Shown: positions 1-64,000 of the stretch, piece by piece
How the letters are laid out: each line of letters opens with the position of its first letter
Position numbering within the stretch: the first letter of the stretch is position 1
IMG/VR virus record: IMGVR_UViG_3300027749_000046
Reading direction: 5' to 3' (one strand)
DNA from: a virus
DNA length: 64,000 bases
Notes under the pieces: model-generated
The model's database searches: none
What the model was told of the DNA's origin: nothing
Seen by the model: only the letters and a program-made list of their open reading frames with translations
Made by a program: the position numbers and the translations under genes

Positions 1-73
1 TATCTTCATTCGCTAGACACGACTATGGGGTCGAACAGTCACCCATTCGACCCCACCAACCAACGCGACCAAC

Positions 74-487
74 TCACTCCTCGTTGTAGTCTGTATCACC
101 AGTATGGATGTATAAGTCACCAAACGATATCGTACCACCAGTCTTTGATGTATTGAAGTTCGGCATCTCGATGACGTGCCCACCCATAAACTCTCCGACT
201 TTTATGCTGTCATATACTTTGACACACCCTAGAGTACCTGAGTCGACTGGGAACTGTCTATCACCGTTTGAGTCGTAGCAGCCATCCCCATAAGCCGTAC
301 GCCATATGGCAAACTTACGACCGTCAGGCAGCTCAAACGCCCCCTCCTTGACGTCTCCACCGTCCATAAAAACCCAATCCTCGCATATAGTCATGGCGCA
401 GACCTCGTCCCACTCCTCAGAAGTAAAGTAGTAGCACAGGTCGCCGATGTAGTACTTACCGGCCTTGAACTCATTATTCAACATCAT
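74..487 (-). CDS. hypothetical phage protein
   Basis: 137 aa ORF with YYIGDLCY/TAYGDG/FPVDSG blocks, GAGG RBS upstream, coupled to 474..737. Confidence 0.75.
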   Translation of the reverse strand: MMLNNEFKAGKYYIGDLCYYFTSEEWDEVCAMTICEDWVFMDGGDVKEGAFELPDGRKFAIWRTAYGDGCYDSNGDRQFPVDSGTLGCVKVYDSIKVGEFMGGHVIEMPNFNTSKTGGTISFGDLYIHTGDTDYNEE

Positions 488-737
488 CTTCCTCCTCTAC
501 GTGAACTTTGTTTGGCTCCTCCCACTCGATGGGTTGGAGCTGTTCGGCTATCTGAAACGTATAGTCTCTACGTCCAGAATCACTCATCATCCTAGCAACT
601 TTAGATCCAAAGTATAGGGCCGCTTTTTGGGTGGTGAACACCTTCGGGTTGCCCTCCATAGAGAGTAAAGTATAGGACGATAGGTCGACCTCGTGGATAG
701 TCAGTATGAACATCACTCGCCTCCTGTGCTGGTCCAT
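474..737 (-). CDS. hypothetical protein, possibly leaderless
   Basis: 87 aa ORF; ATG lies 6 nt after a TTTACT-N17-TATTAT promoter. Confidence 0.65.
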   Translation of the reverse strand: MDQHRRRVMFILTIHEVDLSSYTLLSMEGNPKVFTTQKAALYFGSKVARMMSDSGRRDYTFQIAEQLQPIEWEEPNKVHVEEEDDVE

Positions 738-743
738 ATTATT

Positions 744-826
744 ATAATATATTATATGGAATCCAAAGTAAACATATATTTTAATAAAAAATAACAGTTT
801 ACAAGAGAATACTCATGATATATTAT
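744..826. promoter_or_regulatory. divergent sigma70-type early promoters
   Basis: AT-rich gap; + strand TTTACA(798-803)-N17-TATTAT(821-826); - strand TTTACT-N17-TATTAT. Confidence 0.6.
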
Positions 827-852
827 TATATTGTCAAATGAGGAGTTGCTAC

Positions 853-1065
853 ATGAACAGTAACAAGATTAGAGAAGAACTTTCTTACTGGCGAGCCAAG
901 TACGACGAGTACATCGATGCAGACCACCACGTACTGGCCGTCTGCGCCATGGAGATGCTCATCAAGTACAAGCGCCAGCTAGACATCGCGATCATATGTG
1001 AGCTAGATCCATACACGACAGAAGCAGATGTTCGCTACTTTGAGGATTGGAGAGAGTATGCCTAA
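853..1065 (+). CDS. small early helical protein (paralog A), C-terminal DPYTTEADVRYFE
   Basis: AGGAG RBS at 841, ATG 853; shares a 13-aa motif with 1995..2210. Confidence 0.75.
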   Translation: MNSNKIREELSYWRAKYDEYIDADHHVLAVCAMEMLIKYKRQLDIAIICELDPYTTEADVRYFEDWREYA

Positions 1066-1264
1066 AGAAAAGAAGATCGGCGTAGAGTTCATCAAGCGAG
1101 TCGCCAACGAAGTTTTGTCGTCACCGCGAACAAACGCGTCAGAGAGGTCCATAGTGTGTGACCTAGTAGAGTCGGTACTCTTTGAGGCCAAGGCCTACAA
1201 GGGATATATGTACCTCGAGTGGAACGACGCCGAGACCGATCAGACTCGTCGTTTATATTATTAA
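1058..1264 (+). CDS. hypothetical protein
   Basis: GGAGAG RBS then ATG 1058 overlapping the upstream gene. Confidence 0.7.
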   Translation: MPKEKKIGVEFIKRVANEVLSSPRTNASERSIVCDLVESVLFEAKAYKGYMYLEWNDAETDQTRRLYY

Positions 1265-1270
1265 AACGAT

Positions 1271-1301
1271 AGTTGACAGGGGTCAACTCATGTCATATTA
1301 T
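1271..1301 (+). promoter_or_regulatory. early promoter with palindrome over the -35 box
   Basis: TTGACA(1273-1278)-N17-TATTAT; AGTTGAC-aggg-GTCAACT inverted repeat 1271-1288. Confidence 0.7.
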
Positions 1302-1329
1302 ATTATCGTAACAAGGAGAGGATCTACCA

Positions 1330-1533
1330 ATGCATACGTATCAAGTCATATCAGTGGCTCAGAGACTCGAGGCGATAGTGGGTGACGGGCTCAGGTATAA
1401 GCTCAGTCGGGAAGAGCTCGAGGCCGAGATCGTCGAGTTCGCCACGTCACTTAGACACTACGCGCAGAGACTAGAAGAGATCGAGGTCGCCTCTCAGGCG
1501 ATACTACAGAGGGAGATGCACCATGTCAACTAG
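1330..1533 (+). CDS. small early helical protein (paralog B)
   Basis: GAGG RBS; aligns by eye with 2448..2633. Confidence 0.75.
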   Translation: MHTYQVISVAQRLEAIVGDGLRYKLSREELEAEIVEFATSLRHYAQRLEEIEVASQAILQREMHHVN

Positions 1534-1942
1534 GTCAATGATAGCCACGCTTAACCAAGATAGCTCCGTCAAGGCCATCTACTGTCACTTCGACGGGTAC
1601 GTCGAGGGTGTCGGCATAACGCTCCTCAGCCACTGGAACACACTCGAGAAGGTCCAGTCCCTGATGGAGCTCGGTGACCTCTCGTCCCTAGGTTCCGAGA
1701 TAGGTCAGAAGCAGGACTTCAACCTGCCGACCGACAAGACTTGGTGTCTGGCCTACGGTCGCGACCGAGGTGAGACCGACGTCGGCTCTCGAGACTTCCA
1801 CTCCCTCCACTATGCCGAGGGTAACTACGGGGACGTCGACTACCTCTACGTGTTCGACGGTACTCACTGGTCGTTCAAGCGCAGGGGAGCCAAGGAGTAC
1901 ACCGACCTCGGTCAGTACGCTCTCGAGGAACTATTCGGTTGA
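1523..1942 (+). CDS. conserved phage early hypothetical protein (MSTRS...IYCHxDGY family)
   Basis: 139 aa ORF, GGAG RBS, motif typical of phage early genes. Confidence 0.8.
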   Translation: MSTRSMIATLNQDSSVKAIYCHFDGYVEGVGITLLSHWNTLEKVQSLMELGDLSSLGSEIGQKQDFNLPTDKTWCLAYGRDRGETDVGSRDFHSLHYAEGNYGDVDYLYVFDGTHWSFKRRGAKEYTDLGQYALEELFG

Positions 1943-1967
1943 CATTTAATCCGAACTGTGGTACTAT
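1939..1967 (+). promoter_or_regulatory. early promoter, class TTGACATTTAAT
   Basis: TTGACA-N17-TACTAT with extended -10 TG. Confidence 0.85.
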
Positions 1968-1994
1968 CTTATTATGATGATGAAAGGACAACAG

Positions 1995-2210
1995 ATGAGC
2001 AGATACTCAGACCTCACGGTGGACCAGCTCCGCAAAGCCCTCGACCACATGGAGCTCAACTACGGGGTGGCCATGGACGCCGAGTCGTACGGGCTGGCCG
2101 ACGCATTCCTCGCCAAGATCGACGGCCTCACGGAGGCTCTCTCGGCTCGTCTCCAAGCTGACGATCCCTACACGACCGAGGCCGACGTCCGGTACTTCGA
2201 GGGCATCTGA
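1995..2210 (+). CDS. small early helical protein (paralog A'), UVR-motif-like, C-terminal DPYTTEADVRYFE
   Basis: AAGGA RBS, ATG 1995; L..M..A...ESY.LA..F...I..L pattern. Confidence 0.75.
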   Translation: MSRYSDLTVDQLRKALDHMELNYGVAMDAESYGLADAFLAKIDGLTEALSARLQADDPYTTEADVRYFEGI

Positions 2211-2211
2211 C

Positions 2212-2364
2212 ATGTCCAACAGAGTCTCCTTCACCGGTAAGTCGTGGAACCACCTGAACAAGATGATCCGCCGGTACTCCGTTCTGGGGTACCGAGTGGT
2301 GTACCAGCATCGACATCCGGACGGTGGTACCACCATCGCAATGGAAAAGAGCCATGCTTCTTGA
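2212..2364 (+). CDS. 50 aa hypothetical protein (not in ORF track)
   Basis: GAGG RBS, MSNRVSFTGKSWNHLNKMIRRYSVLGYRVV...; fills the gap exactly. Confidence 0.6.
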   Translation: MSNRVSFTGKSWNHLNKMIRRYSVLGYRVVYQHRHPDGGTTIAMEKSHAS

Positions 2365-2389
2365 TCATACCTGCCATGCCGCTGGCCTA

Positions 2390-2417
2390 TTGACATTTAA
2401 TCCACTTGTGATATAAT
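2390..2417 (+). promoter_or_regulatory. early promoter
   Basis: TTGACATTTAAT...TGATATAAT, 16 nt spacer. Confidence 0.85.
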
Positions 2418-2447
2418 CTTAATATGATCAAAACTAAGGGATACACC

Positions 2448-2633
2448 ATGACAGTCAATGAGTCAGTAGATATCGCCGAGCGTCTCGAGTCGCTCATTCG
2501 TCGCTCGCGTAAGTACTTCTACGACGTCGAGGATCTTCAGTACGAGATCCGAAAGATCGCCAGCGAGTACCGCGAGCTCGCGAACGAGCTCGACTCTGCC
2601 ATGGAAGCTGAGCTGATGGAGGTCGCCGCGTAA
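2448..2633 (+). CDS. small early helical protein (paralog B')
   Basis: AAGGGA RBS, ATG 2448; similar to 1330..1533. Confidence 0.75.
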   Translation: MTVNESVDIAERLESLIRRSRKYFYDVEDLQYEIRKIASEYRELANELDSAMEAELMEVAA

Positions 2634-2639
2634 TACCTG

Positions 2640-2667
2640 TTGACATTTAATCTTCTTATGATATAAT
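2640..2667 (+). promoter_or_regulatory. early promoter
   Basis: TTGACATTTAAT...TGATATAAT, near-copy of 2390-2440 including ATATGATCAAAAC leader. Confidence 0.85.
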
Positions 2668-2697
2668 AACTATATGATCAAAACAAAGGAAAATTCA

Positions 2698-3561
2698 ATG
2701 CCACGTGGTGTTCCAAAAGCCGGCTTCCGTGCCGCTCGCTCTTCTTCCCCAGCCAAGGCCTTCGACGTAGTCCAGCTCAAGCCGGCTACTCAGACCGAGA
2801 CCGACATGCAGATCTGGTCGCGTATTGCCGACCGGTTCGACGTGCTGTCGACCTTCACCGAGGCCTGTGCCATGGGCTCATGCCGGTCCATGATCGTGTC
2901 CGGTCCAGCTGGTCTCGGCAAGTCCCACACCGTCGAGGAGACACTCCTCAGGCTCGACCCGACCGGTGACAACCACACGTTCGTCAAGGGTTTCGTCCGT
3001 GCCACCGGCCTGTACAAGCTCCTGTTCCAGCACTCGTCTCCAGGTCAGGTCTTGGTACTCGACGACGCCGACTCGGTGTTCTTTGACGATGTATCCCTGA
3101 ACCTCCTCAAGGCCGTGTGCGACACCACCGGCGTCCGTCGAGTCGGCTGGCGTGCTGAGGGTTCCCTTATCGACGACGATACCGGTGAGCGCATGCCTCG
3201 GTCGTTCGACTTCAAGGGCACCGTGGTGTTCATCACCAACCTCGACTTCGACGCCCTCATCGATCGCGGTCACAAGCTGGCTCCTCACCTTCAGGCTCTG
3301 GTCTCTCGGTCGCACTACATCGATCTGGCCATGAAGACCAAGCGCGACTACATGGTTCGCATCCGTCAGGTCGTCGAGGCAGGTCTCCTGTCTGGTCTCA
3401 CTCCACTCGAGAAAGCCGACGTCATGTCGTTCATCGAGACCGAGCAGAACACCCTCCGCGAGCTCTCGCTCCGCATGGTGATCAAGGTCGCCGACGTCCG
3501 CAAGATGGGTGCGGCTAACTTCCGCAAGGTCGCCAAGGTCACTTGTTGTAAGAATGGATAA
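2698..3561 (+). CDS. AAA+/P-loop ATPase
   Basis: Walker A GPAGLGKS, Walker B VLVLDDAD, sensor FITN; AAGGA RBS before ATG 2698. Confidence 0.85.
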   Translation: MPRGVPKAGFRAARSSSPAKAFDVVQLKPATQTETDMQIWSRIADRFDVLSTFTEACAMGSCRSMIVSGPAGLGKSHTVEETLLRLDPTGDNHTFVKGFVRATGLYKLLFQHSSPGQVLVLDDADSVFFDDVSLNLLKAVCDTTGVRRVGWRAEGSLIDDDTGERMPRSFDFKGTVVFITNLDFDALIDRGHKLAPHLQALVSRSHYIDLAMKTKRDYMVRIRQVVEAGLLSGLTPLEKADVMSFIETEQNTLRELSLRMVIKVADVRKMGAANFRKVAKVTCCKNG

Positions 3562-3598
3562 ATAAGGGACAGTTGGCTCTCTTATAAGAGGTGATAAG

Positions 3599-3871
3599 AT
3601 GAAGAAGTTTTTATTGGTTACAACTCTGGTCTCAGGACTGGTCCTACCGCAGGTAGCTCATGCCGGCGGTGAGTGGATAGGTCCACTCGTAGGTGGTATC
3701 TTTGCTGGTGCCATCTTGAATGAGATGGGTCATGATCACAGGTATGACAACAGGTACGATCGTAGGTACTACTATCCCCAGTATCCACAGCGCGTGTGTC
3801 AGCGCATAGACGTCTACGATAGGTACGGCAACTACGTCGGCCAGCAGGTAGTCTGTCGGGACGTGGACTAA
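3599..3871 (+). CDS. exported small protein (signal peptide, Gly-rich helix, Tyr/Arg-rich tail, Cys pair)
   Basis: MKK-hydrophobic-AHA signal peptide; architecture like alphaproteobacterial BA14K-type small proteins. Confidence 0.7.
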   Translation: MKKFLLVTTLVSGLVLPQVAHAGGEWIGPLVGGIFAGAILNEMGHDHRYDNRYDRRYYYPQYPQRVCQRIDVYDRYGNYVGQQVVCRDVD

Positions 3872-3879
3872 GAGCTGAC

Positions 3880-4623
3880 GTGGAGATACAGTTGATCAAG
3901 TACAAGGCGGTGTTCATATCCGACGTTCACCTCGGTACTCGCATGAGTCGTCCTGACTTACTCCTCGAGTTCATGAGGACGTTCGAGTGCGAAGAGCTGT
4001 ACTTGGTCGGCGACATCATCGACGGCTGGGCTATGTCTAGGTCCTTCTTCTGGCCGCAGGATCACAACGACGTGGTGCAGAAGATACTCAGGAGAGCCCG
4101 TAAGAACACACACGTTACCTTCATTCCGGGTAATCACGATGAGTTCCTAAGGTCGTTCTGCGATAATCAGTTCGGTAATGTCTCGCTGCTCAAGAGCGAC
4201 ATCTACGTGTCGGTCACAGGTAAGAGATATATAGTCATGCACGGCGACGAGTTCGACTCGGTCATCACGAACGCCAAGTGGCTGAGTCATCTCGGCAGCT
4301 GGGGCTACGACATGACGATCGTGTTCAACATCTGGTTGTCTAAGATAAGAGGCATGCTTGGTCTTCCATACTGGTCTCTCAGCGCGTACCTCAAGTACAA
4401 GGTTAAGAAAGCAGTAAACTTCATAAGTGGATACGAGGAGAATCTATCTTCATATGCGAAGACTAAAGCTGCTGATGGGGTCATATGTGGTCATATTCAT
4501 CATCCAAACATTCGTAAGATTGGTGAGATTGACTACATGAACTGCGGTGACTGGGTCGAGAGCTGCACGGCTCTGGTCGAGCACTTGGACGGTACGTGGG
4601 AGATAATAGACTACAAGAGATAA
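3880..4623 (+). CDS. LpxH-like (UDP-2,3-diacylglucosamine diphosphatase family) metallophosphoesterase
   Basis: DVHLG, GDIIDGW, GNHD, HGD, GHIH, NCGDWVES motifs. Confidence 0.85.
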   Translation: MEIQLIKYKAVFISDVHLGTRMSRPDLLLEFMRTFECEELYLVGDIIDGWAMSRSFFWPQDHNDVVQKILRRARKNTHVTFIPGNHDEFLRSFCDNQFGNVSLLKSDIYVSVTGKRYIVMHGDEFDSVITNAKWLSHLGSWGYDMTIVFNIWLSKIRGMLGLPYWSLSAYLKYKVKKAVNFISGYEENLSSYAKTKAADGVICGHIHHPNIRKIGEIDYMNCGDWVESCTALVEHLDGTWEIIDYKR

Positions 4624-4624
4624 T

Positions 4625-4714
4625 GGAAGGGTGGCCGAGTGGTTTAAGGCTCTAGTCTTGAAAACTAGCGTAGGTGAAAGCTTACCGTGAGTTCGAATCT
4701 CACCCCTTCCGCCA
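4625..4714 (+). tRNA. tRNA-Ser(TGA)
   Basis: cloverleaf, long variable arm, CT-TGA-AA loop, encoded CCA. Confidence 0.95.
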
Positions 4715-4716
4715 TT

Positions 4717-4793
4717 GGTCACGTAGCTCAGCTGTATAGAGCATCGGTTTCCTAAACCGAGGGTCACAGGTTAGAGTCCTGTCGTGATCGCCA
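4717..4793 (+). tRNA. tRNA-Arg(CCT) with U19-A56 elbow
   Basis: cloverleaf, TT-CCT-AA loop, D-loop AGCTGTATA, T-loop TTAGAGT, CCA. Confidence 0.9.
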
Positions 4794-4809
4794 ATAAGAG
4801 GAGAGAGCA

Positions 4810-5013
4810 GTGGAAGAACTAAATCAGTTCGTCGGTAAGGAACTATCGTCTGTTAACGAACAGATAACAGATATCGCAAGCAAGAGTGGACTCACAGTCC
4901 AGCCTTGGCCTAAGGGCGTTGGCATTGTAGCCGGAGAACCTAAGACTCTTCTCGTGGTTGTCAACAACACGGAAGAGAATATCATAGATCAGTTTATCGC
5001 GTACGAACCATGA
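4810..5013 (+). CDS. small paralog 1, potato-I/I78 protease-inhibitor-like pattern
   Basis: GTG start with GGAG RBS; L..FVGK...I...A...GL.V.PWP.G...P..LLVVVNN...II..F. Confidence 0.7.
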   Translation: MEELNQFVGKELSSVNEQITDIASKSGLTVQPWPKGVGIVAGEPKTLLVVVNNTEENIIDQFIAYEP

Positions 5014-5024
5014 TGGGAAGCAAT

Positions 5025-5231
5025 ATGAGAGATCTAGAAAAGTACGTGGGCAGGCGCTACTCGGAAGTTAACGAGGAGATCAAGTCATACGCTGAAGCCA
5101 ATGGGCTCACGGCCTTCCCATGGCCTGACGGCATCGGCGGTGCTGGCGCAGACCCTGAGTCTCTCATCGTCATCATAAATAACGATATCGATCAGATCAT
5201 CGTTAGATTCAAGCACTTTGTAGAGGAATAG
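5025..5231 (+). CDS. small paralog 2
   Basis: aligns over full length with paralog 1; start could be 5010-5025. Confidence 0.7.
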   Translation: MRDLEKYVGRRYSEVNEEIKSYAEANGLTAFPWPDGIGGAGADPESLIVIINNDIDQIIVRFKHFVEE

Positions 5232-5234
5232 TAG

Positions 5235-5438
5235 ATGGAAGATCTTAGTTCTTACGTAGGTAAAGTCTTAACATATATAGTTCTAGAAGAAATTAGCTCG
5301 AAGGCTTCTGCTTCTGGATTTAGAGCAGACGTATGCGCTAGAGATATGGAAGTCAATGATCCGGACCCAGAGGTCATCATCGTCTTTGTGGACAATATCG
5401 ATGATATGATCATCACAAAGTTCTACATACCAAGTTAA
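5235..5438 (+). CDS. small paralog 3
   Basis: GAGG RBS; DL..YVGK...DPEVIIVFVDN...MIITKF. Confidence 0.7.
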   Translation: MEDLSSYVGKVLTYIVLEEISSKASASGFRADVCARDMEVNDPDPEVIIVFVDNIDDMIITKFYIPS

Positions 5439-5513
5439 GGCCGGTTAGCTCAGCGGTAGAGCACCTCGCTTACACCGAGGCTGTCGGCGGTTCGAGACCG
5501 TCACCGGCTACCA
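5439..5513 (+). tRNA. tRNA-Val(TAC)
   Basis: cloverleaf, CT-TAC-AC loop, CCA. Confidence 0.95.
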
Positions 5514-5521
5514 TTTTTCAG

Positions 5522-5550
5522 TTGACATTAATTCCAGACTGTGGTATATT
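5522..5550 (+). promoter_or_regulatory. early promoter
   Basis: TTGACA-N17-TATATT with TG extension. Confidence 0.8.
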
Positions 5551-5573
5551 ATATACATAATGGAGATTTGGCA

Positions 5574-5981
5574 ATGAGCATGCACCTAGCACCAGTTTAC
5601 TTTACCACGACGCGTTCAGGCCAGAAGAGTAAGGCATCAAAGAGCAAGAAGCTCGCCGACGCTACGGCCAAGCACGAGCAGTGGCTCAAGGCCAGAGGCC
5701 TGCATCCTAATCAGAGAGACCTGCAGAGAGCGTTCAAGGGTAGGTACGTCGAGGCACTACCCGACCTCAGCGTCGAGTCGCTCTATGAGCTCTCTAATGG
5801 CATAGGAAATGGATATAAGAATGGTATCATGGAGAATCTCCGCAGGGAGAAGCCAGAGGTTCAAAGAGAAATCCTTGAGAAAGCTCAGCGCACTACAGTC
5901 GCCTACAACAAGGGACCAACTATGTACTTCAGTCCCGAGTCAGACAAGACCAACCTTGGTTCAGGTTCACGGAGAGGATAA
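5574..5981 (+). CDS. conserved T4-like hypothetical protein (AYNKG motif)
   Basis: GGAG RBS, ATG 5574; basic N-terminus, C-terminal VAYNKG. Confidence 0.75.
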   Translation: MSMHLAPVYFTTTRSGQKSKASKSKKLADATAKHEQWLKARGLHPNQRDLQRAFKGRYVEALPDLSVESLYELSNGIGNGYKNGIMENLRREKPEVQREILEKAQRTTVAYNKGPTMYFSPESDKTNLGSGSRRG

Positions 5982-5982
5982 T

Positions 5983-6195
5983 ATGTACGAGAAAGTAGCG
6001 AGTACCTACGCATCAGAAGACGGTAGCCTAGAAGCTCAAGTCATCGAGGTAATTAAGATCGAGAAAGCTTACGAGGTACGCATGTATCGCGATGGTAAGC
6101 TGGTAGATAAGCGTTACTCTTCTGGTAAGAGTGAGCTCTACCATGAGAACATCGCTGAGAACTACGTCACCGGAGTCTTGAGTCTGGAGAGCTGA
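5983..6195 (+). CDS. hypothetical protein
   Basis: GAGG RBS, ATG 5983 (MYEKVAS...). Confidence 0.7.
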   Translation: MYEKVASTYASEDGSLEAQVIEVIKIEKAYEVRMYRDGKLVDKRYSSGKSELYHENIAENYVTGVLSLES

Positions 6196-6196
6196 G

Positions 6197-6373
6197 ATGG
6201 AGTTCATCGACATTCAGACTCGAGACCCAATGGGTGTGTGGAGAGTCTACGACACGACAATCAATGAGTCTCAGATAATCAGGGCGCGCATGCACGAGCT
6301 CAAGGACAGGTACCCTACCTTTCAGGTACGAGCTGTAGATAAAGACGGCAAGATAGTCGATTTCTTGGGTTGA
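6197..6373 (+). CDS. 58 aa hypothetical protein (not in ORF track)
   Basis: GGAG RBS; MEFIDIQTRD...QVRAVDKDGKIVDFLG; stop lies inside the next -35 box. Confidence 0.7.
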   Translation: MEFIDIQTRDPMGVWRVYDTTINESQIIRARMHELKDRYPTFQVRAVDKDGKIVDFLG

Positions 6374-6434
6374 CATTTAATCTAACTCATGATACTATCT
6401 TAATATAATCTGAATAACGCTGTTTGGCATTGCT
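6370..6434 (+). promoter_or_regulatory. early promoter plus boxA-like element heading the RNA cluster
   Basis: TTGACA(6370)-N17-TACTAT(6393); GCTGTTTGGCATTG at 6419-6432. Confidence 0.75.
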
Positions 6435-6443
6435 AAAGAGAAA

Positions 6444-6595
6444 AGACAACTTCGGTTGTCTCTTCATGGATACATCAGAGCCCGAAGTGTGTGCACAATA
6501 ATAAACACAGAGGTAGGTCCACCAAAGAATACAGCTATTTCGAATGTCGCTGGTGAGGTGTAGGCTAGACAGCTGGTGTATCCTTGAAGAGACAA
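6444..6595 (+). ncRNA. structured ncRNA candidate 1
   Basis: 23-position stem 6456-6478/6573-6595 with one U-U and one G-U; competing UUCG hairpin 6444-6461. Confidence 0.6.
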
Positions 6596-6694
6596 TTGTG
6601 ATGGCGGAAAAGCCGCTGACTATATTAAAAAATGGCTTGGATATAATGATAAATCCAAACCAGTTCCTTCTTCTTAAACTTTACAAATAATTAT

Positions 6695-6771
6695 TCCTGG
6701 ACGGTCACAAGGTGGGACAGCAGACTGTTAATCTGTTCATCAGGTAGGTTCGATTCCTACTCCAGGAGCCA
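6695..6771 (+). tRNA. tRNA-Asn(GTT), atypical D-arm
   Basis: TCCTGGA/TCCAGGA acceptor, CT-GTT-AA loop, TTCGATT T-loop, CCA. Confidence 0.9.
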
Positions 6772-6779
6772 ACCATTAA

Positions 6780-6880
6780 AGGCAGACCCACAGATAGCTG
6801 CCTCCGCCATACGCGAAAAGTGGGATGGGCTGCGTATGCGGGGTTTGGTAGTTTTCCTGACACAAGAAAAACTATCACCA
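6780..6880 (+). ncRNA. structured ncRNA candidate 2 (kissing-loop/pseudoknot)
   Basis: three hairpins; loop CCCAC(6787-6791) complementary to loop GTGGG(6820-6824). Confidence 0.5.
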
Positions 6881-6881
6881 G

Positions 6882-7328
6882 TTAATCGTTGGTTTGATGT
6901 TTCATAATAAGTATTGGCTTATCTGCAGAAGGCACTGCATTTTTAGCTCTATTGATATCACCTTGCCAATAATCTTTTACTTGTTGTGAAACAAATCCAT
7001 TTGTAGAAATTTTTTGTGTCGGAACTGTTTTAGAGTGATCTATTGCGTGTTGAACACTATATCTTTGTTTGCCATCACCAAAAGTGCTTCCTGTAAAATA
7101 ATCACCTTTTTTTCTAGCAGCTGTAGCTATTTTATCATGATCATCTGCTTCTTTTTTTGATAAAGGTTTTAAGTTATTTTGATCAATTATTTTAGCATGA
7201 ATTTGGTTATTATTATTCATAATAGCATTTTTACTTCTATTTAATCCATCAATAATGCTATGAGTATCTCCACTTAATTTAGAATTAATATCTAAATCTT
7301 CATTTATGAATTGTAAAAATGTTTTCAT
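6882..7328 (-). CDS. putative internal head protein with capsid-targeting-like leader
   Basis: MKTFLQFINE resembles the T4 IP leader MKTYQEFIAE; AAGGA RBS; late promoter TATAAATA 7363-7370; very AT-rich. Confidence 0.7.
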   Translation of the reverse strand: MKTFLQFINEDLDINSKLSGDTHSIIDGLNRSKNAIMNNNNQIHAKIIDQNNLKPLSKKEADDHDKIATAARKKGDYFTGSTFGDGKQRYSVQHAIDHSKTVPTQKISTNGFVSQQVKDYWQGDINRAKNAVPSADKPILIMKHQTND

Positions 7329-7405
7329 TTTTTTATCCTTTTTAATTACATGAATTTTTATATATTTATAGATGATCACTACTTTGACTCAAATCTAAGA
7401 CAACA

Positions 7406-7480
7406 GCCCAAGTAGCACAGCGGTAGTGCAACGCACTTGTAATGCGTAGGTCGGGAGTTCAATCCTCTCCTTGGGCACCA
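7406..7480 (+). tRNA. tRNA-Thr(TGT)
   Basis: cloverleaf, CT-TGT-AA, CCA. Confidence 0.95.
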
Positions 7481-7485
7481 TATAT

Positions 7486-7561
7486 GCTGCCATAGCTCAG
7501 TTGGTAGAGCAGTTGATTAGTAATCATCAGGTCGCGAGTTCGACTCTTGCTGGCAGCACCA
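7486..7561 (+). tRNA. tRNA-Thr(AGT)
   Basis: cloverleaf, TT-AGT-AA loop, one U-U in anticodon stem, CCA. Confidence 0.88.
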
Positions 7562-7566
7562 TTAAT

Positions 7567-7644
7567 GAGGCAGTGTGCAGGAATTGGATACTGCGGGGTC
7601 TGCAAAACCTTAAAATGTGGGTTCGAGTCCCATCTGCCTCTCCA
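7567..7644 (+). tRNA. tRNA-Cys(GCA)
   Basis: CT-GCA-AA loop, U73 discriminator, CCA. Confidence 0.92.
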
Positions 7645-7668
7645 ACTAATAACTGTAACAAAAGATTT

Positions 7669-7743
7669 ATCGGTCAGGGAAAGTGGTAATCCGCAGGTCT
7701 CCAAAACCTTGAGAACTCAGTTCGATTCTGAGGACCGGTGCCA
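7669..7743 (+). tRNA. tRNA-Trp(CCA)
   Basis: CT-CCA-AA loop, G73, CCA. Confidence 0.9.
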
Positions 7744-7777
7744 ACTCATATATAGATAGTATGCAACTGGAGTCTCT

Positions 7778-8422
7778 ATGGCAATAATTGGTATATACGT
7801 GCATCACCCGTACTGCTCGGAAGATAGCGCAGTAGGTATATCGTCGGCTATAGGCAGCTCACACTCGTGTACTTACTTCGACGAGACAGACATAACTCCA
7901 GAGTTTCTCAGTCAGTTCGACCTTATAGTTTTTCCAGGAGGTATTGGAGATGCCGATAGGTTCAGCGACGTATTTCACTGGAAAAAAGCAGCTGCTGTAA
8001 ATGAATACGTAAGATCTGGAGGAAAGTATCTTGGAATATGCATGGGTGCTTACTGGGCTGGTTCTCACTATTTTGATATTATCAGTGGCATAGACGCAGT
8101 GCAGTACATCAGACAGCCAGATGCTCTAGTAAAGAGAAGCTATGGTACTGTAGTCAACTGCGAGTGGAATAAAGAAGAAGAGGTCATGTACTTCTACGAT
8201 GGCTGCACTTTTACTGGTAATATGACTGGTATAGAAGTGGTAGGCAGATACGCAGACGTCCACAAGCACCCAATGGCTATTATTCAGGGCAACGTCGGCT
8301 TGATAGGTACTCATCCCGAGGCACAAGACTACTGGTACGACACTTGGTCGTATATGCCTGACTCATATCACGAGGGTGTTCACTATAAGTTACTAAGAGA
8401 GTTCGTCGAGAAACTGCTTTAA
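7778..8422 (+). CDS. class I glutamine amidotransferase-like (BPL_N-type) protein
   Basis: FPGG, YLGICMGAY nucleophile elbow, HPE. Confidence 0.8.
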   Translation: MAIIGIYVHHPYCSEDSAVGISSAIGSSHSCTYFDETDITPEFLSQFDLIVFPGGIGDADRFSDVFHWKKAAAVNEYVRSGGKYLGICMGAYWAGSHYFDIISGIDAVQYIRQPDALVKRSYGTVVNCEWNKEEEVMYFYDGCTFTGNMTGIEVVGRYADVHKHPMAIIQGNVGLIGTHPEAQDYWYDTWSYMPDSYHEGVHYKLLREFVEKLL

Positions 8423-8439
8423 TAAACTAGGAATACACC

Positions 8440-8910
8440 ATGAAGAAGATCGATATAGAAGAGGTAAGAGAGTTCATAGCGGCTCAGACGCCAGAGACTA
8501 AGATCTATATCGGTGGTGACTCAGAAAGATTTAATATAAAGGGTCTGTGGTATGCAGACTACACTCTGGCCATAGTGGTGCACTACAGCGGTAATCGCGG
8601 CTGCAAGATATTCGGTGAGGTCCAGCGCGAGCGTGACTTCGACCAGCAGAAAGACAAGCCTCGGATGCGTCTTATGAATGAGGTCTATAAGATAGCAGAG
8701 CTCTACATGAAGCTCGCGGAAGTACTGGAGGACAGACATGTGGAAGTGCATCTTGATATTAACCCAGATGAGCATTATGGTTCTTCCTGTGTTATTAATG
8801 AGGCTACCGGATATATTCGTGGTATGTGCAATATCGTTCCTTTGGTCAAGCCAAATGCTTTTGCTGCGTCCTATGCTGCGGACAGACTCAAAGAGATCCT
8901 AGCGGCGTGA
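8440..8910 (+). CDS. RNase H-like YkuK/DUF458 family protein
   Basis: IYIGGDSE, RLMNEV, VHLDIN, KP.AFAAS.AAD motifs. Confidence 0.8.
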   Translation: MKKIDIEEVREFIAAQTPETKIYIGGDSERFNIKGLWYADYTLAIVVHYSGNRGCKIFGEVQRERDFDQQKDKPRMRLMNEVYKIAELYMKLAEVLEDRHVEVHLDINPDEHYGSSCVINEATGYIRGMCNIVPLVKPNAFAASYAADRLKEILAA

Positions 8911-8923
8911 TATATAGAGATAT

Positions 8924-8998
8924 GCGGATGTAGCTCAGTGGTAGAGCGCGACCTTGCCAAGGTCGATGTCGAGGGTTCGACCCCCTTCGTCCGCTCCA
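8924..8998 (+). tRNA. tRNA-Gly(GCC)
   Basis: cloverleaf, TT-GCC-AA, TCCA. Confidence 0.95.
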
Positions 8999-9015
8999 TT
9001 TTTTAGGAGGAGCAT

Positions 9016-9330
9016 ATGAGATACTTAATACCACTGCTGCTTATGACCACCGCCGCTGTAGCACAACAGCAGAGCCAGAACCCGTGTGATACCGCTCAGA
9101 AAGTACATGAATTTCTTACTCAGCAGTACGGCGAGAAGCCATTTATAGAGTTCAAAGACTCACAGGGTCGTCAGATGATAATGTATGTTAATCCTACTAC
9201 TGGATCATATACAGTAATAACTACAAATAATATAAGTTCATGCGGTGTATCAGCAGGAAGTTCTTTTGCTCCCGCAGATCAAAATAGATTTAAAGAATCA
9301 GAACCCAAGAAAAAAGAAGTTCCGAGTTAA
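9016..9330 (+). CDS. exported hypothetical protein
   Basis: AGGAGG RBS, signal peptide ending AVA, two Cys. Confidence 0.75.
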   Translation: MRYLIPLLLMTTAAVAQQQSQNPCDTAQKVHEFLTQQYGEKPFIEFKDSQGRQMIMYVNPTTGSYTVITTNNISSCGVSAGSSFAPADQNRFKESEPKKKEVPS

Positions 9331-9333
9331 TAC

Positions 9334-9450
9334 ATGTACAAGATATTCAAGAGACTAGATAGAGTCTTTGATTTCATCATCAAGATACTGTGGTTTGTAC
9401 TCTTGTGCAAGTGGCTTCTTGGTACTGATATTATCAGTCTAATAAAGTAA
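9334..9450 (+). CDS. 38 aa small membrane protein (not in ORF track)
   Basis: MYKIFKRLDRVFDFIIKILWFVLLCKWLLG...; fills the gap before tRNA-Gly. Confidence 0.45.
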   Translation: MYKIFKRLDRVFDFIIKILWFVLLCKWLLGTDIISLIK

Positions 9451-9452
9451 TT

Positions 9453-9527
9453 GCGGGTGTAGCTCAGTGGTAGAGCCTCAGTTTTCCAAACTGATTGTCG
9501 AGGGTTCGATCCCCTTCGCCCGCTCCA
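9453..9527 (+). tRNA. tRNA-Gly(TCC)
   Basis: cloverleaf, TT-TCC-AA, TCCA. Confidence 0.95.
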
Positions 9528-9530
9528 GAA

Positions 9531-9678
9531 TTCGGTAGGCAGTGTAGATTCGCGGCCAAGTAAGCTCTCCACCCGATAGGTGTGTGGCTCTCTTACTTGG
9601 CGTGGTCGGGGAGGTATAAGCCTCATAACCATGGGAACCCGTGCACTGAAAAGAGGATGCATACTCGTTCCTACCGAA
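9531..9678 (+). ncRNA. structured ncRNA candidate 3
   Basis: 9-bp closing stem, nested 7-bp and 10-bp stems and further hairpins; starts 4 nt after tRNA-Gly. Confidence 0.65.
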
Positions 9679-9783
9679 CTTAATTGATACAAGAGGATTA
9701 AGATATATAGATTTACCTGACTTTTATAGAGAGGGGTTTCTAGTAGACTAGAGCTCTCAAGTCAGTTATTATAAATTATCTAG

Positions 9784-9812
9784 TTGACAGCTATTGATCT
9801 ATATGGTATATT
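9784..9812 (+). promoter_or_regulatory. early promoter
   Basis: TTGACA-N17-TATATT with TG extension. Confidence 0.8.
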
Positions 9813-9830
9813 AATACTCTACCATAAAGT

Positions 9831-9907
9831 GCGCGTGTAGTCCAATTGGTAGAGGCGTTGGTCTTAGAAACCAAATGTTGGGGGTTCAAGTCCCTCCATG
9901 CGCACCA
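9831..9907 (+). tRNA. tRNA-Leu(TAG), short variable loop
   Basis: CT-TAG-AA loop, A73, 5-nt variable loop, CCA. Confidence 0.88.
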
Positions 9908-9946
9908 AATTTCGGTCATGATGACCACAACACGGAGAAAGACTAT

Positions 9947-10600
9947 ATGAATAAGATCGTAATTACAGTAGCAGCTATGGCTGCTGCGACTTCAGCTTAT
10001 GCAACCGATCTTCCTAATAAGAAGAAGGCACCGACGCCGCCGGTTCAAACTGTAACTGCAGACGCCACTCAAGCGAGCGCAGACAGCTTGACGATTGCCT
10101 ATGGACAAGATTTTGCTCCAGGTAAGTTCAGCTCAAAGACCGATGAAATGTATCAGCTCACGTACGCGCATAGTCTAGGCAATGGATTTACCGTAGGCGG
10201 CATGGCTCAGACTACACAAGTTCCAGGCTCTGCTTTAAACCAGAACTTAGAAGCACAGGCTGGCTACGCGCTTCCTGCTTTTTCTAAAGTTACACTGTCT
10301 GGTAAAGTTGGCGTAGGCGAGCGGTTTGGCACGTCTAACTTTCCATACTTTGCACTCTATGGCAATGCAGACTATAAGCTGAACGATAAGTTCACCATCA
10401 ACGCCCTGCAGTATACATATACATCTGCATTCAACAGCGGTCGCGATGGTTATCAGAGCCATCAGCTTGGAACTGGCGTTACCTACAACATCAACTCCAA
10501 GTACTCGCTGAGCGCCAGCGTCGCTCGTAACTTTGATACGACGACGAGCTTCAATGCTACCGGCGATCAGGTCATGCTCGGCATGAATATGAACTTCTGA
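9947..10600 (+). CDS. outer-membrane beta-barrel protein
   Basis: signal peptide, ATDLPNKKKAP leader like rhizobial Omp25/RopB AADLP.K.AP, alternating beta strands, terminal Phe. Confidence 0.8.
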   Translation: MNKIVITVAAMAAATSAYATDLPNKKKAPTPPVQTVTADATQASADSLTIAYGQDFAPGKFSSKTDEMYQLTYAHSLGNGFTVGGMAQTTQVPGSALNQNLEAQAGYALPAFSKVTLSGKVGVGERFGTSNFPYFALYGNADYKLNDKFTINALQYTYTSAFNSGRDGYQSHQLGTGVTYNINSKYSLSASVARNFDTTTSFNATGDQVMLGMNMNF

Positions 10601-10607
10601 TTATATT

Positions 10608-10695
10608 GGAGCGTGGGCAGGATGGTAATGCAGCGGTTTGCTAAACCGTACTACCTTAACTGGTAGAATAGGTTCGATTCCTATACGCTCCGCCA
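10608..10695 (+). tRNA. tRNA-Ser(GCT)
   Basis: TT-GCT-AA loop, long variable arm, GCCA. Confidence 0.95.
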
Positions 10696-11111
10696 TGATA
10701 CGACAAGCCAGACCGGAAGATGTTCCAATGCTCTTAGAGATAGAGCGGGACAGCTTCCGGTCTGATCTTTTATCTGAAGAAGAATTTAATGACAGACTAG
10801 AAAGCATATACGTTCTTGAGTTAGATAAAGTAGTTGGATACTTCTGTGTAGAATACCACGATCATCCCTATCTCTATAGCATCGCAATACATAAATACTA
10901 CAGACGAAAGGGATACTCTAAGCTCTTATTTGAATCATTCTTAGATATTAAGAGCCCGGCCCACATCCTGCATGTCGCTACTGATAATGAGGCGGCTATA
11001 GCTCTATACAAAGCTTATGGATTTAAAGTAATGGATACCATTCCAAGCTTTTACGAGGACGGGGGATCTGCATTCTATATGCAGAAAAGAGATGAAGATA
11101 AAGATCAATAA
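10695..11111 (+). CDS. RimI-like GNAT acetyltransferase
   Basis: MIRQA...D...LLEIE, IAIHKYYRRKGYS, LHVATDNEAAIALYKAYGF motifs. Confidence 0.85.
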   Translation: MIRQARPEDVPMLLEIERDSFRSDLLSEEEFNDRLESIYVLELDKVVGYFCVEYHDHPYLYSIAIHKYYRRKGYSKLLFESFLDIKSPAHILHVATDNEAAIALYKAYGFKVMDTIPSFYEDGGSAFYMQKRDEDKDQ

Positions 11112-11778
11112 CTTCTACGGCAGTCAAGATAAGTATGATCTGCAGCTCGTAAAGCTCGCTCTAGATCTAGAAGACTCGTGTGAGAGCGATGCACTCGCTT
11201 GTGGATGGTCGATCTACAATGGAAAGTGGTACCACTCACGTCTAGTTAGAATTAATCTCGCTCTGTACAACAAGACGCCAAAGCTAATTCCGAGTCATAG
11301 AGTAGCCCACGAGCACGACATACGCAAGATAGATGGTCTAACAGACGTCTATGATAAATTCATATCCCATAAGAAGTACCCTATAGTCTATGATCTGCTC
11401 AGCGACGCAGATAGATCTTCTGCCATGGTTATCTATAAGAATGATATTCCCGTTGCTGCCACTAAGTTCATAGAGTACGACTATGGAATAGAGAGTCAGT
11501 TTACTATATGGGACTACGCTGAGCCAAAGCTTTCTTTAGGAAAAAAGATAGTGGACTACGAGGTGCAGTACGCTAGGGACTCTGGTCATGAATATCTCTA
11601 CATAGGTCCGGGGTACGGTGAGAACTCTGCCTACAAAGCCGGATTTCCAGGATTTGAGTGGTGGACTGGTGATAACTGGTCGACTGATAAAGATAAATAC
11701 CTCGAGCAGTGTAGATCAGACGATAGCGTTACAGACCTATGTGATCTGAATAAACTCTATAATGAGGAAGATAGATGA
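11092..11778 (+). CDS. aminoacyl-tRNA-protein transferase (ATE1/Bpt C-terminal domain)-like protein
   Basis: ALACGW; ESQFTIWDY.EPKLSLGK..V.YEV.YA...G.EYLYIG; AYKA.F..FE pattern. Confidence 0.65.
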   Translation: MKIKINNFYGSQDKYDLQLVKLALDLEDSCESDALACGWSIYNGKWYHSRLVRINLALYNKTPKLIPSHRVAHEHDIRKIDGLTDVYDKFISHKKYPIVYDLLSDADRSSAMVIYKNDIPVAATKFIEYDYGIESQFTIWDYAEPKLSLGKKIVDYEVQYARDSGHEYLYIGPGYGENSAYKAGFPGFEWWTGDNWSTDKDKYLEQCRSDDSVTDLCDLNKLYNEEDR

Positions 11779-12299
11779 AGTACGTCAAGATGCATTCGTT
11801 CAGAGAGCACCAGATGCTCAATGATCCTAGGTTTAAGAAAGCCTACGATCGACCAACTAAGATAGACAAGACTTATGACATACCATACGTCGGTGGATAC
11901 TCGAGTGATGGAAAGACAATATACTTTGATCGCCACATGAAAGAGATTTTCAACGGCAAGAGCATCATACCATTTCTCTTGGTACACGAGAGAACAGAGA
12001 AGTCACTCATGAACGTATTTGGTCTGTCCTATCAGCAGGCGCACCACATAGCAACGTACGTCGAGATGCACGCAGTAGAGAAAGCCGGATTAAACTGGAG
12101 AGACTACAGCAAGCACATCGATACTTACGTTAAGTTGGATGCACACGAGCAGCTCAAGAGAGTCCCTAAAGATCTAGATCTCAAGCCCTATAGAGACGAG
12201 AGAGACAACAGGCTCTACTTCACTCTCGCTAAGAAAGAGAAGATCCAGTCAAAGCCAGGGAATGGTAAAGAAGTACCATATCCCGTTGGTAAGAAATAA
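11775..12299 (+). CDS. hypothetical protein with metal-binding-like HExxE / AHHIA motifs
   Basis: GAGG RBS, ATGA coupling. Confidence 0.7.
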   Translation: MKYVKMHSFREHQMLNDPRFKKAYDRPTKIDKTYDIPYVGGYSSDGKTIYFDRHMKEIFNGKSIIPFLLVHERTEKSLMNVFGLSYQQAHHIATYVEMHAVEKAGLNWRDYSKHIDTYVKLDAHEQLKRVPKDLDLKPYRDERDNRLYFTLAKKEKIQSKPGNGKEVPYPVGKK

Positions 12300-12782
12300 A
12301 GAGCCGAGCACTCCAAACATTATAGACACGAATAGAAGCTCCATGCTTACCGCGAGGATAGCAGTAGAGCTCAATACTATCGCGATCTGTAAGAACGCAG
12401 CTGCAAAGTTGAAGTACGGGCTCTTCTTCTTAGCCTCATCTCTTTCAGCTTCTAGTTTTCTTGCCTTATCGTATTGCTCTTGTCTTCCTTCTTCAAGTCT
12501 CTTTATATAACCGCTGTATGTATCTCTTAGTGTCTTATCGGTCGTGGTAGTTAGCTCAAGTTCAAAGATAGTCTGCTTGATAGACTTAGCTTGATAGTAC
12601 GCCCACGTATCAGAAGCCAGTATGTTGTTTGACAATACCTTACCGCTGATGCTTCCGCCAATGAGAGTGCAGATGGCGAGGAGCGCGGCGTATATCGATA
12701 TGGTTATCGCACCTCGGCTCTTCATGACTGCCTCGCCTTCTGAGCGAGACAGTACCTTACCTGTCTTGTCTTTTAGCACCAT
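12249..12782 (-). CDS. DUF4337-like membrane protein
   Basis: SDTWAYYQAKSIKQ and LQIAIVLSS motifs; three TM segments. Confidence 0.75.
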   Translation of the reverse strand: MVLKDKTGKVLSRSEGEAVMKSRGAITISIYAALLAICTLIGGSISGKVLSNNILASDTWAYYQAKSIKQTIFELELTTTTDKTLRDTYSGYIKRLEEGRQEQYDKARKLEAERDEAKKKSPYFNFAAAFLQIAIVLSSTAILAVSMELLFVSIMFGVLGSLFLTNGIWYFFTIPWL

Positions 12783-12783
12783 C

Positions 12784-13380
12784 TTACTTCTTTCCTGCTT
12801 TTAACCACTGAAGATCTTTTTCAATGAGAGCAATCCTCTTGTCTAGTTCTGCTCTGGCCAATGCTGCATTTCTCTCAATGGCATCTACGTGATCGGAAAG
12901 ATCATTTGTTAACTTATTAGCTAGTGCAGCACCATCAGATCTAATGGCTGAGCGAGCTTGAGCAGCATCAGCCATCATTTCCATTCGCTGCTTTTCTAGA
13001 GCTGCAAGCTGTTTCTCTCTTTCAAGCGTCATATTAGCTCTTGCGAGGGCTGCATCTTTTTCCACTTTATCAATTTTTTCTCCCAATTCACTTGCATTCT
13101 TATCTATCTTAGAGTTAAGATTCTCGCGAATTTGGGCCATATCGATAGTAGTACCCTGCGGTGGAATTGCCTTGTTGTCATTGTTAACGACCACTGCGAT
13201 CTTGCTCTCTAGAACTGTTATCGCATGATTAGATGAACTCAATGCCGTGAATAGGTATACCACGCACGAGAAGAGAATAGGAACTGCTGCAAATACGATC
13301 TTCTCTACCAACGCACTCTTACTGGCACTGGCTGCCAGTGTCTCGCTCATCTGAGCTGTCTTATCTGATACTGTAGACAT
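12784..13380 (-). CDS. membrane-anchored coiled-coil protein (lysis-module candidate)
   Basis: one TM then long heptad repeats; AAGGA RBS. Confidence 0.7.
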   Translation of the reverse strand: MSTVSDKTAQMSETLAASASKSALVEKIVFAAVPILFSCVVYLFTALSSSNHAITVLESKIAVVVNNDNKAIPPQGTTIDMAQIRENLNSKIDKNASELGEKIDKVEKDAALARANMTLEREKQLAALEKQRMEMMADAAQARSAIRSDGAALANKLTNDLSDHVDAIERNAALARAELDKRIALIEKDLQWLKAGKK

Positions 13381-13389
13381 GTTGTTTCC

Positions 13390-13884
13390 TTACCTACATA
13401 ATGCTGTCATTAGAGGGATGATACTTCTCATACCGTGACATGCCATAAAATCTACTGCCCCCCATACCAGTAGACCAATCCATATTAGTATTGGTAGGAC
13501 TACGAAGATAGAGAACACAGCCCAGAACAACTCCCAGAATTCTTCTTTTCTCCTCTGAGCTTCTACCTTGAGTCTGTGGATCTCTTTGGCAGCCTCAGCT
13601 CTAGCCCTGTAGAACTCTTGTCTCTGAGCTGGAGACATCCTAGAGATCATCTCCTGCTCTTGCTCGGCCGCGATCTCTCGCATGGCCTGCTCGCGCAGAG
13701 TATTGTTATTGCGAATAATCTGGTTATTTATCTCGGTGATTCTATTCTGAGCTAATACTTTTCTATTATTAGCTTCTTTCTGGGCGGGTGCATTCCTAAC
13801 TACATCGACGATACCAAACACCGCGTCAGTTATTCCCTTACCATACGCGCCGCCGATCTTAGCGGCTGACTTTGGATCTATCAT
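13390..13884 (-). CDS. coiled-coil protein with C-terminal TM
   Basis: GGGG RBS before ATG 13884; late promoter TATAAATA 13960-13967. Confidence 0.7.
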   Translation of the reverse strand: MIDPKSAAKIGGAYGKGITDAVFGIVDVVRNAPAQKEANNRKVLAQNRITEINNQIIRNNNTLREQAMREIAAEQEQEMISRMSPAQRQEFYRARAEAAKEIHRLKVEAQRRKEEFWELFWAVFSIFVVLPILIWIGLLVWGAVDFMACHGMRSIIPLMTALCR

Positions 13885-13966
13885 TTTTATCCCCTGAGAT
13901 TTTATGAAATAATTACAAAAATCACGAGAGACATACAAGAGCCATGGTTCTATTAGTATTATTTAT

Positions 13967-13993
13967 AAAAAAATAGGCCCCGAAGGGCCTATT
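13967..13993 (-). terminator. intrinsic terminator
   Basis: AATAGGCCC-TTCG-GGGCCTATT plus U tract. Confidence 0.9.
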
Positions 13994-14001
13994 CTATTCT
14001 C

Positions 14002-14424
14002 TTAGTTGTTCATGTTCTTTAGCACCAGTCTACAGTAGGCTGATCTTCTTGTACTGCGAATTGATCCAGCGCTATATACTGTAGAAGCATTGCAGACGTC
14101 TCCATCTGCTATCTTTAGAGCCTCACTGAGGTAGAGCATCGTGTACTCAAGATTAGTCTCAGGATCTGATAGCTCTCTGCACTTTCCATTAAAGCCCTCA
14201 CCCTTTGCCGTTGTGCATAGGATTTGTCCGAGTCCGTATTCACCTCTTTTACCAATAACTCTTGGATTATAGTTGGACTCGATCTTTATCACCGCGTGCG
14301 CGAATTTCTCAGGCACGCCATGACTAACCGCTTTTCTCGTGACCATATCTTGAACCGACTCTTGTGCCGATACCGCTATGGTCATCGATAGCAATGCAGC
14401 GGTTGCTATTGCCATTACTCTCAT
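14002..14424 (-). CDS. secreted lytic transglycosylase (SLT domain)
   Basis: signal peptide; AVIKIESNYNP (catalytic ES), GLGQI, YSAG. Confidence 0.85.
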   Translation of the reverse strand: MRVMAIATAALLSMTIAVSAQESVQDMVTRKAVSHGVPEKFAHAVIKIESNYNPRVIGKRGEYGLGQILCTTAKGEGFNGKCRELSDPETNLEYTMLYLSEALKIADGDVCNASTVYSAGSIRSTRRSAYCRLVLKNMNN

Positions 14425-14518
14425 TTCTACTCCTTAGGGTTGGGATATTGATTCTTTCAATATCTTACTTCGCGCCAAAGGATACAGCGCGAATGACTAT
14501 TTATGATGATGGGAAATA

Positions 14519-14902
14519 TTATAGAGGCTCTTCGGCCGCTTCTATAATTGGCTCTTCGTCCTCGAGGACGCGTAGGTTGTCGATCATGAAGTATTGTATA
14601 TCACTATCGACTTTATCTTCGGGCTTTAGTATCTCCCGAATCTTGGTCAGCTGCGTAATGGCAGTCTTGATGGTATTCTGTACTACCTTGTCGTTGTGTC
14701 CCATCTCTAGGTCGGTCAGAGCCGACTCTAGATTCCAATCGAGCGAGTAGTCTATGTGATACTTATTTCCGGCCTCGTCTGTTTTTTTAGTTGGAGGAGG
14801 AAACAGTATATTCTTTACGGACTCTAACTTCTGGTATTCTGATGATCTATTCTTCTTAGACTTAAAAGCCATAATCTTAAACATAATATAATTCCTAATC
14901 AC
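14519..14902 (-). CDS. hypothetical protein
   Basis: ORF coupled to regA stop. Confidence 0.65.
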   Translation of the reverse strand: MIRNYIMFKIMAFKSKKNRSSEYQKLESVKNILFPPPTKKTDEAGNKYHIDYSLDWNLESALTDLEMGHNDKVVQNTIKTAITQLTKIREILKPEDKVDSDIQYFMIDNLRVLEDEEPIIEAAEEPL

Positions 14903-15300
14903 TATACTTTTTTGCGTCCTATGTTGTACTTAGCCACGAGCTCCCACTCGCCCTTCTCTTTATGAGGAAGGATCTTTATCTGATTCATGGGTGCCTTCGG
15001 CTCTCTGATGTTCTCTGGTTCTACTATCTTAACGAGCTCCCACTCTTCCAGAAGAGTCACGATAGCATTGCGGCGGCCCATGTCTTCCTCAGAGAAGTTT
15101 GATGGCTTGCCGTCTAGAGCAAACAGCTCCTTGAAGTGAACGATGTAGTACCTGCCCTGCTTGTGCAGAATATGACAAGACTGATACAGCTTCTTCTCTT
15201 TACGAGATGCAACGCCGATCCTGGTGAGAGTCTCTTTGATCTTGAGAAAGTCTTCTTCTTGGCCTATCTTCACTTCCACTAGTGTATCTACCACATTCAT
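14902..15300 (-). CDS. regA: translational repressor RegA
   Basis: DFLKIKETLTRIGVAS, LYQSCHILHKQG, YYIVHFKEL. Confidence 0.97.
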   Translation of the reverse strand: MNVVDTLVEVKIGQEEDFLKIKETLTRIGVASRKEKKLYQSCHILHKQGRYYIVHFKELFALDGKPSNFSEEDMGRRNAIVTLLEEWELVKIVEPENIREPKAPMNQIKILPHKEKGEWELVAKYNIGRKKV

Positions 15301-15674
15301 TTAATGCCACCTTTTTCTTGTTTTTGTTTTATAGCATCTATCTGCTCAGCCGACAGTATGGTCATTGCCAACTCTGTCTTCTTATGATTATATCCGTAGT
15401 ACTCCTGTACTGCAGAGAAGTCGGCGTCTTTAATGGGTTTATTCCACTTAGAAAATCGCTTTCCCTTTCTTATGGTATTTATTAGATAGGAGAATTGAAG
15501 TTTATTATCCAGATGATGATTTAGATTCATCTCTTGAGCGTACATAATTGTGTCTGGAAAATAAGACAGACCTCGGTTGACCATGAAGCCGTTGTATGAC
15601 TTCTCACTTGCATCGTCCGTGATCAGGTTCTCCTTGGTGAGAGTGATTGCCTTGATTACGTCAAATGGGTTCAT
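15297..15674 (-). CDS. 62: clamp loader small subunit gp62
   Basis: YNGFMVNRGLS, KRFSKW, YYGY; synteny 45-44-62-regA. Confidence 0.92.
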   Translation of the reverse strand: MNPFDVIKAITLTKENLITDDASEKSYNGFMVNRGLSYFPDTIMYAQEMNLNHHLDNKLQFSYLINTIRKGKRFSKWNKPIKDADFSAVQEYYGYNHKKTELAMTILSAEQIDAIKQKQEKGGIK

Positions 15675-16609
15675 GAGAAGTCAAGCTCCATCATGATCTC
15701 AGTCAAGCATGCCATTAGGTTGATCTCATGGTCTGCAGAGAAAGCAGCTTGATACTGGTACTTCGATAGAATGAGAATGAGCATAGGCACCGACTGGGCG
15801 CCGAGGTAGTCGGATGCGGTATCATACAGCTTGCGGAAGATAGAGTTCTGGTCTGCGTCTGAGTTCTCGCCGACCCACTTTCTTACGTCGGTGAACTGCT
15901 TGTTCTTCATCATATCAATTAGTGACTTCATGGATATCTCAGCCATGTTAGTCAGTATACCCGTATCAATCTGACCGGTCGCTGAGTATCTCTGCAGCTC
16001 GTTTAGGACTCGGCGCCAGTCTGGGAAGTGCTTCTTAATGACTTCGGCAACCACGGCTGGGTCGTTAGGTACACCCTCATTATGTAGTATGTTGGTGACT
16101 CGCTTGAAGAATTGCGCTGCAAGCTTAGAAGTATCTCGTCCGGATATTTTGAAGTCGATGACCGAGCACCTCGAGTGGAGCGGCTCGATGATCCTGTTCT
16201 TGTAGTTACAAGTAAGTATGAAGCCGCAGTTCCTACTAAACTCCTCGATGAAATTTCGTAGAGCCGGCTGCGTCGAGTTGGCATTGAGGTAGTCAGCTTC
16301 GTCCAAGATGACGTACTTACGTCCTCCAGCCAGAGATACTGAGGAAGCGAAGTTAAGGATATCGTTTCTAAGCGTATCGATGTTTCCATTCATAGACCCA
16401 TTGATCACGATGTAGTCGCATCCCAACTCCTCGAGCATGGCACGTGCTACGGTTGTCTTACCCACACCGGCGGATCCGGATAGGATCAAGTTAGGTATAT
16501 TCTGCTGGTCTATAAACTGCTGAAAGACAGCCTTTAGCTCAGCAGGTAAGATAGTATCAGCGATAGTCTTTGGACGATACTTCTCGACCCATAAAAAGTC
16601 TTGATTCAT
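15671..16609 (-). CDS. 44: clamp loader large subunit gp44
   Basis: WVEKYRP, GSAGVGKTT, DEAD, SRC. Confidence 0.97.
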   Translation of the reverse strand: MNQDFLWVEKYRPKTIADTILPAELKAVFQQFIDQQNIPNLILSGSAGVGKTTVARAMLEELGCDYIVINGSMNGNIDTLRNDILNFASSVSLAGGRKYVILDEADYLNANSTQPALRNFIEEFSRNCGFILTCNYKNRIIEPLHSRCSVIDFKISGRDTSKLAAQFFKRVTNILHNEGVPNDPAVVAEVIKKHFPDWRRVLNELQRYSATGQIDTGILTNMAEISMKSLIDMMKNKQFTDVRKWVGENSDADQNSIFRKLYDTASDYLGAQSVPMLILILSKYQYQAAFSADHEINLMACLTEIMMELDFS

Positions 16610-16629
16610 AATAACCCCATAATATAATA

Positions 16630-16683
16630 AAGTGCAAGTCAGTTGCGTATTTATATACTATACCGACTTGCACTTATTGTCAA
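16630..16683 (-). promoter_or_regulatory. early and late promoters nested in a 14-bp hairpin
   Basis: TTGACA-N17-TAGTAT, TATAAATA in loop; arms 16630-16643 and 16662-16675. Confidence 0.75.
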
Positions 16684-16689
16684 TCAAAA

Positions 16690-17352
16690 TTAGAAGCTAG
16701 AAGATGCTTCAACCGCCACGAAGTAGTCAGCCACATCACCTCTGAAGTGTGAGATACCCTTAGAAGAGATATCCACGTCGTAGTCTCCAGCGATTAGCTT
16801 GATGTTCTCAGACTTAAAGATCATCTTGAAGGTCTTGTCTGTCGAGCCAACCGCGATGGAGTAGACATCAGACGATGTGTTCTTTGAGTCCATCGCCTGT
16901 AGGTTGATGTCCTGTCCGTCGCCCACGACTGCGATCTCAGGCAGTCGTAGAACTCCAAGGCCCTTCATGACGTCATTGAGTGCGTCATTAGTAAGCTTAA
17001 AAGATACGTCGGTGGTAGGCAGCTTGATCTCTTTATCGGGAGGCGAGATGACCGTAGAGGTATCAGCAAACCGATACTGCATCTTCTTTCCAGAGCTTAA
17101 GATCGTGACGTGCTTCTCGTTGATCTCAAGAGTCGGATCATTGAACAGGGATAGAGTGCTCAAGAATCGCGATAGATCATAGATAGCAAACTGACTCTCG
17201 AACTGCTGTCCGATTGTAGCCTTTGCCATGATCGTCTTGTTAGGCGAGATTGTAGTTAAGACGCTACCTGGCTTTACCAAGATAGACGGGTTGATAGTAG
17301 AGAAGTTCTTCAACACCGCGATGGTCTTTTGTTCTAGCTTAATGGTCTGCAT
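16690..17352 (-). CDS. 45: sliding clamp gp45
   Basis: LKNFSTINPSI, FAIYDLSRFL, YFVAVE. Confidence 0.95.
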   Translation of the reverse strand: MQTIKLEQKTIAVLKNFSTINPSILVKPGSVLTTISPNKTIMAKATIGQQFESQFAIYDLSRFLSTLSLFNDPTLEINEKHVTILSSGKKMQYRFADTSTVISPPDKEIKLPTTDVSFKLTNDALNDVMKGLGVLRLPEIAVVGDGQDINLQAMDSKNTSSDVYSIAVGSTDKTFKMIFKSENIKLIAGDYDVDISSKGISHFRGDVADYFVAVEASSSF

Positions 17353-17369
17353 AATATACTTCCTTCAAT

Positions 17370-18224
17370 TTACTTCTTATTCTTACCGCCGAGTGCGCCT
17401 GGATCTGCCGTAGCAGCAGCACCGATAGACGCTAGGTCGGCAAGTGAGCCGCCAAAGATATAGGTACCTACGTGCTGCATCTTCATCCAAGGGCAGAACC
17501 AAGTCTTGAGGTTTAGCTCTTGAATCTTCTGACAGAACCAGTAGTCCTCAGAGAGATAGCGATTAGATACTGGATCGATCTCAGCTTGGAAGTACTGCAT
17601 GATCTGACGAGTACCATCGAAGTGCTCTGTGCGAACGTGATCTGGCTTGTAGAGATACTGCTTGAAGCTGTCAGCGAACTTCTGCATCGTAGCTTTCTTA
17701 ATCATCATGAAGCCCGTGCCAATCTCAAGTACCTCGACTGGCTCCGCGATGGAGATGCTTCCCGCACCGCCCTTTGGATTGAACACGTAGTCACCCACGA
17801 AGTTCTCAAGAACGTTTGGATCTTTATCGGCGATACCCTTGTCGACCGCGAGTTTGATCTTCTCCCAGCTGATGCACTTCTTAGGATATGGACCGCCGAT
17901 GACGTCGTACTCATTGCCTTCCTTGATAGACAAGGCGAGGAGGGCGATAACATCCTGTGGGTTGAATCCAATATCTGAGTCGATAAACATCAGGTGAGTT
18001 GCGTCAGAGCGCATGAACTCGTCACAGCAGTAGTTACGTGCGCGAGTAATAAGCGACTCGTTAAACAAGAAGTAGAACTGCAGCGGGATGCCATAGTGAG
18101 TGCAGAGTGCTGACAAGTCAGCGATAGAGCGAGTAAACATGCCCGCGCACATGCCGCCATACATCGGTGTGGCGATCATGATCTTGTGCTTGCGAAGCTC
18201 CTCAATCGGTACGTTAATTTCCAT
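17370..18224 (-). CDS. GT-A fold glycosyltransferase-like protein
   Basis: IATPMYGG, ESLITRARN, FIDSD (DxD), GTGFMMI, SEDYWFC, HVG. Confidence 0.8.
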   Translation of the reverse strand: MEINVPIEELRKHKIMIATPMYGGMCAGMFTRSIADLSALCTHYGIPLQFYFLFNESLITRARNYCCDEFMRSDATHLMFIDSDIGFNPQDVIALLALSIKEGNEYDVIGGPYPKKCISWEKIKLAVDKGIADKDPNVLENFVGDYVFNPKGGAGSISIAEPVEVLEIGTGFMMIKKATMQKFADSFKQYLYKPDHVRTEHFDGTRQIMQYFQAEIDPVSNRYLSEDYWFCQKIQELNLKTWFCPWMKMQHVGTYIFGGSLADLASIGAAATADPGALGGKNKK

Positions 18225-18649
18225 TATTTAGACTCCTTGTTGTGTTCTTGATCATGAACATATAGTTGCATCATTGCGTAGTGAATGACCTTCATCATGT
18301 CTTTTCTCCAGTCTTCTGGAGAACCCTTCCTGCCGTATCGCTGGGCGTACTTTAGTACATTCCCTACGCAGAAACCTGTGCCGTGTCCTGAGTCCATGAT
18401 AAACTCAGTGGCTTGAAACTTATTCTTTGAGTAGTGCTCTCCGTATGTATTATTAATATACACCGTAAGCTCATTTAAGTAAACCCCTTCGTTGTACTTA
18501 TATGGAATTTCTTTCTTGACGTCTACTTTGGTTATATTAAAACTCATGTTGATGTCTGTCTCGACGTATCCATCCTTTGGCCCTGTCGAGTACATAGGTT
18601 TCTTATCAGAACCACGCGCCCCAACTGTATATTTGCCTATTACATCCAT
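18224..18649 (-). CDS. DUF3310/SaV-like (T7 gp1.7-like nucleotide kinase family) protein
   Basis: HYS, GFCVGNVLKYAQRYGRK, DMMKVIHY. Confidence 0.75.
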   Translation of the reverse strand: MDVIGKYTVGARGSDKKPMYSTGPKDGYVETDINMSFNITKVDVKKEIPYKYNEGVYLNELTVYINNTYGEHYSKNKFQATEFIMDSGHGTGFCVGNVLKYAQRYGRKGSPEDWRKDMMKVIHYAMMQLYVHDQEHNKESK

Positions 18650-19833
18650 GCTGTAATGTCTCCTCCACTCTTAGCTTTAACTTCATACTCTTGCGATAGA
18701 TTACTCTGATAGACATAGTCTGTATCTAGCTCTTCTAAGCTACCCTCAAGCCACTTCTTGATCTCACTCGCCATATCTCTCGCGGTGACTACCGGAACGT
18801 TCTGACAGATGTGGTTGTAGTTCTTGTGGGCGTCGAGAAGCTCGAAGTTATCAGGCAGACCCATGATGGTCATCGCCTCCCTGTAGTTTATATAGCGGTC
18901 TTCATGGGGATGCGTCAGGCAGGTTGGGTAGTGACCGACGAACGCGCCGATGTAGTCCTTAGGCACTATGGTACCACGACGCATGATAGATCCACCGGCA
19001 TTTAGCTTGTCGTACTTGTACTGACACTTTGCCACCTCGCGCTCTAGCCCCTGAGCGGCCATCCACTCACCGACTTGCGCGTAGTTATACCCGAGCTTCT
19101 CGATATAACCAGACACGTCATTGCCGCGGGCGTTTGATGGCTCCATGATATCAAAGAACTCTCTGTGCGAGATACCGCCGTGGATGTTCTCTAGGATAAA
19201 ACGGTAGTACGGGTCTTGACTAGGTGTCTTCTTGTTGATTGGATCGCGCTGACTGTTACCGAGCGCGCCGAGGATTACGTCCTCGATCTTTGTGTACGGG
19301 CGATTGAAGTAGCCTAAGACTGGTGTCTTATCGCTCTTCCAGAAGAAGTAGAATGAGCGCTCGCGAACTTGAGAACCACCGTGGAGCTTCGTCCTCGTGC
19401 GATAGACAGTCATGGTATAGCCGTTGTCCTGACCGATCTTACGAAGCTGCTTGCGGACGTTCTCACCGATCTTGCCGGCAAATCCGGGAGCGTTCTCACC
19501 CCAGAGTACCTTAGGCTGTACTTCCTCGAGAACGTACTTTGTTGTCTCGATCATCCACTTGTTATTCTGATTGTGATCGCCATAACCCTGAGACAGCATC
19601 GACAGGCCAGCGCATGGGCATACAGAGCCTACCACGTCTACCTTGACGTCAGGCTTCTGGTTCTTATCTAGTACGTAGTAGGGAACGTCTTGATAGTGAT
19701 TGACGATATGCTGGTCGTTGGACCAGAACGCCTCGTACGACATGAGGTACTCAGGTCGAGTACCAAACGCTAGTTCTTGACCAATGGTCTCGCCGCCGAT
19801 CAGGGGGACGATAGTCGCATGCTTAAAAGTCAC
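18640..19833 (-). CDS. divergent C5-cytosine methyltransferase-fold protein
   Basis: CPCAGLS (IV), ENAP (VI), QVRER (VIII), REAMTIMGLPD (IX), QNVP (X); motif I degenerate (PLIGG). Confidence 0.8.
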   Translation of the reverse strand: MTFKHATIVPLIGGETIGQELAFGTRPEYLMSYEAFWSNDQHIVNHYQDVPYYVLDKNQKPDVKVDVVGSVCPCAGLSMLSQGYGDHNQNNKWMIETTKYVLEEVQPKVLWGENAPGFAGKIGENVRKQLRKIGQDNGYTMTVYRTRTKLHGGSQVRERSFYFFWKSDKTPVLGYFNRPYTKIEDVILGALGNSQRDPINKKTPSQDPYYRFILENIHGGISHREFFDIMEPSNARGNDVSGYIEKLGYNYAQVGEWMAAQGLEREVAKCQYKYDKLNAGGSIMRRGTIVPKDYIGAFVGHYPTCLTHPHEDRYINYREAMTIMGLPDNFELLDAHKNYNHICQNVPVVTARDMASEIKKWLEGSLEELDTDYVYQSNLSQEYEVKAKSGGDITAWM

Positions 19834-20930
19834 TTATTAGCCTCCAGTACGCGAGTAAGCTCTGCTCTCTCGGCCGCTTTATCTAGTGGGTGGTTATCAT
19901 ATAGACATTCGTACTGGTATTTAGCTAGCTTCTCTAGCTGGCTTTGGTCCATACCCTCGATGTCAGCTACGCTCAGACCGGTGAAGGCGTCACCGTAGAT
20001 CTTACCCTCAGTATCCTCACAGTACAGGATAGAACCTGCGTCTACGACCTGCTGGACGCGAGAGCGCCACCATCCAGACCCAGCGTGGTAGTAGGCAGGC
20101 ATCAGACAACCCCAGTGATTATTGTAAACTCGGCACATGTCCGGCTCTGTCACGCGCATGCTCTTGTGCTCACCGCGACGAGCGCCGTAGCTCATGACTT
20201 CCCAGTTGGCGGTCTTGCTGCTGAGCCACTTCTTTGTCTTATTTTGAATCAGCGATGAGAATACCCAGCCGCGAATCTTTTTATCTGGGCCGACGTCGTT
20301 GTCATCAAAGAAAGAGCCTAGGCCTTCTTCGCCGTAGTTATTCGTCGGCCCGCGATTTAAGTTATATGGGTTGGGATTGAATGAGAATAATCTATCTGAA
20401 GGAAACCCATTCTTTAGTTTTGTAAGATCACCGCCTGCAAAGGCGCATACCATGAGTCGGTTCTTGCGAGACAAGACGATGTCGATGGCATCGATGTAGT
20501 CTTGCTTATGTGCCTTTACGGTCTCTTGGCTTGAGTTTCCAGAATACAGCTCGAACATATAGTCGCGAAAAGGCTTGTACTTCTCTTCGTCGAGTAAGTT
20601 CCTCTTGTACTGAGGATAGCTCGCCATCACCTGGTCGATCTGCCAGTCATCATGAGCAAAGATAGCATCAGGCCTAGCCTTGATTGCATACAGCCCATCG
20701 TATAGATTCTGACAGAAAGACTGAATGCTGTGAAGGTAGATGATCACCTCGTCGTAGTGACTGATGTCCTCGCCGATTGTCACCGCGCGCTGCTCTACAG
20801 TCCAACCCATGTCCTCTAGGCATCTCACGAGCGAGTAGTGAGAGTTGAGGATCTTTAGTTCTTTCTTGAGGAAGTAGTCGCGTACGCACTGCTCGCGATT
20901 CATACCGGTGATGAGTATCTTCTTAGCCAT
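19830..20930 (-). CDS. putative GT-B DNA glycosyltransferase
   Basis: KILITG Rossmann start, DDWQ, C-terminal GCLMPAY..GSGWWRSR; context near gp42-like gene. Confidence 0.55.
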   Translation of the reverse strand: MAKKILITGMNREQCVRDYFLKKELKILNSHYSLVRCLEDMGWTVEQRAVTIGEDISHYDEVIIYLHSIQSFCQNLYDGLYAIKARPDAIFAHDDWQIDQVMASYPQYKRNLLDEEKYKPFRDYMFELYSGNSSQETVKAHKQDYIDAIDIVLSRKNRLMVCAFAGGDLTKLKNGFPSDRLFSFNPNPYNLNRGPTNNYGEEGLGSFFDDNDVGPDKKIRGWVFSSLIQNKTKKWLSSKTANWEVMSYGARRGEHKSMRVTEPDMCRVYNNHWGCLMPAYYHAGSGWWRSRVQQVVDAGSILYCEDTEGKIYGDAFTGLSVADIEGMDQSQLEKLAKYQYECLYDNHPLDKAAERAELTRVLEANK

Positions 20931-21303
20931 GGATATATTCCTTACACTTCACGAGCTGCTCTAGCTCATAGCTCTTATCATTTAGCTTTCTATTTAGTCC
21001 CGATGGATGGGGAAGCACGTGGTGCTCTACATTAATTTTTCGTAGTGCTTGAGATGGAAAGTTACCGAGTGCAATCACCTTGGCGTGTCCCTCTGTGCAT
21101 GACTTCAGCATATCCAGATCGATGTCCTTAAACTTATAAGAACCAGGCTCACTGATGCAGTTGGTGAATGAGAACAGGTCTAACTCTAGATAGTCAGCCC
21201 AAGCAGGCAGACGCCGCCATGTGGTATTCTGCTTGAGCTTTGCTGCAGACGGGTTGATACCAACGATGAGTACCCTACCAAGCTTCTGGTTCGCTGACGG
21301 CAT
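20923..21303 (-). CDS. minimal uracil-DNA-glycosylase superfamily protein
   Basis: VLIVGINPS, FTN, VIALG, LPHPSGLNR. Confidence 0.75.
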   Translation of the reverse strand: MPSANQKLGRVLIVGINPSAAKLKQNTTWRRLPAWADYLELDLFSFTNCISEPGSYKFKDIDLDMLKSCTEGHAKVIALGNFPSQALRKINVEHHVLPHPSGLNRKLNDKSYELEQLVKCKEYIHG

Positions 21304-21766
21304 CTAGTAGTTCTCCAGTTTTATAGTCGTATCTAGCTGCGAATACACCAGCTTCTTTGAACATCATAGACGTGAACTTATATGCATCATGCCATATGGG
21401 AGCGATATCAGCAGGATGGCAGATAAACACACGCTTGATACCTACCTGTATGACTCCCTTGGCGCACTCAGAGCAAACAGGAAGACCATGTACGTACAGG
21501 TCCGCGCCGTTGAGACTAGTACCATTGAGCGTAGCATTATATATGCAGTTCTGTTCTGCGTGCACTACGAACTTGTACTTGGTCTCTCTGTCATGCAGGC
21601 GTTCTTGACTATCTTCTACCCCACGCGGGAAGCCGTTGTAGCCCTGCGAGAGGATCTGTCCGTGTTTGCCTACGGCCACAGCTCCAACTTGCGTGCTTGG
21701 ATCTTTAGACCAAGACGATATATGCTGAGCTAACCTGAGGTAGTTCTGCGTCCACTTATACGACAA
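21275..21766 (-). CDS. cd: dCMP deaminase
   Basis: SKDPSTQVG, GYNG, HAEQN, PVCSEC; TTG start about 21766-21772 after GAGG. Confidence 0.92.
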   Translation of the reverse strand: MSYKWTQNYLRLAQHISSWSKDPSTQVGAVAVGKHGQILSQGYNGFPRGVEDSQERLHDRETKYKFVVHAEQNCIYNATLNGTSLNGADLYVHGLPVCSECAKGVIQVGIKRVFICHPADIAPIWHDAYKFTSMMFKEAGVFAARYDYKTGELLDAVSEPEAW

Positions 21767-22412
21767 GATCAAAATGCCTCTCGTATACGTGAAGGCTGCC
21801 GACCTGCCACGTGATCTCACCTGCGATGACACCGAGATCTGCCGCCAGCTTCTGCTGCACGTGTTTCTGCCAGGCATAGTCGTTCTTATATCCATAGACG
21901 ACATCATTGGATCGCATCTGAACTACAGTCTGGAGCTTACCATCTCGAATCATGTACTGAACTGCGTTGGTGCACATGAAGTCAGACCGACCGTTGTAGT
22001 CATAGTCATACCACATGCTGGGCCGAGTATAGATCATGATTGCGCGACGAGACAGTGGGTTCCTAATTAGCTCTTCAAAGCAATTCTTATACTGGTTCTC
22101 ATTCTCAGAAGTGTAGATACACCAGCCGTAGTTTGAGTTGATAAATCCATCATGGTCTGCAACCTGCTGCCAGATCGCTGGTGCACCACCTGGAATATCA
22201 TACACGTTTAGAGACTTAGAGTTATACCAATCGATCTCGCGCTTGATGTAGTCATCATTTGGAGTGCCAAAGATAGCTGGTTCATTAGCTCGAAACTGTG
22301 CGCCGACCATCTCGAGCATCTTAACGCCGGTCTTATCGGTAACAAAGTCCTCACGCTCGAGCATGCTCTTGAAAGCGCCGCGGATAGTATTGATTGTGAA
22401 CATATAGTCCAT
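21756..22412 (-). CDS. 42: dCMP hydroxymethylase-like thymidylate synthase homolog (T4 gp42-like)
   Basis: INSNYGW, DFMCTN, MRSNDVVYGYKNDYAWQ (Asp specificity residue, not the TS PFN), GSLHVY. Confidence 0.9.
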   Translation of the reverse strand: MDYMFTINTIRGAFKSMLEREDFVTDKTGVKMLEMVGAQFRANEPAIFGTPNDDYIKREIDWYNSKSLNVYDIPGGAPAIWQQVADHDGFINSNYGWCIYTSENENQYKNCFEELIRNPLSRRAIMIYTRPSMWYDYDYNGRSDFMCTNAVQYMIRDGKLQTVVQMRSNDVVYGYKNDYAWQKHVQQKLAADLGVIAGEITWQVGSLHVYERHFDLVV

Positions 22413-22849
22413 TAGAGATCTCCTGGTCTAGCGATTGGATTGATACCAAAGCCCGGCGCGCCTGACATAGTAAATGCATTATCTTGCGGACGAAGTTTTG
22501 GTACTTTTTCAAGCATGATCTTGCGATTAAGAAAGTCGCGATCTGCATCTTGGCCTTCGACCTTACCACGAGCATACGCCACGAAGAACGAAGCGTAGTT
22601 GATTAGGTCCTTTGCTGAGTCTTCTAGCGACTCAAAGTTCTGCGTGTAGCCAGGATCGTTCTGCATGGCTTCCATGACAGACCGCATGCGAAGCATCTTG
22701 GCGTGCATGATCTCGTGGATAGTCAGACAGCCGGATGGATAGTAGTCTGACTGCTTGATCTTTGAGTTGGGATTCTGATAGTCACGTGACTTCTTGAGCT
22801 GAAGATCAATGCACTCTTGAAGAACTTTTACTGACTCACGTTGTTCCAT
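22412..22849 (-). CDS. nucleotide-modification-associated helical domain (Nmad1/DUF1599-like)
   Basis: KKSRDY, K.LR, ESLEDS..DLINYA. Confidence 0.65.
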   Translation of the reverse strand: MEQRESVKVLQECIDLQLKKSRDYQNPNSKIKQSDYYPSGCLTIHEIMHAKMLRMRSVMEAMQNDPGYTQNFESLEDSAKDLINYASFFVAYARGKVEGQDADRDFLNRKIMLEKVPKLRPQDNAFTMSGAPGFGINPIARPGDL

Positions 22850-22850
22850 A

Positions 22851-23417
22851 TTATACTCCTAGGTCGATGCAATCGCCATAGCTGATTGCTGATGCGTGAT
22901 TAAACTTGTAGGGACTCATTCCAGTTGTATTCTTTATAATATACCGCGAAAGCTTTTTACTGTCAATAAGAAACTTCGGTCTGTACTTATACGTAAGAGG
23001 CTTTAGTTCTTCATAGGCCATAACCAGAAAGAAGTCATTGAGCTTGGTTGAGCGAATAACAGACTCGCACTGACCGTCGCTGATGTACCACACCGAATAC
23101 TTACCGTTCATGGTCTTGACCTCACCGGACTTATCCTCGCAGATAACATCTTTCTTACGCTGAGCATACGTCAATCCAGCCGCGTCCTCTGTTATAGGAT
23201 GCGCCTGCTGAAAGTCCTCAATCTGTTGGATTGCAATCTCGGCGCCGAGACCTACCGCGGTATTTCGAACCACTGTATCTCTCGAGCGTGCGCCGCGTCG
23301 ACGGCACTCTGTCTTCCAGTTTGTCTCTACCATCATATCTAGATCACCCCTGTGATCCAAGAGATTAATGGTGGTGGATAGACTACGAAGTTTTTCTACA
23401 ATAGAATTGCTGAGCAT
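22851..23417 (-). CDS. putative PD-(D/E)xK endonuclease
   Basis: GLGAE helix, KDV strand, GEVKT; own promoter and masking hairpin. Confidence 0.55.
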   Translation of the reverse strand: MLSNSIVEKLRSLSTTINLLDHRGDLDMMVETNWKTECRRRGARSRDTVVRNTAVGLGAEIAIQQIEDFQQAHPITEDAAGLTYAQRKKDVICEDKSGEVKTMNGKYSVWYISDGQCESVIRSTKLNDFFLVMAYEELKPLTYKYRPKFLIDSKKLSRYIIKNTTGMSPYKFNHASAISYGDCIDLGV

Positions 23418-23472
23418 GTTTCACCTTATTCATAATATAACTCATTATAACATGCTCAGCAATATTTGTCAA
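23406..23472 (-). promoter_or_regulatory. consensus promoter with start-codon-masking hairpin
   Basis: TTGACA(23472-23467)-N17-TATAAT; perfect 15-bp inverted repeat 23406-23420/23449-23463. Confidence 0.85.
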
Positions 23473-23870
23473 TAGGTAATCATGGTGAACAACCCGTGAT
23501 TACCCTCGTGTGATGGAGCTTTCCATCCCTCAGGCTTGATTAGATCTGGTAGGCCGAGAGGGTTAGGCCGCTCTGGCTTAACACCCGTCTTCTTATTCAT
23601 GTTAGCTTCTAAGACCTCGTCCCAAGCTCTATGAGAGTCGACGCCAAAACCGTCGAGAGTTCCAATTGCAACGACGCACAGGTCGATCAGAGCGTCGACC
23701 ACGTCCTCGGCTCCACTTGCTTTTCTGAGCTCATCGAGTTCTTCTTGCAAGAAGTTAATGCGAAACTCGAGAAACTTTGCAAGAGTCTCAGAGTCCATCT
23801 TATCAATAACAGGATGTACTCCATAGTGCTTATGCATCCTCCAAATATCTTTTACCCAGTCTTTAGACAT
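23469..23870 (-). CDS. MazG/PRA-PH-like dNTP pyrophosphohydrolase
   Basis: QEELDEL, DALID, ANMNK, KPEGWKAP. Confidence 0.85.
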   Translation of the reverse strand: MSKDWVKDIWRMHKHYGVHPVIDKMDSETLAKFLEFRINFLQEELDELRKASGAEDVVDALIDLCVVAIGTLDGFGVDSHRAWDEVLEANMNKKTGVKPERPNPLGLPDLIKPEGWKAPSHEGNHGLFTMITY

Positions 23871-24399
23871 TAATCCACTCCGGTGCTTCTCGTTTTTTCC
23901 AATTATGCATCTTGGCTTTACCTATCTTATAATAGTTTCTGTAATTTGTCAATGGGTCGCTGCTGATCTTGTACTCGTCTGCCATAGCCGATGGCATTGG
24001 AGTCCAGTCGTAAGACTGTAGGTTCTTAGGAGGTGACTGAAGATAGTAGCCCATGTCATAGCACTTGTGCTTCTTGCCATAGCGATATGTATACTCCTCG
24101 CACAGCGCAAAGAAGTGCTCTACGAGCCAGTTGTAGTTCTCTATGGACTCACGACACCAAACTGCAGAGGGATGGTTCATGTGAGTGGCCGCGTACATGA
24201 TCGTGTCGCGAGCATCTGGAAGAGTCCACCTCTTTACCTTGCGGCCTAGCTTAGACAAGCCGACTTGCATCTCGCCGTCGAGTACGCGATGAGCAGTCGA
24301 GAGCAGTTGTGCTGACTCGAGGATCATCTTTACCACGTGTTTATCCACCATCCAGCGCGCTGCCTGCACCGGATCTTCATCAATATAAAAGATATTCAT
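23863..24399 (-). CDS. pyrimidine-dimer glycosylase/DenV-related conserved protein
   Basis: MNIFY, DKHVVKMILESAQLLSTAH, THMNHPSAVW, EYTYRYGK.H, YRNYY. Confidence 0.75.
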   Translation of the reverse strand: MNIFYIDEDPVQAARWMVDKHVVKMILESAQLLSTAHRVLDGEMQVGLSKLGRKVKRWTLPDARDTIMYAATHMNHPSAVWCRESIENYNWLVEHFFALCEEYTYRYGKKHKCYDMGYYLQSPPKNLQSYDWTPMPSAMADEYKISSDPLTNYRNYYKIGKAKMHNWKKREAPEWINV

Positions 24400-25079
24400 T
24401 ATTTACTCGCGTATATCATGCTTGCCCAGTTATTCTTAGGATCTTGCGCAGTGACCACCTTAAATTCCTTTGATAGGTAGTCGACAGTCCACTTGAACTT
24501 GTCTTTTGTCTTACCGTCGCGAAGAGCATTCTGGTGCCATTCCATTACCATGGCCTCGATCGGAGTCCAGTCGACTACGTCATTTTGGAAGATGTCCCAC
24601 TCACCGCCCTCGATGTCGAGCTTGAGCTTGTTGGCGCCAGACTCAGCTAGCGCTCTAGAGAATCTAGTTGCCTTCGCAGTAGTAAAATCTCGGCCTCTAC
24701 TCGTAACCGTCGAGTGCATGCCCTTGTTCTTGAGCTTGTTGATGAAGAACTTGATCTCGCTATCGTCAGAACCGATAAGAGCCAGATTATGGAGAGTAAC
24801 ATTCGAGCACCCGTTCCGTTCTAAGTTCTTACGGGCGATCTCGTAGTTGTCGGCATCGGGTTCGTATGATACCACTCGGCTCACGAGCTTTGAAACTCGC
24901 GTCGAGTAGGCAGCGATATTACAGCCGGCATCCATTACCACATCAGTTGGCTTATAGCTCATCACGTCATTGAAGTAAGTACTACGGTAGCACTCGTCTA
25001 CCACGTATTTATCTAGAGTTTCAGGTCGAGTATAGAATGTCTCATTCTCATTCTTACGCGTGTAGTCCTCAAGCAACAT
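24399..25079 (-). CDS. FkbM-family methyltransferase
   Basis: DAGCNI, SYEP, N...N, KLDIEGGE, MEWH. Confidence 0.85.
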   Translation of the reverse strand: MLLEDYTRKNENETFYTRPETLDKYVVDECYRSTYFNDVMSYKPTDVVMDAGCNIAAYSTRVSKLVSRVVSYEPDADNYEIARKNLERNGCSNVTLHNLALIGSDDSEIKFFINKLKNKGMHSTVTSRGRDFTTAKATRFSRALAESGANKLKLDIEGGEWDIFQNDVVDWTPIEAMVMEWHQNALRDGKTKDKFKWTVDYLSKEFKVVTAQDPKNNWASMIYASK

Positions 25080-25572
25080 TTTTAACTCCTTGGAATAGTG
25101 AATCGCGCTTCTTGAATGCTAGCTCGCGATGGTACTTGTTAGCTCGGTTATAGAACAAGATGCCGTCGAGATGGTCGATCTCATGCTGGAATACTCGAGC
25201 GGTCATGCCTGTAAACATCTCAGTTCGTGTGTCGCCATTTGGCATGGTGAATCGAACTCGAACGTGCTGAGACCGCTTTACCTTTACCACGAGACCCGGA
25301 TACGACATGCATCCCTCGTCGAGTAGTACTTTCTCGTCGCTGGCCATAACGATCTTTGGATTAAAGCACACGAAGTTCTCAGGCATGCTTCTCATGGCAA
25401 AGACGCGATATGGAACTCCAACCTGATTAGCCGACAAGCCAATTCCATTATTATCGCGCATGAACTTAACGAGATCTTTTGCGAACTCGATTGGATCAAA
25501 CGGAGGACTTGCAAAGTCAAACTCCATGCACTCGCGTGTTAAGATAGGGTTACTTCCAGTCACTAGATCCAT
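25069..25572 (-). CDS. def: peptide deformylase
   Basis: GIGLSANQVG, EGCMS, QHEIDHLDG. Confidence 0.95.
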   Translation of the reverse strand: MDLVTGSNPILTRECMEFDFASPPFDPIEFAKDLVKFMRDNNGIGLSANQVGVPYRVFAMRSMPENFVCFNPKIVMASDEKVLLDEGCMSYPGLVVKVKRSQHVRVRFTMPNGDTRTEMFTGMTARVFQHEIDHLDGILFYNRANKYHRELAFKKRDSLFQGVKNVA

Positions 25573-27281
25573 TATGCTACCATCCTTGAAAAGTTCTTGT
25601 GCTTCTCGAACCGAATAACGTTGTCGAACTTATCCGCGATTTGATCCGTCTTATGGCTTATTATATACACATTTGAGTCATTTGTCAACTGATTAATTAT
25701 CTTCATGAACTCCTCAGTTCCATTGGCGTCAAGTGAGCTGTCGAACACCTCGTCCATGATGAGGATGTTGGTGTTGATAGAGTTGCGAAGCTTGGCAACT
25801 GCCCTCCACGTGAAGAGAACTGCAAGGTTGATCCTCATCTTCTCACCCTCCGAGAAAGAAGCGTAGGAGAACTCATCGCGGTATCTTGACTTGATGGTCT
25901 CATTGAAGTTCTCGTCGAGGTTGAACTCAACGAAGAAGTCCATGGCCGCGAGGTACTTGTTGATGAGCTTGTTGATGATTGGGATGTACTGCTTGATCAT
26001 GCGCGACTTGATACCGCCGTCTTTCAAGAGCATTCCCGCTGCAGACAGAAGAAGCTGCTCCTCACCTAGGTCTACTATCTTGTTCTTAGTGTCTTCTAGC
26101 TCTCTAAGAAGATCATCGATCTTGGTGGTGTCCTGCTGCTCTTGGTCTTGCTTGATGTTGTCGATCTCATCTTTGAGCTGGTCTTTATAAGACTGAAGCG
26201 AGTCGATCTTGGTGATGACCCTGTGGCGATCCATCTTCTTGGTGTTGATGTCGTTGTGTATATTTAAGATCTCATCGAGCTTCTGACTCGCGGCCTCGTA
26301 CTCGGCGGTGAGCTGGTCGAGTCCTTGGTCTACCGCAGTGATATCGTCGGTCTTCTTCTGAATTGACTCAGCCCTGAATCCCTCGTCAATCTGCTGCTGA
26401 CATGTCGGGCAGTTCTCGTGGTTGTTTAGGAACTCGATGTCACCGCGATAGGTGGCGATCTTTGCCTCGAGCTGGTGCTTCAGTGTAGACAGCTTGTTCT
26501 TACGACGAGTTATAGTGTCCTCATCGGTAAGCTTAGAATTTAACTCCGAGATGTCTCTGTCGAGAGAGAACTTGGTCTCTATGTTTCTACTGATCTCATC
26601 TGTGGTAGACTTGATGCGATCTTTCTTCTCTGCGATGATCTTTGCGTTGTTCTTGTCGTTCTCAGCGATATGCTCGCGCACGAGCTTGATCTTCTCTTCT
26701 ACGAGATCTTTATCCTTGTCGGCCTTCCATATGTTGTTTGAGTTGTCCGACACTTTCTGCTTGAGCAGCGTGTTCATCGTAGTGAAGATCTGAAGGTCGA
26801 GTAGGTCCTCGATGATGTCCCTGCGCTGGCCGGCGGGAAGCTGCATGAACGGCACGAATGAAGCCGATCCTAAGACTACCACCTGACAGAACGACTTGTG
26901 GTTTATCTTTAAGATCTGCTTCTCTAGGATCTCCTGGTAGTCGCGTACATCCGACGACTGGTTCAAGAGAGCTCCGTTCATGTAAACCTCGAAGAAGTTC
27001 GGCCGAACTCCGCGAGAGATCTTGTACATGTTCTGACCGATGCTGAACTCGAGCTCGACCACCAGATCTTTCTTGGTGATTGAGTTGAGAAGCTGAGGTT
27101 TATTTATCTTTCGGAACGGCTTGTTGAATAAGCCGTATGATAGGGCATCAAGAATAGTAGACTTGCCTGCACCATTCTCACCTATGATGAGAGTGTTGTT
27201 GGACTTGTCCAGTGGTATCTCTGTGAATAGATTGCCCGTAGATAGAAAGTTCTTATAACGGATCTTGTGGAATACTATCAT
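25572..27281 (-). CDS. 46: recombination ATPase gp46 (Rad50/SbcC-like)
   Basis: GENGAGKS, CPTC hook, FSEGE, MDEVFD, SH. Confidence 0.97.
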   Translation of the reverse strand: MIVFHKIRYKNFLSTGNLFTEIPLDKSNNTLIIGENGAGKSTILDALSYGLFNKPFRKINKPQLLNSITKKDLVVELEFSIGQNMYKISRGVRPNFFEVYMNGALLNQSSDVRDYQEILEKQILKINHKSFCQVVVLGSASFVPFMQLPAGQRRDIIEDLLDLQIFTTMNTLLKQKVSDNSNNIWKADKDKDLVEEKIKLVREHIAENDKNNAKIIAEKKDRIKSTTDEISRNIETKFSLDRDISELNSKLTDEDTITRRKNKLSTLKHQLEAKIATYRGDIEFLNNHENCPTCQQQIDEGFRAESIQKKTDDITAVDQGLDQLTAEYEAASQKLDEILNIHNDINTKKMDRHRVITKIDSLQSYKDQLKDEIDNIKQDQEQQDTTKIDDLLRELEDTKNKIVDLGEEQLLLSAAGMLLKDGGIKSRMIKQYIPIINKLINKYLAAMDFFVEFNLDENFNETIKSRYRDEFSYASFSEGEKMRINLAVLFTWRAVAKLRNSINTNILIMDEVFDSSLDANGTEEFMKIINQLTNDSNVYIISHKTDQIADKFDNVIRFEKHKNFSRMVA

Positions 27282-28333
27282 TCTACGCTCAGTGCCTCGT
27301 TGTATAGATTGCTTATGACTCTCTCGAGCTTGTCTTTATCAAGGTGCTTGGTGTTGATCTGGTCGATATACTTCTTGAAGATGGTCATGGTATCCTCAGC
27401 TTCCTGAACGATATCGCCGTCGTCTTCCATGTTGAGGTTCAGGTGATCCTCGACGATCTGCACTTGACTTGGGTTTGCCTTCTCAAGGTTGTCGATGAAC
27501 ATGTCGAACCAGTACGGGTTGGTCTTGTTCTGCACGATGACCTTTACGATCTTATCCTTGTATTGAGCGTAGTCGTACTCTGCTATAAAGTCGATGCCGA
27601 CGTTCGAGTCGTTGTACCATATCTTCTTAAAGATCTTATATGGATTGCGAACAAAACCTAGCGCTCGAGTCTCTGTATCAAAGACGTGAAAACCTCTGTC
27701 GTCGTCGTAGTCGCTCCAAGTAAACTCAGAGTGGCTGCCAAGATAGTGGATATTCCCAGTGCTAGACTTATGATGATAATGACCACTGAGTACTGTATCA
27801 AACTTATCAAAGAGACCAACATCGTCTCCATGTGTACTAATGCTTCCCTTAAACATCTCAAAGCCCTGGAGCTCCAGGTGTCCCATTGCAATCTGCGCAT
27901 CTGTCTTTCTCAGTAGATCTAGTGTCTGCTCGCGATTATCCTGACATATCCAGGGGATAAAAAGCACCTTGGTATCATCGAAGGTGATCTCGGTTGCCGT
28001 CTCATATCTCTGGATACCATTGTAGAGCTCTGAGATCGCGTTCACGTCGTTCGTGTTCTTGTAGTACACGTCGTGGTTACCGAGTATCTGGTGGTAGTCG
28101 ATGTTCCGCTTAGCGAGAGGCTCCATGAAGTCCTCGCGAAGTCTCTTGGCGGTGTTGAAGTTTATGTACTTGCGGCGATCTACCAGATCACCCAGGTGAA
28201 CCACGGTAGTGATACCCTCGGCGTCCAGCAGTGGAAAGAACACGTCGTCGAGAAACTTCTTGGTGTAGTCGTAGAACAACGCGTTGTCATTGCGCACTCC
28301 CCAGTGCGTGTCAGTTATAATTGCTATCTTCAC
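27278..28333 (-). CDS. 47: recombination nuclease gp47 (Mre11/SbcD-like)
   Basis: DTHWG, GD..D, GNHD, GHLE, SGHYH. Confidence 0.97.
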   Translation of the reverse strand: MKIAIITDTHWGVRNDNALFYDYTKKFLDDVFFPLLDAEGITTVVHLGDLVDRRKYINFNTAKRLREDFMEPLAKRNIDYHQILGNHDVYYKNTNDVNAISELYNGIQRYETATEITFDDTKVLFIPWICQDNREQTLDLLRKTDAQIAMGHLELQGFEMFKGSISTHGDDVGLFDKFDTVLSGHYHHKSSTGNIHYLGSHSEFTWSDYDDDRGFHVFDTETRALGFVRNPYKIFKKIWYNDSNVGIDFIAEYDYAQYKDKIVKVIVQNKTNPYWFDMFIDNLEKANPSQVQIVEDHLNLNMEDDGDIVQEAEDTMTIFKKYIDQINTKHLDKDKLERVISNLYNEALSVE

Positions 28334-28488
28334 TTGCGGCTTGCCTTTGGCTTCTCTACCTGTAGATTATAATCGCAGAAGTCCCTGATGGCTTCTAGAC
28401 GGCCGCGATACGTATCTCTCATGTTCTCTACTCTTGAGTTCTTTAGATTCTCAGCGATATCAACTATCACTTGTGGAATCAAGTGCAT
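28330..28488 (-). CDS. 52 aa hypothetical protein (not in ORF track)
   Basis: MHLIPQVIVDIAENL...RLEAIRDFC; GTGA coupling to gene 47. Confidence 0.65.
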   Translation of the reverse strand: MHLIPQVIVDIAENLKNSRVENMRDTYRGRLEAIRDFCDYNLQVEKPKASRK

Positions 28489-29059
28489 CTTCTTGGACAG
28501 CATCTTCAGTCACCTCTGCAAATTTCTCAATACCCATCTTAACACGCTTTGTATTTTTTGTCAACTTCTCTTCGAAGTTCCTGATGATGTCGTCCGAGTA
28601 CGGGTTGTGCTTGACCATAGGGCTATTACCCTCGCCACCCTCCCAGAGCTCATCCATAATTCCTGAGTTCTCAAAGTTCTTATGCTTTATATAAGCCTGC
28701 TTCTTCTCCTTCGTTATTCGACGGATGAATGCATTCCAAGCGATCTGCGTGAAGTAGGCAAATGGATTCTGAGTTCTCGAGGGATCAAAGTTATCCACAG
28801 AAGCAAGGCAGTTCTCAATGCCGTCGGCCACCATCTCGTCTCTATACGAGTAGCTCATGAAGTTAGGTTTTGTCGAGAGCTTATTGCAGATCATCATGAG
28901 GCACTCGCCGACGTACCGAGGTACTCTAGGCTTTGGCTTACCGTCTAGAACTGCCTGGTCTACATCGGCCTTGTACTTGACCATCGCCTCGTAGAAGTCC
29001 TTGTTGTTGACGTAGTGTCTCTTGGACCGCGGCTTGATAACTCTAGGTCTTGCTGTCAT
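28460..29059 (-). CDS. 55: late sigma factor gp55
   Basis: HYVNN, PNF..YSYRDEMVADGIENC, NPFAYFTQI...AFIRRI.KEKKQ. Confidence 0.97.
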   Translation of the reverse strand: MTARPRVIKPRSKRHYVNNKDFYEAMVKYKADVDQAVLDGKPKPRVPRYVGECLMMICNKLSTKPNFMSYSYRDEMVADGIENCLASVDNFDPSRTQNPFAYFTQIAWNAFIRRITKEKKQAYIKHKNFENSGIMDELWEGGEGNSPMVKHNPYSDDIIRNFEEKLTKNTKRVKMGIEKFAEVTEDAVQEDALDSTSDS

Positions 29060-30506
29060 TTTTTAATCCCACATTATAGATCTTATATTCAAATTTCTCT
29101 TCGTTATATATCTTAATTCTCTCCACAAAGTGGAGTAGAGTAAAGTTCTTTCTGCTCTTCCACACCATGTCGTCTGCTATATCGTACAGAGTAGCTGTAG
29201 TCTTTGTATCTGACTTTCTCAATCCGCGACCAATCGACTGTAGGTTTCTCACCCTAGATTTCGAAGGACTAGCGAATATAACGTTATGCAGATTACGAAT
29301 ATTAATTCCGGTAGAATAAGTCCCGTAGCTAGCGACGATAACACAGGATGGAGAAGACTCCACGAGCTTGCGTATTTCTTCACGATCTGAACCATCAATA
29401 CCCCCATGAACAAAATAGACCGGCTTGTCGGTCTCATTCTTAATTAGATTATATAATACTTTTCCGTGTTTGTCAACCATCTGGAACAAAAGAAGTGTAT
29501 TACCCTCCAGTGATAGAGCCAAGTTCTTGATGAAGTTGTTTCTGGCTTGGCTCTGTATTAGATAGTCGATCTCGGTCTTGTAGTCGGTCTTGGCTATAAG
29601 CTGTCTTACGTTATCTGGATACTTAAGAAGTATACACTTGATCGACAGGTCTGATATGTGCTTCTTCTCTATGAGCTCAGTAGTGGTGATTACTTTTCTC
29701 ACCGCCCCGAATAGACCCTCGAGAACCAGCTTGTGTGTCTGAGTGCCGTCGAGCGTTCCAGTGAACCCGAACCTGTAAGCGCACTTGCCGAGCTTCTCCA
29801 TTATGGACTGCAGGGACTTCGCCTTGAACAGGTGGGCCTCGTCTCCTATGACAACATCAAACGATTCGTAATACGATTTAGGAAGCTTGTAAATCGACTG
29901 CCATGTTGAGATTGTAATTGGTTTACTCGTGGTCTTAGCTTCTCCCGCAAAGACGCGGTGTACATACCTGTCACTATCAAGCCCGTAGTCAGCAAAGTCA
30001 GTAGCAAGCTGAGAGACGAGAGAAGTAGTAGGTACGATGATGAGAGTACGCGCATTATAGTACCTCGTCAGTAGGTAGATGATGAATGATTTTCCGGATG
30101 CCGTAGGCGAGAGGAGAACACCCCTCTTGTTTCTGACGGCGTGAGTGAATGCCTCGACCTGATAGTCCCTAGGCTCCATCTTGGGATTGAGCTTCTTGAT
30201 GAACTCTCTGGCCTCGAGAAGTGAGAACTCCTCTGGGTCGTAGCGATCAGTCACCGTCTCGAACTCGTATCCCCTGTCCTTACAGAACTTCTCTACGTAG
30301 TTGATGAGGCCGGCGTAGAGCAGGCACGACATGACGTTGAACAGGCGTATCTTGCCGTCCCACATCTTATTGCGATAGGCCGGCATGAACTTAGCGCCGG
30401 GTACGTCGAAGGTGAAGTAGTCGTTTATCTCAAACGCAACACCAGGATCACACTGGATCTTCATGTGCGTCTCGTCGTGGTACTCTATCTTCACCGTGTC
30501 AGTCAT
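29043..30506 (-). CDS. uvsW: SF2 helicase UvsW
   Basis: PTASGKS, DEAH, TGT, QSIGRGLR. Confidence 0.97.
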   Translation of the reverse strand: MTDTVKIEYHDETHMKIQCDPGVAFEINDYFTFDVPGAKFMPAYRNKMWDGKIRLFNVMSCLLYAGLINYVEKFCKDRGYEFETVTDRYDPEEFSLLEAREFIKKLNPKMEPRDYQVEAFTHAVRNKRGVLLSPTASGKSFIIYLLTRYYNARTLIIVPTTSLVSQLATDFADYGLDSDRYVHRVFAGEAKTTSKPITISTWQSIYKLPKSYYESFDVVIGDEAHLFKAKSLQSIMEKLGKCAYRFGFTGTLDGTQTHKLVLEGLFGAVRKVITTTELIEKKHISDLSIKCILLKYPDNVRQLIAKTDYKTEIDYLIQSQARNNFIKNLALSLEGNTLLLFQMVDKHGKVLYNLIKNETDKPVYFVHGGIDGSDREEIRKLVESSPSCVIVASYGTYSTGINIRNLHNVIFASPSKSRVRNLQSIGRGLRKSDTKTTATLYDIADDMVWKSRKNFTLLHFVERIKIYNEEKFEYKIYNVGLKNDSKT

Positions 30507-30949
30507 CAGGCCCCATGAGTAAATCTATGCCAATCAATTGCATTCTTAATAGAATACCCTCTATTTACAAGCGACTTAATAGCGGCCTCAAGATACTCAA
30601 CTTTCTCCTGCTGATACCCGATCTTCAGGCTGGTGTCGATTATATCACCATCAGACTCCATGTACATGGGGATATCCGACTTGAGTATGAGACCGCGGGA
30701 TGGAAGCTTCCATTCTCTAGGCGTGTCCTCATTGGGACCCTGAGTGTAGAACTCGTACTTCTCGAACTTAAGCGTCTTGAAGTCTGCTTCCATCTTCCTC
30801 AGTCGTAGTCTCTCTGTAGAGAACAGCTTGTAGTACTTGCTGTGGAGCTGTGGGATCTTTAAGCTCTCCTCACCCAGCTCTGTTCTATCGATATCGCAGT
30901 CCTTAGACCACATCTCCATGATATCTTCAAGTGTCATCATATACTCCAT
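30506..30949 (-). CDS. uvsY: recombination mediator UvsY
   Basis: W.KD..ID, IPQLHSKY, RGYSIKNAIDW. Confidence 0.92.
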   Translation of the reverse strand: MEYMMTLEDIMEMWSKDCDIDRTELGEESLKIPQLHSKYYKLFSTERLRLRKMEADFKTLKFEKYEFYTQGPNEDTPREWKLPSRGLILKSDIPMYMESDGDIIDTSLKIGYQQEKVEYLEAAIKSLVNRGYSIKNAIDWHRFTHGA

Positions 30950-30975
30950 AGTATAATTACTTTGTCAATATAGCT

Positions 30976-31004
30976 ATTATAACAAGTATCTCAGTATTTG
31001 TCAA
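30976..31004 (-). promoter_or_regulatory. consensus sigma70 promoter for the uvsY operon
   Basis: TTGACA-N17-TATAAT with TG extension. Confidence 0.9.
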
Positions 31005-31525
31005 CCTGCTTTATCAATACTATACGAAAGATATCTAAACTCCGAGGATACCTCTAGGAAGTTTACATCACTGGAAGTAGTATTAAAAGTAAGATCACCG
31101 AGACTTACTGGGTACGCATCGTGAAAAGTAACGCTGTAGTTTGGATTCTTTGCGGAAGTTAGTATCATGAGATACATGTCTGATACTATTCCGTTGCCCG
31201 TGTACGACGGATGAGAAGCCAGATTGGCATACTGCTGGAAGTTCTCTGGCTTGCTGAGCCCGACTATCCAGTCTCTTATCTCCATGTAGTTCGTGAGATC
31301 TTCGTCTACCTTGAAGGTTATATTGAGACTGCCGTAGTTCAGGTGGTCGCCTGCGTATGGTATCTTAACGAATGGAGTCGGTATGTCTATCGACTGAACG
31401 GATATCGACGGCAGGTTTATTCTCTGTATGAAGAAGTTAACGTGCGGTGCTCTCTTGAGCCTAAACGTAAAGTTAAGCGGCGATAGAAAGTTCTTGTTAC
31501 TAGGGGTATTATCTAAAGCTGACAT
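31001..31525 (-). CDS. 3: tail completion/sheath stabilizer gp3
   Basis: NFLSP..F.F, NLPSI, F.VDEDL.NY.EI..W, F.DAYP.SL. Confidence 0.9.
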   Translation of the reverse strand: MSALDNTPSNKNFLSPLNFTFRLKRAPHVNFFIQRINLPSISVQSIDIPTPFVKIPYAGDHLNYGSLNITFKVDEDLTNYMEIRDWIVGLSKPENFQQYANLASHPSYTGNGIVSDMYLMILTSAKNPNYSVTFHDAYPVSLGDLTFNTTSSDVNFLEVSSEFRYLSYSIDKAG

Positions 31526-31528
31526 CTA

Positions 31529-31882
31529 TTATGCTCCATCGACAGATTTAACTAGATCCCATTGCGCTTTAGCATCTGGATGTGGATTATCTGACTTACG
31601 GTATACTGTATGACCGAGGATCTTACCGCGGTTGGTGATAGCAACATGCATCTTGTGCTTATTGCCAGAGTTAGTTAATATTACACTTCTTGTTTTTCCA
31701 GGTCCTTGATCAAACTCACTCTCTTCTTTACCATAGATGTCAGGATGATCGTACGAATTTACATAATTTATAAATGATTGGTGTCTATGAAGAGCGCGAA
31801 TTTGAGATTTATTTAAGATTTCATGCATCTGTTTTGGACGAGTTGTATTTTCTTCTTGAATGAATTCTTTAAACGTTTTCAT
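31529..31882 (-). CDS. putative internal head protein with capsid-targeting-like leader
   Basis: MKTFKEFIQE after GGAG RBS; GATAAATA late promoter about 31905-31912. Confidence 0.7.
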   Translation of the reverse strand: MKTFKEFIQEENTTRPKQMHEILNKSQIRALHRHQSFINYVNSYDHPDIYGKEESEFDQGPGKTRSVILTNSGNKHKMHVAITNRGKILGHTVYRKSDNPHPDAKAQWDLVKSVDGA

Positions 31883-31916
31883 GGTGATCTCCATCTGCTC
31901 TATATATTTATCCCAT

Positions 31917-31941
31917 AAAAAAAGGGGAGCCGAAGCTCCCC
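31917..31941 (-). terminator. intrinsic terminator after gene 23
   Basis: GGGGAGC-TTCG-GCTCCCC plus U tract. Confidence 0.92.
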
Positions 31942-31982
31942 AATAGTAGTGTCAGGTTATTCCTGATCTTAAAGTATATATC

Positions 31983-33362
31983 TCACATCAAGTTGTTTAC
32001 GATTACCTTGCGGTAGTAGAAGTTGCTGTTTGGCGAGAGAACGCCCGAACCAGCTGTAAGACCCTGAGCAAAAGGATTCGCCACGATACCGTAACGAGTC
32101 TTGAAGCCGATCTTTGGCTGGAAGGACATCTGATCGACCGCACGAACCATCTGTAGGGGAACGTATGGGCAGTAGAATAGACCAGCGTCGAATGCAGACG
32201 AGCCCTTGTAGCCGACGGTGAGGTAGTTACCACCGGTTGCATATGGATCGATGTACACGCGGAGACGACCGTTGAGAACACCAGCGAAGGTGTTGCCTGT
32301 ATCGTCGACCTGGAGGTTGTTGCTGTTGAGAGCAGGAGCGTAGTCAAGAACACCGGCCATCTGAAGGGCAGACGCAACGTCTGACGAGCAGATAACGATG
32401 TTACCCTTACCACGACGTGTTGTCTTGGCAATCTGGTTAGCTTCGCGCTCTAGCTGGAACATAAGACCCTTGAACTTCTCAACTGACCAACGACCGTTTG
32501 AGTCGGTATCAAGATCGAACACGCCGGCTGTCGTTGTGTTGTCTTGTGCGCCGAGGACGCCGGTGATGTTGATCTCGCGGATAACTTCGCGGTTGATTTC
32601 CGCGAGAATTTCTGCCGAGAGGATGTTCGAGAGCTCGGTCTCAGCGTCAAGGCCGTGAATTGCCTTGAGATCCTGAGCGAGTTCCATCGTGTACTCAGCC
32701 TTGAGGGCGCGAGTCTTAGCGGTAACGGTTACCTTCTCGATCGAGAAAGCCATCTGAGCGAAGTCGCTTGCACCCGAGTTGTTCGAGCCGAGAGCTTCAC
32801 CAGTTGCAGTCGACATACCAAACGAGGTATTGTAGAATGCGGTGTTGACCATGGCAGTGGTGTTGGTCTGACCTGGGATCGAGTTGTTGGCACCGATGTT
32901 GTTGCCCTGACCGAAGGTCGTGTTACCAGCGACGACGGTTGAGAACGCGGTGTTGACTTCGTTGTAGAAGGTTTCGCCACCGGTCTGGTTGGCATAGCGC
33001 GAGCGCATTGCGAAGATAAGGCCGGTAGGACCAGTCATCGGCTGAACGCCGCAGACGTCATATGCCATTAGGTTAGGCATTGCACGACGTACGAGCGAGA
33101 TGAGAACTGGATCGAATGTGTCGATGCCGCCAGCGCCTGCTGTCGAGCTCGATGCACCCATGAAGTTTACAGCAGATGGAGCGATACCAGCTTCTGTAAG
33201 TGTCTGATAGTCACCGTGAGCGCCAGCCTCGCGGAGGGCCTTCTCGGTGTTCTCGAGCATAACTGCAGTGACCGAACGACGATGACGATCGGCAATTGGG
33301 TTAAGATCTGAGTGGTCCAGAATTGGAGCCCACTTGTTTTGAATTTCCTCAGCTAGATACAT
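31983..33362 (-). CDS. 23: major capsid protein gp23
   Basis: LTE/A cleavage, PVLISLVRR, GVQPMTGPTG, ELAQDLKAIHGLDA, YCPYVPL, FKTRYG. Confidence 0.99.
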   Translation of the reverse strand: MYLAEEIQNKWAPILDHSDLNPIADRHRRSVTAVMLENTEKALREAGAHGDYQTLTEAGIAPSAVNFMGASSSTAGAGGIDTFDPVLISLVRRAMPNLMAYDVCGVQPMTGPTGLIFAMRSRYANQTGGETFYNEVNTAFSTVVAGNTTFGQGNNIGANNSIPGQTNTTAMVNTAFYNTSFGMSTATGEALGSNNSGASDFAQMAFSIEKVTVTAKTRALKAEYTMELAQDLKAIHGLDAETELSNILSAEILAEINREVIREINITGVLGAQDNTTTAGVFDLDTDSNGRWSVEKFKGLMFQLEREANQIAKTTRRGKGNIVICSSDVASALQMAGVLDYAPALNSNNLQVDDTGNTFAGVLNGRLRVYIDPYATGGNYLTVGYKGSSAFDAGLFYCPYVPLQMVRAVDQMSFQPKIGFKTRYGIVANPFAQGLTAGSGVLSPNSNFYYRKVIVNNLM

Positions 33363-33406
33363 TTGTTTCTCCCTTGTGCTTTAGGAACTGTTATATTTAT
33401 TAAAAG

Positions 33407-34723
33407 TTATTTCTTAATAGTTCTCGCGATCGCCTGAACGTACTTGCTCACAGACGGATCTGAAGACATAGTATTCTTCTCTGGCTCTTCAAAGCTCTCT
33501 GTCATTATGTTAGACTCGAGTTTTGGAGTCTTGAAGTAAGTCTCCTTGATGATGTCAAGCTTTCTGGCATACTTCTCGACGTCGCCGTCGAACTCAATGC
33601 CTTCCGCGAGAGCACGGAATCTCTCTTGTTGTGTGAGAGCTAAACCTGAGATAGCTTCCACAAATACTTCTCTCATACCTGTGTTTACCATTTCTCTCTT
33701 AAGCTCTACATTCTCAACGATAACGCCGTTGAGCATGTCTTCTAGCTCTTCTACCTTGGTCGCGAGAGACTCGACTACGTCTACCTTATCAGAAGGAAGA
33801 TCGAAGTAGTGCTCAGCGAAGAGATTCTTGAGTCCGCCGATGAACTCATCCATGAGCTCATTGCGCAGGGTAGAGTCGATGGCAACTTGATTCTCAGTCA
33901 TGAACTGCTCTACGACGTAGTCGAGATAGGTATCAAGACCATTTGTAAGCTCTTCTGCGATCTCTGATACTTCTTCTTCTAGTATCTCGGCATATGCCTC
34001 TTCAAGGCGAACTTGCTCGGTGATTACGCGAGCAGATACTGCAGCCTCGAATAGAGTAGAAACTTTCTCTTTGAACTCTTCAGTGAGATCCTGTCCTTCA
34101 AACATATCTTCGACGTCTTCTCTAACAGAGATCATAGGCATTGGCATATTAGCTGTTGGACCAGATTTGCCGACTGCGTATGAGCCCTTCATGCGAATTG
34201 ACGCCTCGTTGCTCTTCTCATTTGAATTAGGTGAGAGATAAGAAGCTTCCTTGCCGATGAGAGCCATAGCCTGATCGAAAAATCTCGTGCAATCGTCTTT
34301 ACTCATGCCGGCCATATAACCGGAGAGTGAGTTCATCATGCCGATCTTAGAAGCTGAGAGGGCCTTTGGATCGCTGACTGCGCGAGCTGCTGGGTGTAGC
34401 GAGTCCTCAGCCGAGGTTCCTTCGTACATCTGAGCTTCTTCAGCGGAGATTTTTCTCTGCTTTGACATAGGAAGCGATGCTCTAGTTTCATCTTCGCGTT
34501 CTTGTTCTTCTTTGTTGCGAGCGTACTTATCAAACTTTTTAGCTTGATTTTTATAGATTTTCGAAGCTGCTGTGCCTGATTTGGTGCCATTATCGAGATC
34601 ATACGCTTGTGTCAATGCTTTATGTCTAGCGCGCGCTGCAAGTTTCGAAGAAACTTCATTAATCTGAGCTTCATCGGCCTGTAGCAGTTCGTGCATTTCT
34701 TGGTTATCTTCTAAGTTTGACAT
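33407..34723 (-). CDS. 22: prohead core scaffold gp22 with N-terminal inserted module
   Basis: EEFKEK..TLFEAAV, DTYLDYVVE, FIGGLKNLF.EH; between 21 and 23; TATAAATA 34751-34758. Confidence 0.92.
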   Translation of the reverse strand: MSNLEDNQEMHELLQADEAQINEVSSKLAARARHKALTQAYDLDNGTKSGTAASKIYKNQAKKFDKYARNKEEQEREDETRASLPMSKQRKISAEEAQMYEGTSAEDSLHPAARAVSDPKALSASKIGMMNSLSGYMAGMSKDDCTRFFDQAMALIGKEASYLSPNSNEKSNEASIRMKGSYAVGKSGPTANMPMPMISVREDVEDMFEGQDLTEEFKEKVSTLFEAAVSARVITEQVRLEEAYAEILEEEVSEIAEELTNGLDTYLDYVVEQFMTENQVAIDSTLRNELMDEFIGGLKNLFAEHYFDLPSDKVDVVESLATKVEELEDMLNGVIVENVELKREMVNTGMREVFVEAISGLALTQQERFRALAEGIEFDGDVEKYARKLDIIKETYFKTPKLESNIMTESFEEPEKNTMSSDPSVSKYVQAIARTIKK

Positions 34724-34763
34724 TATGGTTTCTCCATTAGAACTTTGAATTATTTATAATAGA

Positions 34764-35435
34764 TCAATCTTTGATAACTGCGAGTGCTGAAAGATAGTTC
34801 TCAAATATATCTAACTGCATCTGTTCAAGTTGATTGCGATCTGTGTTGTGAATTACTTTCTTCATGCTATTTAGCTTCTGCTCAAGCCACGTGTCTCTTA
34901 CAGGATCATATAGCCAGTCCACGTTCTCCATGATACCCTGAACGAAAGCTCCAGGAGCCGATGGATCGGCCACGATGTCCGCTGCGGTGGCAAGACGGAA
35001 GTCAGCGCCGACTACCATGGCGCCGTCTTTACCTGGTGATAGAGATCCGAGGCCTCGCGACGAGACACCGAGACTCGCACCTGACTTCATCAGTCCCTTT
35101 GCGATGTTACCCATCGGTGTGTCGGTAAGCTTTGCCTTGCCGATGAAGTGATTGCCGTCTCTCTTTAGATCGATGATCATGTGCGACACGCGATCGAGAT
35201 TGATCTGCGGGCCCTGTGGATGACCGAGCTCACCGTATGCGCGATTCTGCTTTACGGTATCTTTCATGTAGCGCTCGACTTCAGGCTCCATGACGTGCAT
35301 TGGATACACGCGGCCGTTCTTGTTCTTCGTCTCGGCGACGAGAAACACACCCCTGATGTAGTGCTCTTTCTCGCCGGACTCTCTGGCCTCGGTGAGATAC
35401 TCTACGCTCTCGACTAGTTCTGTGATGAGCTTCAT
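34764..35435 (-). CDS. 21: prohead protease gp21
   Basis: NKNGRVYP, GELGHP, GVSSRGLGS, DIVADPSAP. Confidence 0.97.
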   Translation of the reverse strand: MKLITELVESVEYLTEARESGEKEHYIRGVFLVAETKNKNGRVYPMHVMEPEVERYMKDTVKQNRAYGELGHPQGPQINLDRVSHMIIDLKRDGNHFIGKAKLTDTPMGNIAKGLMKSGASLGVSSRGLGSLSPGKDGAMVVGADFRLATAADIVADPSAPGAFVQGIMENVDWLYDPVRDTWLEQKLNSMKKVIHNTDRNQLEQMQLDIFENYLSALAVIKD

Positions 35436-35445
35436 CTTAGCTTCC

Positions 35446-35724
35446 TTAGTTCTTATAGGCTACAGCTACAGCGCTTAGTGAAGTATCTGTGCTGTTTGAA
35501 GTTAATATATCAGTCGCGCCTTTCTGCACAATTACAGCATCACCACCGACAATGGACATAGTCCAGTTGATATTAGTGTTTGTTGTGTCTTTGCAGGTTA
35601 TTAGCGCTTTAGTAGTAACCGCAGAAGAGTGAGTAAGTCTTACTAGAGTGTTATTACCATACGAACTAAAAGTAGTAGTATTGCAACTTATTTCTGTGCC
35701 TAATGGCTTTACGATAGCAGACAT
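35446..35724 (-). CDS. small virion-associated protein
   Basis: GAGG RBS; beta-rich 92 aa in head module. Confidence 0.7.
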   Translation of the reverse strand: MSAIVKPLGTEISCNTTTFSSYGNNTLVRLTHSSAVTTKALITCKDTTNTNINWTMSIVGGDAVIVQKGATDILTSNSTDTSLSAVAVAYKN

Positions 35725-35726
35725 TT

Positions 35727-38027
35727 TTATACCCTCGATATGTCTAGATTGTAAGCTGGAATTGTATTTACTGGTCCCGAGCGAGTGTAGTTCATCGGTG
35801 TATCTGCGGGAGCAGACTCATCTTCATCGTGATCGCCATAGACCATGTAGTCGTGAACAGAAGACACCATCTCTTTTGCCTGAGCGATCTTTGCCTGAAC
35901 CCAAGGCTCGATGTGCATCTTGTCCGGCATGCTCATTACCAAGTGCATCGCCTTGTTAGAGAGAGCGCGAAGCTCTGTCTTGACCATATCGACCGCCTCG
36001 TCCTCGTATACGTCATAGGACTCTCTCATTGAGGGAGTATAGCTGCATTCGGTGCACATCATCCTACCTTCGGTCATCTTATAGTGACCTTTGCCGCACT
36101 CCTCGCACATCATCTTCTCTTTGATCATATGCTTGCCTCTAGGCATTACTTCTTCTTTAACGCCTTTCTTCTGCTTCTGCTTCATCAAGGCGGCCTTGGC
36201 AAGGTGCTTAGCCTCAGAGTGTCCACCCTCGCGCGTGTGTCTTACCGGCTTCTTGTCTGCGTCAAATGGTGCATTATCTATGTCTGACTTTTCTTCTCTA
36301 ACAGCAGCACTGACTACCTTGCGACGATTCTTTAGATAGCTGTCGGTTGAATCTACCTTGCCGTCGTTGTTGATGTCATCGTCTTCTCTGCCAACCGGAT
36401 CGAGTCGCAGCTGTCTGGACTTATTATAGCGATCTTTTGCACCGGCTCTTTGATTCTTAATAGAACCCAGCGCTTCATTAAATTCAGCTTCTTCATTGCG
36501 CTGCTTGGCGTAGTAAGCTGCGACAGCCTGCTTCATGCGCTCTTTTCTCGACTTGCCTGCAAACTTAGGGTTATCTGAGTGAACAAAGTCGTGAATCCAA
36601 GACCCGATAGGTGTCTTCTTGGTGAGGACCTCATCGATCTGCTCGATCTCTTCCTTGGCAACTCTCTTGCGAAGACCCGCTCGAGTTCCGGCAAATGTAG
36701 CAGAAACTCCCTGCGTAAACCTTGGATCGACTACCGCCGTCGTGCCTCTAGCCTTTTCGCCACCCCGCATGGCTTTCTTGATAGCGCCGCGAGGAATGTT
36801 AGATACTGTACCGGTCTCGATCTTATGGATCTTGTCTTTAGCACTAGCTACCGCCTGAGCTGCCAATGCTGCCATTTCAGCCTTAGTCATCTCGTCGATC
36901 TGATCAACTTCTTCTTTAAGTTTTGCTATAGCATCACCGATAGTTGATGAATCTGGCATTGATATAATTTGTTTGTATTTTTCTTTAGATTTTATAAAAT
37001 CCGGATGATTTCTTTTCATATTATCAGGAATACCCATATGAGTATGAAATTTATATTCATTTCCTCCAAATGCAGCGTATACAGCTTTTCTATAATCAGG
37101 TTCATTAGCCTGCTGCTCTTCTCTTATGCCGAGCTTCTTTCGTATGGCAGCTTGATTGTCGGACGAAGAGCCAGGAGGTCCACCGATCTTATCATTTGGA
37201 TTCATGCCACCGAGCGAGCTTATATCTCCAGGAGTTGGTAGAGCTACTGGACCACTGATGGTAGGCTGAATGCGCTTACTGACGTCTACTTCTTTGACGA
37301 TCCTGCGGGTTGGATCGGCGCGCAGGGTACCGCGGTTTAGAACAACTCTAGTAGAAGTCTTGCCAGGAATCATCGAGCCGATCTGAGCAGACACGGCGTC
37401 TTTCTGATTTTGAGTTGCCTCACTCATATTACCTGCATCTCTAACTAGCTTTGCATCGCGAGCTGCTTTGGCTGCCTTATATGCATCGCTCTTATGCCAC
37501 TCGTCGTTCTCTTTGTCGCGCTGATATCCTGCAGGATCATAGCGGCGCTTGATCTCTTTAGCAGCTCTATCCATAGAATCGTCTTGCATATCTTTAAGAT
37601 CTTGAGCTGCATCTACTCTTTTTTGAAATTCTTTATCAAAATTTCTTCGAGTATCTACTACAGCATCGTTCTTAGCGTTGCTTCTAGCGATCATATCTTT
37701 TGTATTCTTCTTGACAGTTTCTGGATCATAATCATCTTCTTCTGAGTCGTCCGCTGCCTCGTAGACGTCTTGATCTTTGCCTCTCTTGTGACCGTGTCGT
37801 GGTTCTTTCTTCTTGTCGTCGAGTGCGTACTTGATGTTAGATGCAGAGTACAGATCAGGCCCGTTGCCCTTGCGGCTCGCCCACTTCTCTGTCTTGTGCT
37901 TGGCCACGAACTTCTGCTCATCGCCCATCTTTGGATCGTAGTCTACACCTGGGTTCGTGCCGGTTGAACCCGGAACTACCTTAGATGACTTCACGCCCAT
38001 GAGGACGTCGCTGAGCTTCTTGGCCAT
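35727..38027 (-). CDS. modular prohead core polyprotein at the gp68 position
   Basis: 766 aa; about 10 modules separated by EExxQIDE-like/xxE linkers. Confidence 0.75.
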   Translation of the reverse strand: MAKKLSDVLMGVKSSKVVPGSTGTNPGVDYDPKMGDEQKFVAKHKTEKWASRKGNGPDLYSASNIKYALDDKKKEPRHGHKRGKDQDVYEAADDSEEDDYDPETVKKNTKDMIARSNAKNDAVVDTRRNFDKEFQKRVDAAQDLKDMQDDSMDRAAKEIKRRYDPAGYQRDKENDEWHKSDAYKAAKAARDAKLVRDAGNMSEATQNQKDAVSAQIGSMIPGKTSTRVVLNRGTLRADPTRRIVKEVDVSKRIQPTISGPVALPTPGDISSLGGMNPNDKIGGPPGSSSDNQAAIRKKLGIREEQQANEPDYRKAVYAAFGGNEYKFHTHMGIPDNMKRNHPDFIKSKEKYKQIISMPDSSTIGDAIAKLKEEVDQIDEMTKAEMAALAAQAVASAKDKIHKIETGTVSNIPRGAIKKAMRGGEKARGTTAVVDPRFTQGVSATFAGTRAGLRKRVAKEEIEQIDEVLTKKTPIGSWIHDFVHSDNPKFAGKSRKERMKQAVAAYYAKQRNEEAEFNEALGSIKNQRAGAKDRYNKSRQLRLDPVGREDDDINNDGKVDSTDSYLKNRRKVVSAAVREEKSDIDNAPFDADKKPVRHTREGGHSEAKHLAKAALMKQKQKKGVKEEVMPRGKHMIKEKMMCEECGKGHYKMTEGRMMCTECSYTPSMRESYDVYEDEAVDMVKTELRALSNKAMHLVMSMPDKMHIEPWVQAKIAQAKEMVSSVHDYMVYGDHDEDESAPADTPMNYTRSGPVNTIPAYNLDISRV

Positions 38028-38029
38028 TT

Positions 38030-38269
38030 TTATTCCTCTTCTCCGATATCTTCGTCTTCTTCGTCGCCCCAGTCGTCATCCTCATCTGTGTCTTCTGGAT
38101 CATAGTCTGCGGCAAACATGCTCTGAGATAACTCTAGCTTTCTGTCGTCTACCGCAGCGGTGATCCGATCTAAGATCAGAGAGTTGAACACGTCGCCGAA
38201 CTCAATTGGCTTCTCTGCAGCGCTGTAGTTGAGTAAGTCGCTTGCTGTATATTTATTATCTTCGGACAT
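38030..38269 (-). CDS. acidic prohead core protein, gp67-like
   Basis: GGAG RBS before ATG 38269; position after portal; D/E-rich tail. Confidence 0.7.
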   Translation of the reverse strand: MSEDNKYTASDLLNYSAAEKPIEFGDVFNSLILDRITAAVDDRKLELSQSMFAADYDPEDTDEDDDWGDEEDEDIGEEE

Positions 38270-38280
38270 CTGAGTCTCCA

Positions 38281-39990
38281 TTACTTATTTTTTGCTACTA
38301 TCTGTGCGACCGACTTCAGCTCGGCCTCGTCTCTAAGTGATTTATTCTTCTTGTTCATGAGAAGATTATATCTAGCCTTTGCATTTGCGATCTTCTTCAG
38401 TCGAGCGCTATGCTCATCGTCAGGAGCTGCATTTGAGTCTAATCCGCCGCCCTGCTGTTGTCCATCTTCAGGAGGCGCATTGGGATCGGGCTGAGGCTGA
38501 GGATTGAATATAGGATCCTGCTGCTCCTGCATGATCTGCTGTCTGATCTCTTGTATTTCCTCGTCGGTCTGCATGAGTATGTGCTTTAGCGCCCACTCAC
38601 GTGAGTAGAAAGTTCCTAGTAGAGGAGTCACTGCGTTGAACGTATTGATCCTGTTCGTGAGGATCTCAGAGTCCTTGAGCTCGGTGAAGTAGTTATCACC
38701 GGAGAAGATATACTTGACGTCGCCAGATATATTCTTCCAGTCTTCAATCGTCATCACGCCCTTGAGTACCAGCTGCTTCCCGAGTATCTCGGTGAACATC
38801 TGCGCGAACTTTGCCCTCAGGCGAGTTACGAACCTGCCGAACTTGATCTCATCGCGTGTGATCTCAGTTGCCCTACCGAGCGAGAACAGAGCGTCGCTGT
38901 TCAGTCGGTTGATCGGAACGTTCAGTGTCTGATAGAGCTTCTTCTGGAAGTAGAGCACGTCGTCCATCTGACCGAGATTCTGACCACCGGGAAGCGTGGT
39001 AACTTCCGTACCGCGACCGCCCTCGCGACGGGGAATCCAGTAGTCCTCGAGCATCGTCATGAACTTGCGGTCGTCGCGAACCTCGCCGGTGTTGCCGTCG
39101 TAGATCAGGCGGTTCTTGTGCTTGACCATGATCTCACGAACGTACTGCTCGGCCTTCATCTTAGGGAGGTTACCGATGTCGATGTACCAGATACGACGCT
39201 CAGGTGCTCTAGCCAGACGATAGATGACCAGCGAGTCTTCCAGAGTGCGGAGCTGATTGAGGGCCTTGATGCCCTTGTGCATGTAGGAGAGAACCATCGT
39301 TCCCTGAGTATCCGTGAGTCCGGATGTAGTATAGACGATCGCGTCCTTTGCGATCTTAAGACCCGTGGTCGATGGACCTACCGACTTATTGCCGTAGTTG
39401 AAACCGCGGTCGTTGAATATGTAGTACTCGTTCTGTACTTTCTGGATGACGGCCTCGCCCTGCTCGCCGCCCTTGACTCTGCGCTTGCTGACTTCGCGAA
39501 TCTTACGGATCTTACGAGGATCGATATAGCGAAGTTCCTTGATTCCCTCGCGTGGATTCTTCTCATCGATCATGACGTGATAGTAGAGTCGGCCGTCGAT
39601 ATACCAGCGGCGATAGATCTCATAGGCATGGCGTCCAAAGTCGAGGATATTGAGGCAGTTCTTGAACTCGTCGAGCATGACTTTCTTGATCTGGTCTGAC
39701 ACCTCGATGTCGTCTAGGACGATCTTTACGATATCGTCTTCCTCGATATTCATCGTCTCGTTGACGATCTCGTCGATGGCCGCGTCGACCTCAGGCTGCA
39801 GTGACATCTCGCGGTACTTGGTGACGAGCTCTGCTTCTGTTCTGATAGTACCGTCTAGATCTAGATAAGTTCCATAAGACCCCGTGGCAGATACTACCGC
39901 GGCGCCGTCGTCTTGCTCGGCGGGCACAAACGAGGGTCTTACCTCGCCTTCTACTTTTCGCTTAAATTCAAATCCAAAGAGTTCCGCCAT
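38281..39990 (-). CDS. 20: portal protein gp20
   Basis: WYIDGR, IYRLARAPERR, EDYWIPRREGGRGTEVTTLPGG, ITRDEIKF. Confidence 0.98.
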   Translation of the reverse strand: MAELFGFEFKRKVEGEVRPSFVPAEQDDGAAVVSATGSYGTYLDLDGTIRTEAELVTKYREMSLQPEVDAAIDEIVNETMNIEEDDIVKIVLDDIEVSDQIKKVMLDEFKNCLNILDFGRHAYEIYRRWYIDGRLYYHVMIDEKNPREGIKELRYIDPRKIRKIREVSKRRVKGGEQGEAVIQKVQNEYYIFNDRGFNYGNKSVGPSTTGLKIAKDAIVYTTSGLTDTQGTMVLSYMHKGIKALNQLRTLEDSLVIYRLARAPERRIWYIDIGNLPKMKAEQYVREIMVKHKNRLIYDGNTGEVRDDRKFMTMLEDYWIPRREGGRGTEVTTLPGGQNLGQMDDVLYFQKKLYQTLNVPINRLNSDALFSLGRATEITRDEIKFGRFVTRLRAKFAQMFTEILGKQLVLKGVMTIEDWKNISGDVKYIFSGDNYFTELKDSEILTNRINTFNAVTPLLGTFYSREWALKHILMQTDEEIQEIRQQIMQEQQDPIFNPQPQPDPNAPPEDGQQQGGGLDSNAAPDDEHSARLKKIANAKARYNLLMNKKNKSLRDEAELKSVAQIVAKNK

Positions 39991-40006
39991 TTATTACTTC
40001 TTTCAA

Positions 40007-40034
40007 TTAAAAAGGGGCTACGAATAGCCCCTTT
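40007..40034 (-). terminator. intrinsic terminator after gene 19
   Basis: AAAGGGGCTA-TTCG-TAGCCCCTTT-TT. Confidence 0.85.
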
Positions 40035-40080
40035 GTCTTGTAAGTTGAGGCCATAATATATATATACTTGCTTCAGATAG

Positions 40081-40680
40081 TTATATGCCTACTTGTCCAG
40101 CGTAGCGGTCGATGCTGTAAGGTGTAGCCTCGCCTGCCTGCGTTGGGATGAAGTAGTCGTAGGTAAAGTTACACGTAAAGCGCTCGATCTGGTTTGTATT
40201 ATCCCAGCCAAGTGATATAGCCGAGATATCAGTTGGGAATAGACCGTGGAACTCATACTGGCGAATCACGTCGCCGCCCTTGCCGAACTGAGTGACGATA
40301 GTGCCGTCTGACTTATATCCAACCGCAGCAGATGGGCTCGTAACGAGTCTTCTGTTACCGGCTAGAGTATTAAGCGAGTTATGCCATGTCTCGAGTAGAG
40401 CGCGAACTGCAAAGTCCTCGTCGTTGATGACCGTGATCGACCAGTCTTGGAACGTGCGGTCGCCTGCCATCTTGATAGATCTTCCGAAGTATGGAATTGA
40501 GATAGAACCGATAGAAGAACCAGGAAGTTCTGCAGACTCGCAGAGGAAAGTTACCTTGCTTCTTGAGTTCTGATTTAGATTCAATCCGCCTGGTGTGGCT
40601 AGCTGGATCTCGAACAGGGAAGATCTAGCTCCCCCGTACTGTACGCCGCTGGCCTTGAAGTTATTGATATTAAAGGACAT
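40081..40680 (-). CDS. 19: tail tube gp19
   Basis: GGAR..LF, AGDRTFQDW.ITVINDEDF, FPTDIS.I.L.WD. Confidence 0.96.
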   Translation of the reverse strand: MSFNINNFKASGVQYGGARSSLFEIQLATPGGLNLNQNSRSKVTFLCESAELPGSSIGSISIPYFGRSIKMAGDRTFQDWSITVINDEDFAVRALLETWHNSLNTLAGNRRLVTSPSAAVGYKSDGTIVTQFGKGGDVIRQYEFHGLFPTDISAISLGWDNTNQIERFTCNFTYDYFIPTQAGEATPYSIDRYAGQVGI

Positions 40681-40707
40681 CTTTTTTCTCCCTCTTTCCT
40701 TTATTTA

Positions 40708-42888
40708 TTAGAACTGGCCAACGACTTCGGAGAATTGAACACCTGTTCTTACAGCAACGAAGTTGAGCTGTATGAAGTTGATCGAGCGAGCAGGCTTGAT
40801 ATAGATATCGCCCCAGAACTCATTGCGATCAATTCTCTCAGGTGTGTTGTTCGTATCGTCGCAGACCACGAGGAAGTCAGTGATGCCGCGACGGCCCTTG
40901 ATGTCCCTGAGGTATGGATTTACAAGGCTGGTAAACTGAGCCCTAGTGAACTGATCGTTGAACTCGAACAGCGTGAACTTGGCAGATGTCGAGATCGCCT
41001 TCTCGAGAACGATGAAGAGACGGCGAACGTTGATGCGGTCGAACGCAGAAGGCTTAGCCAGATGGGTCTTATCGCCGTACAGGACAGTTCCCTGACCTGG
41101 GAAAGACACCACCGGATTGACACCCTGAGGATAGAGCTGATCGCGAGCAGCCTTATTTGGATTGTAGGCGAGCTTGATTAGGTTCTTGATCTGACCGCGG
41201 TTGAAACCAGCAGGAGAGTACCATGGGTCTCTCTGGTTGTCAGTACGCACGCACAGACCAGCAGTATCGCCATTGAGAGGCACGTAGCGATAGATATCGT
41301 TGTAGCGATCGTACATGTACTTGTATCCGGAGTCCATGACTGCGTATGAGCTTGATCTGATCGCCTGACTGAAGGCGATGATGTTCGTCATCTCATATCC
41401 AATCTGATTCACTACGTCGGCGTAGCGAGGTGATACGAATACGATGCAGTCTTTTCTCTGCTCAGCGATATTGTCGATGAGATAGTTGGCGAGATTTACG
41501 TTTGTTGACTTACCGGTTAGAACAAGCGAGATGTCTATATTCTCAGCCGATGCATACAGATCGTAAGACCTCGTGATGTCAGTGAGAGGCATAGTTGTCT
41601 CATCGGCGCCGTTTGTTCCCTGCCAGAATTCATGCGTCTGAGGCTTGGTGAGAGAAGTTCCAGTAGCTGTAGCCACGCTTACTGCAGTATTAGATGGAGC
41701 ACTGCTGTCGTCGTTGATCATGTACACGTACTGAGACTGCTCATTGATCACGTTCTTAACATAGATCGTCGCGCCGTCAGGAGACTTGGAGTCGGTAGCA
41801 CGCGATAGGTGAGGGTACACCTCTAGGATAGTATTTGGAACACCGGTGATAGTACCGTCGTGGTCTGCTACTACAACGTGAATCTCGTCGAGCTGAGCAC
41901 TTGTATTTGCGATCTGAGCAGCCGTGTTGCCGAAGTTCGCCACGTAGTTTGACCTGCCAGGAGCTTTATCTACGTTAGGTGAGTACTCCCAGTTGCGCTG
42001 GAATGTAGTAGTAGAGTAGTCAGCGGCTAGGCGATACGTATCGTAGAAGCTGATCACGAACGTGGTCCAGTTTGTCGTATTTGAATAACCAGTTCTGTAT
42101 GAACCGTTTGAGTACGCGCCGTTCGAGGCCTGCATGTTGTTCGCTATTGCGTTGGGTGCAGTTATAGAAGATATCTGCAGGTACTGAGTTCCGATAGTCG
42201 AGTTACCAACTAGAATTCTATCCCCTACAGTAAGAGCATTGATTGCCGTTTGAGCTTGAGCATAGGTCTTTGTGATATCGCCTGATGCGCCTGGTCCAAC
42301 TATCACTGTAGCTACGTTTGAGTTCTGAGCCATGTAGAAGACACTCGACGTGGCATTTGTCTCTGCTGCGTTGGCGCTCGGCACAGTAACGTTGCTCTGG
42401 AATGCATTGGCACCCTCGCAGACGGATATCTTGAGGGCATTTCCAAGGGCACCTGGATACCTGGCGACGTAGTAGAAGTCAGATGGGAATGTATAGGATG
42501 CATTGGCTACCTTCGCGATGTAGTCATCGTGGTTCTTTATGGTGCCAAGAGCTAGATTTGTATTGGTCTGAGCCGTGTTATCAGTAAAGCTCGCCATCGC
42601 AGTGTAGGCGACATTTGAGCCGGTAGTCGTGTTCGCTGAGCGAGTCACATAGAGTTGATTGCCGTAACCAAGGAAGCTGGCCGCGGTGAACCAAGTCTCT
42701 GCGTTGAATGTCGTGGGCTTACCGAATCTCGTTGCGAGTGTCGTCTCGTTGTCGATGAACACTCTCTCGTCGATTGGACCCCATAGAAAAGGCCCTGCGA
42801 TTACACCCTGTGTTGTGGCTACTGCTGGGACGATAGTCGTTAGGTCAATTTCCGTTATATTGACGCCAGGACTTACTTGGAATGGCAT
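40708..42888 (-). CDS. 18: tail sheath gp18
   Basis: SPGV...EIDLT, SPAGFNRG, FDRINVRRLF, IKPARSINFI; TATAAATA 42932-42939. Confidence 0.98.
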   Translation of the reverse strand: MPFQVSPGVNITEIDLTTIVPAVATTQGVIAGPFLWGPIDERVFIDNETTLATRFGKPTTFNAETWFTAASFLGYGNQLYVTRSANTTTGSNVAYTAMASFTDNTAQTNTNLALGTIKNHDDYIAKVANASYTFPSDFYYVARYPGALGNALKISVCEGANAFQSNVTVPSANAAETNATSSVFYMAQNSNVATVIVGPGASGDITKTYAQAQTAINALTVGDRILVGNSTIGTQYLQISSITAPNAIANNMQASNGAYSNGSYRTGYSNTTNWTTFVISFYDTYRLAADYSTTTFQRNWEYSPNVDKAPGRSNYVANFGNTAAQIANTSAQLDEIHVVVADHDGTITGVPNTILEVYPHLSRATDSKSPDGATIYVKNVINEQSQYVYMINDDSSAPSNTAVSVATATGTSLTKPQTHEFWQGTNGADETTMPLTDITRSYDLYASAENIDISLVLTGKSTNVNLANYLIDNIAEQRKDCIVFVSPRYADVVNQIGYEMTNIIAFSQAIRSSSYAVMDSGYKYMYDRYNDIYRYVPLNGDTAGLCVRTDNQRDPWYSPAGFNRGQIKNLIKLAYNPNKAARDQLYPQGVNPVVSFPGQGTVLYGDKTHLAKPSAFDRINVRRLFIVLEKAISTSAKFTLFEFNDQFTRAQFTSLVNPYLRDIKGRRGITDFLVVCDDTNNTPERIDRNEFWGDIYIKPARSINFIQLNFVAVRTGVQFSEVVGQF

Positions 42889-42951
42889 GGGATGTCTCCT
42901 TTCATGCAGAAATAACTGATATGCTTTTGGATATTTATAACTTGCTCGTTC

Positions 42952-44580
42952 TCAACGCATCAGCCAGTTCGCCTGCTCACCCTCTATAATCATGTCTTTA
43001 TCAGGATCAAACCCATCGTCCATGAATCCAAATGGCAGGAGATCTCCCATCATCTCCTCGTCCGTCTTTTCTCTGAGTCTCATGAGTGTATTTATGTCCG
43101 TCAGATCTCTAAAGTAGTTCTGATCTGACATCCATCCGAACAATACCAATGGCATAACTAAGTCATCATGTGCACCTGACTCAGCCTCGTAGCTCTCTCT
43201 TTTCTTAGAGAAAGTGGATAACTCTCGTATGGTCTCGAAGTCGTTTATTATAAGCTGGTTCTGCTCTATAAGCATCTTGAGCATCGAGCAGCCTACCGCC
43301 TTAACTGTCTTGGAAGTCCTGACTCCTCGCTCTTGTCCATGACCACCGAATCCGCTGGATATCTTCTTGCCCCTAGGAGTGTGTTCGGTATAGAGGATGT
43401 TAGGATACTCGAACTCAAACAGGAGGTCTCTCGCGACTTGATCGCCAACGTCATTGAGCTCGACTAGAACACCTGCGTTGTTATAGAGCTTGCATATGTT
43501 GTTCACGACGCTCGCATAGTCCATCGTCGTGATGACATTACTCCTATAGGTGCAGACCTGATTGTAAGGCATGGATGTCACGTCTATGATCTGGAAGCAC
43601 GAGTAGTCAAGTCCCTTACCCTGTGAAACGTCTACTACACAGACGTAGTAGTGTCCCTTCTCTGGCTTTGCGTACTGACTGAGTCCCTCGTGCTGAGCCA
43701 AAGGCATCTGATACGTGAGCTCCTTGAGCTTCCAGCCTGCTATCAGGGTACCGGAAGAACCCATGAACTCGACTTCCATCTCCTGAGCAAACTTCTCAGT
43801 GTCGCCGTTCATACCAGATAGAACTTGCGCCTTCCACTCCTCATTGCGGCCGGGAATGTCGTACCACATGACCTTTATAGGATTGTAGCTATTTCTACCC
43901 TCGACGGCACCTATCCACGTCTTATAGAAGTGGTTCAAGCCGAGAGGCGTAGACACGAGCACCACCTTGGTCGTATTACCTGAAGTGATGGTAGGAAAGA
44001 CCGACGTGAAGAACTCATCCCAGTTCTCGATGTGCGCGGCCTCGTCGATGAAGAGCAGATTGATGGTATAACCACGGATGGCGTCCGCTGACGTAGCGCC
44101 GGCTATAACTCGAGACTGATTCTCGAGCTCGAATGAACCCTTGTTCCACTCGACGACACCCTGCTGCAGCCACTTGGGGAGATGCTGGTAGGCCAGCTGC
44201 ACTCGACCGAGGATCTCTCGAGCGGTGTCTCCTTTGTTGGCGAGAAGTGCCACTGTCTTCTCTGAGTGGAATATGATGTACCACAGTATGAACGCGCATG
44301 TGGTCGTCGACTTGCCGGCCTGTCGAGCGGTCGCTATGATCGTATACCTGTTGTCAGACATCGACTGCAGCATGTTCTTCTGGTAGTCGTACAGGTTGAA
44401 GTTTATCAAACCCTTGTCGACGTTGATGATCTTCATGTACTTCTCGGTGAAGTACACTACGTCCTGAGAGCACTTTAGGTACTCCTGTATTAGATCTGGA
44501 GTCCAGTCGACCGCGATGCCAGTTCTCTTGATGTTCGCGTTGCCGTTGTATCCCTTGTAGTTGGCAATATTGTCAACCAT
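42952..44580 (-). CDS. 17: terminase large subunit gp17
   Basis: RQAGKST, FIDEAA, STP.G, DVSQG.G.DYS, HDDLVM. Confidence 0.98.
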   Translation of the reverse strand: MVDNIANYKGYNGNANIKRTGIAVDWTPDLIQEYLKCSQDVVYFTEKYMKIINVDKGLINFNLYDYQKNMLQSMSDNRYTIIATARQAGKSTTTCAFILWYIIFHSEKTVALLANKGDTAREILGRVQLAYQHLPKWLQQGVVEWNKGSFELENQSRVIAGATSADAIRGYTINLLFIDEAAHIENWDEFFTSVFPTITSGNTTKVVLVSTPLGLNHFYKTWIGAVEGRNSYNPIKVMWYDIPGRNEEWKAQVLSGMNGDTEKFAQEMEVEFMGSSGTLIAGWKLKELTYQMPLAQHEGLSQYAKPEKGHYYVCVVDVSQGKGLDYSCFQIIDVTSMPYNQVCTYRSNVITTMDYASVVNNICKLYNNAGVLVELNDVGDQVARDLLFEFEYPNILYTEHTPRGKKISSGFGGHGQERGVRTSKTVKAVGCSMLKMLIEQNQLIINDFETIRELSTFSKKRESYEAESGAHDDLVMPLVLFGWMSDQNYFRDLTDINTLMRLREKTDEEMMGDLLPFGFMDDGFDPDKDMIIEGEQANWLMR

Positions 44581-44989
44581 TCTTCATGTCCGCTATCATC
44601 TTCTGCAGTTCAGCGGTGCTGCCGACAAACATGTTGTTGTTTATGGTCTTGGCCTGAGAGCCGACTGGTCTGTCGGCATCGTTGAGCTGGCGTATGCTCT
44701 TCTGGATATCCATGAGATCTTTGTTGGCATCGAGTATCGTCTTCATGACGGTGGCCACAACCTCGTAGGCACGGGGATGCTGCGACTGGTCCGCTATCTG
44801 CCCGAGGTTCTGCATTGCCTCCATGCCAGTCTCGATCACCCGATATATGTTTGATCTTGCGTAGTCGAAGTCCTTAGTCGCGCTGTCGTCGTGCGCTTGC
44901 ACCAGCATGTCATGAACTATGCCGTCTTTTACAAGAGGATTCATACCTAGAGCTGAGCTTATGGGATCATTGTTTGCTTGGTCACTCAT
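44573..44989 (-). CDS. 16: terminase small subunit gp16
   Basis: DFDYAR.N, HPRAYEV, FVGSTAELQK. Confidence 0.95.
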   Translation of the reverse strand: MSDQANNDPISSALGMNPLVKDGIVHDMLVQAHDDSATKDFDYARSNIYRVIETGMEAMQNLGQIADQSQHPRAYEVVATVMKTILDANKDLMDIQKSIRQLNDADRPVGSQAKTINNNMFVGSTAELQKMIADMKNG

Positions 44990-45813
44990 TCTATCTCGTT
45001 CACGTTTATTACAAATCCAAAGTCATCGGCTATAGTTATCTGGTCTACTGGTATAGAAAGTGAAGAATTACCGGTAGGCATGCCGTTTGCAGTGAGACCC
45101 GGCTGTATGTGCACGTTATAGTGACTGAGTAGCTGAGTGTTGGCTGACTTGATCTCATCTGTAGTGGCAACGTAGAAGTTCGTGTTCGCGTACTTTATGA
45201 TCTTGCTCGACTTGACTGGACCGTAGATGTATCCCTTGAGAGTGAAGGTGAGAGTCCAAGTCAGACTCCTCCTCGTCTTAAAGCTCTCTTCGTACTGGTC
45301 GTTGAGACGAACTGTATTCAAGATAATCGGTATGTCCATGACTACGTTCATCTCTGGTATCAGCTTAACTGTGCTCGTCCAGTCTGGAGTAAAGAACGGC
45401 AGTATCTGCTCGATGATCTTTGTGCCATCCTCGGCGTTCTTTACCATTATATTTAGCTCAAAGTCTATATTGTATGGTACGGGATTGTACTGATAGCTGA
45501 TGGCATTTGGACTGGCAGAGTTGGCAGTCACAATCTTATTGACAGTAGGGAGCTTCCTGCTTCCATCGTATGATATCGACTTCATCTCGAATGACATGAT
45601 CGGCAGCTGTACTGCGAACTGCCTGTCTATATTAGGGTCTGCTATAACGCGAGCTAGCATCTTGTCTTTTGGACCGTAGGCAAGCGGTACCTTAAGCACG
45701 GAGGTCACACTTCCGGCTTTACTCTTTCTGATGATGTGAACATCATTGAACAGGGTGCCGAATAAGATGACGTACTTGCGTATTGTGTCGAAATAAAATG
45801 TCTGGCCGAACAT
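44986..45813 (-). CDS. 15: tail sheath stabilizer gp15
   Basis: FGTLFND, VPLAYGPK, EQILPFFTP. Confidence 0.95.
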   Translation of the reverse strand: MFGQTFYFDTIRKYVILFGTLFNDVHIIRKSKAGSVTSVLKVPLAYGPKDKMLARVIADPNIDRQFAVQLPIMSFEMKSISYDGSRKLPTVNKIVTANSASPNAISYQYNPVPYNIDFELNIMVKNAEDGTKIIEQILPFFTPDWTSTVKLIPEMNVVMDIPIILNTVRLNDQYEESFKTRRSLTWTLTFTLKGYIYGPVKSSKIIKYANTNFYVATTDEIKSANTQLLSHYNVHIQPGLTANGMPTGNSSLSIPVDQITIADDFGFVINVNEIE

Positions 45814-46547
45814 CAGAATACTCCCATCTCAGAGAAGGGATCTTTCTCAGTGAAGTCGACAAACCCATTCGACTCGGTCTGAACATCGCCTATGACGTCT
45901 ATATTCGCCTGACTAGATGCTCCCTCAAATGTCTCTACGACAAGATAGTCACTGTCTTCTGTCATCAGGTAGTTTCCGTCTTCATCTAGTATCGTCCAGT
46001 CGAGAACATTCTCGCTGAACTTTGTCTGCATGATGTCTATCTCAGGGATGCCGGTGTTGAATACCTCACTCGAGTACTCGAATAACTCGCATGTCATCTC
46101 GTAGGTCTGCAGGGCTCCGAGCTGATAGAACATCTCGAACTTGTTCGTGAACTTGATCTGGAAGCACTTCCTGTTGAGCGGGAAGTATATGAGATCGCCC
46201 TCGTTCGGTCTGATCTGACCTGTTATAGTCTGGATCTCCTCGTTGAACGTCCTCTGCGCGACCGAGAACACCACCTGATCTCTGATCTCAAGACCGAACT
46301 TGCTCATGAAGTTGCCGTCGCCTGAGAACCCGTCGATGGACTTTATATACATGCAGACGAGTATGGCTTTCTCATATCGCGATGAGTCGTCTTCCGTATA
46401 TAGATCGTCTTTATTAGCGATCACGCGAGGAATGTAGTACATGTCCTGCCCATAGATCGAGATGGCCTCCACTACGAGGTCCTCGAGCAGACGCTGCTCC
46501 TGTGAGCTCTGGAAATTATTGAAGAAGAAGCTCGACATGCCTGCCAT
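45813..46547 (-). CDS. 14: neck protein gp14
   Basis: G.DMYYIPR, SKFGLEIRD, PNEGDLIYFP, FYQLG. Confidence 0.95.
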   Translation of the reverse strand: MAGMSSFFFNNFQSSQEQRLLEDLVVEAISIYGQDMYYIPRVIANKDDLYTEDDSSRYEKAILVCMYIKSIDGFSGDGNFMSKFGLEIRDQVVFSVAQRTFNEEIQTITGQIRPNEGDLIYFPLNRKCFQIKFTNKFEMFYQLGALQTYEMTCELFEYSSEVFNTGIPEIDIMQTKFSENVLDWTILDEDGNYLMTEDSDYLVVETFEGASSQANIDVIGDVQTESNGFVDFTEKDPFSEMGVF

Positions 46548-46548
46548 G

Positions 46549-47289
46549 TTAATATATCATGTCGCTGACTGGAATGCTGTAGCTCTCGATCATCTCTTTC
46601 TCAAGCGCGGCTCTCTCTTGAACCGCCTCGTTGTAGATCTGCTGGCCGTTGAACGTCATGCCACCCGGTAGCTGCATTCCCTGGTACTTCTTGATGTTCT
46701 CTCCCCACTGCTGCTTTATCAGGCACGTGGCGTACCTAGCGAGCCAGCGATCGCCCCAGGTCTTGGTGTATACGTCTGGATCGATCACCTGATAGGCCTC
46801 GACGATGAGGTAGTTACCTACACTCAGCTTTCCCCAGTCCATGTCGATGTATAGCTTATTGACGTGTCGATTATAGCGGATAGGCTGCTTGCCGACGAGA
46901 ATCTGCTCTAGAAACTGAATGTGCGTCAATGCCATGACGTACGGTACCATCGACACGGATGTCAGAGTGTACAAGTCGTTGAGGGCGATCTGATAGCGGA
47001 TGTTGAACAGGTTGTTGGTGTTGAGAGAAGCGCCGACGTCAAAGATGTTTATCACGCCGATGATGTTGTCCGGCATCGTGATGTACTTGTTGTCTATGTC
47101 GGTCTGAGTTACAGGCCACTTGTAGTAAGTCTTATCGGTACCGTCGAAGTGATAGTCTGCAAAGTACAGGAGTGCCTCAGAGATGCGGTCGTCTACCTGA
47201 TCGTCGTCGACGTTGATCTCGATGACGGGCTTACCCAGCTTGCGCAGGCAGTACTGCTTGAATGATTCTCTACTGGTAGGTATAGCCAT
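46549..47289 (-). CDS. 13: neck protein gp13
   Basis: YCLRKLG.PVIEINV, KQQWGEN..KY, LPGG; TATAAATA 47310-47317. Confidence 0.95.
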   Translation of the reverse strand: MAIPTSRESFKQYCLRKLGKPVIEINVDDDQVDDRISEALLYFADYHFDGTDKTYYKWPVTQTDIDNKYITMPDNIIGVINIFDVGASLNTNNLFNIRYQIALNDLYTLTSVSMVPYVMALTHIQFLEQILVGKQPIRYNRHVNKLYIDMDWGKLSVGNYLIVEAYQVIDPDVYTKTWGDRWLARYATCLIKQQWGENIKKYQGMQLPGGMTFNGQQIYNEAVQERAALEKEMIESYSIPVSDMIY

Positions 47290-47319
47290 AAGTAACTCCT
47301 GTTTATCAGTATTTATAAG

Positions 47320-48894
47320 TTACTTGATAACATACACGCGAACTTCGCCGCGAGATCCTGGTTGATTAGTAATGCCGCAGCCGCCGCCGCCTGGAGTACT
47401 AGAACCCGTAGTGCCATTGGCACCGTATCCGCCAAATATAGAAATACCAACGCCTGCGGTTGTTGTGCCCATGCCGCCGCCGCCGCCAAAGACAGAATTT
47501 CCAGCAGCTCCTGTCATAGCCGCACCTCCGGCTCCACCAAATATAGATGTTCCACCATTGCCGGCAACACCTCCGCTGGTACCGCCGCCGCCACCACCAC
47601 CGAACGTGCTAATACCTCCAGCAGTACCAGAAGCACCGCCAAGTGGTCCTCCAGCTGTTCCGCGGCCGCCGTTGTTAAATGTACCGCCCCCTCCGCCGCC
47701 AAGTCCAGTACTGCCTGCTCCGCCGCCTCCGTACGCTAATAAAGTTCCAAAGCTAGAATTACTCCCGTTTGCTCCAGCCGTGCCGCCTGATCCAACTGTC
47801 ACACTAGCAGAAGTTGCTATAGAGCTGTTAGACAATAGAAACATTCCCTGTTCATATCCACCGCCACCACCACCTGAGTTATTAGTCGAGTTATTTCCAC
47901 CACCGCCGCCACCCCACATCATTACAAACACTGTTTCATTTCCAGATAAAAACGGCCGTATAAAGTTATTCGTGTCATTTAACGGATTAATCCAAGTTTG
48001 CGTAGTGGTTGAATCCGTAAAGATCTGAGTATTGACTATGGCACCTAGAGGAACAGATGCTCCTGGAAAGCCAATTCCATTCCAAGTAACACCGCTTAGA
48101 GTGAGAGATGGAACAGATATGCCATAGGGAGTTATGATGCTGGTATTACCGGTGTTAAACGTGTTAGAATTTACGTTGACTGTTCCGTATGTGCCAGTGC
48201 CAACTCTAATGGTCGTTGTATCACTGAATGCAAAGTTAGAAAAATCAGAAGTAAAAGTACTAGACCCAGGAGGCGCGTACGAGAATGTAAACCCACTTCC
48301 GCTAAACTCACAATTCATTATAATTCTTATTCCATAGTACTGACCCGCAACAAGATTAGCTGTAGCTATATTTGGTCCAGCACTTGAGTTGATGTTTAAG
48401 TTCGAGTACAAAGCATTGGCACTTTGAAGATACTGGTTAGTGCTGTTAGCAATGCCTAGACCGGCATTTGCTCCTAAAAATATACCTATTAAGTTATAAG
48501 CATAACTTGCGTCTGTAGACAGATTAAAAGACCACTGACCTGTTGTTCTCGGCAGCAAGTATCCAGTCCACATATAAGAAGTTGAAATCTGTACTCCATC
48601 AAGAGTATCAGAGCTATTATTCAAGCTTCTGAAGTCAAAATAAGTGGTATAACCTATGTTATTAGCATAGTAGTTGCTGTCGAAGATATGATTTATATTT
48701 CCATCCCCATACCAGCCGATACCTTGCTGTGCGTACTCTGTGAATAAAAGACCATTACTGAGAGGGCCAGAAGCGACCACAGACGGGCCAATAGACGTAT
48801 TATTAGTATTAGCTATAGTCAAGCCATTAAAAGATAAGCTTGAAGAAGTTATGACAGAGTTAGATATATTTGCATTGGCTACTATTAATTGCAT
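47320..48894 (-). CDS. Gly-rich fibre/spike protein with PA14/GLEYA-like lectin domain
   Basis: WTGYLLP..TGQWSF.LSTD, LVAGQYYGIRI; WGGGGGG domain ending RGEVRV. Confidence 0.75.
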   Translation of the reverse strand: MQLIVANANISNSVITSSSLSFNGLTIANTNNTSIGPSVVASGPLSNGLLFTEYAQQGIGWYGDGNINHIFDSNYYANNIGYTTYFDFRSLNNSSDTLDGVQISTSYMWTGYLLPRTTGQWSFNLSTDASYAYNLIGIFLGANAGLGIANSTNQYLQSANALYSNLNINSSAGPNIATANLVAGQYYGIRIIMNCEFSGSGFTFSYAPPGSSTFTSDFSNFAFSDTTTIRVGTGTYGTVNVNSNTFNTGNTSIITPYGISVPSLTLSGVTWNGIGFPGASVPLGAIVNTQIFTDSTTTQTWINPLNDTNNFIRPFLSGNETVFVMMWGGGGGGNNSTNNSGGGGGGYEQGMFLLSNSSIATSASVTVGSGGTAGANGSNSSFGTLLAYGGGGAGSTGLGGGGGGTFNNGGRGTAGGPLGGASGTAGGISTFGGGGGGGTSGGVAGNGGTSIFGGAGGAAMTGAAGNSVFGGGGGMGTTTAGVGISIFGGYGANGTTGSSTPGGGGCGITNQPGSRGEVRVYVIK

Positions 48895-48898
48895 CTTA

Positions 48899-50467
48899 TT
48901 ATCCTACGTGTGTTATCCATACTCTGACCTCGCCGCGCGCACCTGCGCTATATGTGCTGACACCAGTGCCGCCTCCACCTGGAATACCTGCAAGTTGAGA
49001 CGTATTAGCGCCCTTTCCTCCAAAAGTCGAAGTAGTAACAGCAAGAGCGCCTGTACCACCGCCTCCACCGTATATACTAGATCCGCCGGCATTGACACCA
49101 GTGCCGCCTCCGCCTCCTCCGTATACAGACCAACCGGCTGCGGTCGTATTATTAGATCCAGCGCCGCCGCCGAATGTAGAATTTGAAGAAGTGCTATTAC
49201 CTCCTAGGGGACTTCCTCCAGTAACAACAGTGCTGTTACCTATTGCGCCCGCTGAAAAAGTACCGCCTCCAGATCCACCCGAAGATCCTGTGGTAGAATT
49301 TGCAAATCCACCGCCGCCGCCATATGCTGTGATAGAGAAAGTAGTGTTTGCATAGAAGATAGAGTTACCGCCAATACCTCCGTTTGCACCTGTAGTGCCT
49401 GCTGCCCCGCCTAGTCCCACTACAACGTTACAAGTGGCATTGCACTGGCTAGCTAGAAGATTAACCACAGTGCATCCGCCACCGCCGCCGCCGTTGTTTA
49501 TGGTATTAGCAGACCCGCCACCACCACCACCCCACATCATTATTGTGATCAAGTCGCCGCTCGTCGTATTAGCTGGTTTAGTCCAAGTTCCATTCGCCGT
49601 GAACACCTGGTAGTTCGATGTATTACCAAGAGGTGCAGAGGGGAAAGACGTGTAGTTCGTTCCGTTGATAGTTATGCTGTTTGTTGATAGTCCGCTGGAA
49701 TTTATAACAGAATTGCCAGCTGCTATAGAAGTGCTATTAATAACAACGTTGCCTACTGATATATTTTGATACGTCGTAATAGAAAGTGTCGGAGTATAAC
49801 TTGACGGAGAAGTTCCAATTTCTAGCTGTGGACCCCAGATATACATTCCTGAAGTTCCATCGCCGGTGTATGTCTGATAAATTCCAGATACATCTGTTAA
49901 GTAGTACGAGAATACTAAATTCTGCTGGTTACTAACAGTAAACGGAACATAGACTCTATACCAACCGTTTCCAACATAAGTTGTATTTCCAAAGTAATTG
50001 CCGATAGCTGAACCATATGAAGTAGTAGTATAATACGCTCCGTTATTGAGAAGATCAAAATTATATCCAAGGCCATCAGTATAAGATATATCTTCGCACA
50101 TAAGTTCCGCATAGCGCTTCTCTGCTGCCTTAAAGTACATGCTGAAGCAGATAGGAGTTGTGCCTGGCCAGCTTGGAAATGAAGATTGAGATACAGGGTT
50201 ATTATAGTAAGATATATTGTGCCTGCTGTAGCTCGTGTCTTCTGTCAATTTATAGGCGGTGAGAGTTCCATCGGGAGCGATAGTCGCGTTGGCTGTTAAT
50301 GTAACACCAGTTTGATTCCATGCTGCGCCGCTGAATGTCTTACTATATAAAAATCTATTCTCTCCGCCGCCTGCAGATATGGTCTGAGTGCTCGTAGTAT
50401 TACCTATTACGAGAGTATTGGCTTGTATAGAACCGACATATACAGTCGTGGCATTTACCTGTGACAT
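48899..50467 (-). CDS. Gly-rich fibre/spike protein with CBM-like domain
   Basis: N.FLYS..F...W, APDGTLTAYKL.E, GWYRV, WGPQLE.G..PSSY; RGEVRV end. Confidence 0.75.
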   Translation of the reverse strand: MSQVNATTVYVGSIQANTLVIGNTTSTQTISAGGGENRFLYSKTFSGAAWNQTGVTLTANATIAPDGTLTAYKLTEDTSYSRHNISYYNNPVSQSSFPSWPGTTPICFSMYFKAAEKRYAELMCEDISYTDGLGYNFDLLNNGAYYTTTSYGSAIGNYFGNTTYVGNGWYRVYVPFTVSNQQNLVFSYYLTDVSGIYQTYTGDGTSGMYIWGPQLEIGTSPSSYTPTLSITTYQNISVGNVVINSTSIAAGNSVINSSGLSTNSITINGTNYTSFPSAPLGNTSNYQVFTANGTWTKPANTTSGDLITIMMWGGGGGGSANTINNGGGGGGCTVVNLLASQCNATCNVVVGLGGAAGTTGANGGIGGNSIFYANTTFSITAYGGGGGFANSTTGSSGGSGGGTFSAGAIGNSTVVTGGSPLGGNSTSSNSTFGGGAGSNNTTAAGWSVYGGGGGGTGVNAGGSSIYGGGGGTGALAVTTSTFGGKGANTSQLAGIPGGGGTGVSTYSAGARGEVRVWITHVG

Positions 50468-51516
50468 TAGTAGAGCTTCCTTAGTGTGTAGACACGAACT
50501 TCACCGCGTGCCCCGGTCGTGTTTGTCAATCCCGAACCTCCACCCCCAGGAACTGCAGCAGCCACCGAAGAATTTGCGCCAGATCCACCATAGATTGATT
50601 GGCCGCCGGTACCAGTAGTTCCCGCTCCACCGCCGCCTCCATATATAGATTGGCCGCCGGCGCCAGTAGTACCAGATCCACCTCCACCGCCATAAACTGA
50701 ACCACCGGCTGCAGTTGCAGAAATTGTACCGCCGCCCCCACCAAATGTTGAATTATTAGACGCCGCAGAACCACCGACTGCGCCAAGAGGACCGCCACCG
50801 GTATTAGCAGTGCCCGCACTACTCCAGCCGCCACCACCGCCGCCTACAGTAGTATTCGCTGCGCCGCCACCGTATGCAGTTAGTAGATTGCCGATGATGT
50901 CAGAAATAGAGCTATTACCACCAGCGATACCAGCAGTGCCGCCGCCCCCAACAACTACGTTAGCAGTGTAACCAGCACCCGCGCCACCAAGACCCGGACC
51001 TTGATCGCCATAGATACCATATACCATAGCACCGCCACCACCGCCAAAACCAGTAGTTGTATTACCACCAGCCCCTCCGCCCCACATGTAGACAAAGTAC
51101 AACTCGTGGCCCGTATTAGCCCAAGCCGGCCTCGTCCATTGTCCATTCGCGGTGAATATCTGTGTGTTGACCAACTCAGTTGTAAAGCTGAAATTAGTCA
51201 ATAAAGAATTAGCCCCTATTCCATTCGCGGTGAATAGATGTCCTCCGCTGTTATAGCGATTATATGCGTTTGAGGCATAGTAAGAAGCAGCGTTTGTATA
51301 TCCGCCGACGTAGATAGATGGAGTCACTATAGTGGAAGACAAGATAACATTGGAAGTAGAATTACCGACTACTATCGAAGTAGTATTCGTTGTTATATTG
51401 TTAGATATAGGAATATACGAAGTAGAATTAATTGTGAGATTAGAAATACCCCCTAACACCAGAGTATTTGCGTTTAGATATGTTACAGTCAGAGTTGATA
51501 GCTGAAGTGTCGACAT
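50467..51516 (-). CDS. Gly-rich fibre/spike protein
   Basis: QIFTANG.WT.P, MWGGGAGG, RGEVRV end; paralog of the two downstream genes. Confidence 0.75.
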   Translation of the reverse strand: MSTLQLSTLTVTYLNANTLVLGGISNLTINSTSYIPISNNITTNTTSIVVGNSTSNVILSSTIVTPSIYVGGYTNAASYYASNAYNRYNSGGHLFTANGIGANSLLTNFSFTTELVNTQIFTANGQWTRPAWANTGHELYFVYMWGGGAGGNTTTGFGGGGGAMVYGIYGDQGPGLGGAGAGYTANVVVGGGGTAGIAGGNSSISDIIGNLLTAYGGGAANTTVGGGGGGWSSAGTANTGGGPLGAVGGSAASNNSTFGGGGGTISATAAGGSVYGGGGGSGTTGAGGQSIYGGGGGAGTTGTGGQSIYGGSGANSSVAAAVPGGGGSGLTNTTGARGEVRVYTLRKLY

Positions 51517-51519
51517 TCT

Positions 51520-52227
51520 TTATCCCGTCTTATATTCGAATATACCAGTATTTATAGGTTTGATACCAGTTAAGATCTCTACTAAAGCGCCTTGAGTTCC
51601 CGCATGGTTGAATGGAACTGCTGGATCGCACCAGATATCTAGACCGGACTCGATAGCTCGCTTGCAGAACACGTAGTCCTCACCCCAGAACTCACCGTCT
51701 ATCAGCTCGGTGTTGAAGAATGCATACCCGTCTTCTATCTCTCCTAGTATGTTCACCACGCTGTAGTAGAGCTTGGAGTGGAACTCCTGCATCTTCTCTA
51801 CTGCAGATCTCGTCATCATGAGAAATCCAGCCGGCACCCCTAGCATCTTGAGCAGGTTGCCCTCGGACTCTATCGCTCCATTCTCTATCGTCTTCGGTAT
51901 GAACAGGAACTTCTTTCCCACGTCGGCGTTCGTTCTAGCCGGATACACGCCCGCCACTATGTCCCTATCATAATTCAGAAACTTGAGAGGCGCCTCTGGA
52001 TGCCAGGCTAAGTCGCTGTCGATGCAAAGCAAGTGAGTGCAGTCGGACTCGACAAATGCTTGAACTATCTCGTTGCGCTCTCTGGCGAGTATAGAGCCGG
52101 TCGTAGGAAGCAGGAGCTCCGTCTTTACTTTTGCTTGGTCTAGTATATAGAGGCTTCGAGTTAGAGATAGAACATATGCGTTGTCAACTTTACCGTGGTG
52201 GCATGGCGTTGCGATCATAAGCTTCAT
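51520..52227 (-). CDS. GT-A glycosyltransferase-like protein within fibre cluster
   Basis: IATPC, SILARERN, IDSD, AGFLMM, GEDYVFC, HAG; paralog of 17370..18224. Confidence 0.8.
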   Translation of the reverse strand: MKLMIATPCHHGKVDNAYVLSLTRSLYILDQAKVKTELLLPTTGSILARERNEIVQAFVESDCTHLLCIDSDLAWHPEAPLKFLNYDRDIVAGVYPARTNADVGKKFLFIPKTIENGAIESEGNLLKMLGVPAGFLMMTRSAVEKMQEFHSKLYYSVVNILGEIEDGYAFFNTELIDGEFWGEDYVFCKRAIESGLDIWCDPAVPFNHAGTQGALVEILTGIKPINTGIFEYKTG

Positions 52228-52242
52228 AATATAAGTTCTCCA

Positions 52243-53721
52243 TCATGTCTTTATGTATATGTATGTGTTTCCATAGTTAGCAGTCGCAGTGTCATAAACT
52301 GGAATCCCTCTAGCTGTGCCGTAGTACTCTTCTAAGAAAGGCGGCGTGATGAACTGCGTGTTGGAGTTATAAGGTATAACTTTGCTATAGATAGTATTGC
52401 CTAACCCCTGCGAAGAGCCTCCAACTACCACATATACGTTGTTACCATATGAGATATTTAAAGCTCCCCATGAACCTAAACCACCATAACCACTACCGCT
52501 GCTAACAACTCCGCACGCTTTAGTAAGTATAGAAGACGAGATATTTGTCCACGTTATGCCGTCTGTAGACGTCTGTGTGCTGCTCATTCCGCCGCCGCCA
52601 TATGATGGACCTAAGCCGCCGATGGACTGTGCGCCAAGAGCAAAGAATCTACCGTTCACGAACTTTATGGTGCTTATGCCTGTATAGCTATTTGCCGTCT
52701 GTCGCGCAGTCCAGTTAACACCGTCTGTTGATGTCTGTACCCATCCTCTACTGTAATAAAGACTTGCGTCAAGAACAAACGTACCATTTCCATAATCGCC
52801 AGTGTAGTGTGTATTATTATTAGCAATATAAGCATAATCACCGTCAAATGCTCCGGTTCTAGTAGTCCAAGTAATAAGATCCGTGCTAGTTGATATGCTT
52901 GGTCTTCCAACGCTATTAGCGCTGGCGCAAACATACACGCCATTTCCATACATCAAGGCACCGTAGACCCAGCTATTAGAAATCGTGAAAGGTATAGTAT
53001 ACGCGCTACTCCAAGTTGTTCCGTCTGTAGACTTAATGGTATTGGCAGACGACCCCGACGTCGTTCCATTTAGATATGAACTTACAACGAATGTATTATT
53101 AACTATATAAACTTGACCTGTGTTTCCAGTTCCTAAAGTTATTCCTGCTGCGGTGTACGCTGATGAAGTTGCATTAGACCAAGTAATAGCGTCTGTAGAA
53201 TTATATACGTTTAGACCAACATCAGAGTATACGAACTTGCCGTTTCCGTACGCTATTGCCGTGCCGCTGTATCCTACCGGATAAACTGCGCTTTGCGTCC
53301 ATGTTATACCATCGGTTGATCTTAAGTATAATGAATTGCCTCCAATTATTGTAGCTACAAAAACGCCGTTTCCGTATACGATACAGTTCGCCCCATACAC
53401 AGATGGGTTGGGGACTGTCCCCGATGAAAATGGATTAGATACCCATGAGTTTGAAGAAGAGACAATTGTGGAGAGATTTGGATAGTCGACACTATTATAC
53501 GGGGTGTTGCTCACTGATATATATCCAGCAGGCGCGGTACTGTTTGCGCTTAGAAGATAAGTACCCGTAGAGTTGTACTGAGAAGATGAAGCCGCGCTCA
53601 CGAGAGACTGAGTGTTCGTGGCAATTCCGTTTGCAGTTATGGTCACACTATTATTCGAGAAGTTCACGCCGTTGACGCTACCGCTGTCAAAGTAGATTGA
53701 GTTGGTCTGAAGTATCGACAT
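52243..53721 (-). CDS. BNR/Asp-box beta-propeller receptor-binding protein 1
   Basis: repeated STDGITW and YGNG.FV. Confidence 0.75.
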   Translation of the reverse strand: MSILQTNSIYFDSGSVNGVNFSNNSVTITANGIATNTQSLVSAASSSQYNSTGTYLLSANSTAPAGYISVSNTPYNSVDYPNLSTIVSSSNSWVSNPFSSGTVPNPSVYGANCIVYGNGVFVATIIGGNSLYLRSTDGITWTQSAVYPVGYSGTAIAYGNGKFVYSDVGLNVYNSTDAITWSNATSSAYTAAGITLGTGNTGQVYIVNNTFVVSSYLNGTTSGSSANTIKSTDGTTWSSAYTIPFTISNSWVYGALMYGNGVYVCASANSVGRPSISTSTDLITWTTRTGAFDGDYAYIANNNTHYTGDYGNGTFVLDASLYYSRGWVQTSTDGVNWTARQTANSYTGISTIKFVNGRFFALGAQSIGGLGPSYGGGGMSSTQTSTDGITWTNISSSILTKACGVVSSGSGYGGLGSWGALNISYGNNVYVVVGGSSQGLGNTIYSKVIPYNSNTQFITPPFLEEYYGTARGIPVYDTATANYGNTYIYIKT

Positions 53722-55208
53722 TATGTTGCCCTCAAGTATGATATTTGATCTCCAGCAGTAACTTTAGTACGCAGCTTGAAGTAAGTCTGCGGGTCGTATG
53801 AGAATAGATTACTTCCAAAGGTAGTACCTAAAGATCTAAATGTCCCATTTAGATAAGCATTAGCTGTACTGTAGATATAAGGGCCGGAAGTCAGACCGGC
53901 ATTACCGTCTAAAAGATACCCAATAGTAGAAGTATTAGTCGGAATTATATAAGATCCTAAAGATCCCTGATAGATTATAGAACCATTAACAGAAGCAATA
54001 CAACCGCCTATAGACGGGCTTAGAACACCATTAGAATAAAAATTCGCGCTATTGTCAGCCGATGTAATGTTAGTACTTCCTGTTATGTGAATTGTATTAA
54101 TACTGGAGAGATATAGAAAATTCTGACTTCCAGTCTGCAAATTTACCATAGAAGGTAAAATTGTATTTGTACTGCTGGTGGTAGAGGTGCCGTCTAGATT
54201 AGACACAGTCCAGGTAGTACCGTTCGTGGACCTGCATATCCTCAATCCGCCGCTCCCTCCACCAGAAGGAGGTCCATACCCTACGGCCACAAAGTATCCG
54301 TTCGCGTATCCGACGTTAGTAAACACGCAATTGCTGGTAAATGGATTAGTTCTATTTGTCCAAGTTATTCCGTTTGTTGATGTCTGTATACTTCCTATTG
54401 ACGTAAGAGGAAATGAGTATACTGCACTAATACCAAGTGCTCCGGTATTACCACCTACAGCCACGAAGACACCATTCCCATAGGCAACAGAGTAAGGCTC
54501 TGTAGATGTATTTGCCAGAGTTCTAAGGGTCCAAGAAGACCCATTAGAAGAAGTCTGCAGTGTAGATGATCCATTTAACGAGTTCGAAACTGCTTGAGCT
54601 ATAATGAAGACGCCGTTTCCATATGCAAGAGCACCTGGATTATAATAATTACTAGCTGAGGTCATATTAGGAGAGCTTGTGGTGTAAGTCCACGTTACAG
54701 AGTCTGCGCTGTAGTATACAGCATTAGCATTTAATCCCCCTGATAATCCATCATATCCAATTCCCACGTATACGTTATTTCCAAAAACATAATCAAATAT
54801 TGCGCATGACTGTGGCGCGGTAGTAGTGTTGGCTAACAATACCACCGGAGTATATAAAAGTAGATCTGCATATGAGTAGGCATAGGTATTATAGTAACCC
54901 AGCCAAGTTGAGTTCGCATTCTTATTCTGCAGGATACCAGTGGGAATTAGATTGGCATTAGTAAAAGTTGCGCCGCTTGGGAAGATTACATACTCATTGA
55001 TCTTGGTCTCGTTTACGGCAGAGCCGTTGAAGTAAGCCGCAGTGGAGTTGACAACCATATTTGCTGAGGATACAGAAGTAGAGTTGATGATGTATGTCTG
55101 CGTGTTCGCAACTATATTGAGCGTCTGGTTAGTAGGACTCGACGTATTAGCGTATATCCTGTTGTTACCAGAAGAGTCGAAACTTAAGTTTGATACTACT
55201 ATGGTCAT
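53721..55208 (-). CDS. BNR/Asp-box beta-propeller receptor-binding protein 2
   Basis: repeated STNG.TW and YGNGVF. Confidence 0.75.
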   Translation of the reverse strand: MTIVVSNLSFDSSGNNRIYANTSSPTNQTLNIVANTQTYIINSTSVSSANMVVNSTAAYFNGSAVNETKINEYVIFPSGATFTNANLIPTGILQNKNANSTWLGYYNTYAYSYADLLLYTPVVLLANTTTAPQSCAIFDYVFGNNVYVGIGYDGLSGGLNANAVYYSADSVTWTYTTSSPNMTSASNYYNPGALAYGNGVFIIAQAVSNSLNGSSTLQTSSNGSSWTLRTLANTSTEPYSVAYGNGVFVAVGGNTGALGISAVYSFPLTSIGSIQTSTNGITWTNRTNPFTSNCVFTNVGYANGYFVAVGYGPPSGGGSGGLRICRSTNGTTWTVSNLDGTSTTSSTNTILPSMVNLQTGSQNFLYLSSINTIHITGSTNITSADNSANFYSNGVLSPSIGGCIASVNGSIIYQGSLGSYIIPTNTSTIGYLLDGNAGLTSGPYIYSTANAYLNGTFRSLGTTFGSNLFSYDPQTYFKLRTKVTAGDQISYLRAT

Positions 55209-56650
55209 CAGCTGCTCCTCACGTATATATAAGTATTTGTCATTATATCAGTTGTTGGGATCGCGTTAGATGTGTTCCATCCTGTATACTGCGCTATCTT
55301 GTTGTTTCTTCCATAAAATCTAGAGAACACGGTATTTGTGACGTACGCGTATGGCAGAGTCGGTACGTATATCTCGGTGCTAGCAAGAGTAGTTAGGACG
55401 TAGGGGGTGCTAGCAATCGTTCCGACAGAGGCCAGCATATTTAAAGTAGGCGAGTAGGCAATACCGGCTACAGCATACGATGCAGTATTAGACAATACAC
55501 CCAGAAGATTACTTCCCATATAATCCCAAGTATTACCATCAGTCGTTCTATATGCAACCCCAGAAGTACCTAGCGCGTAGAAGTAACCATTGGCATATGT
55601 AACTGCTGATAAATAACTATAGAAACCCGTCGAAGTCCATGTAGTCCCGTTTGTAGATCTAGCGCTATAATTGGTATATCCGACGGCTAAGAAGACTCCA
55701 TTACCGTACGCCACAGAATATAAGTTTGAAGATATAGGGGAAGTTTGCTGTGTCCATGACGTGCCGTTAGTAGATGACTGAATGGTTCCATTGGATCCAA
55801 CAGACACGAATACGCCGTTTCCATAGGCTATAGAAAAACCAGCATAGTTATTAGCGGAAGTTCTGCGCGTCCACGTGGTGCTGTCTGTAGAAGTCCACAC
55901 ACCATTCCCAGCATAATTGCCAAGGCTGTTAGCTTGTTTAGTAGTAGCAACGTACACACCGTTGCCATATGCCACGCTCTGTGGATAAGAATTCGAACCT
56001 GTCACAGCTTGCACATAAGTCCACGTAACTGCGTCTGTAGAACTCAATATAACACCGCTTGAAGTCGCGAGGTTAGAGTTATTAGACGCGCCGACGGCCA
56101 CGTACTTGTCGTTTCCATATGCTACACCGAGTAGCAAGCAGTTGGCACCAGCGCCACTAACGCTTCTGTTAGTCCACGTTAGTCCGTCTGGAGAAGTCTG
56201 TATCATCCCGGCATTTCCGGTACTAACAGAATTACCTCCTACCATGACGAATTGGTTATTTCCCCACGTGATAGACTGAATACTATTTGCTAAACTCGCG
56301 TTCGCGTGCGTTCTTTGATTCCAAATGACACCAAAGTCAGGCTGGTTGTTCTGAAGTACGGGATAGAGAGTAGCCCACTGAGAAGACGCGCTATTTATGA
56401 TGGCGCTGGCATTCACGCAGTTGGCTAGAGTAGTCGCATTGCTGCTGAAGACGTAGGTTCCAATAGCTTGACCGGGAGGGACGAGAGGAACTATCTGCTT
56501 CGTGGTGTTGTTTCCGACAGATAGAGACGTTGTGTTTACTCCGAGTAGAACAGTATTAGACTGGAATATTGTTACGTTTACGCCGTCGAAGTGTATTCGA
56601 TTATTTCCGGTCGGCTCTAGGTGTACGTTGGCTACTACTATTGTGCTCAT
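55208..56650 (-). CDS. BNR/Asp-box beta-propeller receptor-binding protein 3
   Basis: repeated S.DG.TW and VAYGNGVF. Confidence 0.75.
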   Translation of the reverse strand: MSTIVVANVHLEPTGNNRIHFDGVNVTIFQSNTVLLGVNTTSLSVGNNTTKQIVPLVPPGQAIGTYVFSSNATTLANCVNASAIINSASSQWATLYPVLQNNQPDFGVIWNQRTHANASLANSIQSITWGNNQFVMVGGNSVSTGNAGMIQTSPDGLTWTNRSVSGAGANCLLLGVAYGNDKYVAVGASNNSNLATSSGVILSSTDAVTWTYVQAVTGSNSYPQSVAYGNGVYVATTKQANSLGNYAGNGVWTSTDSTTWTRRTSANNYAGFSIAYGNGVFVSVGSNGTIQSSTNGTSWTQQTSPISSNLYSVAYGNGVFLAVGYTNYSARSTNGTTWTSTGFYSYLSAVTYANGYFYALGTSGVAYRTTDGNTWDYMGSNLLGVLSNTASYAVAGIAYSPTLNMLASVGTIASTPYVLTTLASTEIYVPTLPYAYVTNTVFSRFYGRNNKIAQYTGWNTSNAIPTTDIMTNTYIYVRSS

Positions 56651-56667
56651 GATATCTCTCTATTCAA

Positions 56668-57297
56668 TTATACGCCGATCGCTAGATAATATACGTTAGC
56701 AGTTGTTGTTGTTGAAGACGATCTAAGGTTAGCAGAAGTTAAACCAGATGCAGAAACATATGGTACGTTAGCGCCAGCTAATACAGTATTATCTCTAGCA
56801 GACATTGTTATTGAATAAACAGCTGTTGTAAATGGCGTAGGCCATGTAGTAATACTTGTCGTATTACACACTAATGTTCCCCACTGCAGCAGCAGTCCGT
56901 TTGGAAGACGGGTATAGCCGTTTGCTGTGATCGATGATGTACCGAGTGCGAGACTGTTGCCGGTTACTGCCACCTGACCATTACCGTAAACGCTCATGAA
57001 CGTAGAAGTCGCGTTGACAAATGAGGCCACAGTGCCAGTGTTCGACTGAACGTATATGCCTGTGCCGGTATTCGAGACAAACTGACCGCCTACGCTGGTA
57101 TTAGACTGACCATATAAACCATAGCCAGTGCTTGAGTAAGCAACAACAGCGTGATCTGCTTGACTGTTATTGCCTACTACCATCCTACCAGTGTTCGACC
57201 ACAGGGAAATACCTGGATTGCCGGTGTTTCCAGTAGATATCGACAAGTCGGTGGTGCCGTTTGCTGTTCTTATATTTGTCGTGCTTAGAGTGCTCAT
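56668..57297 (-). CDS. short fibre protein with NGYxxLPNGLLLQWG (gp53-like) tip domain
   Basis: C-terminal domain shared with 61357..63042. Confidence 0.75.
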   Translation of the reverse strand: MSTLSTTNIRTANGTTDLSISTGNTGNPGISLWSNTGRMVVGNNSQADHAVVAYSSTGYGLYGQSNTSVGGQFVSNTGTGIYVQSNTGTVASFVNATSTFMSVYGNGQVAVTGNSLALGTSSITANGYTRLPNGLLLQWGTLVCNTTSITTWPTPFTTAVYSITMSARDNTVLAGANVPYVSASGLTSANLRSSSTTTTANVYYLAIGV

Positions 57298-57307
57298 CTC
57301 ATTTTCC

Positions 57308-60300
57308 TTAGACTATGACCCATCTTGATCCAGTTTGTATAGTAACGTCCGCATTCAGAGTTATAGGTCCGGCGGACATATAGTTATAGGCGGTCTGCGC
57401 CGTGTAGTTAGTATTGACTGTCTTACCGCTGATGAAGAAATTGGTGTCTGAACCAGCTCCAGTACCAGTACCAATTCCAGGATTGGTCGTCATTGTCGAT
57501 CCGTCTGAGAACTTAATACCGCTCGCTGTGAACTCGAGTTGACCAGCTACAGTAAGCTTAGATGCCGGCGCGCTGTTGCCTATGCCTATATTACCGTTGG
57601 CATAGATACCAGCAAAAGTAGCAGTAGCATTAGCAAATAGTGCTACTATACCTGTGTTTGACTGTGCATAAAGACCATATCCAGTATTTGATATACCATA
57701 GATGCCACCACCGCCGCCTCCATTTACACCGCCAATGCCCTGTACGCCATAAGAAGAATTTGATTGACCATACACGCCAACGCTGGAGTTTGATAGACCA
57801 CTAATAGCAATTACTGCAGCTGTCGTTGAGCCGGCAGTAATTGTAGCAGAATTAACTGAAGTGGCATTAACAACACCGGTATAAACACCGGCAGAGTTAA
57901 CAACTGTAGATGTACCTACCGTATAAGACGCAGAGTTAATCGTTGTGGCATTAACAACACCGGTATAAACACCAGTGGAGTTAGCAACTGTAGATGTACC
58001 TACCGTATAAGAATAAGCATTCACCGAACCGGTAGCAAGAATGCTAGCTACTGTAGAGTTACCACCAGGTGTTATCTGTACATTACCTGCAGAGTTAGCT
58101 ATATTTATGATCGATGTAGTCTGAGTGGTGGTGCTGTTACCAATCGATAAAGAGCCGGTATTTGATATAGTTACAGTCGGTAGTGTCGTTGTGTTACCGG
58201 CGTATGAGATAGAAGTATTTGATATAGTTAAGACTGTGCCGACAGTATAAGATGCAGAGTTAACACCAGCAACAGATATATTAGAAGAATTTATCGCAGT
58301 ATTAACATCAGCTGCCTGAAGTGATGTTAATGCGATATTTGTACCATCGCCGCGAAGATAGTAAGCTGCGGTTGCGCCACCTGCGAGAGCATTGAGCGCA
58401 GCCTGTCTTGTGGTTGCACTAGTACCACCTTGTGCAAAACCAACAGCCGTGAAACCCGTGGCCAATGAGCCAGAAGCAAGAGCACCGGTACCAGTTATAC
58501 CGGTATATGAACCTGTTAGCTGTCCATTTGGTAATGTACCGGTTGTTATATTTGTAGCATTTGAGTAGTAAGAAGCAAGCTGGCCATTTAGATATGTTGT
58601 GTTATTTGAAGTTCCAGAATAAGATGTAGAGTTGAGTATGGTAACTGTAGAGTTACTTATTGTTATAGAGTTAGCCGCAATAGATCCAGGTACTGTACTA
58701 TTAGCTGATATACTAATAGAAGTTGAATTTACAACAAACGCGCCTAACGAGCCATATGGCTGAAGAAATGCCTGTAGGCTGCCTGTGGTAGTATTAGCGG
58801 ATGTAGTGTCGATAGTAGAAGACGTATTTGGATTATTCTTTGTTCCAAATATTCTATATACTGGATTGCTGTTTGAAGATGAAGCCGCTATCCTAGCCAC
58901 GCCAGAGTACCAAGTTACAGTTGAGTTGCCAGCAGGAGAGAAGAAGCCGGTGTCTACTACATCAGTATTAGTATTATTAAGGCCAAGCTCAATGATATTA
59001 TCATTTACTATGAGGTTCTGTGTGTTAACAGTGAGTGTTGTACCGAGAATTGTTAGATTTCCAGATATAGTAGCGTCACCTGTTACACTCAGGGAATTAG
59101 ACGTTATATTATTCACGTAGGCATTCGCTGCAGTGATATTTCCCGCAAATACTGTGCCCGTGCTGCTCATTGTCTGACGTATAATACCGCCGCTGACCAG
59201 TGACAGCTGGCCGTTAGCTGGATTATACATACCCGTATCTGAGTTTGCAGCAAATGAGTAAGATGGTGATCCAGCAGTTCCAGGATTAGCTAGAACAGTA
59301 TTAGCGCTTATGTTATTACTGAGAGTTAAGTTTTTATTTGCGCTGTTGAATGTGAACGCAGCGTCTCCACCGAATGATCCCGAGCTGTTGTACTGCACCT
59401 GCGTGTTAGATCCACCGGCACTGAACAGTGTCGTGCTCGTCATGGTGGTCCCATCTGGGAACTTAACACCGCCTGTTGTAGACTCGATAATACCAGCTAC
59501 AGTCAGCTTAGAACCAGGGGTTGTATTACTGACGCCAACTCTGCTGTTGGTGGTGTCAACAAATAACAGGCTCGTATTGAAGCTCGAGTTTGGTCCTGCT
59601 ACTGTGATGCCGTTTGAGAAGTTGCCAGATGATCCAAATACGGTCCACCTGCTTGTACTATTACCGAGAGCGTACGCATTTGTAGAAGGAATAATATCGC
59701 CAGTACCAGTGCCCGTGTACGTAATGGCGCCTGTTACTATAAGATCGCCGCCTACTCTAAGAGTACCAGTAATATTAGCAGAAGCTCCAGTCGCGTTAAA
59801 GCTATTGGTCGTGATATTATTTGTGGATATTGTTAGAGAAGTTACGTTACCTGTTAAGTTGCCTGTTATAGTAGTAGCAGCGACGTTGCCAGTTAAGTTG
59901 CCTGTTATAGTAGTGGCAGTAACGTTACCTACAAGATTACCGGAGATGTTAGTTGCATTTACGTTGGTAGCTATGACGGTATTTGTATACACATTAGCCG
60001 AAGCGTTTACCACGGTTGCAGAGACATTGCCAATCAAGATACCTGTTAAGTTGCCTGTTATAGTACTGGCAGTAACGTTACCTACAAGATTACCGGAGAT
60101 GTTAGTTGCATTTACGTTGGTAGCTATGACGGTATTTACGTTTACAGCTGTGGCATTGAGGTTTGCGGTGGCGTTGATATTACCGAATGCTCCATTTCCA
60201 GAAGCAGAGATATTACCCTCAACGCGAAGCTTGTCAGCAGGAGCACTATTACCTATACCAACTCTGCTGTTTACTGAGTCGACAAAGAGAGTATTACCAG

Positions 60301-60904
60301 CTACGTTTAAGTTGGCACTCGTGATGTTGATTGTGTTTGTGGATGTGGAAGATCCACCGATGATGTAGAATCCAGAAGAGTTGCTTAATAAACGAGTATC
60401 ATAGTCATCAGCTAGAGGGGTCTTAAAGTCGATGTATCCGCCGTTCGATCCGCCGATCTCAATTCTACCTTGATTGTTCGAGTCGTTAGTTATGATAACT
60501 TGGCCATTAACGGTGGAGTTCGCCGAGTAAACAGAGATGCTCGTTGAGTTCATCGTCACGTTGGCGATGCTGTTGCCTATCGTAGCTCCAAAAGTGGTGA
60601 TCTGAACGTTCGCGCCGACATTTGCAGATGTACTAGCGTATATGGTACCAGTGTTGGTCTGGTTTGTGATGTTAAGCGCCGATACGGCAGCCAGCTGTGT
60701 AACGTTGAGGTTGCCGGTGTTAGTAGTAGCGGTGACCGTGAGGTTCGAGGCAAGAGCGACATTGCCAGATACGTTCGCTGTTCCAACTACTGAGAAAGTT
60801 GCGTCTGGGGAAGCCGTATTGACACCAACTTTGCCGGCTGTAGCTACAATTAGACTGGTGTTTACTATGATGCCGTTCTTAACGACAAAGTCTTTATCAG
60901 ACAT
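57308..60904 (-). CDS. long tail fibre
   Basis: 1198 aa N/S/T/G-rich; DFVVKNG start, VGIG...P..KL.V.G repeats, GNLTGNV repeats; TATAAATA 60936-60943. Confidence 0.85.
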   Translation of the reverse strand: MSDKDFVVKNGIIVNTSLIVATAGKVGVNTASPDATFSVVGTANVSGNVALASNLTVTATTNTGNLNVTQLAAVSALNITNQTNTGTIYASTSANVGANVQITTFGATIGNSIANVTMNSTSISVYSANSTVNGQVIITNDSNNQGRIEIGGSNGGYIDFKTPLADDYDTRLLSNSSGFYIIGGSSTSTNTINITSANLNVAGNTLFVDSVNSRVGIGNSAPADKLRVEGNISASGNGAFGNINATANLNATAVNVNTVIATNVNATNISGNLVGNVTASTITGNLTGILIGNVSATVVNASANVYTNTVIATNVNATNISGNLVGNVTATTITGNLTGNVAATTITGNLTGNVTSLTISTNNITTNSFNATGASANITGTLRVGGDLIVTGAITYTGTGTGDIIPSTNAYALGNSTSRWTVFGSSGNFSNGITVAGPNSSFNTSLLFVDTTNSRVGVSNTTPGSKLTVAGIIESTTGGVKFPDGTTMTSTTLFSAGGSNTQVQYNSSGSFGGDAAFTFNSANKNLTLSNNISANTVLANPGTAGSPSYSFAANSDTGMYNPANGQLSLVSGGIIRQTMSSTGTVFAGNITAANAYVNNITSNSLSVTGDATISGNLTILGTTLTVNTQNLIVNDNIIELGLNNTNTDVVDTGFFSPAGNSTVTWYSGVARIAASSSNSNPVYRIFGTKNNPNTSSTIDTTSANTTTGSLQAFLQPYGSLGAFVVNSTSISISANSTVPGSIAANSITISNSTVTILNSTSYSGTSNNTTYLNGQLASYYSNATNITTGTLPNGQLTGSYTGITGTGALASGSLATGFTAVGFAQGGTSATTRQAALNALAGGATAAYYLRGDGTNIALTSLQAADVNTAINSSNISVAGVNSASYTVGTVLTISNTSISYAGNTTTLPTVTISNTGSLSIGNSTTTQTTSIINIANSAGNVQITPGGNSTVASILATGSVNAYSYTVGTSTVANSTGVYTGVVNATTINSASYTVGTSTVVNSAGVYTGVVNATSVNSATITAGSTTAAVIAISGLSNSSVGVYGQSNSSYGVQGIGGVNGGGGGGIYGISNTGYGLYAQSNTGIVALFANATATFAGIYANGNIGIGNSAPASKLTVAGQLEFTASGIKFSDGSTMTTNPGIGTGTGAGSDTNFFISGKTVNTNYTAQTAYNYMSAGPITLNADVTIQTGSRWVIV
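57861..58012. repeat. 68-bp direct repeat x2 (period 84) in fibre gene
   Basis: 57861-57928 vs 57945-58012, four mismatches. Confidence 0.85.
59892..60137. repeat. 93-bp direct repeat x2 in fibre gene
   Basis: 59892-59984 vs 60045-60137, one mismatch. Confidence 0.9.
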
Positions 60905-60938
60905 ACTGGTTCCCTTTCCCCAGGATTATTTTAATTAT

Positions 60939-61355
60939 TTATACGATGACTATCCTCGTACCGCTTGTTACTGTGAGAGTAAAGCCGGTATTTACCGTAT
61001 AGGGACCCGCTATTATAGTGTTGACGTTTGCGGGCGTGGTGTAGCTGTAGAGCAAGTTCTGTGGGTTCTGAAATCCAAGCGAAGAGAAAGTAGATACGGA
61101 GTTCATAGTGCTGTTGACGGTGGAGTTACCTATCGTCATGTTCTGCTGGTCGTTATTCCAGACAAAGTTGGTATTACCGTTCATATTTCCAGAGCTGTTG
61201 AACTGTATGCTCGTGTTAGAGCCACCAGCAGTCTGATAAGGACCGGTTGCAACCGCCCAGTAGCTGTAGTTGTTTATGTAGACGTAGGTGAGACCGGACG
61301 TGGCATCGCTGAATACTTGACCATTTGCTGGTGATGATGGGAAGTCTAAAGCCAT
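60939..61355 (-). CDS. small fibre-associated protein
   Basis: MALDFPSSP.NGQ start; C-terminus AGP.T.......T..SG.R.VIV shared with the long fibre. Confidence 0.75.
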   Translation of the reverse strand: MALDFPSSPANGQVFSDATSGLTYVYINNYSYWAVATGPYQTAGGSNTSIQFNSSGNMNGNTNFVWNNDQQNMTIGNSTVNSTMNSVSTFSSLGFQNPQNLLYSYTTPANVNTIIAGPYTVNTGFTLTVTSGTRIVIV

Positions 61356-61356
61356 C

Positions 61357-63042
61357 TTATACTCCTATCGCCTGCCACTGACAGAGATTCGTCGCGGCAA
61401 CAGCCTGTGAGCTTCTTACCTGCAGAACAGTCGTGTTAGCACCCGCGGCATATCCATAGAAGCCCGTTAGTCCAGAAGTAACCGACCAGTTGTATATAGT
61501 GGTGAATGCTGTGGAGAACGTGATGTTGCCCACAGAAGTATTAGCCAGTATGTTACCCCACTGCATCAGCAGTCCATTTGGAAGACGCGTGTAACCGTTG
61601 TTAGCTACGATAGATGAAGTACCAAGGGTAAATGTGTTTGTCTGCACGGTCGCGTTGGTTGATATCTGTAGCGGAACTGCTATGTTAAGGTTACTGGTGT
61701 TGTTGTTACCGAATACAGACCAAATTGCTCTCTGCTGGTTCAGCGTGTTAGTTGAGTAGAACACAAAGTTATCGTCGTTCTGCTGTATGAAGTATACGTT
61801 AGATCCACCAGCCACAGGCGTGAATGTTAATTTCTGATTATTAAGAGTAGAAGAGAAGCCTGCATTAGAGAACACGCCGCTTGAGTTCGCCACTATACCG
61901 GTACCTACAGTATGTGATGCAGCATTGATAGAGCCAGTTGTAGTTATAGCATTGTATGTTATATTACTAAAAACAGTAGAGTTGCCGACGGCAATAGCAG
62001 TGGTGTTGATAAGTGATCCACCAACGGTGCTAGCGTTGGCGTATGTACCAACTTGAATATTAGCAGAAGCATTAACGACAGAAGATACGACGTTGCCGGT
62101 AAGAATACCGGTTACGTTTGCTGTAACAGTCGTCGTGGTAATTGCCGTCGAGTTTACTACAGAGTTTACTGTTGAGTTACCGACGTTGAACGATGCAGCC
62201 ACCGCGTTCGCAGCCAAGACTATACCATATGGGTTGATGGTCAAGTTAGCGCTGCTGTTCGCTATATACACGGAGCTCGAGTTCATGGTGGCATTACCAG
62301 CCGAGTTCTGAACTGAGACGTAGCTCGCGCCGTTGCCGACAAGTATCAAGCTGAACGGGTTGATCGATGCATTTCCTATTGTGTTGCCAACGTATACTGT
62401 AGTGGCGTTAGCCAGCATGGTAGTCCCGACTGTATAAGATGTGGCATTCACGGTGCTGACGTTTACGGTCGTAGTGTTAATAGTCGTCGCGCCGACGTTT
62501 AGTACGGCGGTCGTCTTATTGAAAGTGAGAGAAGCCGATCCGTTAGAGTAGCCAGAATCGCTGAACTGGATGTACGTATTACCGCCTTTGGCAGCCAAAG
62601 TACCGCCACCAATCGCTGCCTCTACCCACTGATTAGACGTGCCGTCTGTGTAGTAAACAAGCGCTTTACCGATGTCGCTATTCCAGTACATCTGACCGTT
62701 CTGTGGTGAAGTTGGAAGAGTATTCTGCACCGCCACTACAGTAGTTGTAGTACCCCAGTAAGTACTCGTGCCGTTGGATACAAGAGCGTATCCAGAAGTA
62801 CCATTACTTCCGTTTGCAGACAAAGTCTTTATGGTGATGGTATTACTAACATTGACGTTGGTGTTGTTCGCACCGATCTCTATGAGAAGAGTGCCGTCCG
62901 ACGTGTACAAGATCCTGTCGGTCATATTCAGCGCGAGCTCACCCGCGTTTATGTACTGACTATTAGAAGAGTTAGTAGTATTAGGAGTCCTACCAGAGGT
63001 ACTACTTCTCTTCACTTGAATTATGTTACTGCCTACGGCCAT
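61357..63042 (-). CDS. tail fibre with gp53-like tip
   Basis: IQVKRSS...P, GELALN..DR.LY N-terminal anchor; LPNGLLMQWG tip. Confidence 0.8.
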   Translation of the reverse strand: MAVGSNIIQVKRSSTSGRTPNTTNSSNSQYINAGELALNMTDRILYTSDGTLLIEIGANNTNVNVSNTITIKTLSANGSNGTSGYALVSNGTSTYWGTTTTVVAVQNTLPTSPQNGQMYWNSDIGKALVYYTDGTSNQWVEAAIGGGTLAAKGGNTYIQFSDSGYSNGSASLTFNKTTAVLNVGATTINTTTVNVSTVNATSYTVGTTMLANATTVYVGNTIGNASINPFSLILVGNGASYVSVQNSAGNATMNSSSVYIANSSANLTINPYGIVLAANAVAASFNVGNSTVNSVVNSTAITTTTVTANVTGILTGNVVSSVVNASANIQVGTYANASTVGGSLINTTAIAVGNSTVFSNITYNAITTTGSINAASHTVGTGIVANSSGVFSNAGFSSTLNNQKLTFTPVAGGSNVYFIQQNDDNFVFYSTNTLNQQRAIWSVFGNNNTSNLNIAVPLQISTNATVQTNTFTLGTSSIVANNGYTRLPNGLLMQWGNILANTSVGNITFSTAFTTIYNWSVTSGLTGFYGYAAGANTTVLQVRSSQAVAATNLCQWQAIGV

Positions 63043-63074
63043 GTGGCATTCCTTCTATCGGTATATACCGAGGA

Positions 63075-63290
63075 TTAAAAGTCGCTATCTTTGGTCTTCA
63101 CTATCTTCTTATTATGAAGAGTTTCAAACTTAGATAGCTTCTCAGATAGTTCTTCAATTATCTTTATGTCGTCAGCAATCTTCTTCTGCATGATCTCAAT
63201 GTGTGTCTGATACAGAAGCTCAGCCCTTACATGCTCGTCTATCTTCTTAGCCATCTTCTCAATATAAGCATTGATAAATTCTTGGTCCAT
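63075..63290 (-). CDS. small coiled-coil protein
   Basis: GAGG RBS; 71 aa heptads. Confidence 0.7.
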   Translation of the reverse strand: MDQEFINAYIEKMAKKIDEHVRAELLYQTHIEIMQKKIADDIKIIEELSEKLSKFETLHNKKIVKTKDSDF

Positions 63291-63310
63291 AGTTAATCCT
63301 CACTTTTTAG

Positions 63311-63339
63311 TTGACAAATTACAAATAGCTTGTTATAAT
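63311..63339 (+). promoter_or_regulatory. consensus sigma70 promoter antisense to the fibre operon
   Basis: TTGACA-N17-TATAAT with TG extension. Confidence 0.7.
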
Positions 63340-63351
63340 AGATTTATATCT

Positions 63352-64000
63352 TTAGAATGCACCACCGTCGAGTGAGCCGTAGGCAGGAAGGTTGTTGGTA
63401 ACCTGTAGTACCTGACCATTTGATCCAATACCAAGCTTAGATAAAGCAGTAGTTCCTGATGCGTAGAGCACGTCACCTATTGTGTACGACGTCTGACCAG
63501 TACCACCAGATCCAGCAACGAGACCTGTTGTCAGAGTCAAGCTGTTAGCAGTGAAGTTGACGTTGACTGTGCTGTTTGCTGTTATTGTAACCGCCAGTGA
63601 GTTGGCTACAAATGCGCCTGAAAGCCCGTATGGAAGGAGGTAAGCTTGGAGAGATCCTATGGTATAAGCCGTAGCTGTATTATCTACGATTGTCGTAGGC
63701 TCTGTATTCGAAGCAAAGATCTTGTACAGTGGATTTGTATTAGAAGACCCACTGTGATCTCTGTAAAAACCACTGTACAGAGTAGTACCAGTATTACCAA
63801 ACGAGCCGTAGAAGCCAATGTCGTAAACATCAGTGAACGTCGTGGTAGAAGCTTCCGAGTCTGCAAGCTTGATCATAGGATCTTTTACTTGCAGCGAAGT
63901 AGTGTCGATGGTAGTTAAAGTTCCCTGAACAGTCAAGTTACCAGAGATTGTAGCATCGCGCACTCGAAGCAGAGAAGACGTCATGTCGACATTTGCGCCT
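63352..64000 (-). CDS. tail fibre, C-terminal part (5' end outside window)
   Basis: GNLTVQGT.TTI.T..L.V.D..I.L motif, GGTG..SYT.GD.LYA, LDGG.F end. Confidence 0.8.
   Translation of the reverse strand, partial: GANVDMTSSLLRVRDATISGNLTVQGTLTTIDTTSLQVKDPMIKLADSEASTTTFTDVYDIGFYGSFGNTGTTLYSGFYRDHSGSSNTNPLYKIFASNTEPTTIVDNTATAYTIGSLQAYLLPYGLSGAFVANSLAVTITANSTVNVNFTANSLTLTTGLVAGSGGTGQTSYTIGDVLYASGTTALSKLGIGSNGQVLQVTNNLPAYGSLDGGAF

Follow-up and report, generated by a model that had tools for sequence, protein, structure and literature searches.

A phage-borne, cysteine-less homologue of the ATE1/Bpt aminoacyl-tRNA-protein transferases at the end of a tRNA gene cluster

The window analyzed here, a 64,000-nucleotide stretch of DNA found in freshwater metagenomes, comes from an uncultured freshwater T4-like phage; no RNA datasets with this stretch are listed. 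Its plus strand carries a block with 12 tRNA genes (positions 4625–10695; ARAGORN), at the end of which lie three overlapping, co-directed protein-coding genes, as an earlier reading of the sequence alone had described. The final tRNA of the block, tRNA-Ser(gct) (10608–10695, plus strand; ARAGORN, 51.3 bits with the Rfam tRNA model), is followed on the same strand by ORF1 (10695–11111), encoding a RimI-like GNAT N-acetyltransferase of about 138 amino acids (Pfam, NCBIfam, and PHROG matches); ORF2 (11092–11778), encoding a putative 228-amino acid, cysteine-less, ATE1/Bpt-like aminoacyl-tRNA transferase (Pfam ATE_C, hhalign, AlphaFold2 (AF2) model); and ORF3 (11775–12299), encoding a 174-amino acid protein with a His/Glu motif on a predicted zincin-like fold (AF2 model, weak fold matches). 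ORF1 and ORF2 overlap by 20 nt; the overlap of ORF2 and ORF3 is 4 nt (ATGA), and their translation could thereby be coupled. In many related phages, the genes likewise occupy the distal end of a tRNA block. A scan for promoters and terminators yielded sites no more frequent than in shuffled sequence; a single strong promoter-like site was observed at 9784–9812, ahead of tRNA-Leu. Elsewhere in the window, the peptide deformylase gene reported previously at 25069–25572 is confirmed by a match to phrog_2890 (E 1.2e-44).

The listed start of ORF1 is a TTG at 10638 (10638–11111), inside tRNA-Ser(gct). The first ATG, at residue 20 of the listed ORF, abuts the 3' end of this tRNA (both at 10695), and the NCBIfam RimI alignment begins there as well. 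The product has the GNAT motifs and belongs to the GNAT superfamily (Pfam Acetyltransf_1, PF00583; E 4.3e-11, 43.6 bits, cut-off 20.7), and it also matches PHROG acetyltransferase families. The best NCBIfam match is rimI (TIGR01575; E 8.4e-15), the ribosomal protein S18 alanine N-acetyltransferase, which bears out the initial description of this gene as a GNAT and makes it RimI-like; however, the score of 55.1 bits is far below the equivalog cut-off of 86.4 bits.

The only Pfam family matched by ORF2 is ATE_C (PF04377; E 1.3e-4, 23.0 bits, gathering cut-off 25), and no acyl-CoA GNAT family scored. ATE_C was also matched by 24 of 29 ORF2 homologues at E ≤0.01 (best E 2.2e-8), and several database homologues bear a precomputed PF04377 match, so that the ATE1/Bpt C-terminal pattern first noticed in the sequence is real. 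When the PDB was searched with the ORF2 family profile, ATE1 was the only match (E 6e-5), and alignment of the family with 24 Bpt sequences using hhalign (96.5%, E 8.8e-10) extended over 180 columns, covering phage residues 19–199 in both lobes. The AF2 model of ORF2 (pLDDT 92.3) gave the same picture. The top Foldseek matches are ATE1 (E 2.3e-7), and the best structural matches over the whole of ORF2 are eukaryotic ATE1 structures (PDB 8TZV, 7WFX/7WG1, 7TIF, 8E3S), with a VIA-align Z score of 13.3 over 211 of the 228 residues (rmsd 5.3). The ESM Atlas contains viral ATE_C clusters as well as Bpt models that superpose with ORF2 at TM 0.77–0.78 over 212–213 residues. An alignment that takes in the N-terminal lobe as well was obtained with ATE1 and Bpt alone (211–216 of 228 residues; VIA-align, Bpt models); MprF, FemX, Sbb17, and ordinary GNATs align mostly with the C-terminal lobe (140–192 residues). 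Judging from the profile comparisons and the predicted structure, ORF2 is a true homologue of the ATE1/Bpt aminoacyl-tRNA-protein transferases, with homology spanning both ATE_N and ATE_C, as the comparison suggested in the sequence-only reading anticipated.

ATE1 and Bpt transfer arginine or leucine from aminoacyl-tRNA onto N-terminal aspartate or glutamate, thereby creating N-degrons. Among these enzymes, Bpt (aspartate/glutamate leucyltransferase; Pfam ATE_N, PF04376, plus ATE_C, PF04377) is close to ORF2 in size (about 240–260 amino acids versus 228) and is collinear with it in both lobes; the motifs in common with the phage family include the G-aromatic start of GFRRSG, the V/I-R-I arginine, W-D-(P/Y), S-L-G, Y-L-(Y/G), and Y-K. 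The phage family differs from Bpt in having a specific C-terminal G-F-E-W-W-T-G..W-S motif and an invariant R50, and in being phage-borne. Compared to eukaryotic ATE1, the phage protein is half the size and lacks the C-terminal domain. The C-terminal GNAT lobe of ORF2 also resembles other aminoacyl-tRNA transferases of the GNAT superfamily, namely, FemX, the MprF C-terminal domain, Sbb17/Sba18, and Aat (Z 11.7–13.2), and the chemistry is presumably alike, with an amine attacking the aminoacyl ester of the tRNA; however, it is mainly this lobe that aligns, and no sequence-level match to these enzymes was found.

To map functional residues, we combined the published mutagenesis of klAte1 (PMC9351520), an alignment of Bpt with klAte1, and the hhalign alignment, and counted residues in 136 representatives of the ORF2 family. 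In klAte1, W260, Y303, K304, and Y173 hold the 3' end of the tRNA or act in transfer, and Glu277 binds the donor side chain (PMC9351520). The phage family retains this machinery in the C-terminal lobe: the equivalent of W260, ORF2 W140, is Trp in 89 and Tyr in 19 of the 136 representatives; that of Y303, ORF2 Y181, is Tyr in 119 and Trp in 12; that of K304, ORF2 K182, is kept in 135; and Y173 is kept as Tyr or Phe. The donor-pocket acid is retained too, with the Glu277 equivalent, ORF2 E157, found in 104 of the 136 and present in all distinct viral loci compared. Furthermore, klAte1 Y87 corresponds to ORF2 Y47, S255 is kept in half of the phage family, ORF2 R53, present in 133 of the 136, matches the invariant R81 of Bpt, and three ATE-specific motifs (Y-K, W-D, and S-L-G) hardly vary. 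Such strong conservation argues for an active enzyme. The donor pocket reads S-S-E-L in the phage consensus (S-I-E-L in ORF2), compared with S-S-E-Y in ATE1 and A-A-Q-L in Bpt. Glutamate takes the place of the glutamine of most Bpt; the hydrophobic residue at phage position 169 recalls Bpt Leu201 and differs from ATE1, where Tyr289 corresponds to Leu or Val in the phage family.

The N-terminal lobe presents a different picture. Arg80 of klAte1, which reads the acidic N-terminal residue, is essential, and the R80E mutant is dead (PMC9351520). This residue corresponds to the first arginine of the GFRRSG motif, in which the RR pair is invariant in 24 Bpt sequences. In the phage family, hydrophobic or small residues replace the pair: none of the 136 representatives has a basic residue at positions 40 and 41, where the commonest residues are L/A/I/S/Y/G and P/I/L/Y/V/Q, respectively. 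His178 of ATE1 is not conserved either. The conserved cysteines are likewise missing, be it the Fe-S/Zn-binding CxxC and CC motifs of ATE1 or C27, C71, C74, and C77 of Bpt. An 8-residue deletion covers the stretch with Bpt C71 and C74, the residue opposite C77 is Ser49, and nothing conserved corresponds to C27. No invariant cysteine was found in 29 sequences and no conserved cysteine column in the N-terminal domain of the 136, in agreement with the early impression that an N-terminal cysteine cluster was lacking.

Grouping at 50% identity divides the ORF2 family into at least 610 clusters, and at least 559 IMG/VR contigs carry a member. Searches of 50,697 GenBank phage records using tblastn with ORF2, a distant family member, and ORF3 produced no match, and blastn of the region against GenBank phages gave only a tRNA-sized match. 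No family-level members were detected in the 301 cellular genomes searched, just weak matches to Bpt (≤38 bits), and in a limited literature collection, we found no relevant paper on a phage-encoded arginyltransferase, Bpt, or ATE_C. The gene is present in 5 of 14 T4-like relatives of the phage and absent from two complete related genomes. By these sequence comparisons, the ORF2 family appears to be a large, undescribed, phage-borne subfamily with a predicted target pocket unlike those of the known enzymes.

ORF3 has no Pfam, PHROG, or NCBIfam family match, although more than 301 homologues were detected, and it remains 40–50% identical between phages, bacteria, and archaea. Among the 25 invariant columns in 40 sequences are H71, E72, E75, H90, and E97, which form an HExxE-K motif (H71-E72-x-x-E75-K76) followed by AH and E; the second His of the HEXXH zinc motif is Glu in 40 of 40. 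The AF2 model (pLDDT 84) has weak top matches to the minimal zincins selecase, abylysin, and PprI/IrrE (Foldseek E 0.09–0.5, VIA-align Z 4.8–5.0), with selecase at Z 5.0 (rmsd 4.0, 90 residues) and PprI and abylysin at Z 4.8; the ESM Atlas agrees. The possible likeness to the minimal zincins (the 'minigluzincins' selecase, abylysin, and jannalysin; IrrE/PprI of family M78; SprT/Wss1) would lie in a beta-strand that leads into the putative active-site helix, on which H-E takes the place of the start of HEXXH, and in a second helix with the further candidate ligands H90 and E97. An HMM alignment, weak at E 0.45, also sets H71-E72 on the H-E of the HEXXH-type helix of selecase. However, ORF3 differs from these proteins in the HExxE-K signature and in an extra, very conserved C-terminal P-K-D-L-D-L-K-P-Y-x-D-E segment, and with fold scores this weak (Z ≤5.0, E ≥0.09), a peptidase is only a candidate role. 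The downstream protein had been labelled a metal-motif protein; a metal-site-like His/Glu motif on a zincin-like fold, with weak fold matches, is consistent with that label. A relationship to DtxR/IdeR or NTNHA was rejected: the HMM E values of 0.12–0.9 are insignificant, and fold searches lent no support.

The three genes had been taken to form a tRNA-linked module. In 54 of 80 related viral loci, the next gene after ORF2 is ORF3, on the same strand and at a distance of at most about 110 nt; a GNAT gene is a neighbour of the ATE-like gene in about 25 of the 80, upstream in all except one (L055), where it is downstream. The ATE-like gene thus occurs without ORF3 in 26 of the 80 loci and without the GNAT in about 55, and the ORF3 relatives in 80 bacterial and archaeal loci never have an ATE-like neighbour, which speaks against an obligate three-gene module. 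There is a considerable, if minority, chance that no module exists at all, and that the three are accessory genes independent of each other which became neighbours via the hyperplastic tRNA region of T4-like phages. Consistent with such a scenario, the neighbourhood of the pair includes SegE-type homing endonuclease genes along with small, shuffled ORFs, the two complete related genomes mentioned above lack the ATE-like gene, and ORF3 stands alone in 520 cellular genomes. The contexts of ORF3 in these genomes vary and include a position between guaB and guaA in one closely related group (37 loci, IMPDH ≥88% identical), and elsewhere ilvC/GNAT, M48 peptidase, RadA-like (KaiC/AAA and Lon_C matches), and radical SAM genes. 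What argues against mere coincidence is that the adjacency of ORF2 and ORF3 is kept across the 54 loci while the identity of ORF2 drops to about 40% and the flanking genes differ or are rearranged, and that the two either overlap or are separated by short gaps, so that their translation could be coupled. Nevertheless, within one phage lineage, this adjacency may be merely inherited synteny.

The sequence-only reading also named a tRNA-Arg and a tRNA-Leu, both described as non-canonical, as possible dedicated donors. The description holds for tRNA-Leu(uag) (9831–9907, plus strand; ARAGORN, Rfam), which is atypical at 77 nt, with an encoded CCA, a short variable loop, and a class I shape; in contrast, tRNA-Arg(cct) is an ordinary tRNA (64 bits with the Rfam tRNA model). 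In 21 of 39 loci, the ATE-like gene is preceded by tRNA genes. Which tRNAs these are differs by locus (Leu, Met, Gly, Asn/Thr, or Val/Ser/Arg), and hence the idea of a dedicated tRNA-Arg or tRNA-Leu donor finds no support.

Taken together, the best explanation, to which we assign a probability of roughly 0.55, appears to be that ORF2 is an active aminoacyl-tRNA-dependent transferase of the ATE1/Bpt lineage that represents a large subfamily of uncultured tailed phages and joins an ATE_N-like lobe to an ATE_C lobe of the GNAT type. The enzyme would take the aminoacyl group from a charged tRNA, which could come from the host pool or be any of the phage tRNAs. The donor would more likely be arginine or another basic residue because the S-S-E-L pocket is nearer to the S-S-E-Y of ATE1 than to the A-A-Q-L of Bpt, although this argument is weakened by one Bpt (L161) that also has Glu at the Glu277 equivalent. 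The group would pass to the free alpha-amino group of an acceptor protein or peptide that begins with a residue other than the classical Asp or Glu. ORF3, the usual partner of ORF2 in this phage clade, may create or trim the acceptor N-terminus, and the RimI-like GNAT, as a third and optional member, would likewise act on amino groups.

This reading has to be weighed against several others. One is that ORF2 works exactly as Bpt or ATE1 do, placing Leu or Arg on N-terminal Asp or Glu and thus producing N-degron substrates for ClpS/ClpAP, in line with the N-degron rewiring envisaged in the sequence-only reading. The whole-length homology, the match of Y47 to the conserved klAte1 Y87, and that of R53 to Bpt R81 all fit, and some large phages with an ATE-like gene encode their own ClpS (3 of 14 ATE-bearing records). 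However, because the phage family never has a basic residue in place of Arg80, an Arg/Leu transfer onto Asp or Glu cannot simply be taken for granted, and ClpS is absent from all 14 T4-like relatives, including the 5 with the ATE-like gene. Of 26 viral contigs that are at least 50 kb long and encode ClpS, 9 carry an ATE-like gene, but this rate is not above that in the control (5 of 14), and the two genes are never adjacent; the sets compared consist of related lineages and mostly of fragments. ClpP, found in 1 of 5 records examined, is uninformative. Of the rewiring proposal, then, the ATE1/Bpt homology stands, whereas the Asp/Glu-reading arginine and an enrichment of ClpS are lacking, and we consider the canonical activity unlikely.

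The diverged acceptor pocket also makes a non-protein acceptor possible; the sequence-only reading had likewise allowed for aminoacylation of another substrate. FemX-, MprF-, and Sbb17/Sba18-type enzymes act on lipids, peptidoglycan precursors, or antibiotics, and the acceptor of ORF2 might similarly be a lipid, a cell-wall precursor, or a small molecule, with ORF3 as a hydrolase of the same pathway. On the C-terminal lobe, these enzymes nearly equal ATE1, and the 40–50% identity of ORF3 across phages, bacteria, and archaea is what would be expected for a universal small substrate. Yet the N-terminal lobe finds a match in ATE1 and Bpt alone, Pfam shows no membrane- or lipid-related domain in ORF2, and no biosynthetic or membrane genes lie beside the pair in the phage loci; we regard this alternative as rather improbable, if slightly less so than the canonical activity. 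That ORF2 is simply an acyl-CoA GNAT of the ordinary sort, or a relic with no catalytic activity, is hard to credit: although the fold is that of a GNAT, and acetyl-CoA GNATs are numerous among the matches of the C-terminal lobe (Z 10–12), the best sequence and structure matches are all to ATE1/Bpt, ATE_C is the sole Pfam match, and the ATE-specific motifs are nearly invariant.

To our knowledge, only ATE1, Bpt, and Aat use amino acids carried by tRNA to edit the N-termini of proteins; few specificities of such enzymes are known. The combination of a retained tRNA-binding and transfer machinery, a different acceptor pocket, and the absence of metal-binding cysteines predicts a new acceptor specificity for the phage enzymes. 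In a speculative extension of the preferred reading, which we put forward as a long shot, ORF3 would cut a protein of the host or the phage, ORF2 would add a residue, probably a basic one, to the new, non-acidic N-terminus, and the product would be fed into the host Aat/ClpS/ClpAP Leu/N-degron pathway (with phage ClpS in larger relatives), while the GNAT would shield other N-termini. If such a phage 'cleave-and-tag' system for the destruction or editing of proteins exists in bacteria, the ORF2 family would supply the first aminoacyl-tRNA-protein transferases of new acceptor specificity, and phages would be seen to carry N-degron machinery for the first time. The ORF2 family also offers a small, cysteine-free scaffold for studying and engineering tRNA-dependent N-terminal tagging, and ORF3 represents a very conserved, unannotated family with a predicted metal site that is shared by bacteria, archaea, and phages. 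Abundant uncultured freshwater phages carry a large ATE1/Bpt-like family, and if the link to proteolysis holds, these phages would steer host protein turnover via N-degrons, which would be one reason for the clustering of accessory genes with phage tRNA genes.

The window derives from an uncultured T4-like myovirus, with genes for a tail sheath, a gp23-like major head protein, a large terminase, a UvsW-like helicase and an SbcC-like nuclease; the stretch is contained in freshwater metagenomes. As proposed in the sequence-only reading, three overlapping plus-strand genes directly follow a block of 12 tRNA genes (4625-10695, plus strand; ARAGORN) that ends with tRNA-Ser(gct) (10608-10695, plus strand), and a peptide deformylase is also encoded in the window. 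The first gene, ORF1, a RimI-like GNAT, was listed at 10638-11111 (plus strand) from a TTG codon that falls within tRNA-Ser(gct); the alignment to the RimI model NF007025 begins at the first ATG, at 10695. ORF2 (11092-11778, plus strand; 228 aa) overlaps ORF1 by 20 nt and is itself overlapped by 4 nt by ORF3 (11775-12299, plus strand), a 174-aa protein with a His/Glu motif. The next gene, encoding a DUF4337 protein, is convergent, on the opposite strand (12249-12782), and its 3' end overlaps that of ORF3 by 51 nt (12249-12299); the corresponding ORF3 tail (residues 158-174) is unconserved and modeled with low pLDDT.

On its own, ORF2 matches Pfam ATE_C with an E-value of 1.3e-4 (23.0 bits, with the cut-off at 25) and five NCBIfam arginyltransferase models weakly. 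The search for ORF2 homologs yielded 31 metagenomic clusters of ~220-245 aa; 24 of the 29 aligned homologs match ATE_C (best E-value 2.2e-8), and a PDB search with the family profile retrieved ATE1 chains only (E-value 6e-5). For bacterial aspartate/glutamate leucyltransferases (Bpt), homologs were collected with a query from a single aat-bpt operon, and 24 were aligned. Profile-profile comparison (hhalign) of the phage family with this set gave 96.5% probability and an E-value of 8.8e-10 over 180 columns, and because the match spans phage residues 19-199, both lobes are covered. The AlphaFold model of ORF2 is confident (pLDDT 92.3, pTM 0.88), and Foldseek places human, yeast and Kluyveromyces lactis ATE1 on top (E-value 2.3e-7 upward), followed by MprF, FemX and VipF. 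With VIA-align, ATE1 aligns over 211 of the 228 residues (Z 13.3), whereas the alignments of ordinary GNATs and most other aminoacyl-tRNA transferases comprise 140-165 residues in the C-terminal lobe, with ~190 reached by a few FemX chains. The ESM Atlas independently groups ORF2 with viral (Uroviricota) clusters in which half of the members have ATE_C, and its model of ORF2 matches those of bacterial 'arginyltransferase' and 'aspartate/glutamate leucyltransferase' with TM scores of 0.77-0.78 over 212-213 residues. The suggested ATE1/Bpt affinity of the middle gene is thus borne out by both profile and fold, and the evidence is solid that ORF2 is a true ATE1/Bpt relative, representing a Cys-less subfamily of aminoacyl-tRNA transferases whose acceptor pocket is altered.

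In the structure of K. lactis ATE1 (klAte1), the essential Arg80, together with Tyr25 and Tyr87, serves the acceptor's acidic N-terminal residue; Ser255, Ser273, Glu277 and Tyr289 serve the donor Arg moiety, with Ala, Ala, Gln and Leu as the Bpt equivalents; Tyr173, Trp260 and Tyr303 serve the tRNA 3' end; and Lys304 is also among the functional residues named (PMC9351520). We mapped these residues through the Bpt-klAte1 alignment (where chain numbering is that of the paper plus 4) and the Bpt-phage profile alignment, counting over 136 full-length phage-family representatives. Phage K182 (klAte1 K304) is K in 135; Y181 (Y303) is Y in 119 and W in 12; W140 (W260) is W in 89 and Y in 19; position 90 (Y173) is Y or F in 128; and E157 (E277) is E in 104 and is kept in all distinct viral loci compared. 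Y47 (Y87) is Y in 83 and F in 20, S135 (S255) is S in 67, position 153 (S273) is S, I, M or T, and position 169 (Y289) is L, V or I, as in Bpt. The GFRRSG motif differs: its RR, the first R of which corresponds to klAte1 Arg80, is invariant in the 24 Bpt but is replaced in the phage family, most commonly by L/A/I/S/Y/G at the first position and P/I/L/Y/V/Q at the second, none of them basic. His178 of ATE1 is missing as well. The noted lack of an N-terminal Cys cluster was confirmed: Bpt C27, C71, C74 and C77 have no counterparts, with an 8-residue deletion taking out the C71/C74 stretch and C77 aligning with Ser49. Two features are the family's own: R50, which is invariant, and the C-terminal motif G-F-E-W-W-T-G..W-S. 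We read these alignments as indicating intact machinery for tRNA handling and transfer, hence a probably active enzyme, and a changed acceptor pocket. In the donor pocket, the acidic residue required by ATE1 for Arg is retained, in place of the Gln of most Bpt; the hint that this gives of an ATE1-like donor is weak, because the single Bpt used as the query also has Glu at this position. This Bpt comes from a classical overlapping aat-bpt operon in a gammaproteobacterial MAG (L161, 453-1902), and its Glu suggests that donor specificity of cellular 'Bpt' proteins may not be uniform.

An exhaustive profile search detected at least 610 representatives of the ORF2 family at 50% identity (E-value ≤1e-3), 239 of these with E-value ≤1e-10, and at least 559 IMG/VR contigs encode relatives. 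No relative was found in 50,697 GenBank phage records by tblastn with two family members, PHROGs has no family for ORF2, and a profile search of 301 genomes from a single bacterial class, including one unpublished genome (G295) on which no particular conclusion depends, gave only weak matches (≤38 bits), to ORFs of Bpt size. The ESM Atlas also contains a Bacteroidota group of ATE_C/Acetyltransf_6 proteins that possibly represents cellular relatives. Among 14 T4-like relatives picked by tail sheath as a control set, five carry the ATE-like gene or a fragment, and it is absent from two complete genomes, so the gene is accessory. Taken together, the subfamily is solidly identified as large, phage-borne and undescribed. 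Three complete or near-complete large phage genomes contain short or weak ATE-like ORFs of 148-167 aa that cover only the C-terminal lobe (G052:C1:707-1105, G047:C1:165272-165529 and L256, G030:C1:310860-311276) and may be decayed or split copies.

For distinct loci in which the upstream sequence extends for at least 4 kb, tRNA genes are located no more than 6 kb ahead of the ATE-like gene in 21 of 39, in the same orientation as that gene in all except one locus, compared with 3 of 41 on the downstream side; the ATE-like gene thus typically closes a tRNA block, as it does in the window. The tRNAs themselves vary by locus (Leu(uaa) and Met; Asn and Thr; Gly; Val, Ser and Arg; Ala, Leu, Thr, Gln and Ser), so that the suggested dedicated tRNA-Arg or tRNA-Leu donor is not supported, and SegE-type homing endonucleases and other accessory genes gather in the same region. 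The association is positional, within a plastic region. An RNaseH_like gene (PF04308, DUF458/YkuK-type; 8440-8910) lies amid the tRNA genes of the window; in 18 related loci it recurs (57-86% identity) at a distance of 0.1-5 kb ahead of the ATE-like gene. Between tRNA-Leu and tRNA-Ser, a gene at 9875/9944-10600, with homologs in two related loci (L002 and L003), encodes a protein with a signal peptide-like N-terminus and a weak match (E-value 0.0035) to Phenol_MetA_deg, an outer-membrane beta-barrel family.

A long variable arm is the norm for bacterial tRNA-Leu. The phage tRNA-Leu genes (uag, gag, uaa) are just 77-78 nt long in the window (9831-9907) and in loci L002-L007, L023, L040 and L056, and 83-84 nt in a few relatives; the one in the window, of uncertain charging identity, encodes CCA and has a 5-nt variable loop and hence a class I shape. 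In a scan of 4000-13000, the ARAGORN calls tRNA-Asn(gtt) (6695-6771) and tRNA-Trp(cca) (7669-7743) score below the Rfam tRNA gathering score, and tRNA-Cys barely above it (32.9 bits). CUA-anticodon tRNAs, labeled 'Pyl' by ARAGORN, in contigs of related phages (L005, 1003-1077; L055, 7961-8035) are potential amber suppressors and thereby hint at TAG readthrough or recoding in some relatives.

ORF3 matches no Pfam, PHROG or NCBIfam family. It has more than 301 homologs, with 25 invariant columns, including H71, E72, E75, K76, H90 and E97, and a conserved P-K-D-L-D-L-K-P-Y-x-D-E segment. The nearest structures to its model (pLDDT 84) are all zincins, with weak scores (selecase, Z 5.0; PprI/IrrE, 4.8; abylysin, 4.8), followed by similarly weak matches to jannalysin, aspzincins, M1 and M48 peptidases, SprT/Wss1 and YbeY; the ESM Atlas gave Peptidase_M78 and SprT-like proteins as weak leads. 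The sole alignable sequence match is selecase (E-value 0.45), in which a strand and the H-E of the active-site helix align with an ORF3 beta-strand and H71-E72, although the ORF3 motif is HExxE rather than the HExxH of zincins. The anticipated metal-motif protein thus has its invariant H71, E72, E75, H90 and E97 on a predicted zincin-like fold, an assignment that is moderately likely, and would be a metallohydrolase of this type. Of the bacterial and archaeal genomes scanned, 520 (Xanthobacteraceae, Brocadia, Spirochaetota, Rudaea, Methanomicrobiales, Halobacteriales, Zixibacteria) contain relatives 40-53% identical to the phage protein, with no ATE-like gene within 6 kb in 80 bacterial and archaeal loci. 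The order guaB (IMPDH)-ORF3 homolog-guaA (GMP synthase) recurs in 37 closely related Xanthobacteraceae-type loci (within L081-L160; for example, L130 and L150, ~3300-9700), where the homolog is ~214 aa long and has an additional N-terminal C-H-P..A-P-H segment; other neighbors include ilvC with a GNAT, an M48 peptidase, a RadA-like protein, a radical SAM protein and an MCP.

Of the proposed three-gene module, only two members form a recurrent pair. Of the best 80 viral loci, 54 (56 by tblastn) have ORF3 as the next gene after the ATE-like gene, in the same orientation, but a GNAT adjoins the ATE-like gene in only ~25, upstream except in L055, where it is downstream, and 26 loci lack ORF3, mostly with a convergent gene in its place that weakly matches DUF1415/DUF6875. 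The ORF2-ORF3 pair is found essentially in those loci where ORF2 identity is at least 40%, and its flanking genes vary or are inverted. ORF2 and ORF3 are, accordingly, a recurrent pair in one phage clade, with the GNAT optional and neither partner obligate; the two are probably co-expressed, although their adjacency might also be inherited synteny.

The idea that the phage rewires N-degron proteolysis found only partial support. Genes for the N-degron adaptor ClpS are present in at least 308 IMG/VR contigs, some of them from jumbo phages of 200-338 kb (for example, L164, 1459-1755; L165, 1483-1806, minus strand; L167, 1453-1752; also L168-L247), several with an ATE-like gene elsewhere in the genome. 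A bona fide ClpS (N-D-D..T..M motif) is present in 3 of 14 ATE-bearing phage records. Of the 26 viral contigs that carry ClpS and are 50 kb or longer, 9 also have the ATE-like gene, and the two with a completeness of at least 90% are both among these 9. These phages are large, belong to other lineages and lack ORF3, and in none of them do the two genes adjoin. In the T4-like control set, ClpS is found in 0 of 14 and the ATE-like gene in 5 of 14, so that no enrichment can be claimed, and the loss of the Arg that binds the acidic residue argues against a classical Bpt/ATE1 acceptor. The co-occurrence with ClpS fits a possible role of the ORF2 family in N-terminal recognition pathways but is no demonstration of it. 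ORF2 is probably an active enzyme that acts, together with the zincin-like ORF3, on the N-termini of proteins or peptides.

Follow-up and report, generated by a model that had tools for sequence, protein, structure and literature searches.

The locus at positions 17370-25079 of the analysed stretch of viral DNA (64,000 nucleotides, hereafter the window) appears, with a probability that we put at roughly 75%, to be a DNA-modification cassette with which an uncultured freshwater T4-like phage would make 5-hydroxymethylcytosine (hmC) and attach a sugar to it. The original prediction of a cytosine-modification locus with a dCMP-specific thymidylate synthase (TS) homolog and a DNA glycosyltransferase was thus supported. 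The locus was filled by twelve consecutive ORFs, all on the minus strand, whose neighbours overlapped or sat 1-51 nt apart. Eleven had been counted originally; the genes listed then were all present, but an EndoV/Pyr_excise-like gene (23863-24399) had not been mentioned. The cassette is positioned between gp45 (sliding clamp) on one side and peptide deformylase/gp46 on the other. The stretch was found in several freshwater metagenomes, and identical short contigs from it were present in two lake metatranscriptome runs, for which contaminating DNA is a possible source.

Conservation of the cassette and its accessory genes

A survey of gene neighbourhoods revealed that many related genomes carry the cassette genes together as one unit. 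The order MazG-type pyrophosphatase, (nuclease), Nmad1-like protein, gp42, dCMP deaminase (cd), UDG-fold protein, glycosyltransferase slot, C5-methyltransferase (C5-MTase)-like enzyme and DUF3310 protein was conserved in loci L003-L015, L025, L037 and L038, and this arrangement was seen again in over 15 independent contigs from metagenomes, which argues against a chance association of these genes.

The two outermost genes did not belong to this core. The 284-aa GT-A-like protein encoded next to gp45 (17370..18224; phrog_1574, 2e-57) gave weak leads only, to Anp1 and nucleotide-diphospho-sugar-transferase. A homolog with 65% identity lies beside gp45 in Stenotrophomonas phage DLP6, in which no TS homolog was found, and further homologs occur in rhizobial, cyano- and pelagiphages; we therefore regard it as a backbone gene that is probably outside the hmC pathway. 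The GT-A label given to it earlier retains these weak leads, but its place as a second glycosyltransferase of the modification set was not supported. Similarly, the FkbM-family methyltransferase (226 aa, 24399..25079) was confirmed as such (Pfam Methyltransf_21, 2.3e-8) but is accessory, as among the loci examined it was shared only with L025, the nearest relative (96% identity).

Hydroxymethylase and nucleotide supply

The central TS homolog (21756..22412; Pfam Thymidylat_synt, 2e-17) showed approximately 60-61% identity to gp42 of T4/Tequatrovirus, compared with 25% to RB69 gp48. The dCMP-type active-site motif noted originally was present, and the SDFMCTN and MRSNDVV..GYKND segments aligned with T4 gp42. 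In E. coli ThyA numbering, the protein carries Cys146, L143D, a retained D169 and N177D. D169 marks hydroxymethylases and D169N marks 5-hydroxy-dCMP synthases, while an acidic residue at position 143 fits hydroxymethylation and not methylation (PMC13326640). Judged by its sequence, the protein is a true T4 gp42 ortholog of the hydroxymethylase type, which would convert dCMP to 5-hydroxymethyl-dCMP. It is very improbable that its product is instead the 5-hydroxy-dCMP of RB69 and DLP3 or the 5-methyl-dCMP of Xp12, so that the DNA would contain O-glycosylated 5-hydroxycytosine or 5mC and not hmC. N177D and L143D/E are found in hydroxymethylases and 5-hydroxy-dCMP synthases alike (PMC13326640), and Acinetobacter phages were among the best cultured-phage matches of the homolog; however, D169N is missing, the RSND segment is that of T4 and not the RSQN of RB69, and both the identity values and the acidic position 143 point to hydroxymethylation.

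Upstream of this step, the MazG-type all-alpha NTP pyrophosphatase (133 aa, 23469..23870) matched PRA-PH (Pfam, 1.7e-7), and its best PDB match was the MazG-like pyrophosphatase DR2231 (2.3e-5), in agreement with its earlier annotation; similarity to T4 gp56 was undetectable. It is a predicted dCTPase/dUTPase that would convert dCTP, and dUTP, to the monophosphate, its dCTP specificity being presumed. The dCMP deaminase, also as annotated before (21275..21772; Pfam dCMP_cyt_deam_1, 5e-19; phrog_174, 4e-44), shares its Pfam family and its PHROG with the dCMP deaminases of phages and would supply thymidylate synthesis with dUMP made from a portion of the dCMP. Its 210-aa ORF is over-extended, and the sequence suggests a TTG start at 21772, after GAGAGG.

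We also examined the kinase step, by which hm-dCMP would be converted to the diphosphate. A T4 gp1 homolog was found neither in the window nor in a 91%-complete relative. The DUF3310 protein (141 aa, 18224..18649) is the sole candidate within the cluster and may, tentatively, be an hm-dCMP kinase. Its DUF3310 assignment was confirmed (Pfam, 5.8e-10), but the kinase label given to it originally comes down to a match with the T7 gp1.7 kinase over residues 151-183 only (33 aa, C-terminus). The gene follows that of the C5-MTase-like enzyme in L003-L014, L025, L037 and L038. The Nmad1/DUF1599-like helical protein (145 aa, 22412..22849) was likewise recognized through its family: five of the eight members scanned (the window copy and seven orthologs) matched DUF1599/Nmad1 (PF07659, best 1e-7), which bears out the earlier assignment, although the window copy on its own scored nothing in the domain scan. 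A search of a protein atlas gave a further lead to this assignment, and in the phrog_18404 family such a domain is fused behind a MazG-like domain. The phage polymerase would then put hmC into the DNA in place of cytosine.

Enzymes acting on DNA

The GT-B glycosyltransferase (366 aa, 19830..20930) was modelled by AF2 with a pLDDT of 90.4. Foldseek identified T4 BGT as the top match of the model (2e-8), and VIA likewise ranked T4 BGT first, with a Z-score of 17.3 and an rmsd of 3.6 over 289 aa, followed by AGT with a Z-score of 16.4; the sequence similarity to BGT was not significant. These matches bear out the putative GT-B assignment, and the protein is a predicted DNA hmC glycosyltransferase, the fold alone being no proof of a DNA acceptor. 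Acting after replication, it would use an NDP-sugar as donor and glycosylate the hydroxymethyl group. In relatives, the same slot was occupied by an AGT homolog (Pfam AGT, 8.6e-78; L008 and L015), by a TET-associated glycosyltransferase (TAGT; L020), or by a GalE-like epimerase with UDP-galactopyranose mutase; the mutase lies in or near the cluster of L004, L007 and L037. Phage sugar-nucleotide genes were absent from the cluster and from the ten non-structural window ORFs covered by the scan, and the likely sugar donor is therefore a host NDP-hexose. The extra enzymes had been taken to indicate a modified cytosine beyond plain glucosyl-hmC. This argument was not supported, as relatives retain the C5-MTase-like, UDG-fold, Nmad1 and DUF3310 genes whichever transferase occupies the slot, even a T4 AGT homolog; these genes are thus uninformative on the sugar.

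The nuclease candidate (188 aa, 22851..23417) is a probable homolog of T4 DenB (endonuclease IV) on sequence grounds, and the original call can be made more specific. It matched DenB in BLASTP (3e-4), and hhalign aligned 81 columns at 31% identity with a score of 26.5, as compared with 12.3 ± 2.1 (maximum 18) for shuffled sequences; additionally, the protein in the same slot of a relative matched Phage_T4_End_IV. This enzyme would degrade cytosine-containing (host) DNA.

The minimal UDG-superfamily protein (126 aa, 20923..21303) was also found as predicted. Its AF2 model (pLDDT 86.7) had UDG-superfamily proteins as its top nine matches in VIA (Z-scores of 10.2-7.4), and Foldseek identified TDG (8.6e-4) and MUG (2e-3). 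The HPSxxNR motif is invariant in this family, which comprises more than 1100 protein clusters, many with PF03167. The pyrimidine-dimer glycosylase (T4 EndoV/DenV family)-like protein (178 aa, 23863..24399) matched Pfam Pyr_excise (5.8e-6; 27 bits, above the cut-off of 23) and phrog_624 (2e-58); its gene is present in L004, L005, L006, L011, L013 and L025 and absent in L003, and its role is probably repair. Most likely, the two proteins would repair uracil or damaged bases.

The C5-cytosine-methyltransferase-like enzyme (397 aa, 18640..19833), whose gene overlaps the GT-B gene by 4 nt, matched Pfam DNA_methylase (3e-16), consistent with the fold proposed for it, over profile positions 54-324 only. 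In metagenomes, its family amounts to at least 2732 protein clusters at 90% identity; the PC, ENxP, QxRxR and QNVP motifs do not vary, and the motif I sequence is the variant PLIGG. If all cytosines are 5-substituted, the enzyme has no obvious substrate, and the hmC-sugar model thus leaves a conserved gene unexplained. It could be an ordinary SAM-dependent orphan m5C methyltransferase that acts on residual phage cytosine, on host DNA or on the products of early replication; the final base would then be plain hexosyl-hmC, and to this reading we give slightly less than an even chance. The significant Pfam match, PDB matches to cytosine methyltransferases and complete catalytic motifs are consistent with such an enzyme, as is a moderately conserved target-recognition region, which fits one shared short motif; GpC-specific phage orphan C5-MTs are known (PMC8256090). 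However, a need for unmodified cytosine leaves the strict association with dCMP-type TS homologs unexplained, a complete hmC pathway together with a DenB-like nuclease would leave little substrate, and divergent-motif phage C5-MT-like proteins showed no methylase activity in E. coli (PMC8256090).

A non-methylating role is an unlikely alternative. The catalytic Cys would add to C6 of DNA hmC, glycosylated or not, and the enzyme would exchange or alter the 5-substituent, giving an undescribed cytosine derivative as the final base. Without SAM, C5-MTases add or remove aldehydes and couple thiols at hmC in vitro, which lends chemical precedent to such a reaction. Although the covalent-catalysis motifs are all invariant, a variant of motif I has been conserved and no alignment was obtained for the first 53 positions of the Pfam profile; the N-terminal region is conserved like the catalytic core (mean identity of 0.60 vs 0.63), which points to a maintained variant and not to decay. 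Moreover, the family accompanies dCMP-type TS homologs in all the genomes examined, S-TIM5 and Pseudoalteromonas phage XG4 among them; its gene always adjoins transferase or sugar genes, and a dC-specific DenB-like nuclease implies phage DNA nearly without free cytosine. These points are indirect, however. Where motif III is expected the family has a conserved Asp, and this residue and the GG of motif I would both fit ordinary SAM binding; the source databases label the family site-specific cytosine methylases, and no conserved neighbour gene suggests an obvious co-substrate pathway.

Comparison with known modification systems

The hmC-sugar cassette was compared with the T-even hmC/glucosyl-hmC system (T4 gp42, gp56, cd, gp1, a-gt, b-gt and DenB). 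Both have a gp42 enzyme, a dCMP deaminase, a DenB-like nuclease and a BGT-fold transferase, and both are found in the same neighbourhood of replication genes; T4 has 42/b-gt and a-gt flanking genes 43-47, whereas the window genes all lie in one cassette between gp45 and gp46. It had been proposed that each T4 role has a non-orthologous stand-in here. This was not borne out, given the 61% gp42 ortholog, the deaminase of the same family, the probable DenB homolog, the BGT fold and the true AGT homolog of some relatives; only the pyrophosphatase, of MazG/PRA-PH and not gp56 type, and the missing gp1 kinase look non-orthologous. T4 lacks the conserved extra genes (C5-MTase-like, minimal UDG-fold, Nmad1 and DUF3310), and the transferase slot varies across the relatives of the window.

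The glycosylated 5-hydroxycytosine pathways of RB69, DLP3 and RL38J1 (Lee et al., NAR 2026, PMC13326640) share a dCMP-acting TS-superfamily enzyme and GT-B DNA glycosyltransferases with the window, and RL38J1 has UDP-galactopyranose mutase in or near its cluster, like the three relatives noted above. In contrast, the window enzyme is of the D169-retaining hydroxymethylase type, sugar-nucleotide genes are lacking from the ORFs scanned, and a C5-MTase-like gene is present that was not reported for those phages. In phage C5-MT/TET/glycosyltransferase clusters (Burke et al. 2021, PMC8256090; Pyle et al. 2023 preprint), a C5-MTase-family gene also adjoins DNA glycosyltransferases, and TAGT is shared with L020; a TET/JBP dioxygenase was, however, not detected for the window. 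Since hmC would be made before replication by the gp42 ortholog, the C5-MTase-like enzyme has no evident role as a supplier of 5mC. Finally, the association of TS, PRA-PH and dCMP deaminase is shared with the module that co-occurs on modified-cytosine contigs (MetaGPA, Yang et al. 2021, PMC8670742), in which the tailoring enzyme is an hmC carbamoyltransferase, whereas that of the window is predicted to be a GT-B transferase.

Organisation and conservation of the cassette

The window was found to be a portion of a T4-like phage genome. On one side, regA, gp62, gp44 and gp45 are located on the minus strand (14902-17352); on the other, peptide deformylase, gp46 and gp47 occupy 25069-28333, and structural genes lie farther along. 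Between these flanks, twelve ORFs, all on the minus strand (17370-25079), follow one another with overlaps of 1-29 nt or gaps of no more than 51 nt. The clustering of cytosine-modification genes noted in the original prediction was confirmed by the ORF layout, the domain matches and the recurrence of the genes in related loci. The tight minus-strand run was as described, with twelve ORFs in place of the eleven counted, and the earlier gene list lacked an EndoV/Pyr_excise-like gene (23863-24399), which was found here by Pfam (Pyr_excise, 5.8e-6) and whose product had no significant match in PDB sequence and profile searches. The 210-aa dCMP deaminase ORF was over-extended, which produced an apparent overlap of 150 nt with the thymidylate synthase (TS) homolog. 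Because of this overlap, a frameshift or fusion of the two was considered; it was ruled out by a TTG with a Shine-Dalgarno sequence at the TS stop and by orthologs that are separate genes. The likely deaminase start is the in-frame TTG at 21772, behind GAGAGG, which agrees with the ortholog starts (21275-21772; Pfam 5e-19).

More than 20 related loci (numbered with the prefix L) were recovered by scanning IMG/VR with the proteins as guides and by looking up exact proteins. In L003-L015, L025, L037 and L038, the gene order was kept from gp46 to gp45 as follows: gp46, deformylase, (EndoV-like), MazG, (nuclease slot), Nmad1, gp42, deaminase, UDG-fold, a variable transferase slot, C5-MTase-like, DUF3310, a 284-aa protein and gp45. 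The expected co-occurrence of the cassette genes in related genomes was thus observed. All twelve genes were present in L025, from an independent ENA sample, with identities of 73-98% (96% for FkbM and 85% for the DenB-like gene). No match was obtained when the 7.7-kb cassette was compared by megablast with 50,697 phage records, and no close cultured relative was identified. The whole stretch is contained in five freshwater metagenome runs, which may be its source, and 36-49% of it in three further freshwater runs. Additionally, short contigs 100% identical to several cassette genes, covering parts of the stretch, were found in two lake metatranscriptome runs, each from a separate study; gaps in their coverage carry no information, and since DNA carry-over is possible, the contigs give a weak hint of cassette expression in lakes.

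The two genes at the cassette ends differ in distribution from the cassette core. The 284-aa protein next to gp45 (17370-18224), for which there were weak leads to a GT-A fold and no significant match in PDB sequence and profile searches, was 65% identical to the product of a gene adjoining gp45 in Stenotrophomonas phage DLP6, where the flanking genes are again deformylase, gp46 and gp47. No TS homolog is encoded anywhere in the DLP6 genome, and the 284-aa gene is present in phages of Sinorhizobium, Caulobacter, Pelagibacter and Synechococcus as well. The gene belongs to the backbone of the phage lineage, and its listing as a GT-A of the cassette was not supported. The FkbM methyltransferase gene (24399-25079; Pfam Methyltransf_21, 2.3e-8, 34.8 bits against a cut-off of 22.7) was, among the loci examined, common only to the window and its nearest relative, so that its proposed role as a pointer to an exotic sugar was not upheld.

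We also observed that peptide deformylase (25069-25572) and the 284-aa gene bracket the cassette. The gp46-gp45 interval of DLP6 contains deformylase and the 284-aa gene and no cassette, which suggests that the hmC (5-hydroxymethylcytosine) module was inserted into an interval of the conserved backbone. In the relative L038, an Endonuclease_NS gene (11404-12051) and a periplasmic solute-binding-protein gene (13580-14578) lie between gp45 and gp44. Elsewhere in the window, three overlapping plus-strand ORFs (10638-12299) close the tRNA region, and a 214-aa ORF with a biotin-protein-ligase N-terminal (class I glutamine-amidotransferase-like) domain (7778-8422) and a 177-aa ORF with a DUF4337 domain (12249-12782) represent unusual cargo for a T4-like phage.

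A predicted gp42-type hydroxymethylase and its accompanying genes

The TS homolog (21756-22412; Pfam Thymidylat_synt, 2e-17) was 60% identical to Tequatrovirus gp42 by tblastn, and alignment gave 61% identity to T4 gp42 and 25% to RB69 gp48. The catalytic cysteine (C146 of E. coli ThyA), located in SDFMCTN, was invariant across the alignment, and the Pfam match indicates the TS fold. The segments MRSNDVV..GYKND and SDFMCTN read exactly as in T4 gp42 (RB69: MRSQNCA), so the dCMP-type aspartate noticed earlier is indeed present. In ThyA numbering, D169 is retained and N177D and L143D are found; the second of these favors dCMP over dUMP, and the third places an acidic residue at Leu143. The same signature was common to all TS homologs of the related loci. 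Lee et al. (NAR 2026; PMC13326640) reported that RB69 gp48 and DLP3 gp80 are TS homologs making 5-hydroxy-dCMP, not 5-hydroxymethyl-dCMP; both also carry N177D and L143E, and the diagnostic change of these synthases is D169N. D169N was absent from the window protein, which has RSND as in T4 where RB69 has RSQN, and a 5-hydroxy-dCMP synthase of this type is therefore very unlikely. As D169, N177D and L143D are those of T4 gp42, the TS homolog is assigned to the hydroxymethylase type with a predicted product of 5-hydroxymethyl-dCMP. Rather than the non-orthologous stand-in once proposed, it is a gp42 ortholog in both identity and signature residues.

The 188-aa protein at 22851-23417 was compared directly with T4 endonuclease IV (DenB, 185 aa), giving a BLASTP E-value of 3e-4. 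The hhalign alignment covered 81 columns with 31% identity, included the D...EVK motif and scored 26.5, compared with 12.3+/-2.1 (maximum 18) for 100 shuffles. In a relative, the protein that occupies this slot has a Phage_T4_End_IV (PF26887) match. The nuclease candidate is thus probably a DenB homolog instead of a substitute for it.

For two other T4 roles, those of the pyrophosphatase and the kinase, no ortholog is apparent. The MazG-like protein (23469-23870; PRA-PH/MazG, Pfam 1.7e-7, above the cut-off) matched the MazG-like pyrophosphatase DR2231 in the PDB (2.3e-5), and BLASTP gave no significant homology to T4 gp56 (E 0.28). The DUF3310 protein (18224-18649; Pfam 5.8e-10) had been called a kinase. 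The domain is present, but of the T7 gp1.7 kinase only the 33 residues at the C-terminus are covered by the alignment (E 3e-6), and homology over the whole kinase was not found, so that the label is a weak one. Neither the window nor a relative of 91% completeness gave a T4 gp1 homolog, and a non-orthologous kinase would therefore be needed. The 145-aa Nmad1-like protein (22412-22849) had no PF07659 match at E<=1 in its window copy; when this copy and seven orthologs (50-72% identical) were scanned, five of the eight matched PF07659 (DUF1599, 'Nucleotide modification associated domain 1'), with a best value of 1e-7. The family phrog_18404 contains a MazG-like domain fused with an Nmad1/DUF1599 domain. 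PDB sequence and profile searches gave no significant match for the Nmad1-like family.

The 126-aa protein at 20923-21303 was modelled by AlphaFold2 (pLDDT 86.7), and its nine best neighbors by the aligner VIA all belonged to the UDG superfamily (Z 10.2-7.4; 1l9g 10.2, UdgX 9.6, MUG 8.3 and TDG 7.9). Foldseek placed TDG (8.6e-4) and MUG first. The minimal UDG-fold protein recognized earlier therefore has the UDG alpha/beta fold in its model. At 90% identity, this family divides into more than 1100 protein clusters, and many of these carry a precomputed UDG match. Motif B (HPSxxNR) was invariant, whereas two relatives have Ser or Cys instead of the Asn of motif A (GxNPS). Structure prediction was needed to reveal the fold: against E. 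coli MUG the family profile aligned at motif B alone (probability 4.6%), and no significant match came from PDB sequence and profile searches. Together with the DenB-like gene, the UDG-fold gene bears on how such phages discriminate their own DNA from that of the host.

A variable sugar-transferase slot

The 366-aa protein at 19830-20930, previously listed as a putative GT-B, had no Pfam match, and its BLASTP comparison with T4 beta-glucosyltransferase (BGT) was not significant (E 0.11). As evident from its AlphaFold2 model (pLDDT 90.4), it has a two-Rossmann-domain GT-B fold closest to the T4 BGT and alpha-glucosyltransferase (AGT). BGT was the best match in Foldseek (1qkj, 2e-8) and in VIA, which is independent of Foldseek (1c3j, Z 17.3, rmsd 3.6 over 289 residues), and AGT (1y6f) was next in VIA with a Z-score of 16.4; these matches covered residues 1-366. 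The proposed comparison with AGT and BGT thus placed BGT first and AGT second.

The position of this gene, between the UDG-fold and C5-MTase-like genes, varies in content among related loci. The BGT-like protein stands alone in the window, L003, L009, L025 and L038; it is accompanied by a GalE-like epimerase and UDP-galactopyranose mutase (Glf) in L004 and L007 and by the mutase without the epimerase in L037. The slot holds a clear T4 AGT homolog (Pfam 8.6e-78) in L008, L015 and L016, a TET-associated glycosyltransferase (TAGT) in L020 and four unknown genes in L011 and L017. Such variation marks an exchangeable sugar-tailoring module, and is the best genomic argument for predicting that the 366-aa protein glycosylates hmC DNA. 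The four genes of L011 (4691-8734) and L017 (4889-9998) encode proteins of about 383, 339, 300 and 360 aa without Pfam match, and may form an undescribed tailoring pathway.

In Aeromonas phage Aes012, which has a gp42-type TS homolog, a 28% identical homolog of the BGT-like protein also adjoins UDP-galactopyranose mutase. The sugar donor may differ within the BGT-like family, since members adjoin this mutase in L004 (7009-10000), L007 (1184-4148), L037 (7001-9078) and Aes012 (L027, 3892-6074). The GalE-like epimerase is a further neighbor in L004 and L007, and the phages with the transferase-mutase pair carry a gp42-type (D169) TS homolog. The gene content suggests galactofuranosyl-hmC DNA in these phages; to our knowledge, this DNA base has not been described.

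The C5-MTase-like, UDG-fold, Nmad1 and DUF3310 genes are retained whatever transferase fills the slot, including the AGT homolog, and are therefore uninformative on the sugar; they belong to the hmC cassette itself. The earlier view that extra enzymes such as the C5-MTase-fold and UDG-fold proteins indicate a sugar other than glucose was not sustained. Searches of the whole window gave no homolog of Glf, the GalE-like epimerase, AGT, TAGT or any of the four unknown L011 genes, and Pfam detected no sugar or transferase genes among ten other non-structural window ORFs. Given these results, the restricted FkbM gene and the backbone nature of the 284-aa gene, a methylated or extended sugar in the window phage is possible but unsupported.

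The C5-MTase-like enzyme and comparison with T4

The 397-aa protein at 18640-19833 matched the C5-MTase family in Pfam (PF00145, 3e-16, profile positions 54-324 only). Motifs IV (PC), VI (ENV), VIII (QxRxR), IX and X were present, in agreement with the fold originally assigned. C74, E113/N114, Q155/R157/R159 and QNVP were invariant in 14 sequences, and the covalent-catalysis motifs PC, ENxP, QxRxR, RE and QNVP were kept without exception in the family. Motif I reads (V/I)PLIGG in place of the canonical FxGxGG, and the acid after strand 2 (motif II) is not conserved. The first ~55 residues were left unaligned by both the Pfam profile and E. coli Dcm, and hhalign of the family against Dcm aligned motifs IV-VIII only. 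Mean identity was 0.60 in the N-terminal region, 0.63 in the catalytic core and 0.51 in the target-recognition region. With the N-terminus as conserved as the core, and the target region moderately so, the alignments point to a variant that has been maintained and has a single common target, and speak against gene decay or a mixture of specificities.

Clustered at 90% identity, metagenomic members of the family make up at least 2732 protein clusters. The family accompanies a dCMP-type TS homolog in every genome examined, including those of Pseudoalteromonas phage XG4, cyanophage S-TIM5 and L022, which carry distant members. In S-TIM5 (L001), the 'ThyA' (5775-6611; record 140905-141741) is a full-length TS of 285 aa with Asp at ThyA-177 and Cys at 143 (…CPPCH…ARSNDMATGVPLD…), located 2.4 kb from the distant homolog; cytosine modification may thus occur in this phage.

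The phage DNA should be almost without unsubstituted C5, since the phage would remove dCTP, make hm-dCMP and carry a DenB-like dC-specific nuclease. A C5-MTase-fold enzyme that always travels with a C5-blocking pathway is a real biochemical puzzle, and we found no paper on such a gene in gp42-type cassettes. There is close to an even chance that it is an ordinary orphan SAM-dependent methylase acting on something other than phage hmC. It is rather unlikely, though conceivable, that it is a new DNA-modifying enzyme acting on hmC already in the phage DNA, in which Cys-C6 covalent catalysis would activate the 5-hydroxymethyl group and then exchange or extend it, perhaps in cooperation with the adjacent glycosyltransferase, Nmad1 or DUF3310. 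In the study of Burke et al. (PMC8256090), no methylation was obtained in E. coli from phage C5-MT-like proteins whose motifs diverge, which leaves room for action on hmC. A role outside both of these is a third alternative. If the enzyme does act on hmC, a very abundant freshwater T4-like clade would contain a cytosine derivative not yet described. This is the cassette part worth an experiment, and an understanding of its role could bring to light a new base, or an enzyme activity of use in the chemistry and sequencing of 5hmC.

Among phage DNA hypermodifications, the hmC-plus-sugar strategy of T4 is the textbook example. Judged by its gene content, the locus is a T4-type hmC-glycosylation cassette: a single module, built largely of T4-gene homologs, in which the transferase slot varies. 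The original interpretation is partly supported: the cytosine-modification locus stands, whereas a non-orthologous stand-in for each T4 role and an exotic sugar are unsupported. The cassette shows the T4 hmC-sugar core in an abundant uncultured freshwater lineage and offers a plug-in slot for various glycosyltransferases and sugar genes. Upon comparison with T4, the core homologs were common to both, whereas the C5-MTase-like, UDG-fold, Nmad1 and DUF3310 genes of the window cassette were absent from T4.

Follow-up and report, generated by a model that had tools for sequence, protein, structure and literature searches.

What can a protein with the fold of a DNA cytosine-5 methyltransferase (C5-MTase) be doing in a phage whose cytosines are already substituted at C5? 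The question is raised by a gene of an uncultured T4-like phage, found at positions 18640..19833 of a 64,000-nucleotide stretch of DNA (the window). The gene, which like every other feature given below lies on the minus strand, begins with a GTG codon and encodes a protein of 397 aa (the MT-like protein), a member of what we call the PLIGG/QNVP family. That this ORF is a real gene is clear from its approximately 2,360 homologs and from an AF2 model with a pLDDT of 95.1. Foldseek matched the model to C5-MTases only (the top ones with E-values of 1e-13 to 1e-10 and TMq of 0.5-0.6), and both AF2 and Foldseek recover the two-domain fold of these enzymes, with a segment of lower pLDDT at residues 75-88 corresponding to their mobile catalytic loop. 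The Pfam profile PF00145 also recognises the protein (E 3e-16; 60.1 bits for a gathering score of 22), with a match that spans profile positions 54-324 only; as it begins at position 54, the region of motifs I and II goes unrecognised. The score with the NCBIfam dcm model TIGR00675 is 29.9 bits, its cut-off being 100.65. A first-pass annotation had described a C5-MTase-fold ORF with altered SAM-side motifs at this locus, and the exact-coordinate translation agrees with the profile and structure matches in this regard.

The genes around it explain why the phage was regarded as an hmC phage from the beginning. A homolog of thymidylate synthase (TS) at 21756..22412 matches the T4 dCMP hydroxymethylase structures 1B49/1B5E with an E-value of 1.5e-82 and identical active-site stretches, and shows the signature D/C/D/D (L143 changed to Asp, D169 kept, N177 changed to Asp), in line with the published residue rules for gp42-type enzymes, namely D/E at L143, D169 and N177D (PMC13326640). 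Directly upstream of the MT-like gene lies a GT-B glycosyltransferase of phrog_14998 (p14998; 19830..20930), whose best PDB fold match is the T4 beta-glucosyltransferase and whose TGA stop overlaps the GTG start of the MT-like gene (GTGA), which bears out the translational coupling behind a putative GT-B noticed at first. Directly downstream, with a 10-nt overlap, is a DUF3310 protein (18224..18649; Pfam, PHROGs), a possible hm-dCMP kinase because related PHROGs are annotated as nucleotide kinase. It is followed by a phrog_1574 protein (17370..18224), which in 140 loci keeps its place between gp45 and the MT-like gene, and by the gp45 sliding clamp itself (16690..17352; PF09116, E 1.4e-14). 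On the other side of the glycosyltransferase, profile matches reveal a small UDG-fold-like protein conserved in the cluster (20923..21303) and a dCMP deaminase (21275..21907), which as listed overlaps the TS gene, so that its true start is probably internal. Further on come a MazG-like pyrophosphohydrolase that is a candidate dCTPase (22412..22849; PHROG), a second MazG/PRA-PH-like pyrophosphohydrolase (23469..23870; Pfam, PHROG) and an FkbM-family SAM-dependent methyltransferase (24399..25079; profile match), a conventional methylase of the same gene block. Nucleotide-sugar genes are abundant in clusters with an MT-like gene.

The association with hmC synthesis extends to the family. A TS homolog was found within 10 kb in 17 of the 23 distinct MT clusters with 8-kb flanks, and six were devoid of it. 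Five records from these six clusters were searched whole (three of them just 7-10% complete), and in two complete jumbo-phage records with no nearby copy a gp42-type TS was located elsewhere in the genome. Each of the 120 neighbouring TS homologs carries the dCMP-type Asp in place of N177, and the signature of T4 gp42 is found in 118 of them. The upstream partner is more variable: BGT-like in the window, it is AGT-like or HMUDK-like (5-hmdU-kinase-like) in other subfamilies. Among cultured phages, the family is present in the cyanophage S-TIM5, in its relatives S-TIM54, S-TIM61 and S-TIM66 and in the Pseudoalteromonas phage XG4; both S-TIM5 and XG4 show the same pairing with an upstream transferase/kinase-type gene, and BLASTP detected no similarity between the upstream protein of the window and those of XG4.

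A look at the catalytic side of the protein reveals a complete set of motifs. As reported at first pass, motifs IV, VI, VIII and IX can all be read in the translation, and all four are conserved in the family alignment. Motif IV is CPCAGLS (19600..19620), where profile searches against the PDB align Cys74 and Ala75 with C81 and Q82 of M.HhaI; motif VI is ENAP with an invariant Glu113 (19486..19497); motif VIII is QVRER, that is Q155-x-R157-x-R159 (19357..19371); and motif IX is RE...MGLPDNF (18844..18882; REAMTIMGLPDNF). C74, E113, R157 and R159 are invariant or nearly so in 116-128 sequences down to 30% identity, the nucleophile Cys74 being kept in 127 of 128. The protein therefore shares with M.HhaI, M.HaeIII and Dcm (PF00145) the two-domain fold, the PC nucleophile, EN(V/A), QxRxR, motif IX and the mobile catalytic loop, and base flipping with attack at C6 is predicted for it as well. 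With Cys74, Glu113, Arg157, Arg159 and motif IX, the protein retains everything used to flip a base of the cytosine type and to attach Cys74 to its C6.

The cofactor side is a different matter. In an hhalign alignment with E. coli Dcm (probability 39% and unreliable past motif I), V9-P10-L11-I12-G13-G14 (19792..19809) aligns with F-A-G-I-G-G, so that the canonical FxGxGG becomes VPLIGG, with Val or Ile in place of Phe and Leu in place of the first Gly. Motif II was judged independently of that alignment: where beta-2 ends (residues 33-38), the family alignment and the AF2 model together show no acid that is conserved, and extrapolation from the M.HaeIII alignment, which starts at D40=D31, places the motif II Glu at a variable position and the Trp at Asn39. 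The ribose-binding Glu of motif II is accordingly lost in the family, while the GG of motif I and the acidic residue at position 40 are kept. In motif X (18793..18807), C343-Q344-N345-V346-P347 aligns with G-N-A-V-P of M.HaeIII in profile searches against the PDB, and Gln344 occupies the place of the Asn conserved in M.HaeIII and M.HhaI. Compared with the classical enzymes, then, FxGxGG has become VPLIGG, the motif II Glu and Trp are absent, PCQ has become PCA, GNxVP has become xQNVP and ENV has become ENAP, in a family that is virus-only, tied to pre-replicative hmC synthesis and endowed with a polymerase-type tail.

The two unusual motifs had been read correctly in the first-pass annotation, but "degenerate" was the wrong word for them, because they have been rebuilt and are strictly conserved. 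P10, L11, G13 and G14 are found in 124-126 of 128 diverse family sequences, P-L-(I)-G-G and Q-N-V-P are nearly invariant in 127 representatives at 30-60% identity, and Q344 and A75 are invariant or near-invariant, so that the family has neither the Asn of GNxVP nor the Gln of PCQ. Conservation of PLIGG in gp42-linked homologs, proposed earlier as a check, is borne out: no homolog examined restores FxGxG, and the neighbouring TS proteins are all of the dCMP type. Such changes do not amount to decay, and the AdoMet-binding determinants have been swapped for another, strictly conserved pocket. The earlier idea of a repurposed enzyme instead of a plain methylase is strengthened by the conserved PLIGG and by the changes at the motif II Glu/Trp and the motif IV Gln. 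Since the residues for attacking cytosine are kept and the methyl-donor pocket is rebuilt, the MT-like protein is likely to carry out some step other than methylation on freshly replicated phage DNA.

One alternative is an ordinary, SAM-dependent C5-MTase whose SAM site is unusual but functional and which methylates residual unmodified C in phage DNA, or else host DNA. The protein passes the PF00145 gathering score (60 vs 22) with every catalytic motif in place, the motif I GG and the acidic residue at position 40 are there, and JGI labels the homologs site-specific DNA-cytosine methylase. Moreover, class I methyltransferases can accommodate changes in motif I, and SAM might be bound in a novel way. 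Nevertheless, the residues that hold adenosine and ribose in M.HhaI and CmoX (the motif I Phe and the motif II Glu plus Trp/Phe) have no family-wide counterparts, and the score stays far under the NCBIfam dcm cut-off. In M.HhaI, Q82 and N304 border the room available to the transferred group; changing Q82 alone to Ala lowers methylation about 16-fold (PMC3526304). The distribution of the family also speaks against this alternative: homologs occur on viral or MAG contigs only, no cultured bacterial genome has the family in a set of one-genome-per-species prokaryote contigs, and the family is strictly tied to phages with C5 already substituted. All in all, an ordinary methylase seems unlikely. 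An origin in bacterial R-M systems was likewise rejected, as those prokaryote contigs hold just 12 loci, all on MAG contigs. In the five carrier genomes checked there is one PF00145 gene per genome, and thus no second, canonical C5-MTase alongside the MT-like gene.

A second alternative keeps the transfer reaction and changes the donor. CmoX of the Synechococcus phage S-B43 (PDB 8YF3) is a Cx-SAM-dependent DNA cytosine C5-carboxymethyltransferase that keeps the adenosine-binding residues and an SPPC motif, has Arg350 in motif X, depends on CmoA and modifies unsubstituted C within GC sites (PMC12783734). It is among the best PDB matches of the MT-like protein, and both are phage proteins with a C5-MTase fold that belong to hypermodification pathways and have the motif X Asn replaced, which would change what goes onto C5. 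A CmoX-like alkyltransferase putting a bulky group onto unmodified C5, from a Cx-SAM-like SAM derivative or an NDP-linked donor, would also fit the richness of these clusters in nucleotide-sugar genes, and Ala at the Q82 site together with the changed N304 position mirrors the sites engineered for extended donors (PMC3526304). Against it, the MT-like protein has VCPC for SPPC and Gln344 for Arg350, and its adenosine site is unconserved, the CmoX residues Phe25, Glu47, Phe48 and Asp69 being missing. With E. coli CmoA as the query, no tblastn hit in the window had an E-value under 1.8, and none in some 250 related loci reached 1e-3. Free C5 should, besides, be rare in an hmC genome. The CmoX/Cx-SAM system itself was discarded for want of the SPPC, the Arg and CmoA, and the broader reading with another donor is very unlikely.

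Two further systems deserve comparison. In phages combining MT, TET/5mYOX and glycosyltransferase genes, hmC arises post-replicatively, a canonical SAM methylase forming 5mC that TET then converts (PMC8256090; bioRxiv 10.1101/2023.12.21.572611). As in those phages, a C5-MTase-family gene adjoins DNA glycosyltransferases in a cytosine hypermodification cluster, but here hmC comes from the gp42-type dCMP hydroxymethylase. A search of five carrier genomes for Tet_JBP (PF12851), run without a positive control, gave no match; on both grounds this system was set aside. With T4 the likeness is in the hmC synthase (E 1.5e-82), in the BGT-like or AGT-like transferase and in the action on newly replicated DNA, the difference being the C5-MTase-fold component, which T4 lacks. 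As T4 makes glucosyl-hmC with no enzyme of this fold, hmC glycosylation by itself can do without the MT-like step.

The reading we favour is that of a putative SAM-independent enzyme that would work on phage DNA as it is being made, using a Cys-C6 adduct to act at the C5 of hmC or of any residual C; we would give it even chances. A precedent is offered by C5-MTases, which couple thiols to 5hmC in vitro via such an adduct and without SAM, the type of reaction proposed here (PMC7176277). Engineered enzymes such as M.HhaI Q82A/Y254S/N304A and eM.SssI are also altered at the motif IV Gln and the motif X Asn (PMC3526304, PMC7176277). In contrast to these, the changes in the MT-like family are natural and family-wide, come with loss of the adenosine site and turn the Asn into Gln instead of a smaller residue. 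The protein would work on newly made phage DNA without SAM, its Cys-C6 adduct making or handling a 5-exocyclic-methylene cytosine intermediate, as a DNA-level counterpart of gp42 chemistry. In the leading version, which we put forward tentatively, the adduct would make the 5-CH2-OH group of hmC exchangeable for another nucleophile, whether as such or after phosphorylation or some other activation. In the other direction, which looks doubtful, a one-carbon unit would be installed on residual unmodified C, allowing the coupled glycosyltransferase to use every cytosine. The pocket residues are identical whatever the neighbouring transferase, which argues against a context-specific nucleophile.

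A clue as to where such an enzyme would work comes from its C-terminus. After a low-confidence linker in the AF2 model, the protein ends in GGDITAWM (18643..18666), which by sequence comparison is a diverged copy of a polymerase-like tail of the family. In most members this tail matches the one at the end of the DNA polymerase of their own phage. An ending of the type phi-x-x-aromatic-phi is seen in 121 of 179 distinct members versus 5.5% of the other ORFs of the same loci, and on one contig the MT-like protein and the gp43 polymerase have one and the same tail core (NTLESFF). In the window, DITAWM keeps the hydrophobic/aromatic pattern only and has diverged from the polymerase tail of the closest near-complete relative (STLEDFFG). 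The polymerase-like tail is a probable, still putative, sliding-clamp hook with gp45 as the presumed docking partner, and the MT-like protein may be tethered to gp45 behind the replication fork. Domain fusions gave no further clue to function: long forms of the family exist, in whose extensions Pfam finds no domain except one zf-CXXC. The ESM Atlas added nothing beyond viral clusters labelled C5-MTase.

The same tail has to be weighed in a third alternative, a non-catalytic or stoichiometric accessory. Bound to the clamp, it would flip bases or bind hmC and serve to recruit or position its glycosyltransferase or kinase partner, or else to shield the hmC DNA. The clamp-type tail is present in the MT-like protein and absent from phrog_14998, the gene is translationally coupled to and invariably adjoins a DNA-modifying transferase, and the pocket stays the same with any partner, all of which an accessory would explain. 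Some AGT-like partners have a polymerase-like tail of their own, though, and the near-absolute conservation of Cys74 (127/128), Glu113, Arg157 and Arg159 at 30-60% identity indicates a catalytic requirement, beyond binding. An accessory role is therefore quite improbable.

Returning to the SAM-independent enzyme, full-text searching of the literature found no description of the family. To our knowledge, SAM-free reactions of C5-MTases with cytosine and 5hmC had until now been confined to side reactions in vitro and to tools of biotechnology. The MT-like protein is a candidate for the first natural C5-MTase-fold DNA enzyme to abandon SAM, as a clamp-tethered DNA-level hydroxymethylase or an hmC "transalkylase", a proposal that we rate somewhat short of an even chance. 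If true, a natural family specialised in SAM-free C5 chemistry would represent a new route of DNA hypermodification, and a hitherto unrecognised step, possibly with an unknown base, would exist in a group of phages that is very widespread in aquatic habitats. Thousands of homologs are present in marine and freshwater T4-like and jumbo phages, alongside hmC synthesis. Given this abundance and this linkage, their product may be common in the DNA of environmental viruses and yet uncharted, which would matter for the evasion of restriction, for sequencing and for the mapping of modifications, and the MT-like protein could offer a natural scaffold for hmC-specific DNA labelling.

The ORF at 18640-19833 (minus strand, GTG start) encodes a 397-aa methyltransferase-like (MT-like) protein with a C5-methyltransferase fold. 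Translation of the exact coordinates gave VPLIGG at the position of motif I, CPCAGLS for motif IV, ENAP for motif VI, QVRER for motif VIII, REAMTIMGLPDNF for motif IX and CQNVP for motif X, followed by the C-terminal tail GGDITAWM. The GTG of the MT-like gene shares a GTGA with the stop codon of the gene before it, and a 10-nt overlap joins the MT-like gene to the downstream one. Since the translated motifs and the gene overlaps match, the first-pass annotation, which had described intact catalytic motifs, degenerate SAM motifs and translational coupling, was right in every detail.

Sequence models cover this protein only in part: the PF00145 match starts at profile position 54, the alignment of the family profile to M.HhaI and M.HaeIII begins no earlier than residues 40-60, and the score with the NCBIfam dcm model is 29.9 bits, where the cut-off is 100.65. 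An AlphaFold2 model built from 116 homologs reached a mean pLDDT of 95.1, and its significant PDB neighbours are all C5-MTases (MET1, DNMT1, M.HhaI, M.HaeIII and 8YF3, the Cx-SAM-dependent cytosine carboxymethyltransferase CmoX). Residues V9-P10-L11-I12-G13-G14 align to F-A-G-I-G-G of E. coli Dcm, with Val/Ile in place of the adenine-stacking Phe and Leu in place of the first Gly of motif I. C81/Q82 of M.HhaI correspond to C74/A75, and G-N-A-V-P of M.HaeIII stands opposite C343-Q344-N345-V346-P347, with CmoX Arg350 opposite Q344. M.HaeIII D31 lies opposite D40; by extrapolation from this pair, the two motif II residues, the Glu that binds the ribose and the aromatic one, would fall opposite a variable position and Asn39, and beta-2 of the model stops at residue 32 with no conserved acid afterwards. 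In CmoX, adenosine and ribose are contacted by Phe25, Glu47, Phe48 and Asp69, and its Arg350, like M.HhaI Asn304, faces the transferred group (PMC12783734). M.HhaI Gln82 and Asn304 line the space of that group, and Q82A alone lowers methylation ~16-fold (PMC3526304). By this residue mapping against Dcm, M.HhaI, M.HaeIII and CmoX, all mappable determinants of SAM binding are altered and all those of cytosine activation retained. Public annotation designates the family as a site-specific DNA-cytosine methylase. The base-activation half of the protein is like that of the C5-MTase family, but four sequence features defining the SAM-dependent family are absent. That it is an ordinary methylase whose SAM site is of a novel kind is an improbable reading.

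A 5.8-billion-protein set contains ~2,360 homologs (E<1e-5), many of them 63-93% identical and located on 100-180-kb viral contigs; in a library clustered at the 50% identity level, 243 representatives match at E<1e-30. Conservation was counted, out of 128, with 127 full-length representatives at 30-60% identity. On the cofactor side, P10 and L11 (125/128 each), G13 (126/128), G14 (124/128), Q344 (126/128), N345 (122/128) and V346 (125/128) are kept, and the canonical motif II Glu position holds S, D, P, K, E or T. On the catalytic side, E113, R157 and R159 are each found in 128/128, C74 in 127/128 and A75 in 109/128, the remainder being mostly Ser or Gly. The fetched loci contain 240 full-length members, not one of them with FxGxGG, so the possibility that homologs restore FxGxG, raised in the first-pass annotation against its own proposal, falls away. 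Judged from these alignments, the rebuilt cofactor side is a conserved family trait and not decay; across the fetched loci, conservation of the protein is similar to that of the gp44 clamp loader and exceeds that of gp45 or gp62. The family is restricted to viruses, only 12 MAG contigs carrying it among one genome per prokaryotic species. Long forms of 598-1462 aa from short metagenome contigs (P0223, P0160, P0178 and P0197) retain PLIGG/QNVP and add K/E-rich, eukaryote-looking tails, one with a zf-CXXC domain (E 7e-7) and others with Cys/His pairs.

The window comes from an uncultured T4-like myovirus and has RegA, the clamp loader gp62 and gp44, and the gp45 sliding clamp on the minus strand at 14.9-17.4 kb, and genes with T4 gp46-type (SMC_N/AAA_23) and gp47-type (Metallophos) Pfam domains plus a peptide deformylase at 25-28 kb. 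Stenotrophomonas phage DLP_6 and the Melnitz phages are its closest cultured relatives, at a gp44 identity of only ~60%, and none of 50,697 phage records matched the window at the DNA level. The deformylase (25069-25572, minus strand; PF01327 at 7e-41) lies within the DNA-metabolism block, as in all pelagimyophages, whose group C has two thymidylate synthases and a dCMP deaminase (PMC7029224); the window phage may belong to this SAR11-infecting group. Positions 1-6000 differ in composition (GC up to 0.56 versus ~0.46) and carry short plus-strand ORFs, unlike the remaining window.

The MT-like family is obligately associated with DNA transferases and with hmC synthesis before replication. The thymidylate synthase (TS) homolog of the window (21756-22412, minus strand) has active-site stretches identical to those of T4 dCMP hydroxymethylase, which it matches at E 1.5e-82. 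Published residue rules make it a predicted hmdCMP synthase; by these rules D/E at L143 denotes a non-methyl product, D169N a 5-hydroxy-dCMP synthase and N177D a dCMP substrate (PMC13326640). The dCMP deaminase ORF, listed at 21275-21907 (minus strand), runs ~150 nt into the 3′ part of the hydroxymethylase gene; its true start is probably internal, near 21770, since homologs have ~156-164 aa. ORFs were clustered from 236 IMG/VR loci fetched around members of three subfamilies; these loci are partly redundant, and distinct clusters were counted where it mattered. TS homologs adjoining the MT-like gene have Asp at the N177 position in 120/120 cases and the full T4 signature in 118/120. Twenty-three distinct MT clusters (70% identity) have flanks of 8 kb or more to either side, and a TS lies within 10 kb in 17 of them. 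For five of the six other clusters, all but L095, the search covered the whole record: two are complete genomes of jumbo phages, with a gp42-type TS at another locus beside an ordinary ThyA, and the remaining three are fragments (7-10%). S-TIM5 and XG4, both cultured phages, encode a PL(I/V)GG protein and an N177D TS homolog, XG4 having also sugar-activation genes and S-TIM5 an AGT-like gene. The S-TIM5 homolog (L081:5775-6611, minus strand; NC_019516 6802-7188) combines Asp at N177 with Cys at L143, a signature outside the rule classes. As S-TIM5 encodes both this N177 Asp homolog and the AGT-like protein, its DNA probably bears a modified cytosine, of which a literature search found no published chemical characterisation. 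PF00145 genes occur exactly once per genome in five carriers; a Tet_JBP search of the five, run without positive control, gave no match, and no homolog of the Cx-SAM synthase CmoA was found in the window or the fetched loci. The protein is not a CmoX and is probably not part of a methylase-TET-glycosyltransferase system.

The fetched loci invariably have a DNA-directed transferase gene immediately upstream of the MT-like gene. The window's is a phrog_14998 gene (19830-20930, minus strand) whose model (pLDDT 84) is nearest to T4 beta-glucosyltransferase; other loci have an AGT-like DNA alpha-glucosyltransferase (PF11440), a GT-like protein of 418 aa or a 5-hmdU DNA kinase helical-domain protein (PF18723). 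Nucleotidyltransferase/kinase, HAD and epimerase genes stand alongside, and in one jumbo lineage myo-inositol-1-phosphate synthase accompanies the transferase. On a 293-kb IMG/VR contig of this kind, a variant cluster (L122:3606-12141) has, in this order, a gp42-type TS, myo-inositol-1-phosphate synthase, an FkbM methylase, a HAD-like protein and, directly upstream of the MT-like gene, a 481-aa 5-hmdU DNA kinase helical-domain protein, then an epimerase; this is a hint of cytosine hypermodification that involves a kinase or inositol. The FkbM family, recurring there at L122:7412-8128, is represented in the window's own block by a SAM-dependent methyltransferase (24399-25079, minus strand; TIGR01444 at 6e-20, PF05050) that may methylate the attached sugar. 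A 126-aa protein (20923-21303, minus strand), with a weak UDG-superfamily match under the cut-off (E 4e-4), is kept between dCMP deaminase and glycosyltransferase in 41 loci. The commonest family neighbour is the 284-aa phrog_1574 protein (17370-18224, minus strand; a DSD motif by eye), placed between the MT-like gene and gp45 in 140/237 loci.

T4-family polymerases dock on the gp45 clamp through their C-terminus, as known for T4 gp43 and from the RB69 polymerase peptide-clamp structure. A polymerase-like tail is present in the MT-like family: a hydrophobic-x-x-aromatic-hydrophobic end occurs in 121/179 distinct members versus 5.5% of the other 4,034 ORFs of the same loci (Fisher p ~1e-95). 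The typical form is (S/T)-L-E-x-F-(F/L/I), the gp43 polymerases in this phage group terminate in STLEDFFG, NTLESFFA or NTIEDFFT, and the polymerase and MT-like protein of one contig have the NTLESFF core in common. In the subclade of the window the tail has diverged (D-I-T/S-x-W-M/L), so a clamp tail in the window's own protein is suggestive only. Some AGT-like partners, such as L128:8598-9995 and others of ORF family f19, also end in (T/G)LE(D/E/G)F(F/L), and the clamp may be common to several DNA-modifying enzymes. Such a tail would also suit a non-catalytic accessory bound to the clamp, quite an improbable role for a family that keeps the covalent-catalysis residues.

The general reading of the MT-like protein as a SAM-independent enzyme, to which we give about an even chance, has it carried on the clamp behind the fork, where it would flip a cytosine-type base. 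Cys74 would add to C6, assisted by Glu113 and Arg157/159, and the enzyme would act at C5 through a 5-exocyclic-methylene intermediate, as gp42 does on the nucleotide. Tentatively, the 5-CH2-OH of hmC, or its phosphorylated form in kinase-linked lineages, might be activated for exchange, which fits the smaller residues facing C5 (Q82 to Ala, ENV to ENA), the kinase neighbour and the thiol coupling to 5hmC obtained in vitro (PMC7176277). On the other hand, a one-carbon unit might be put on residual unmodified C, making every cytosine glycosylatable; this rather unlikely route would require a one-carbon donor, and fits a pocket that is identical whatever the partner transferase and the CXXC zinc finger of one long homolog. 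Transfer of a bulky group from another donor is a slender prospect. A full-text literature search found no description of the PLIGG/QNVP family, which would be categorically new only if a new chemistry were demonstrated.
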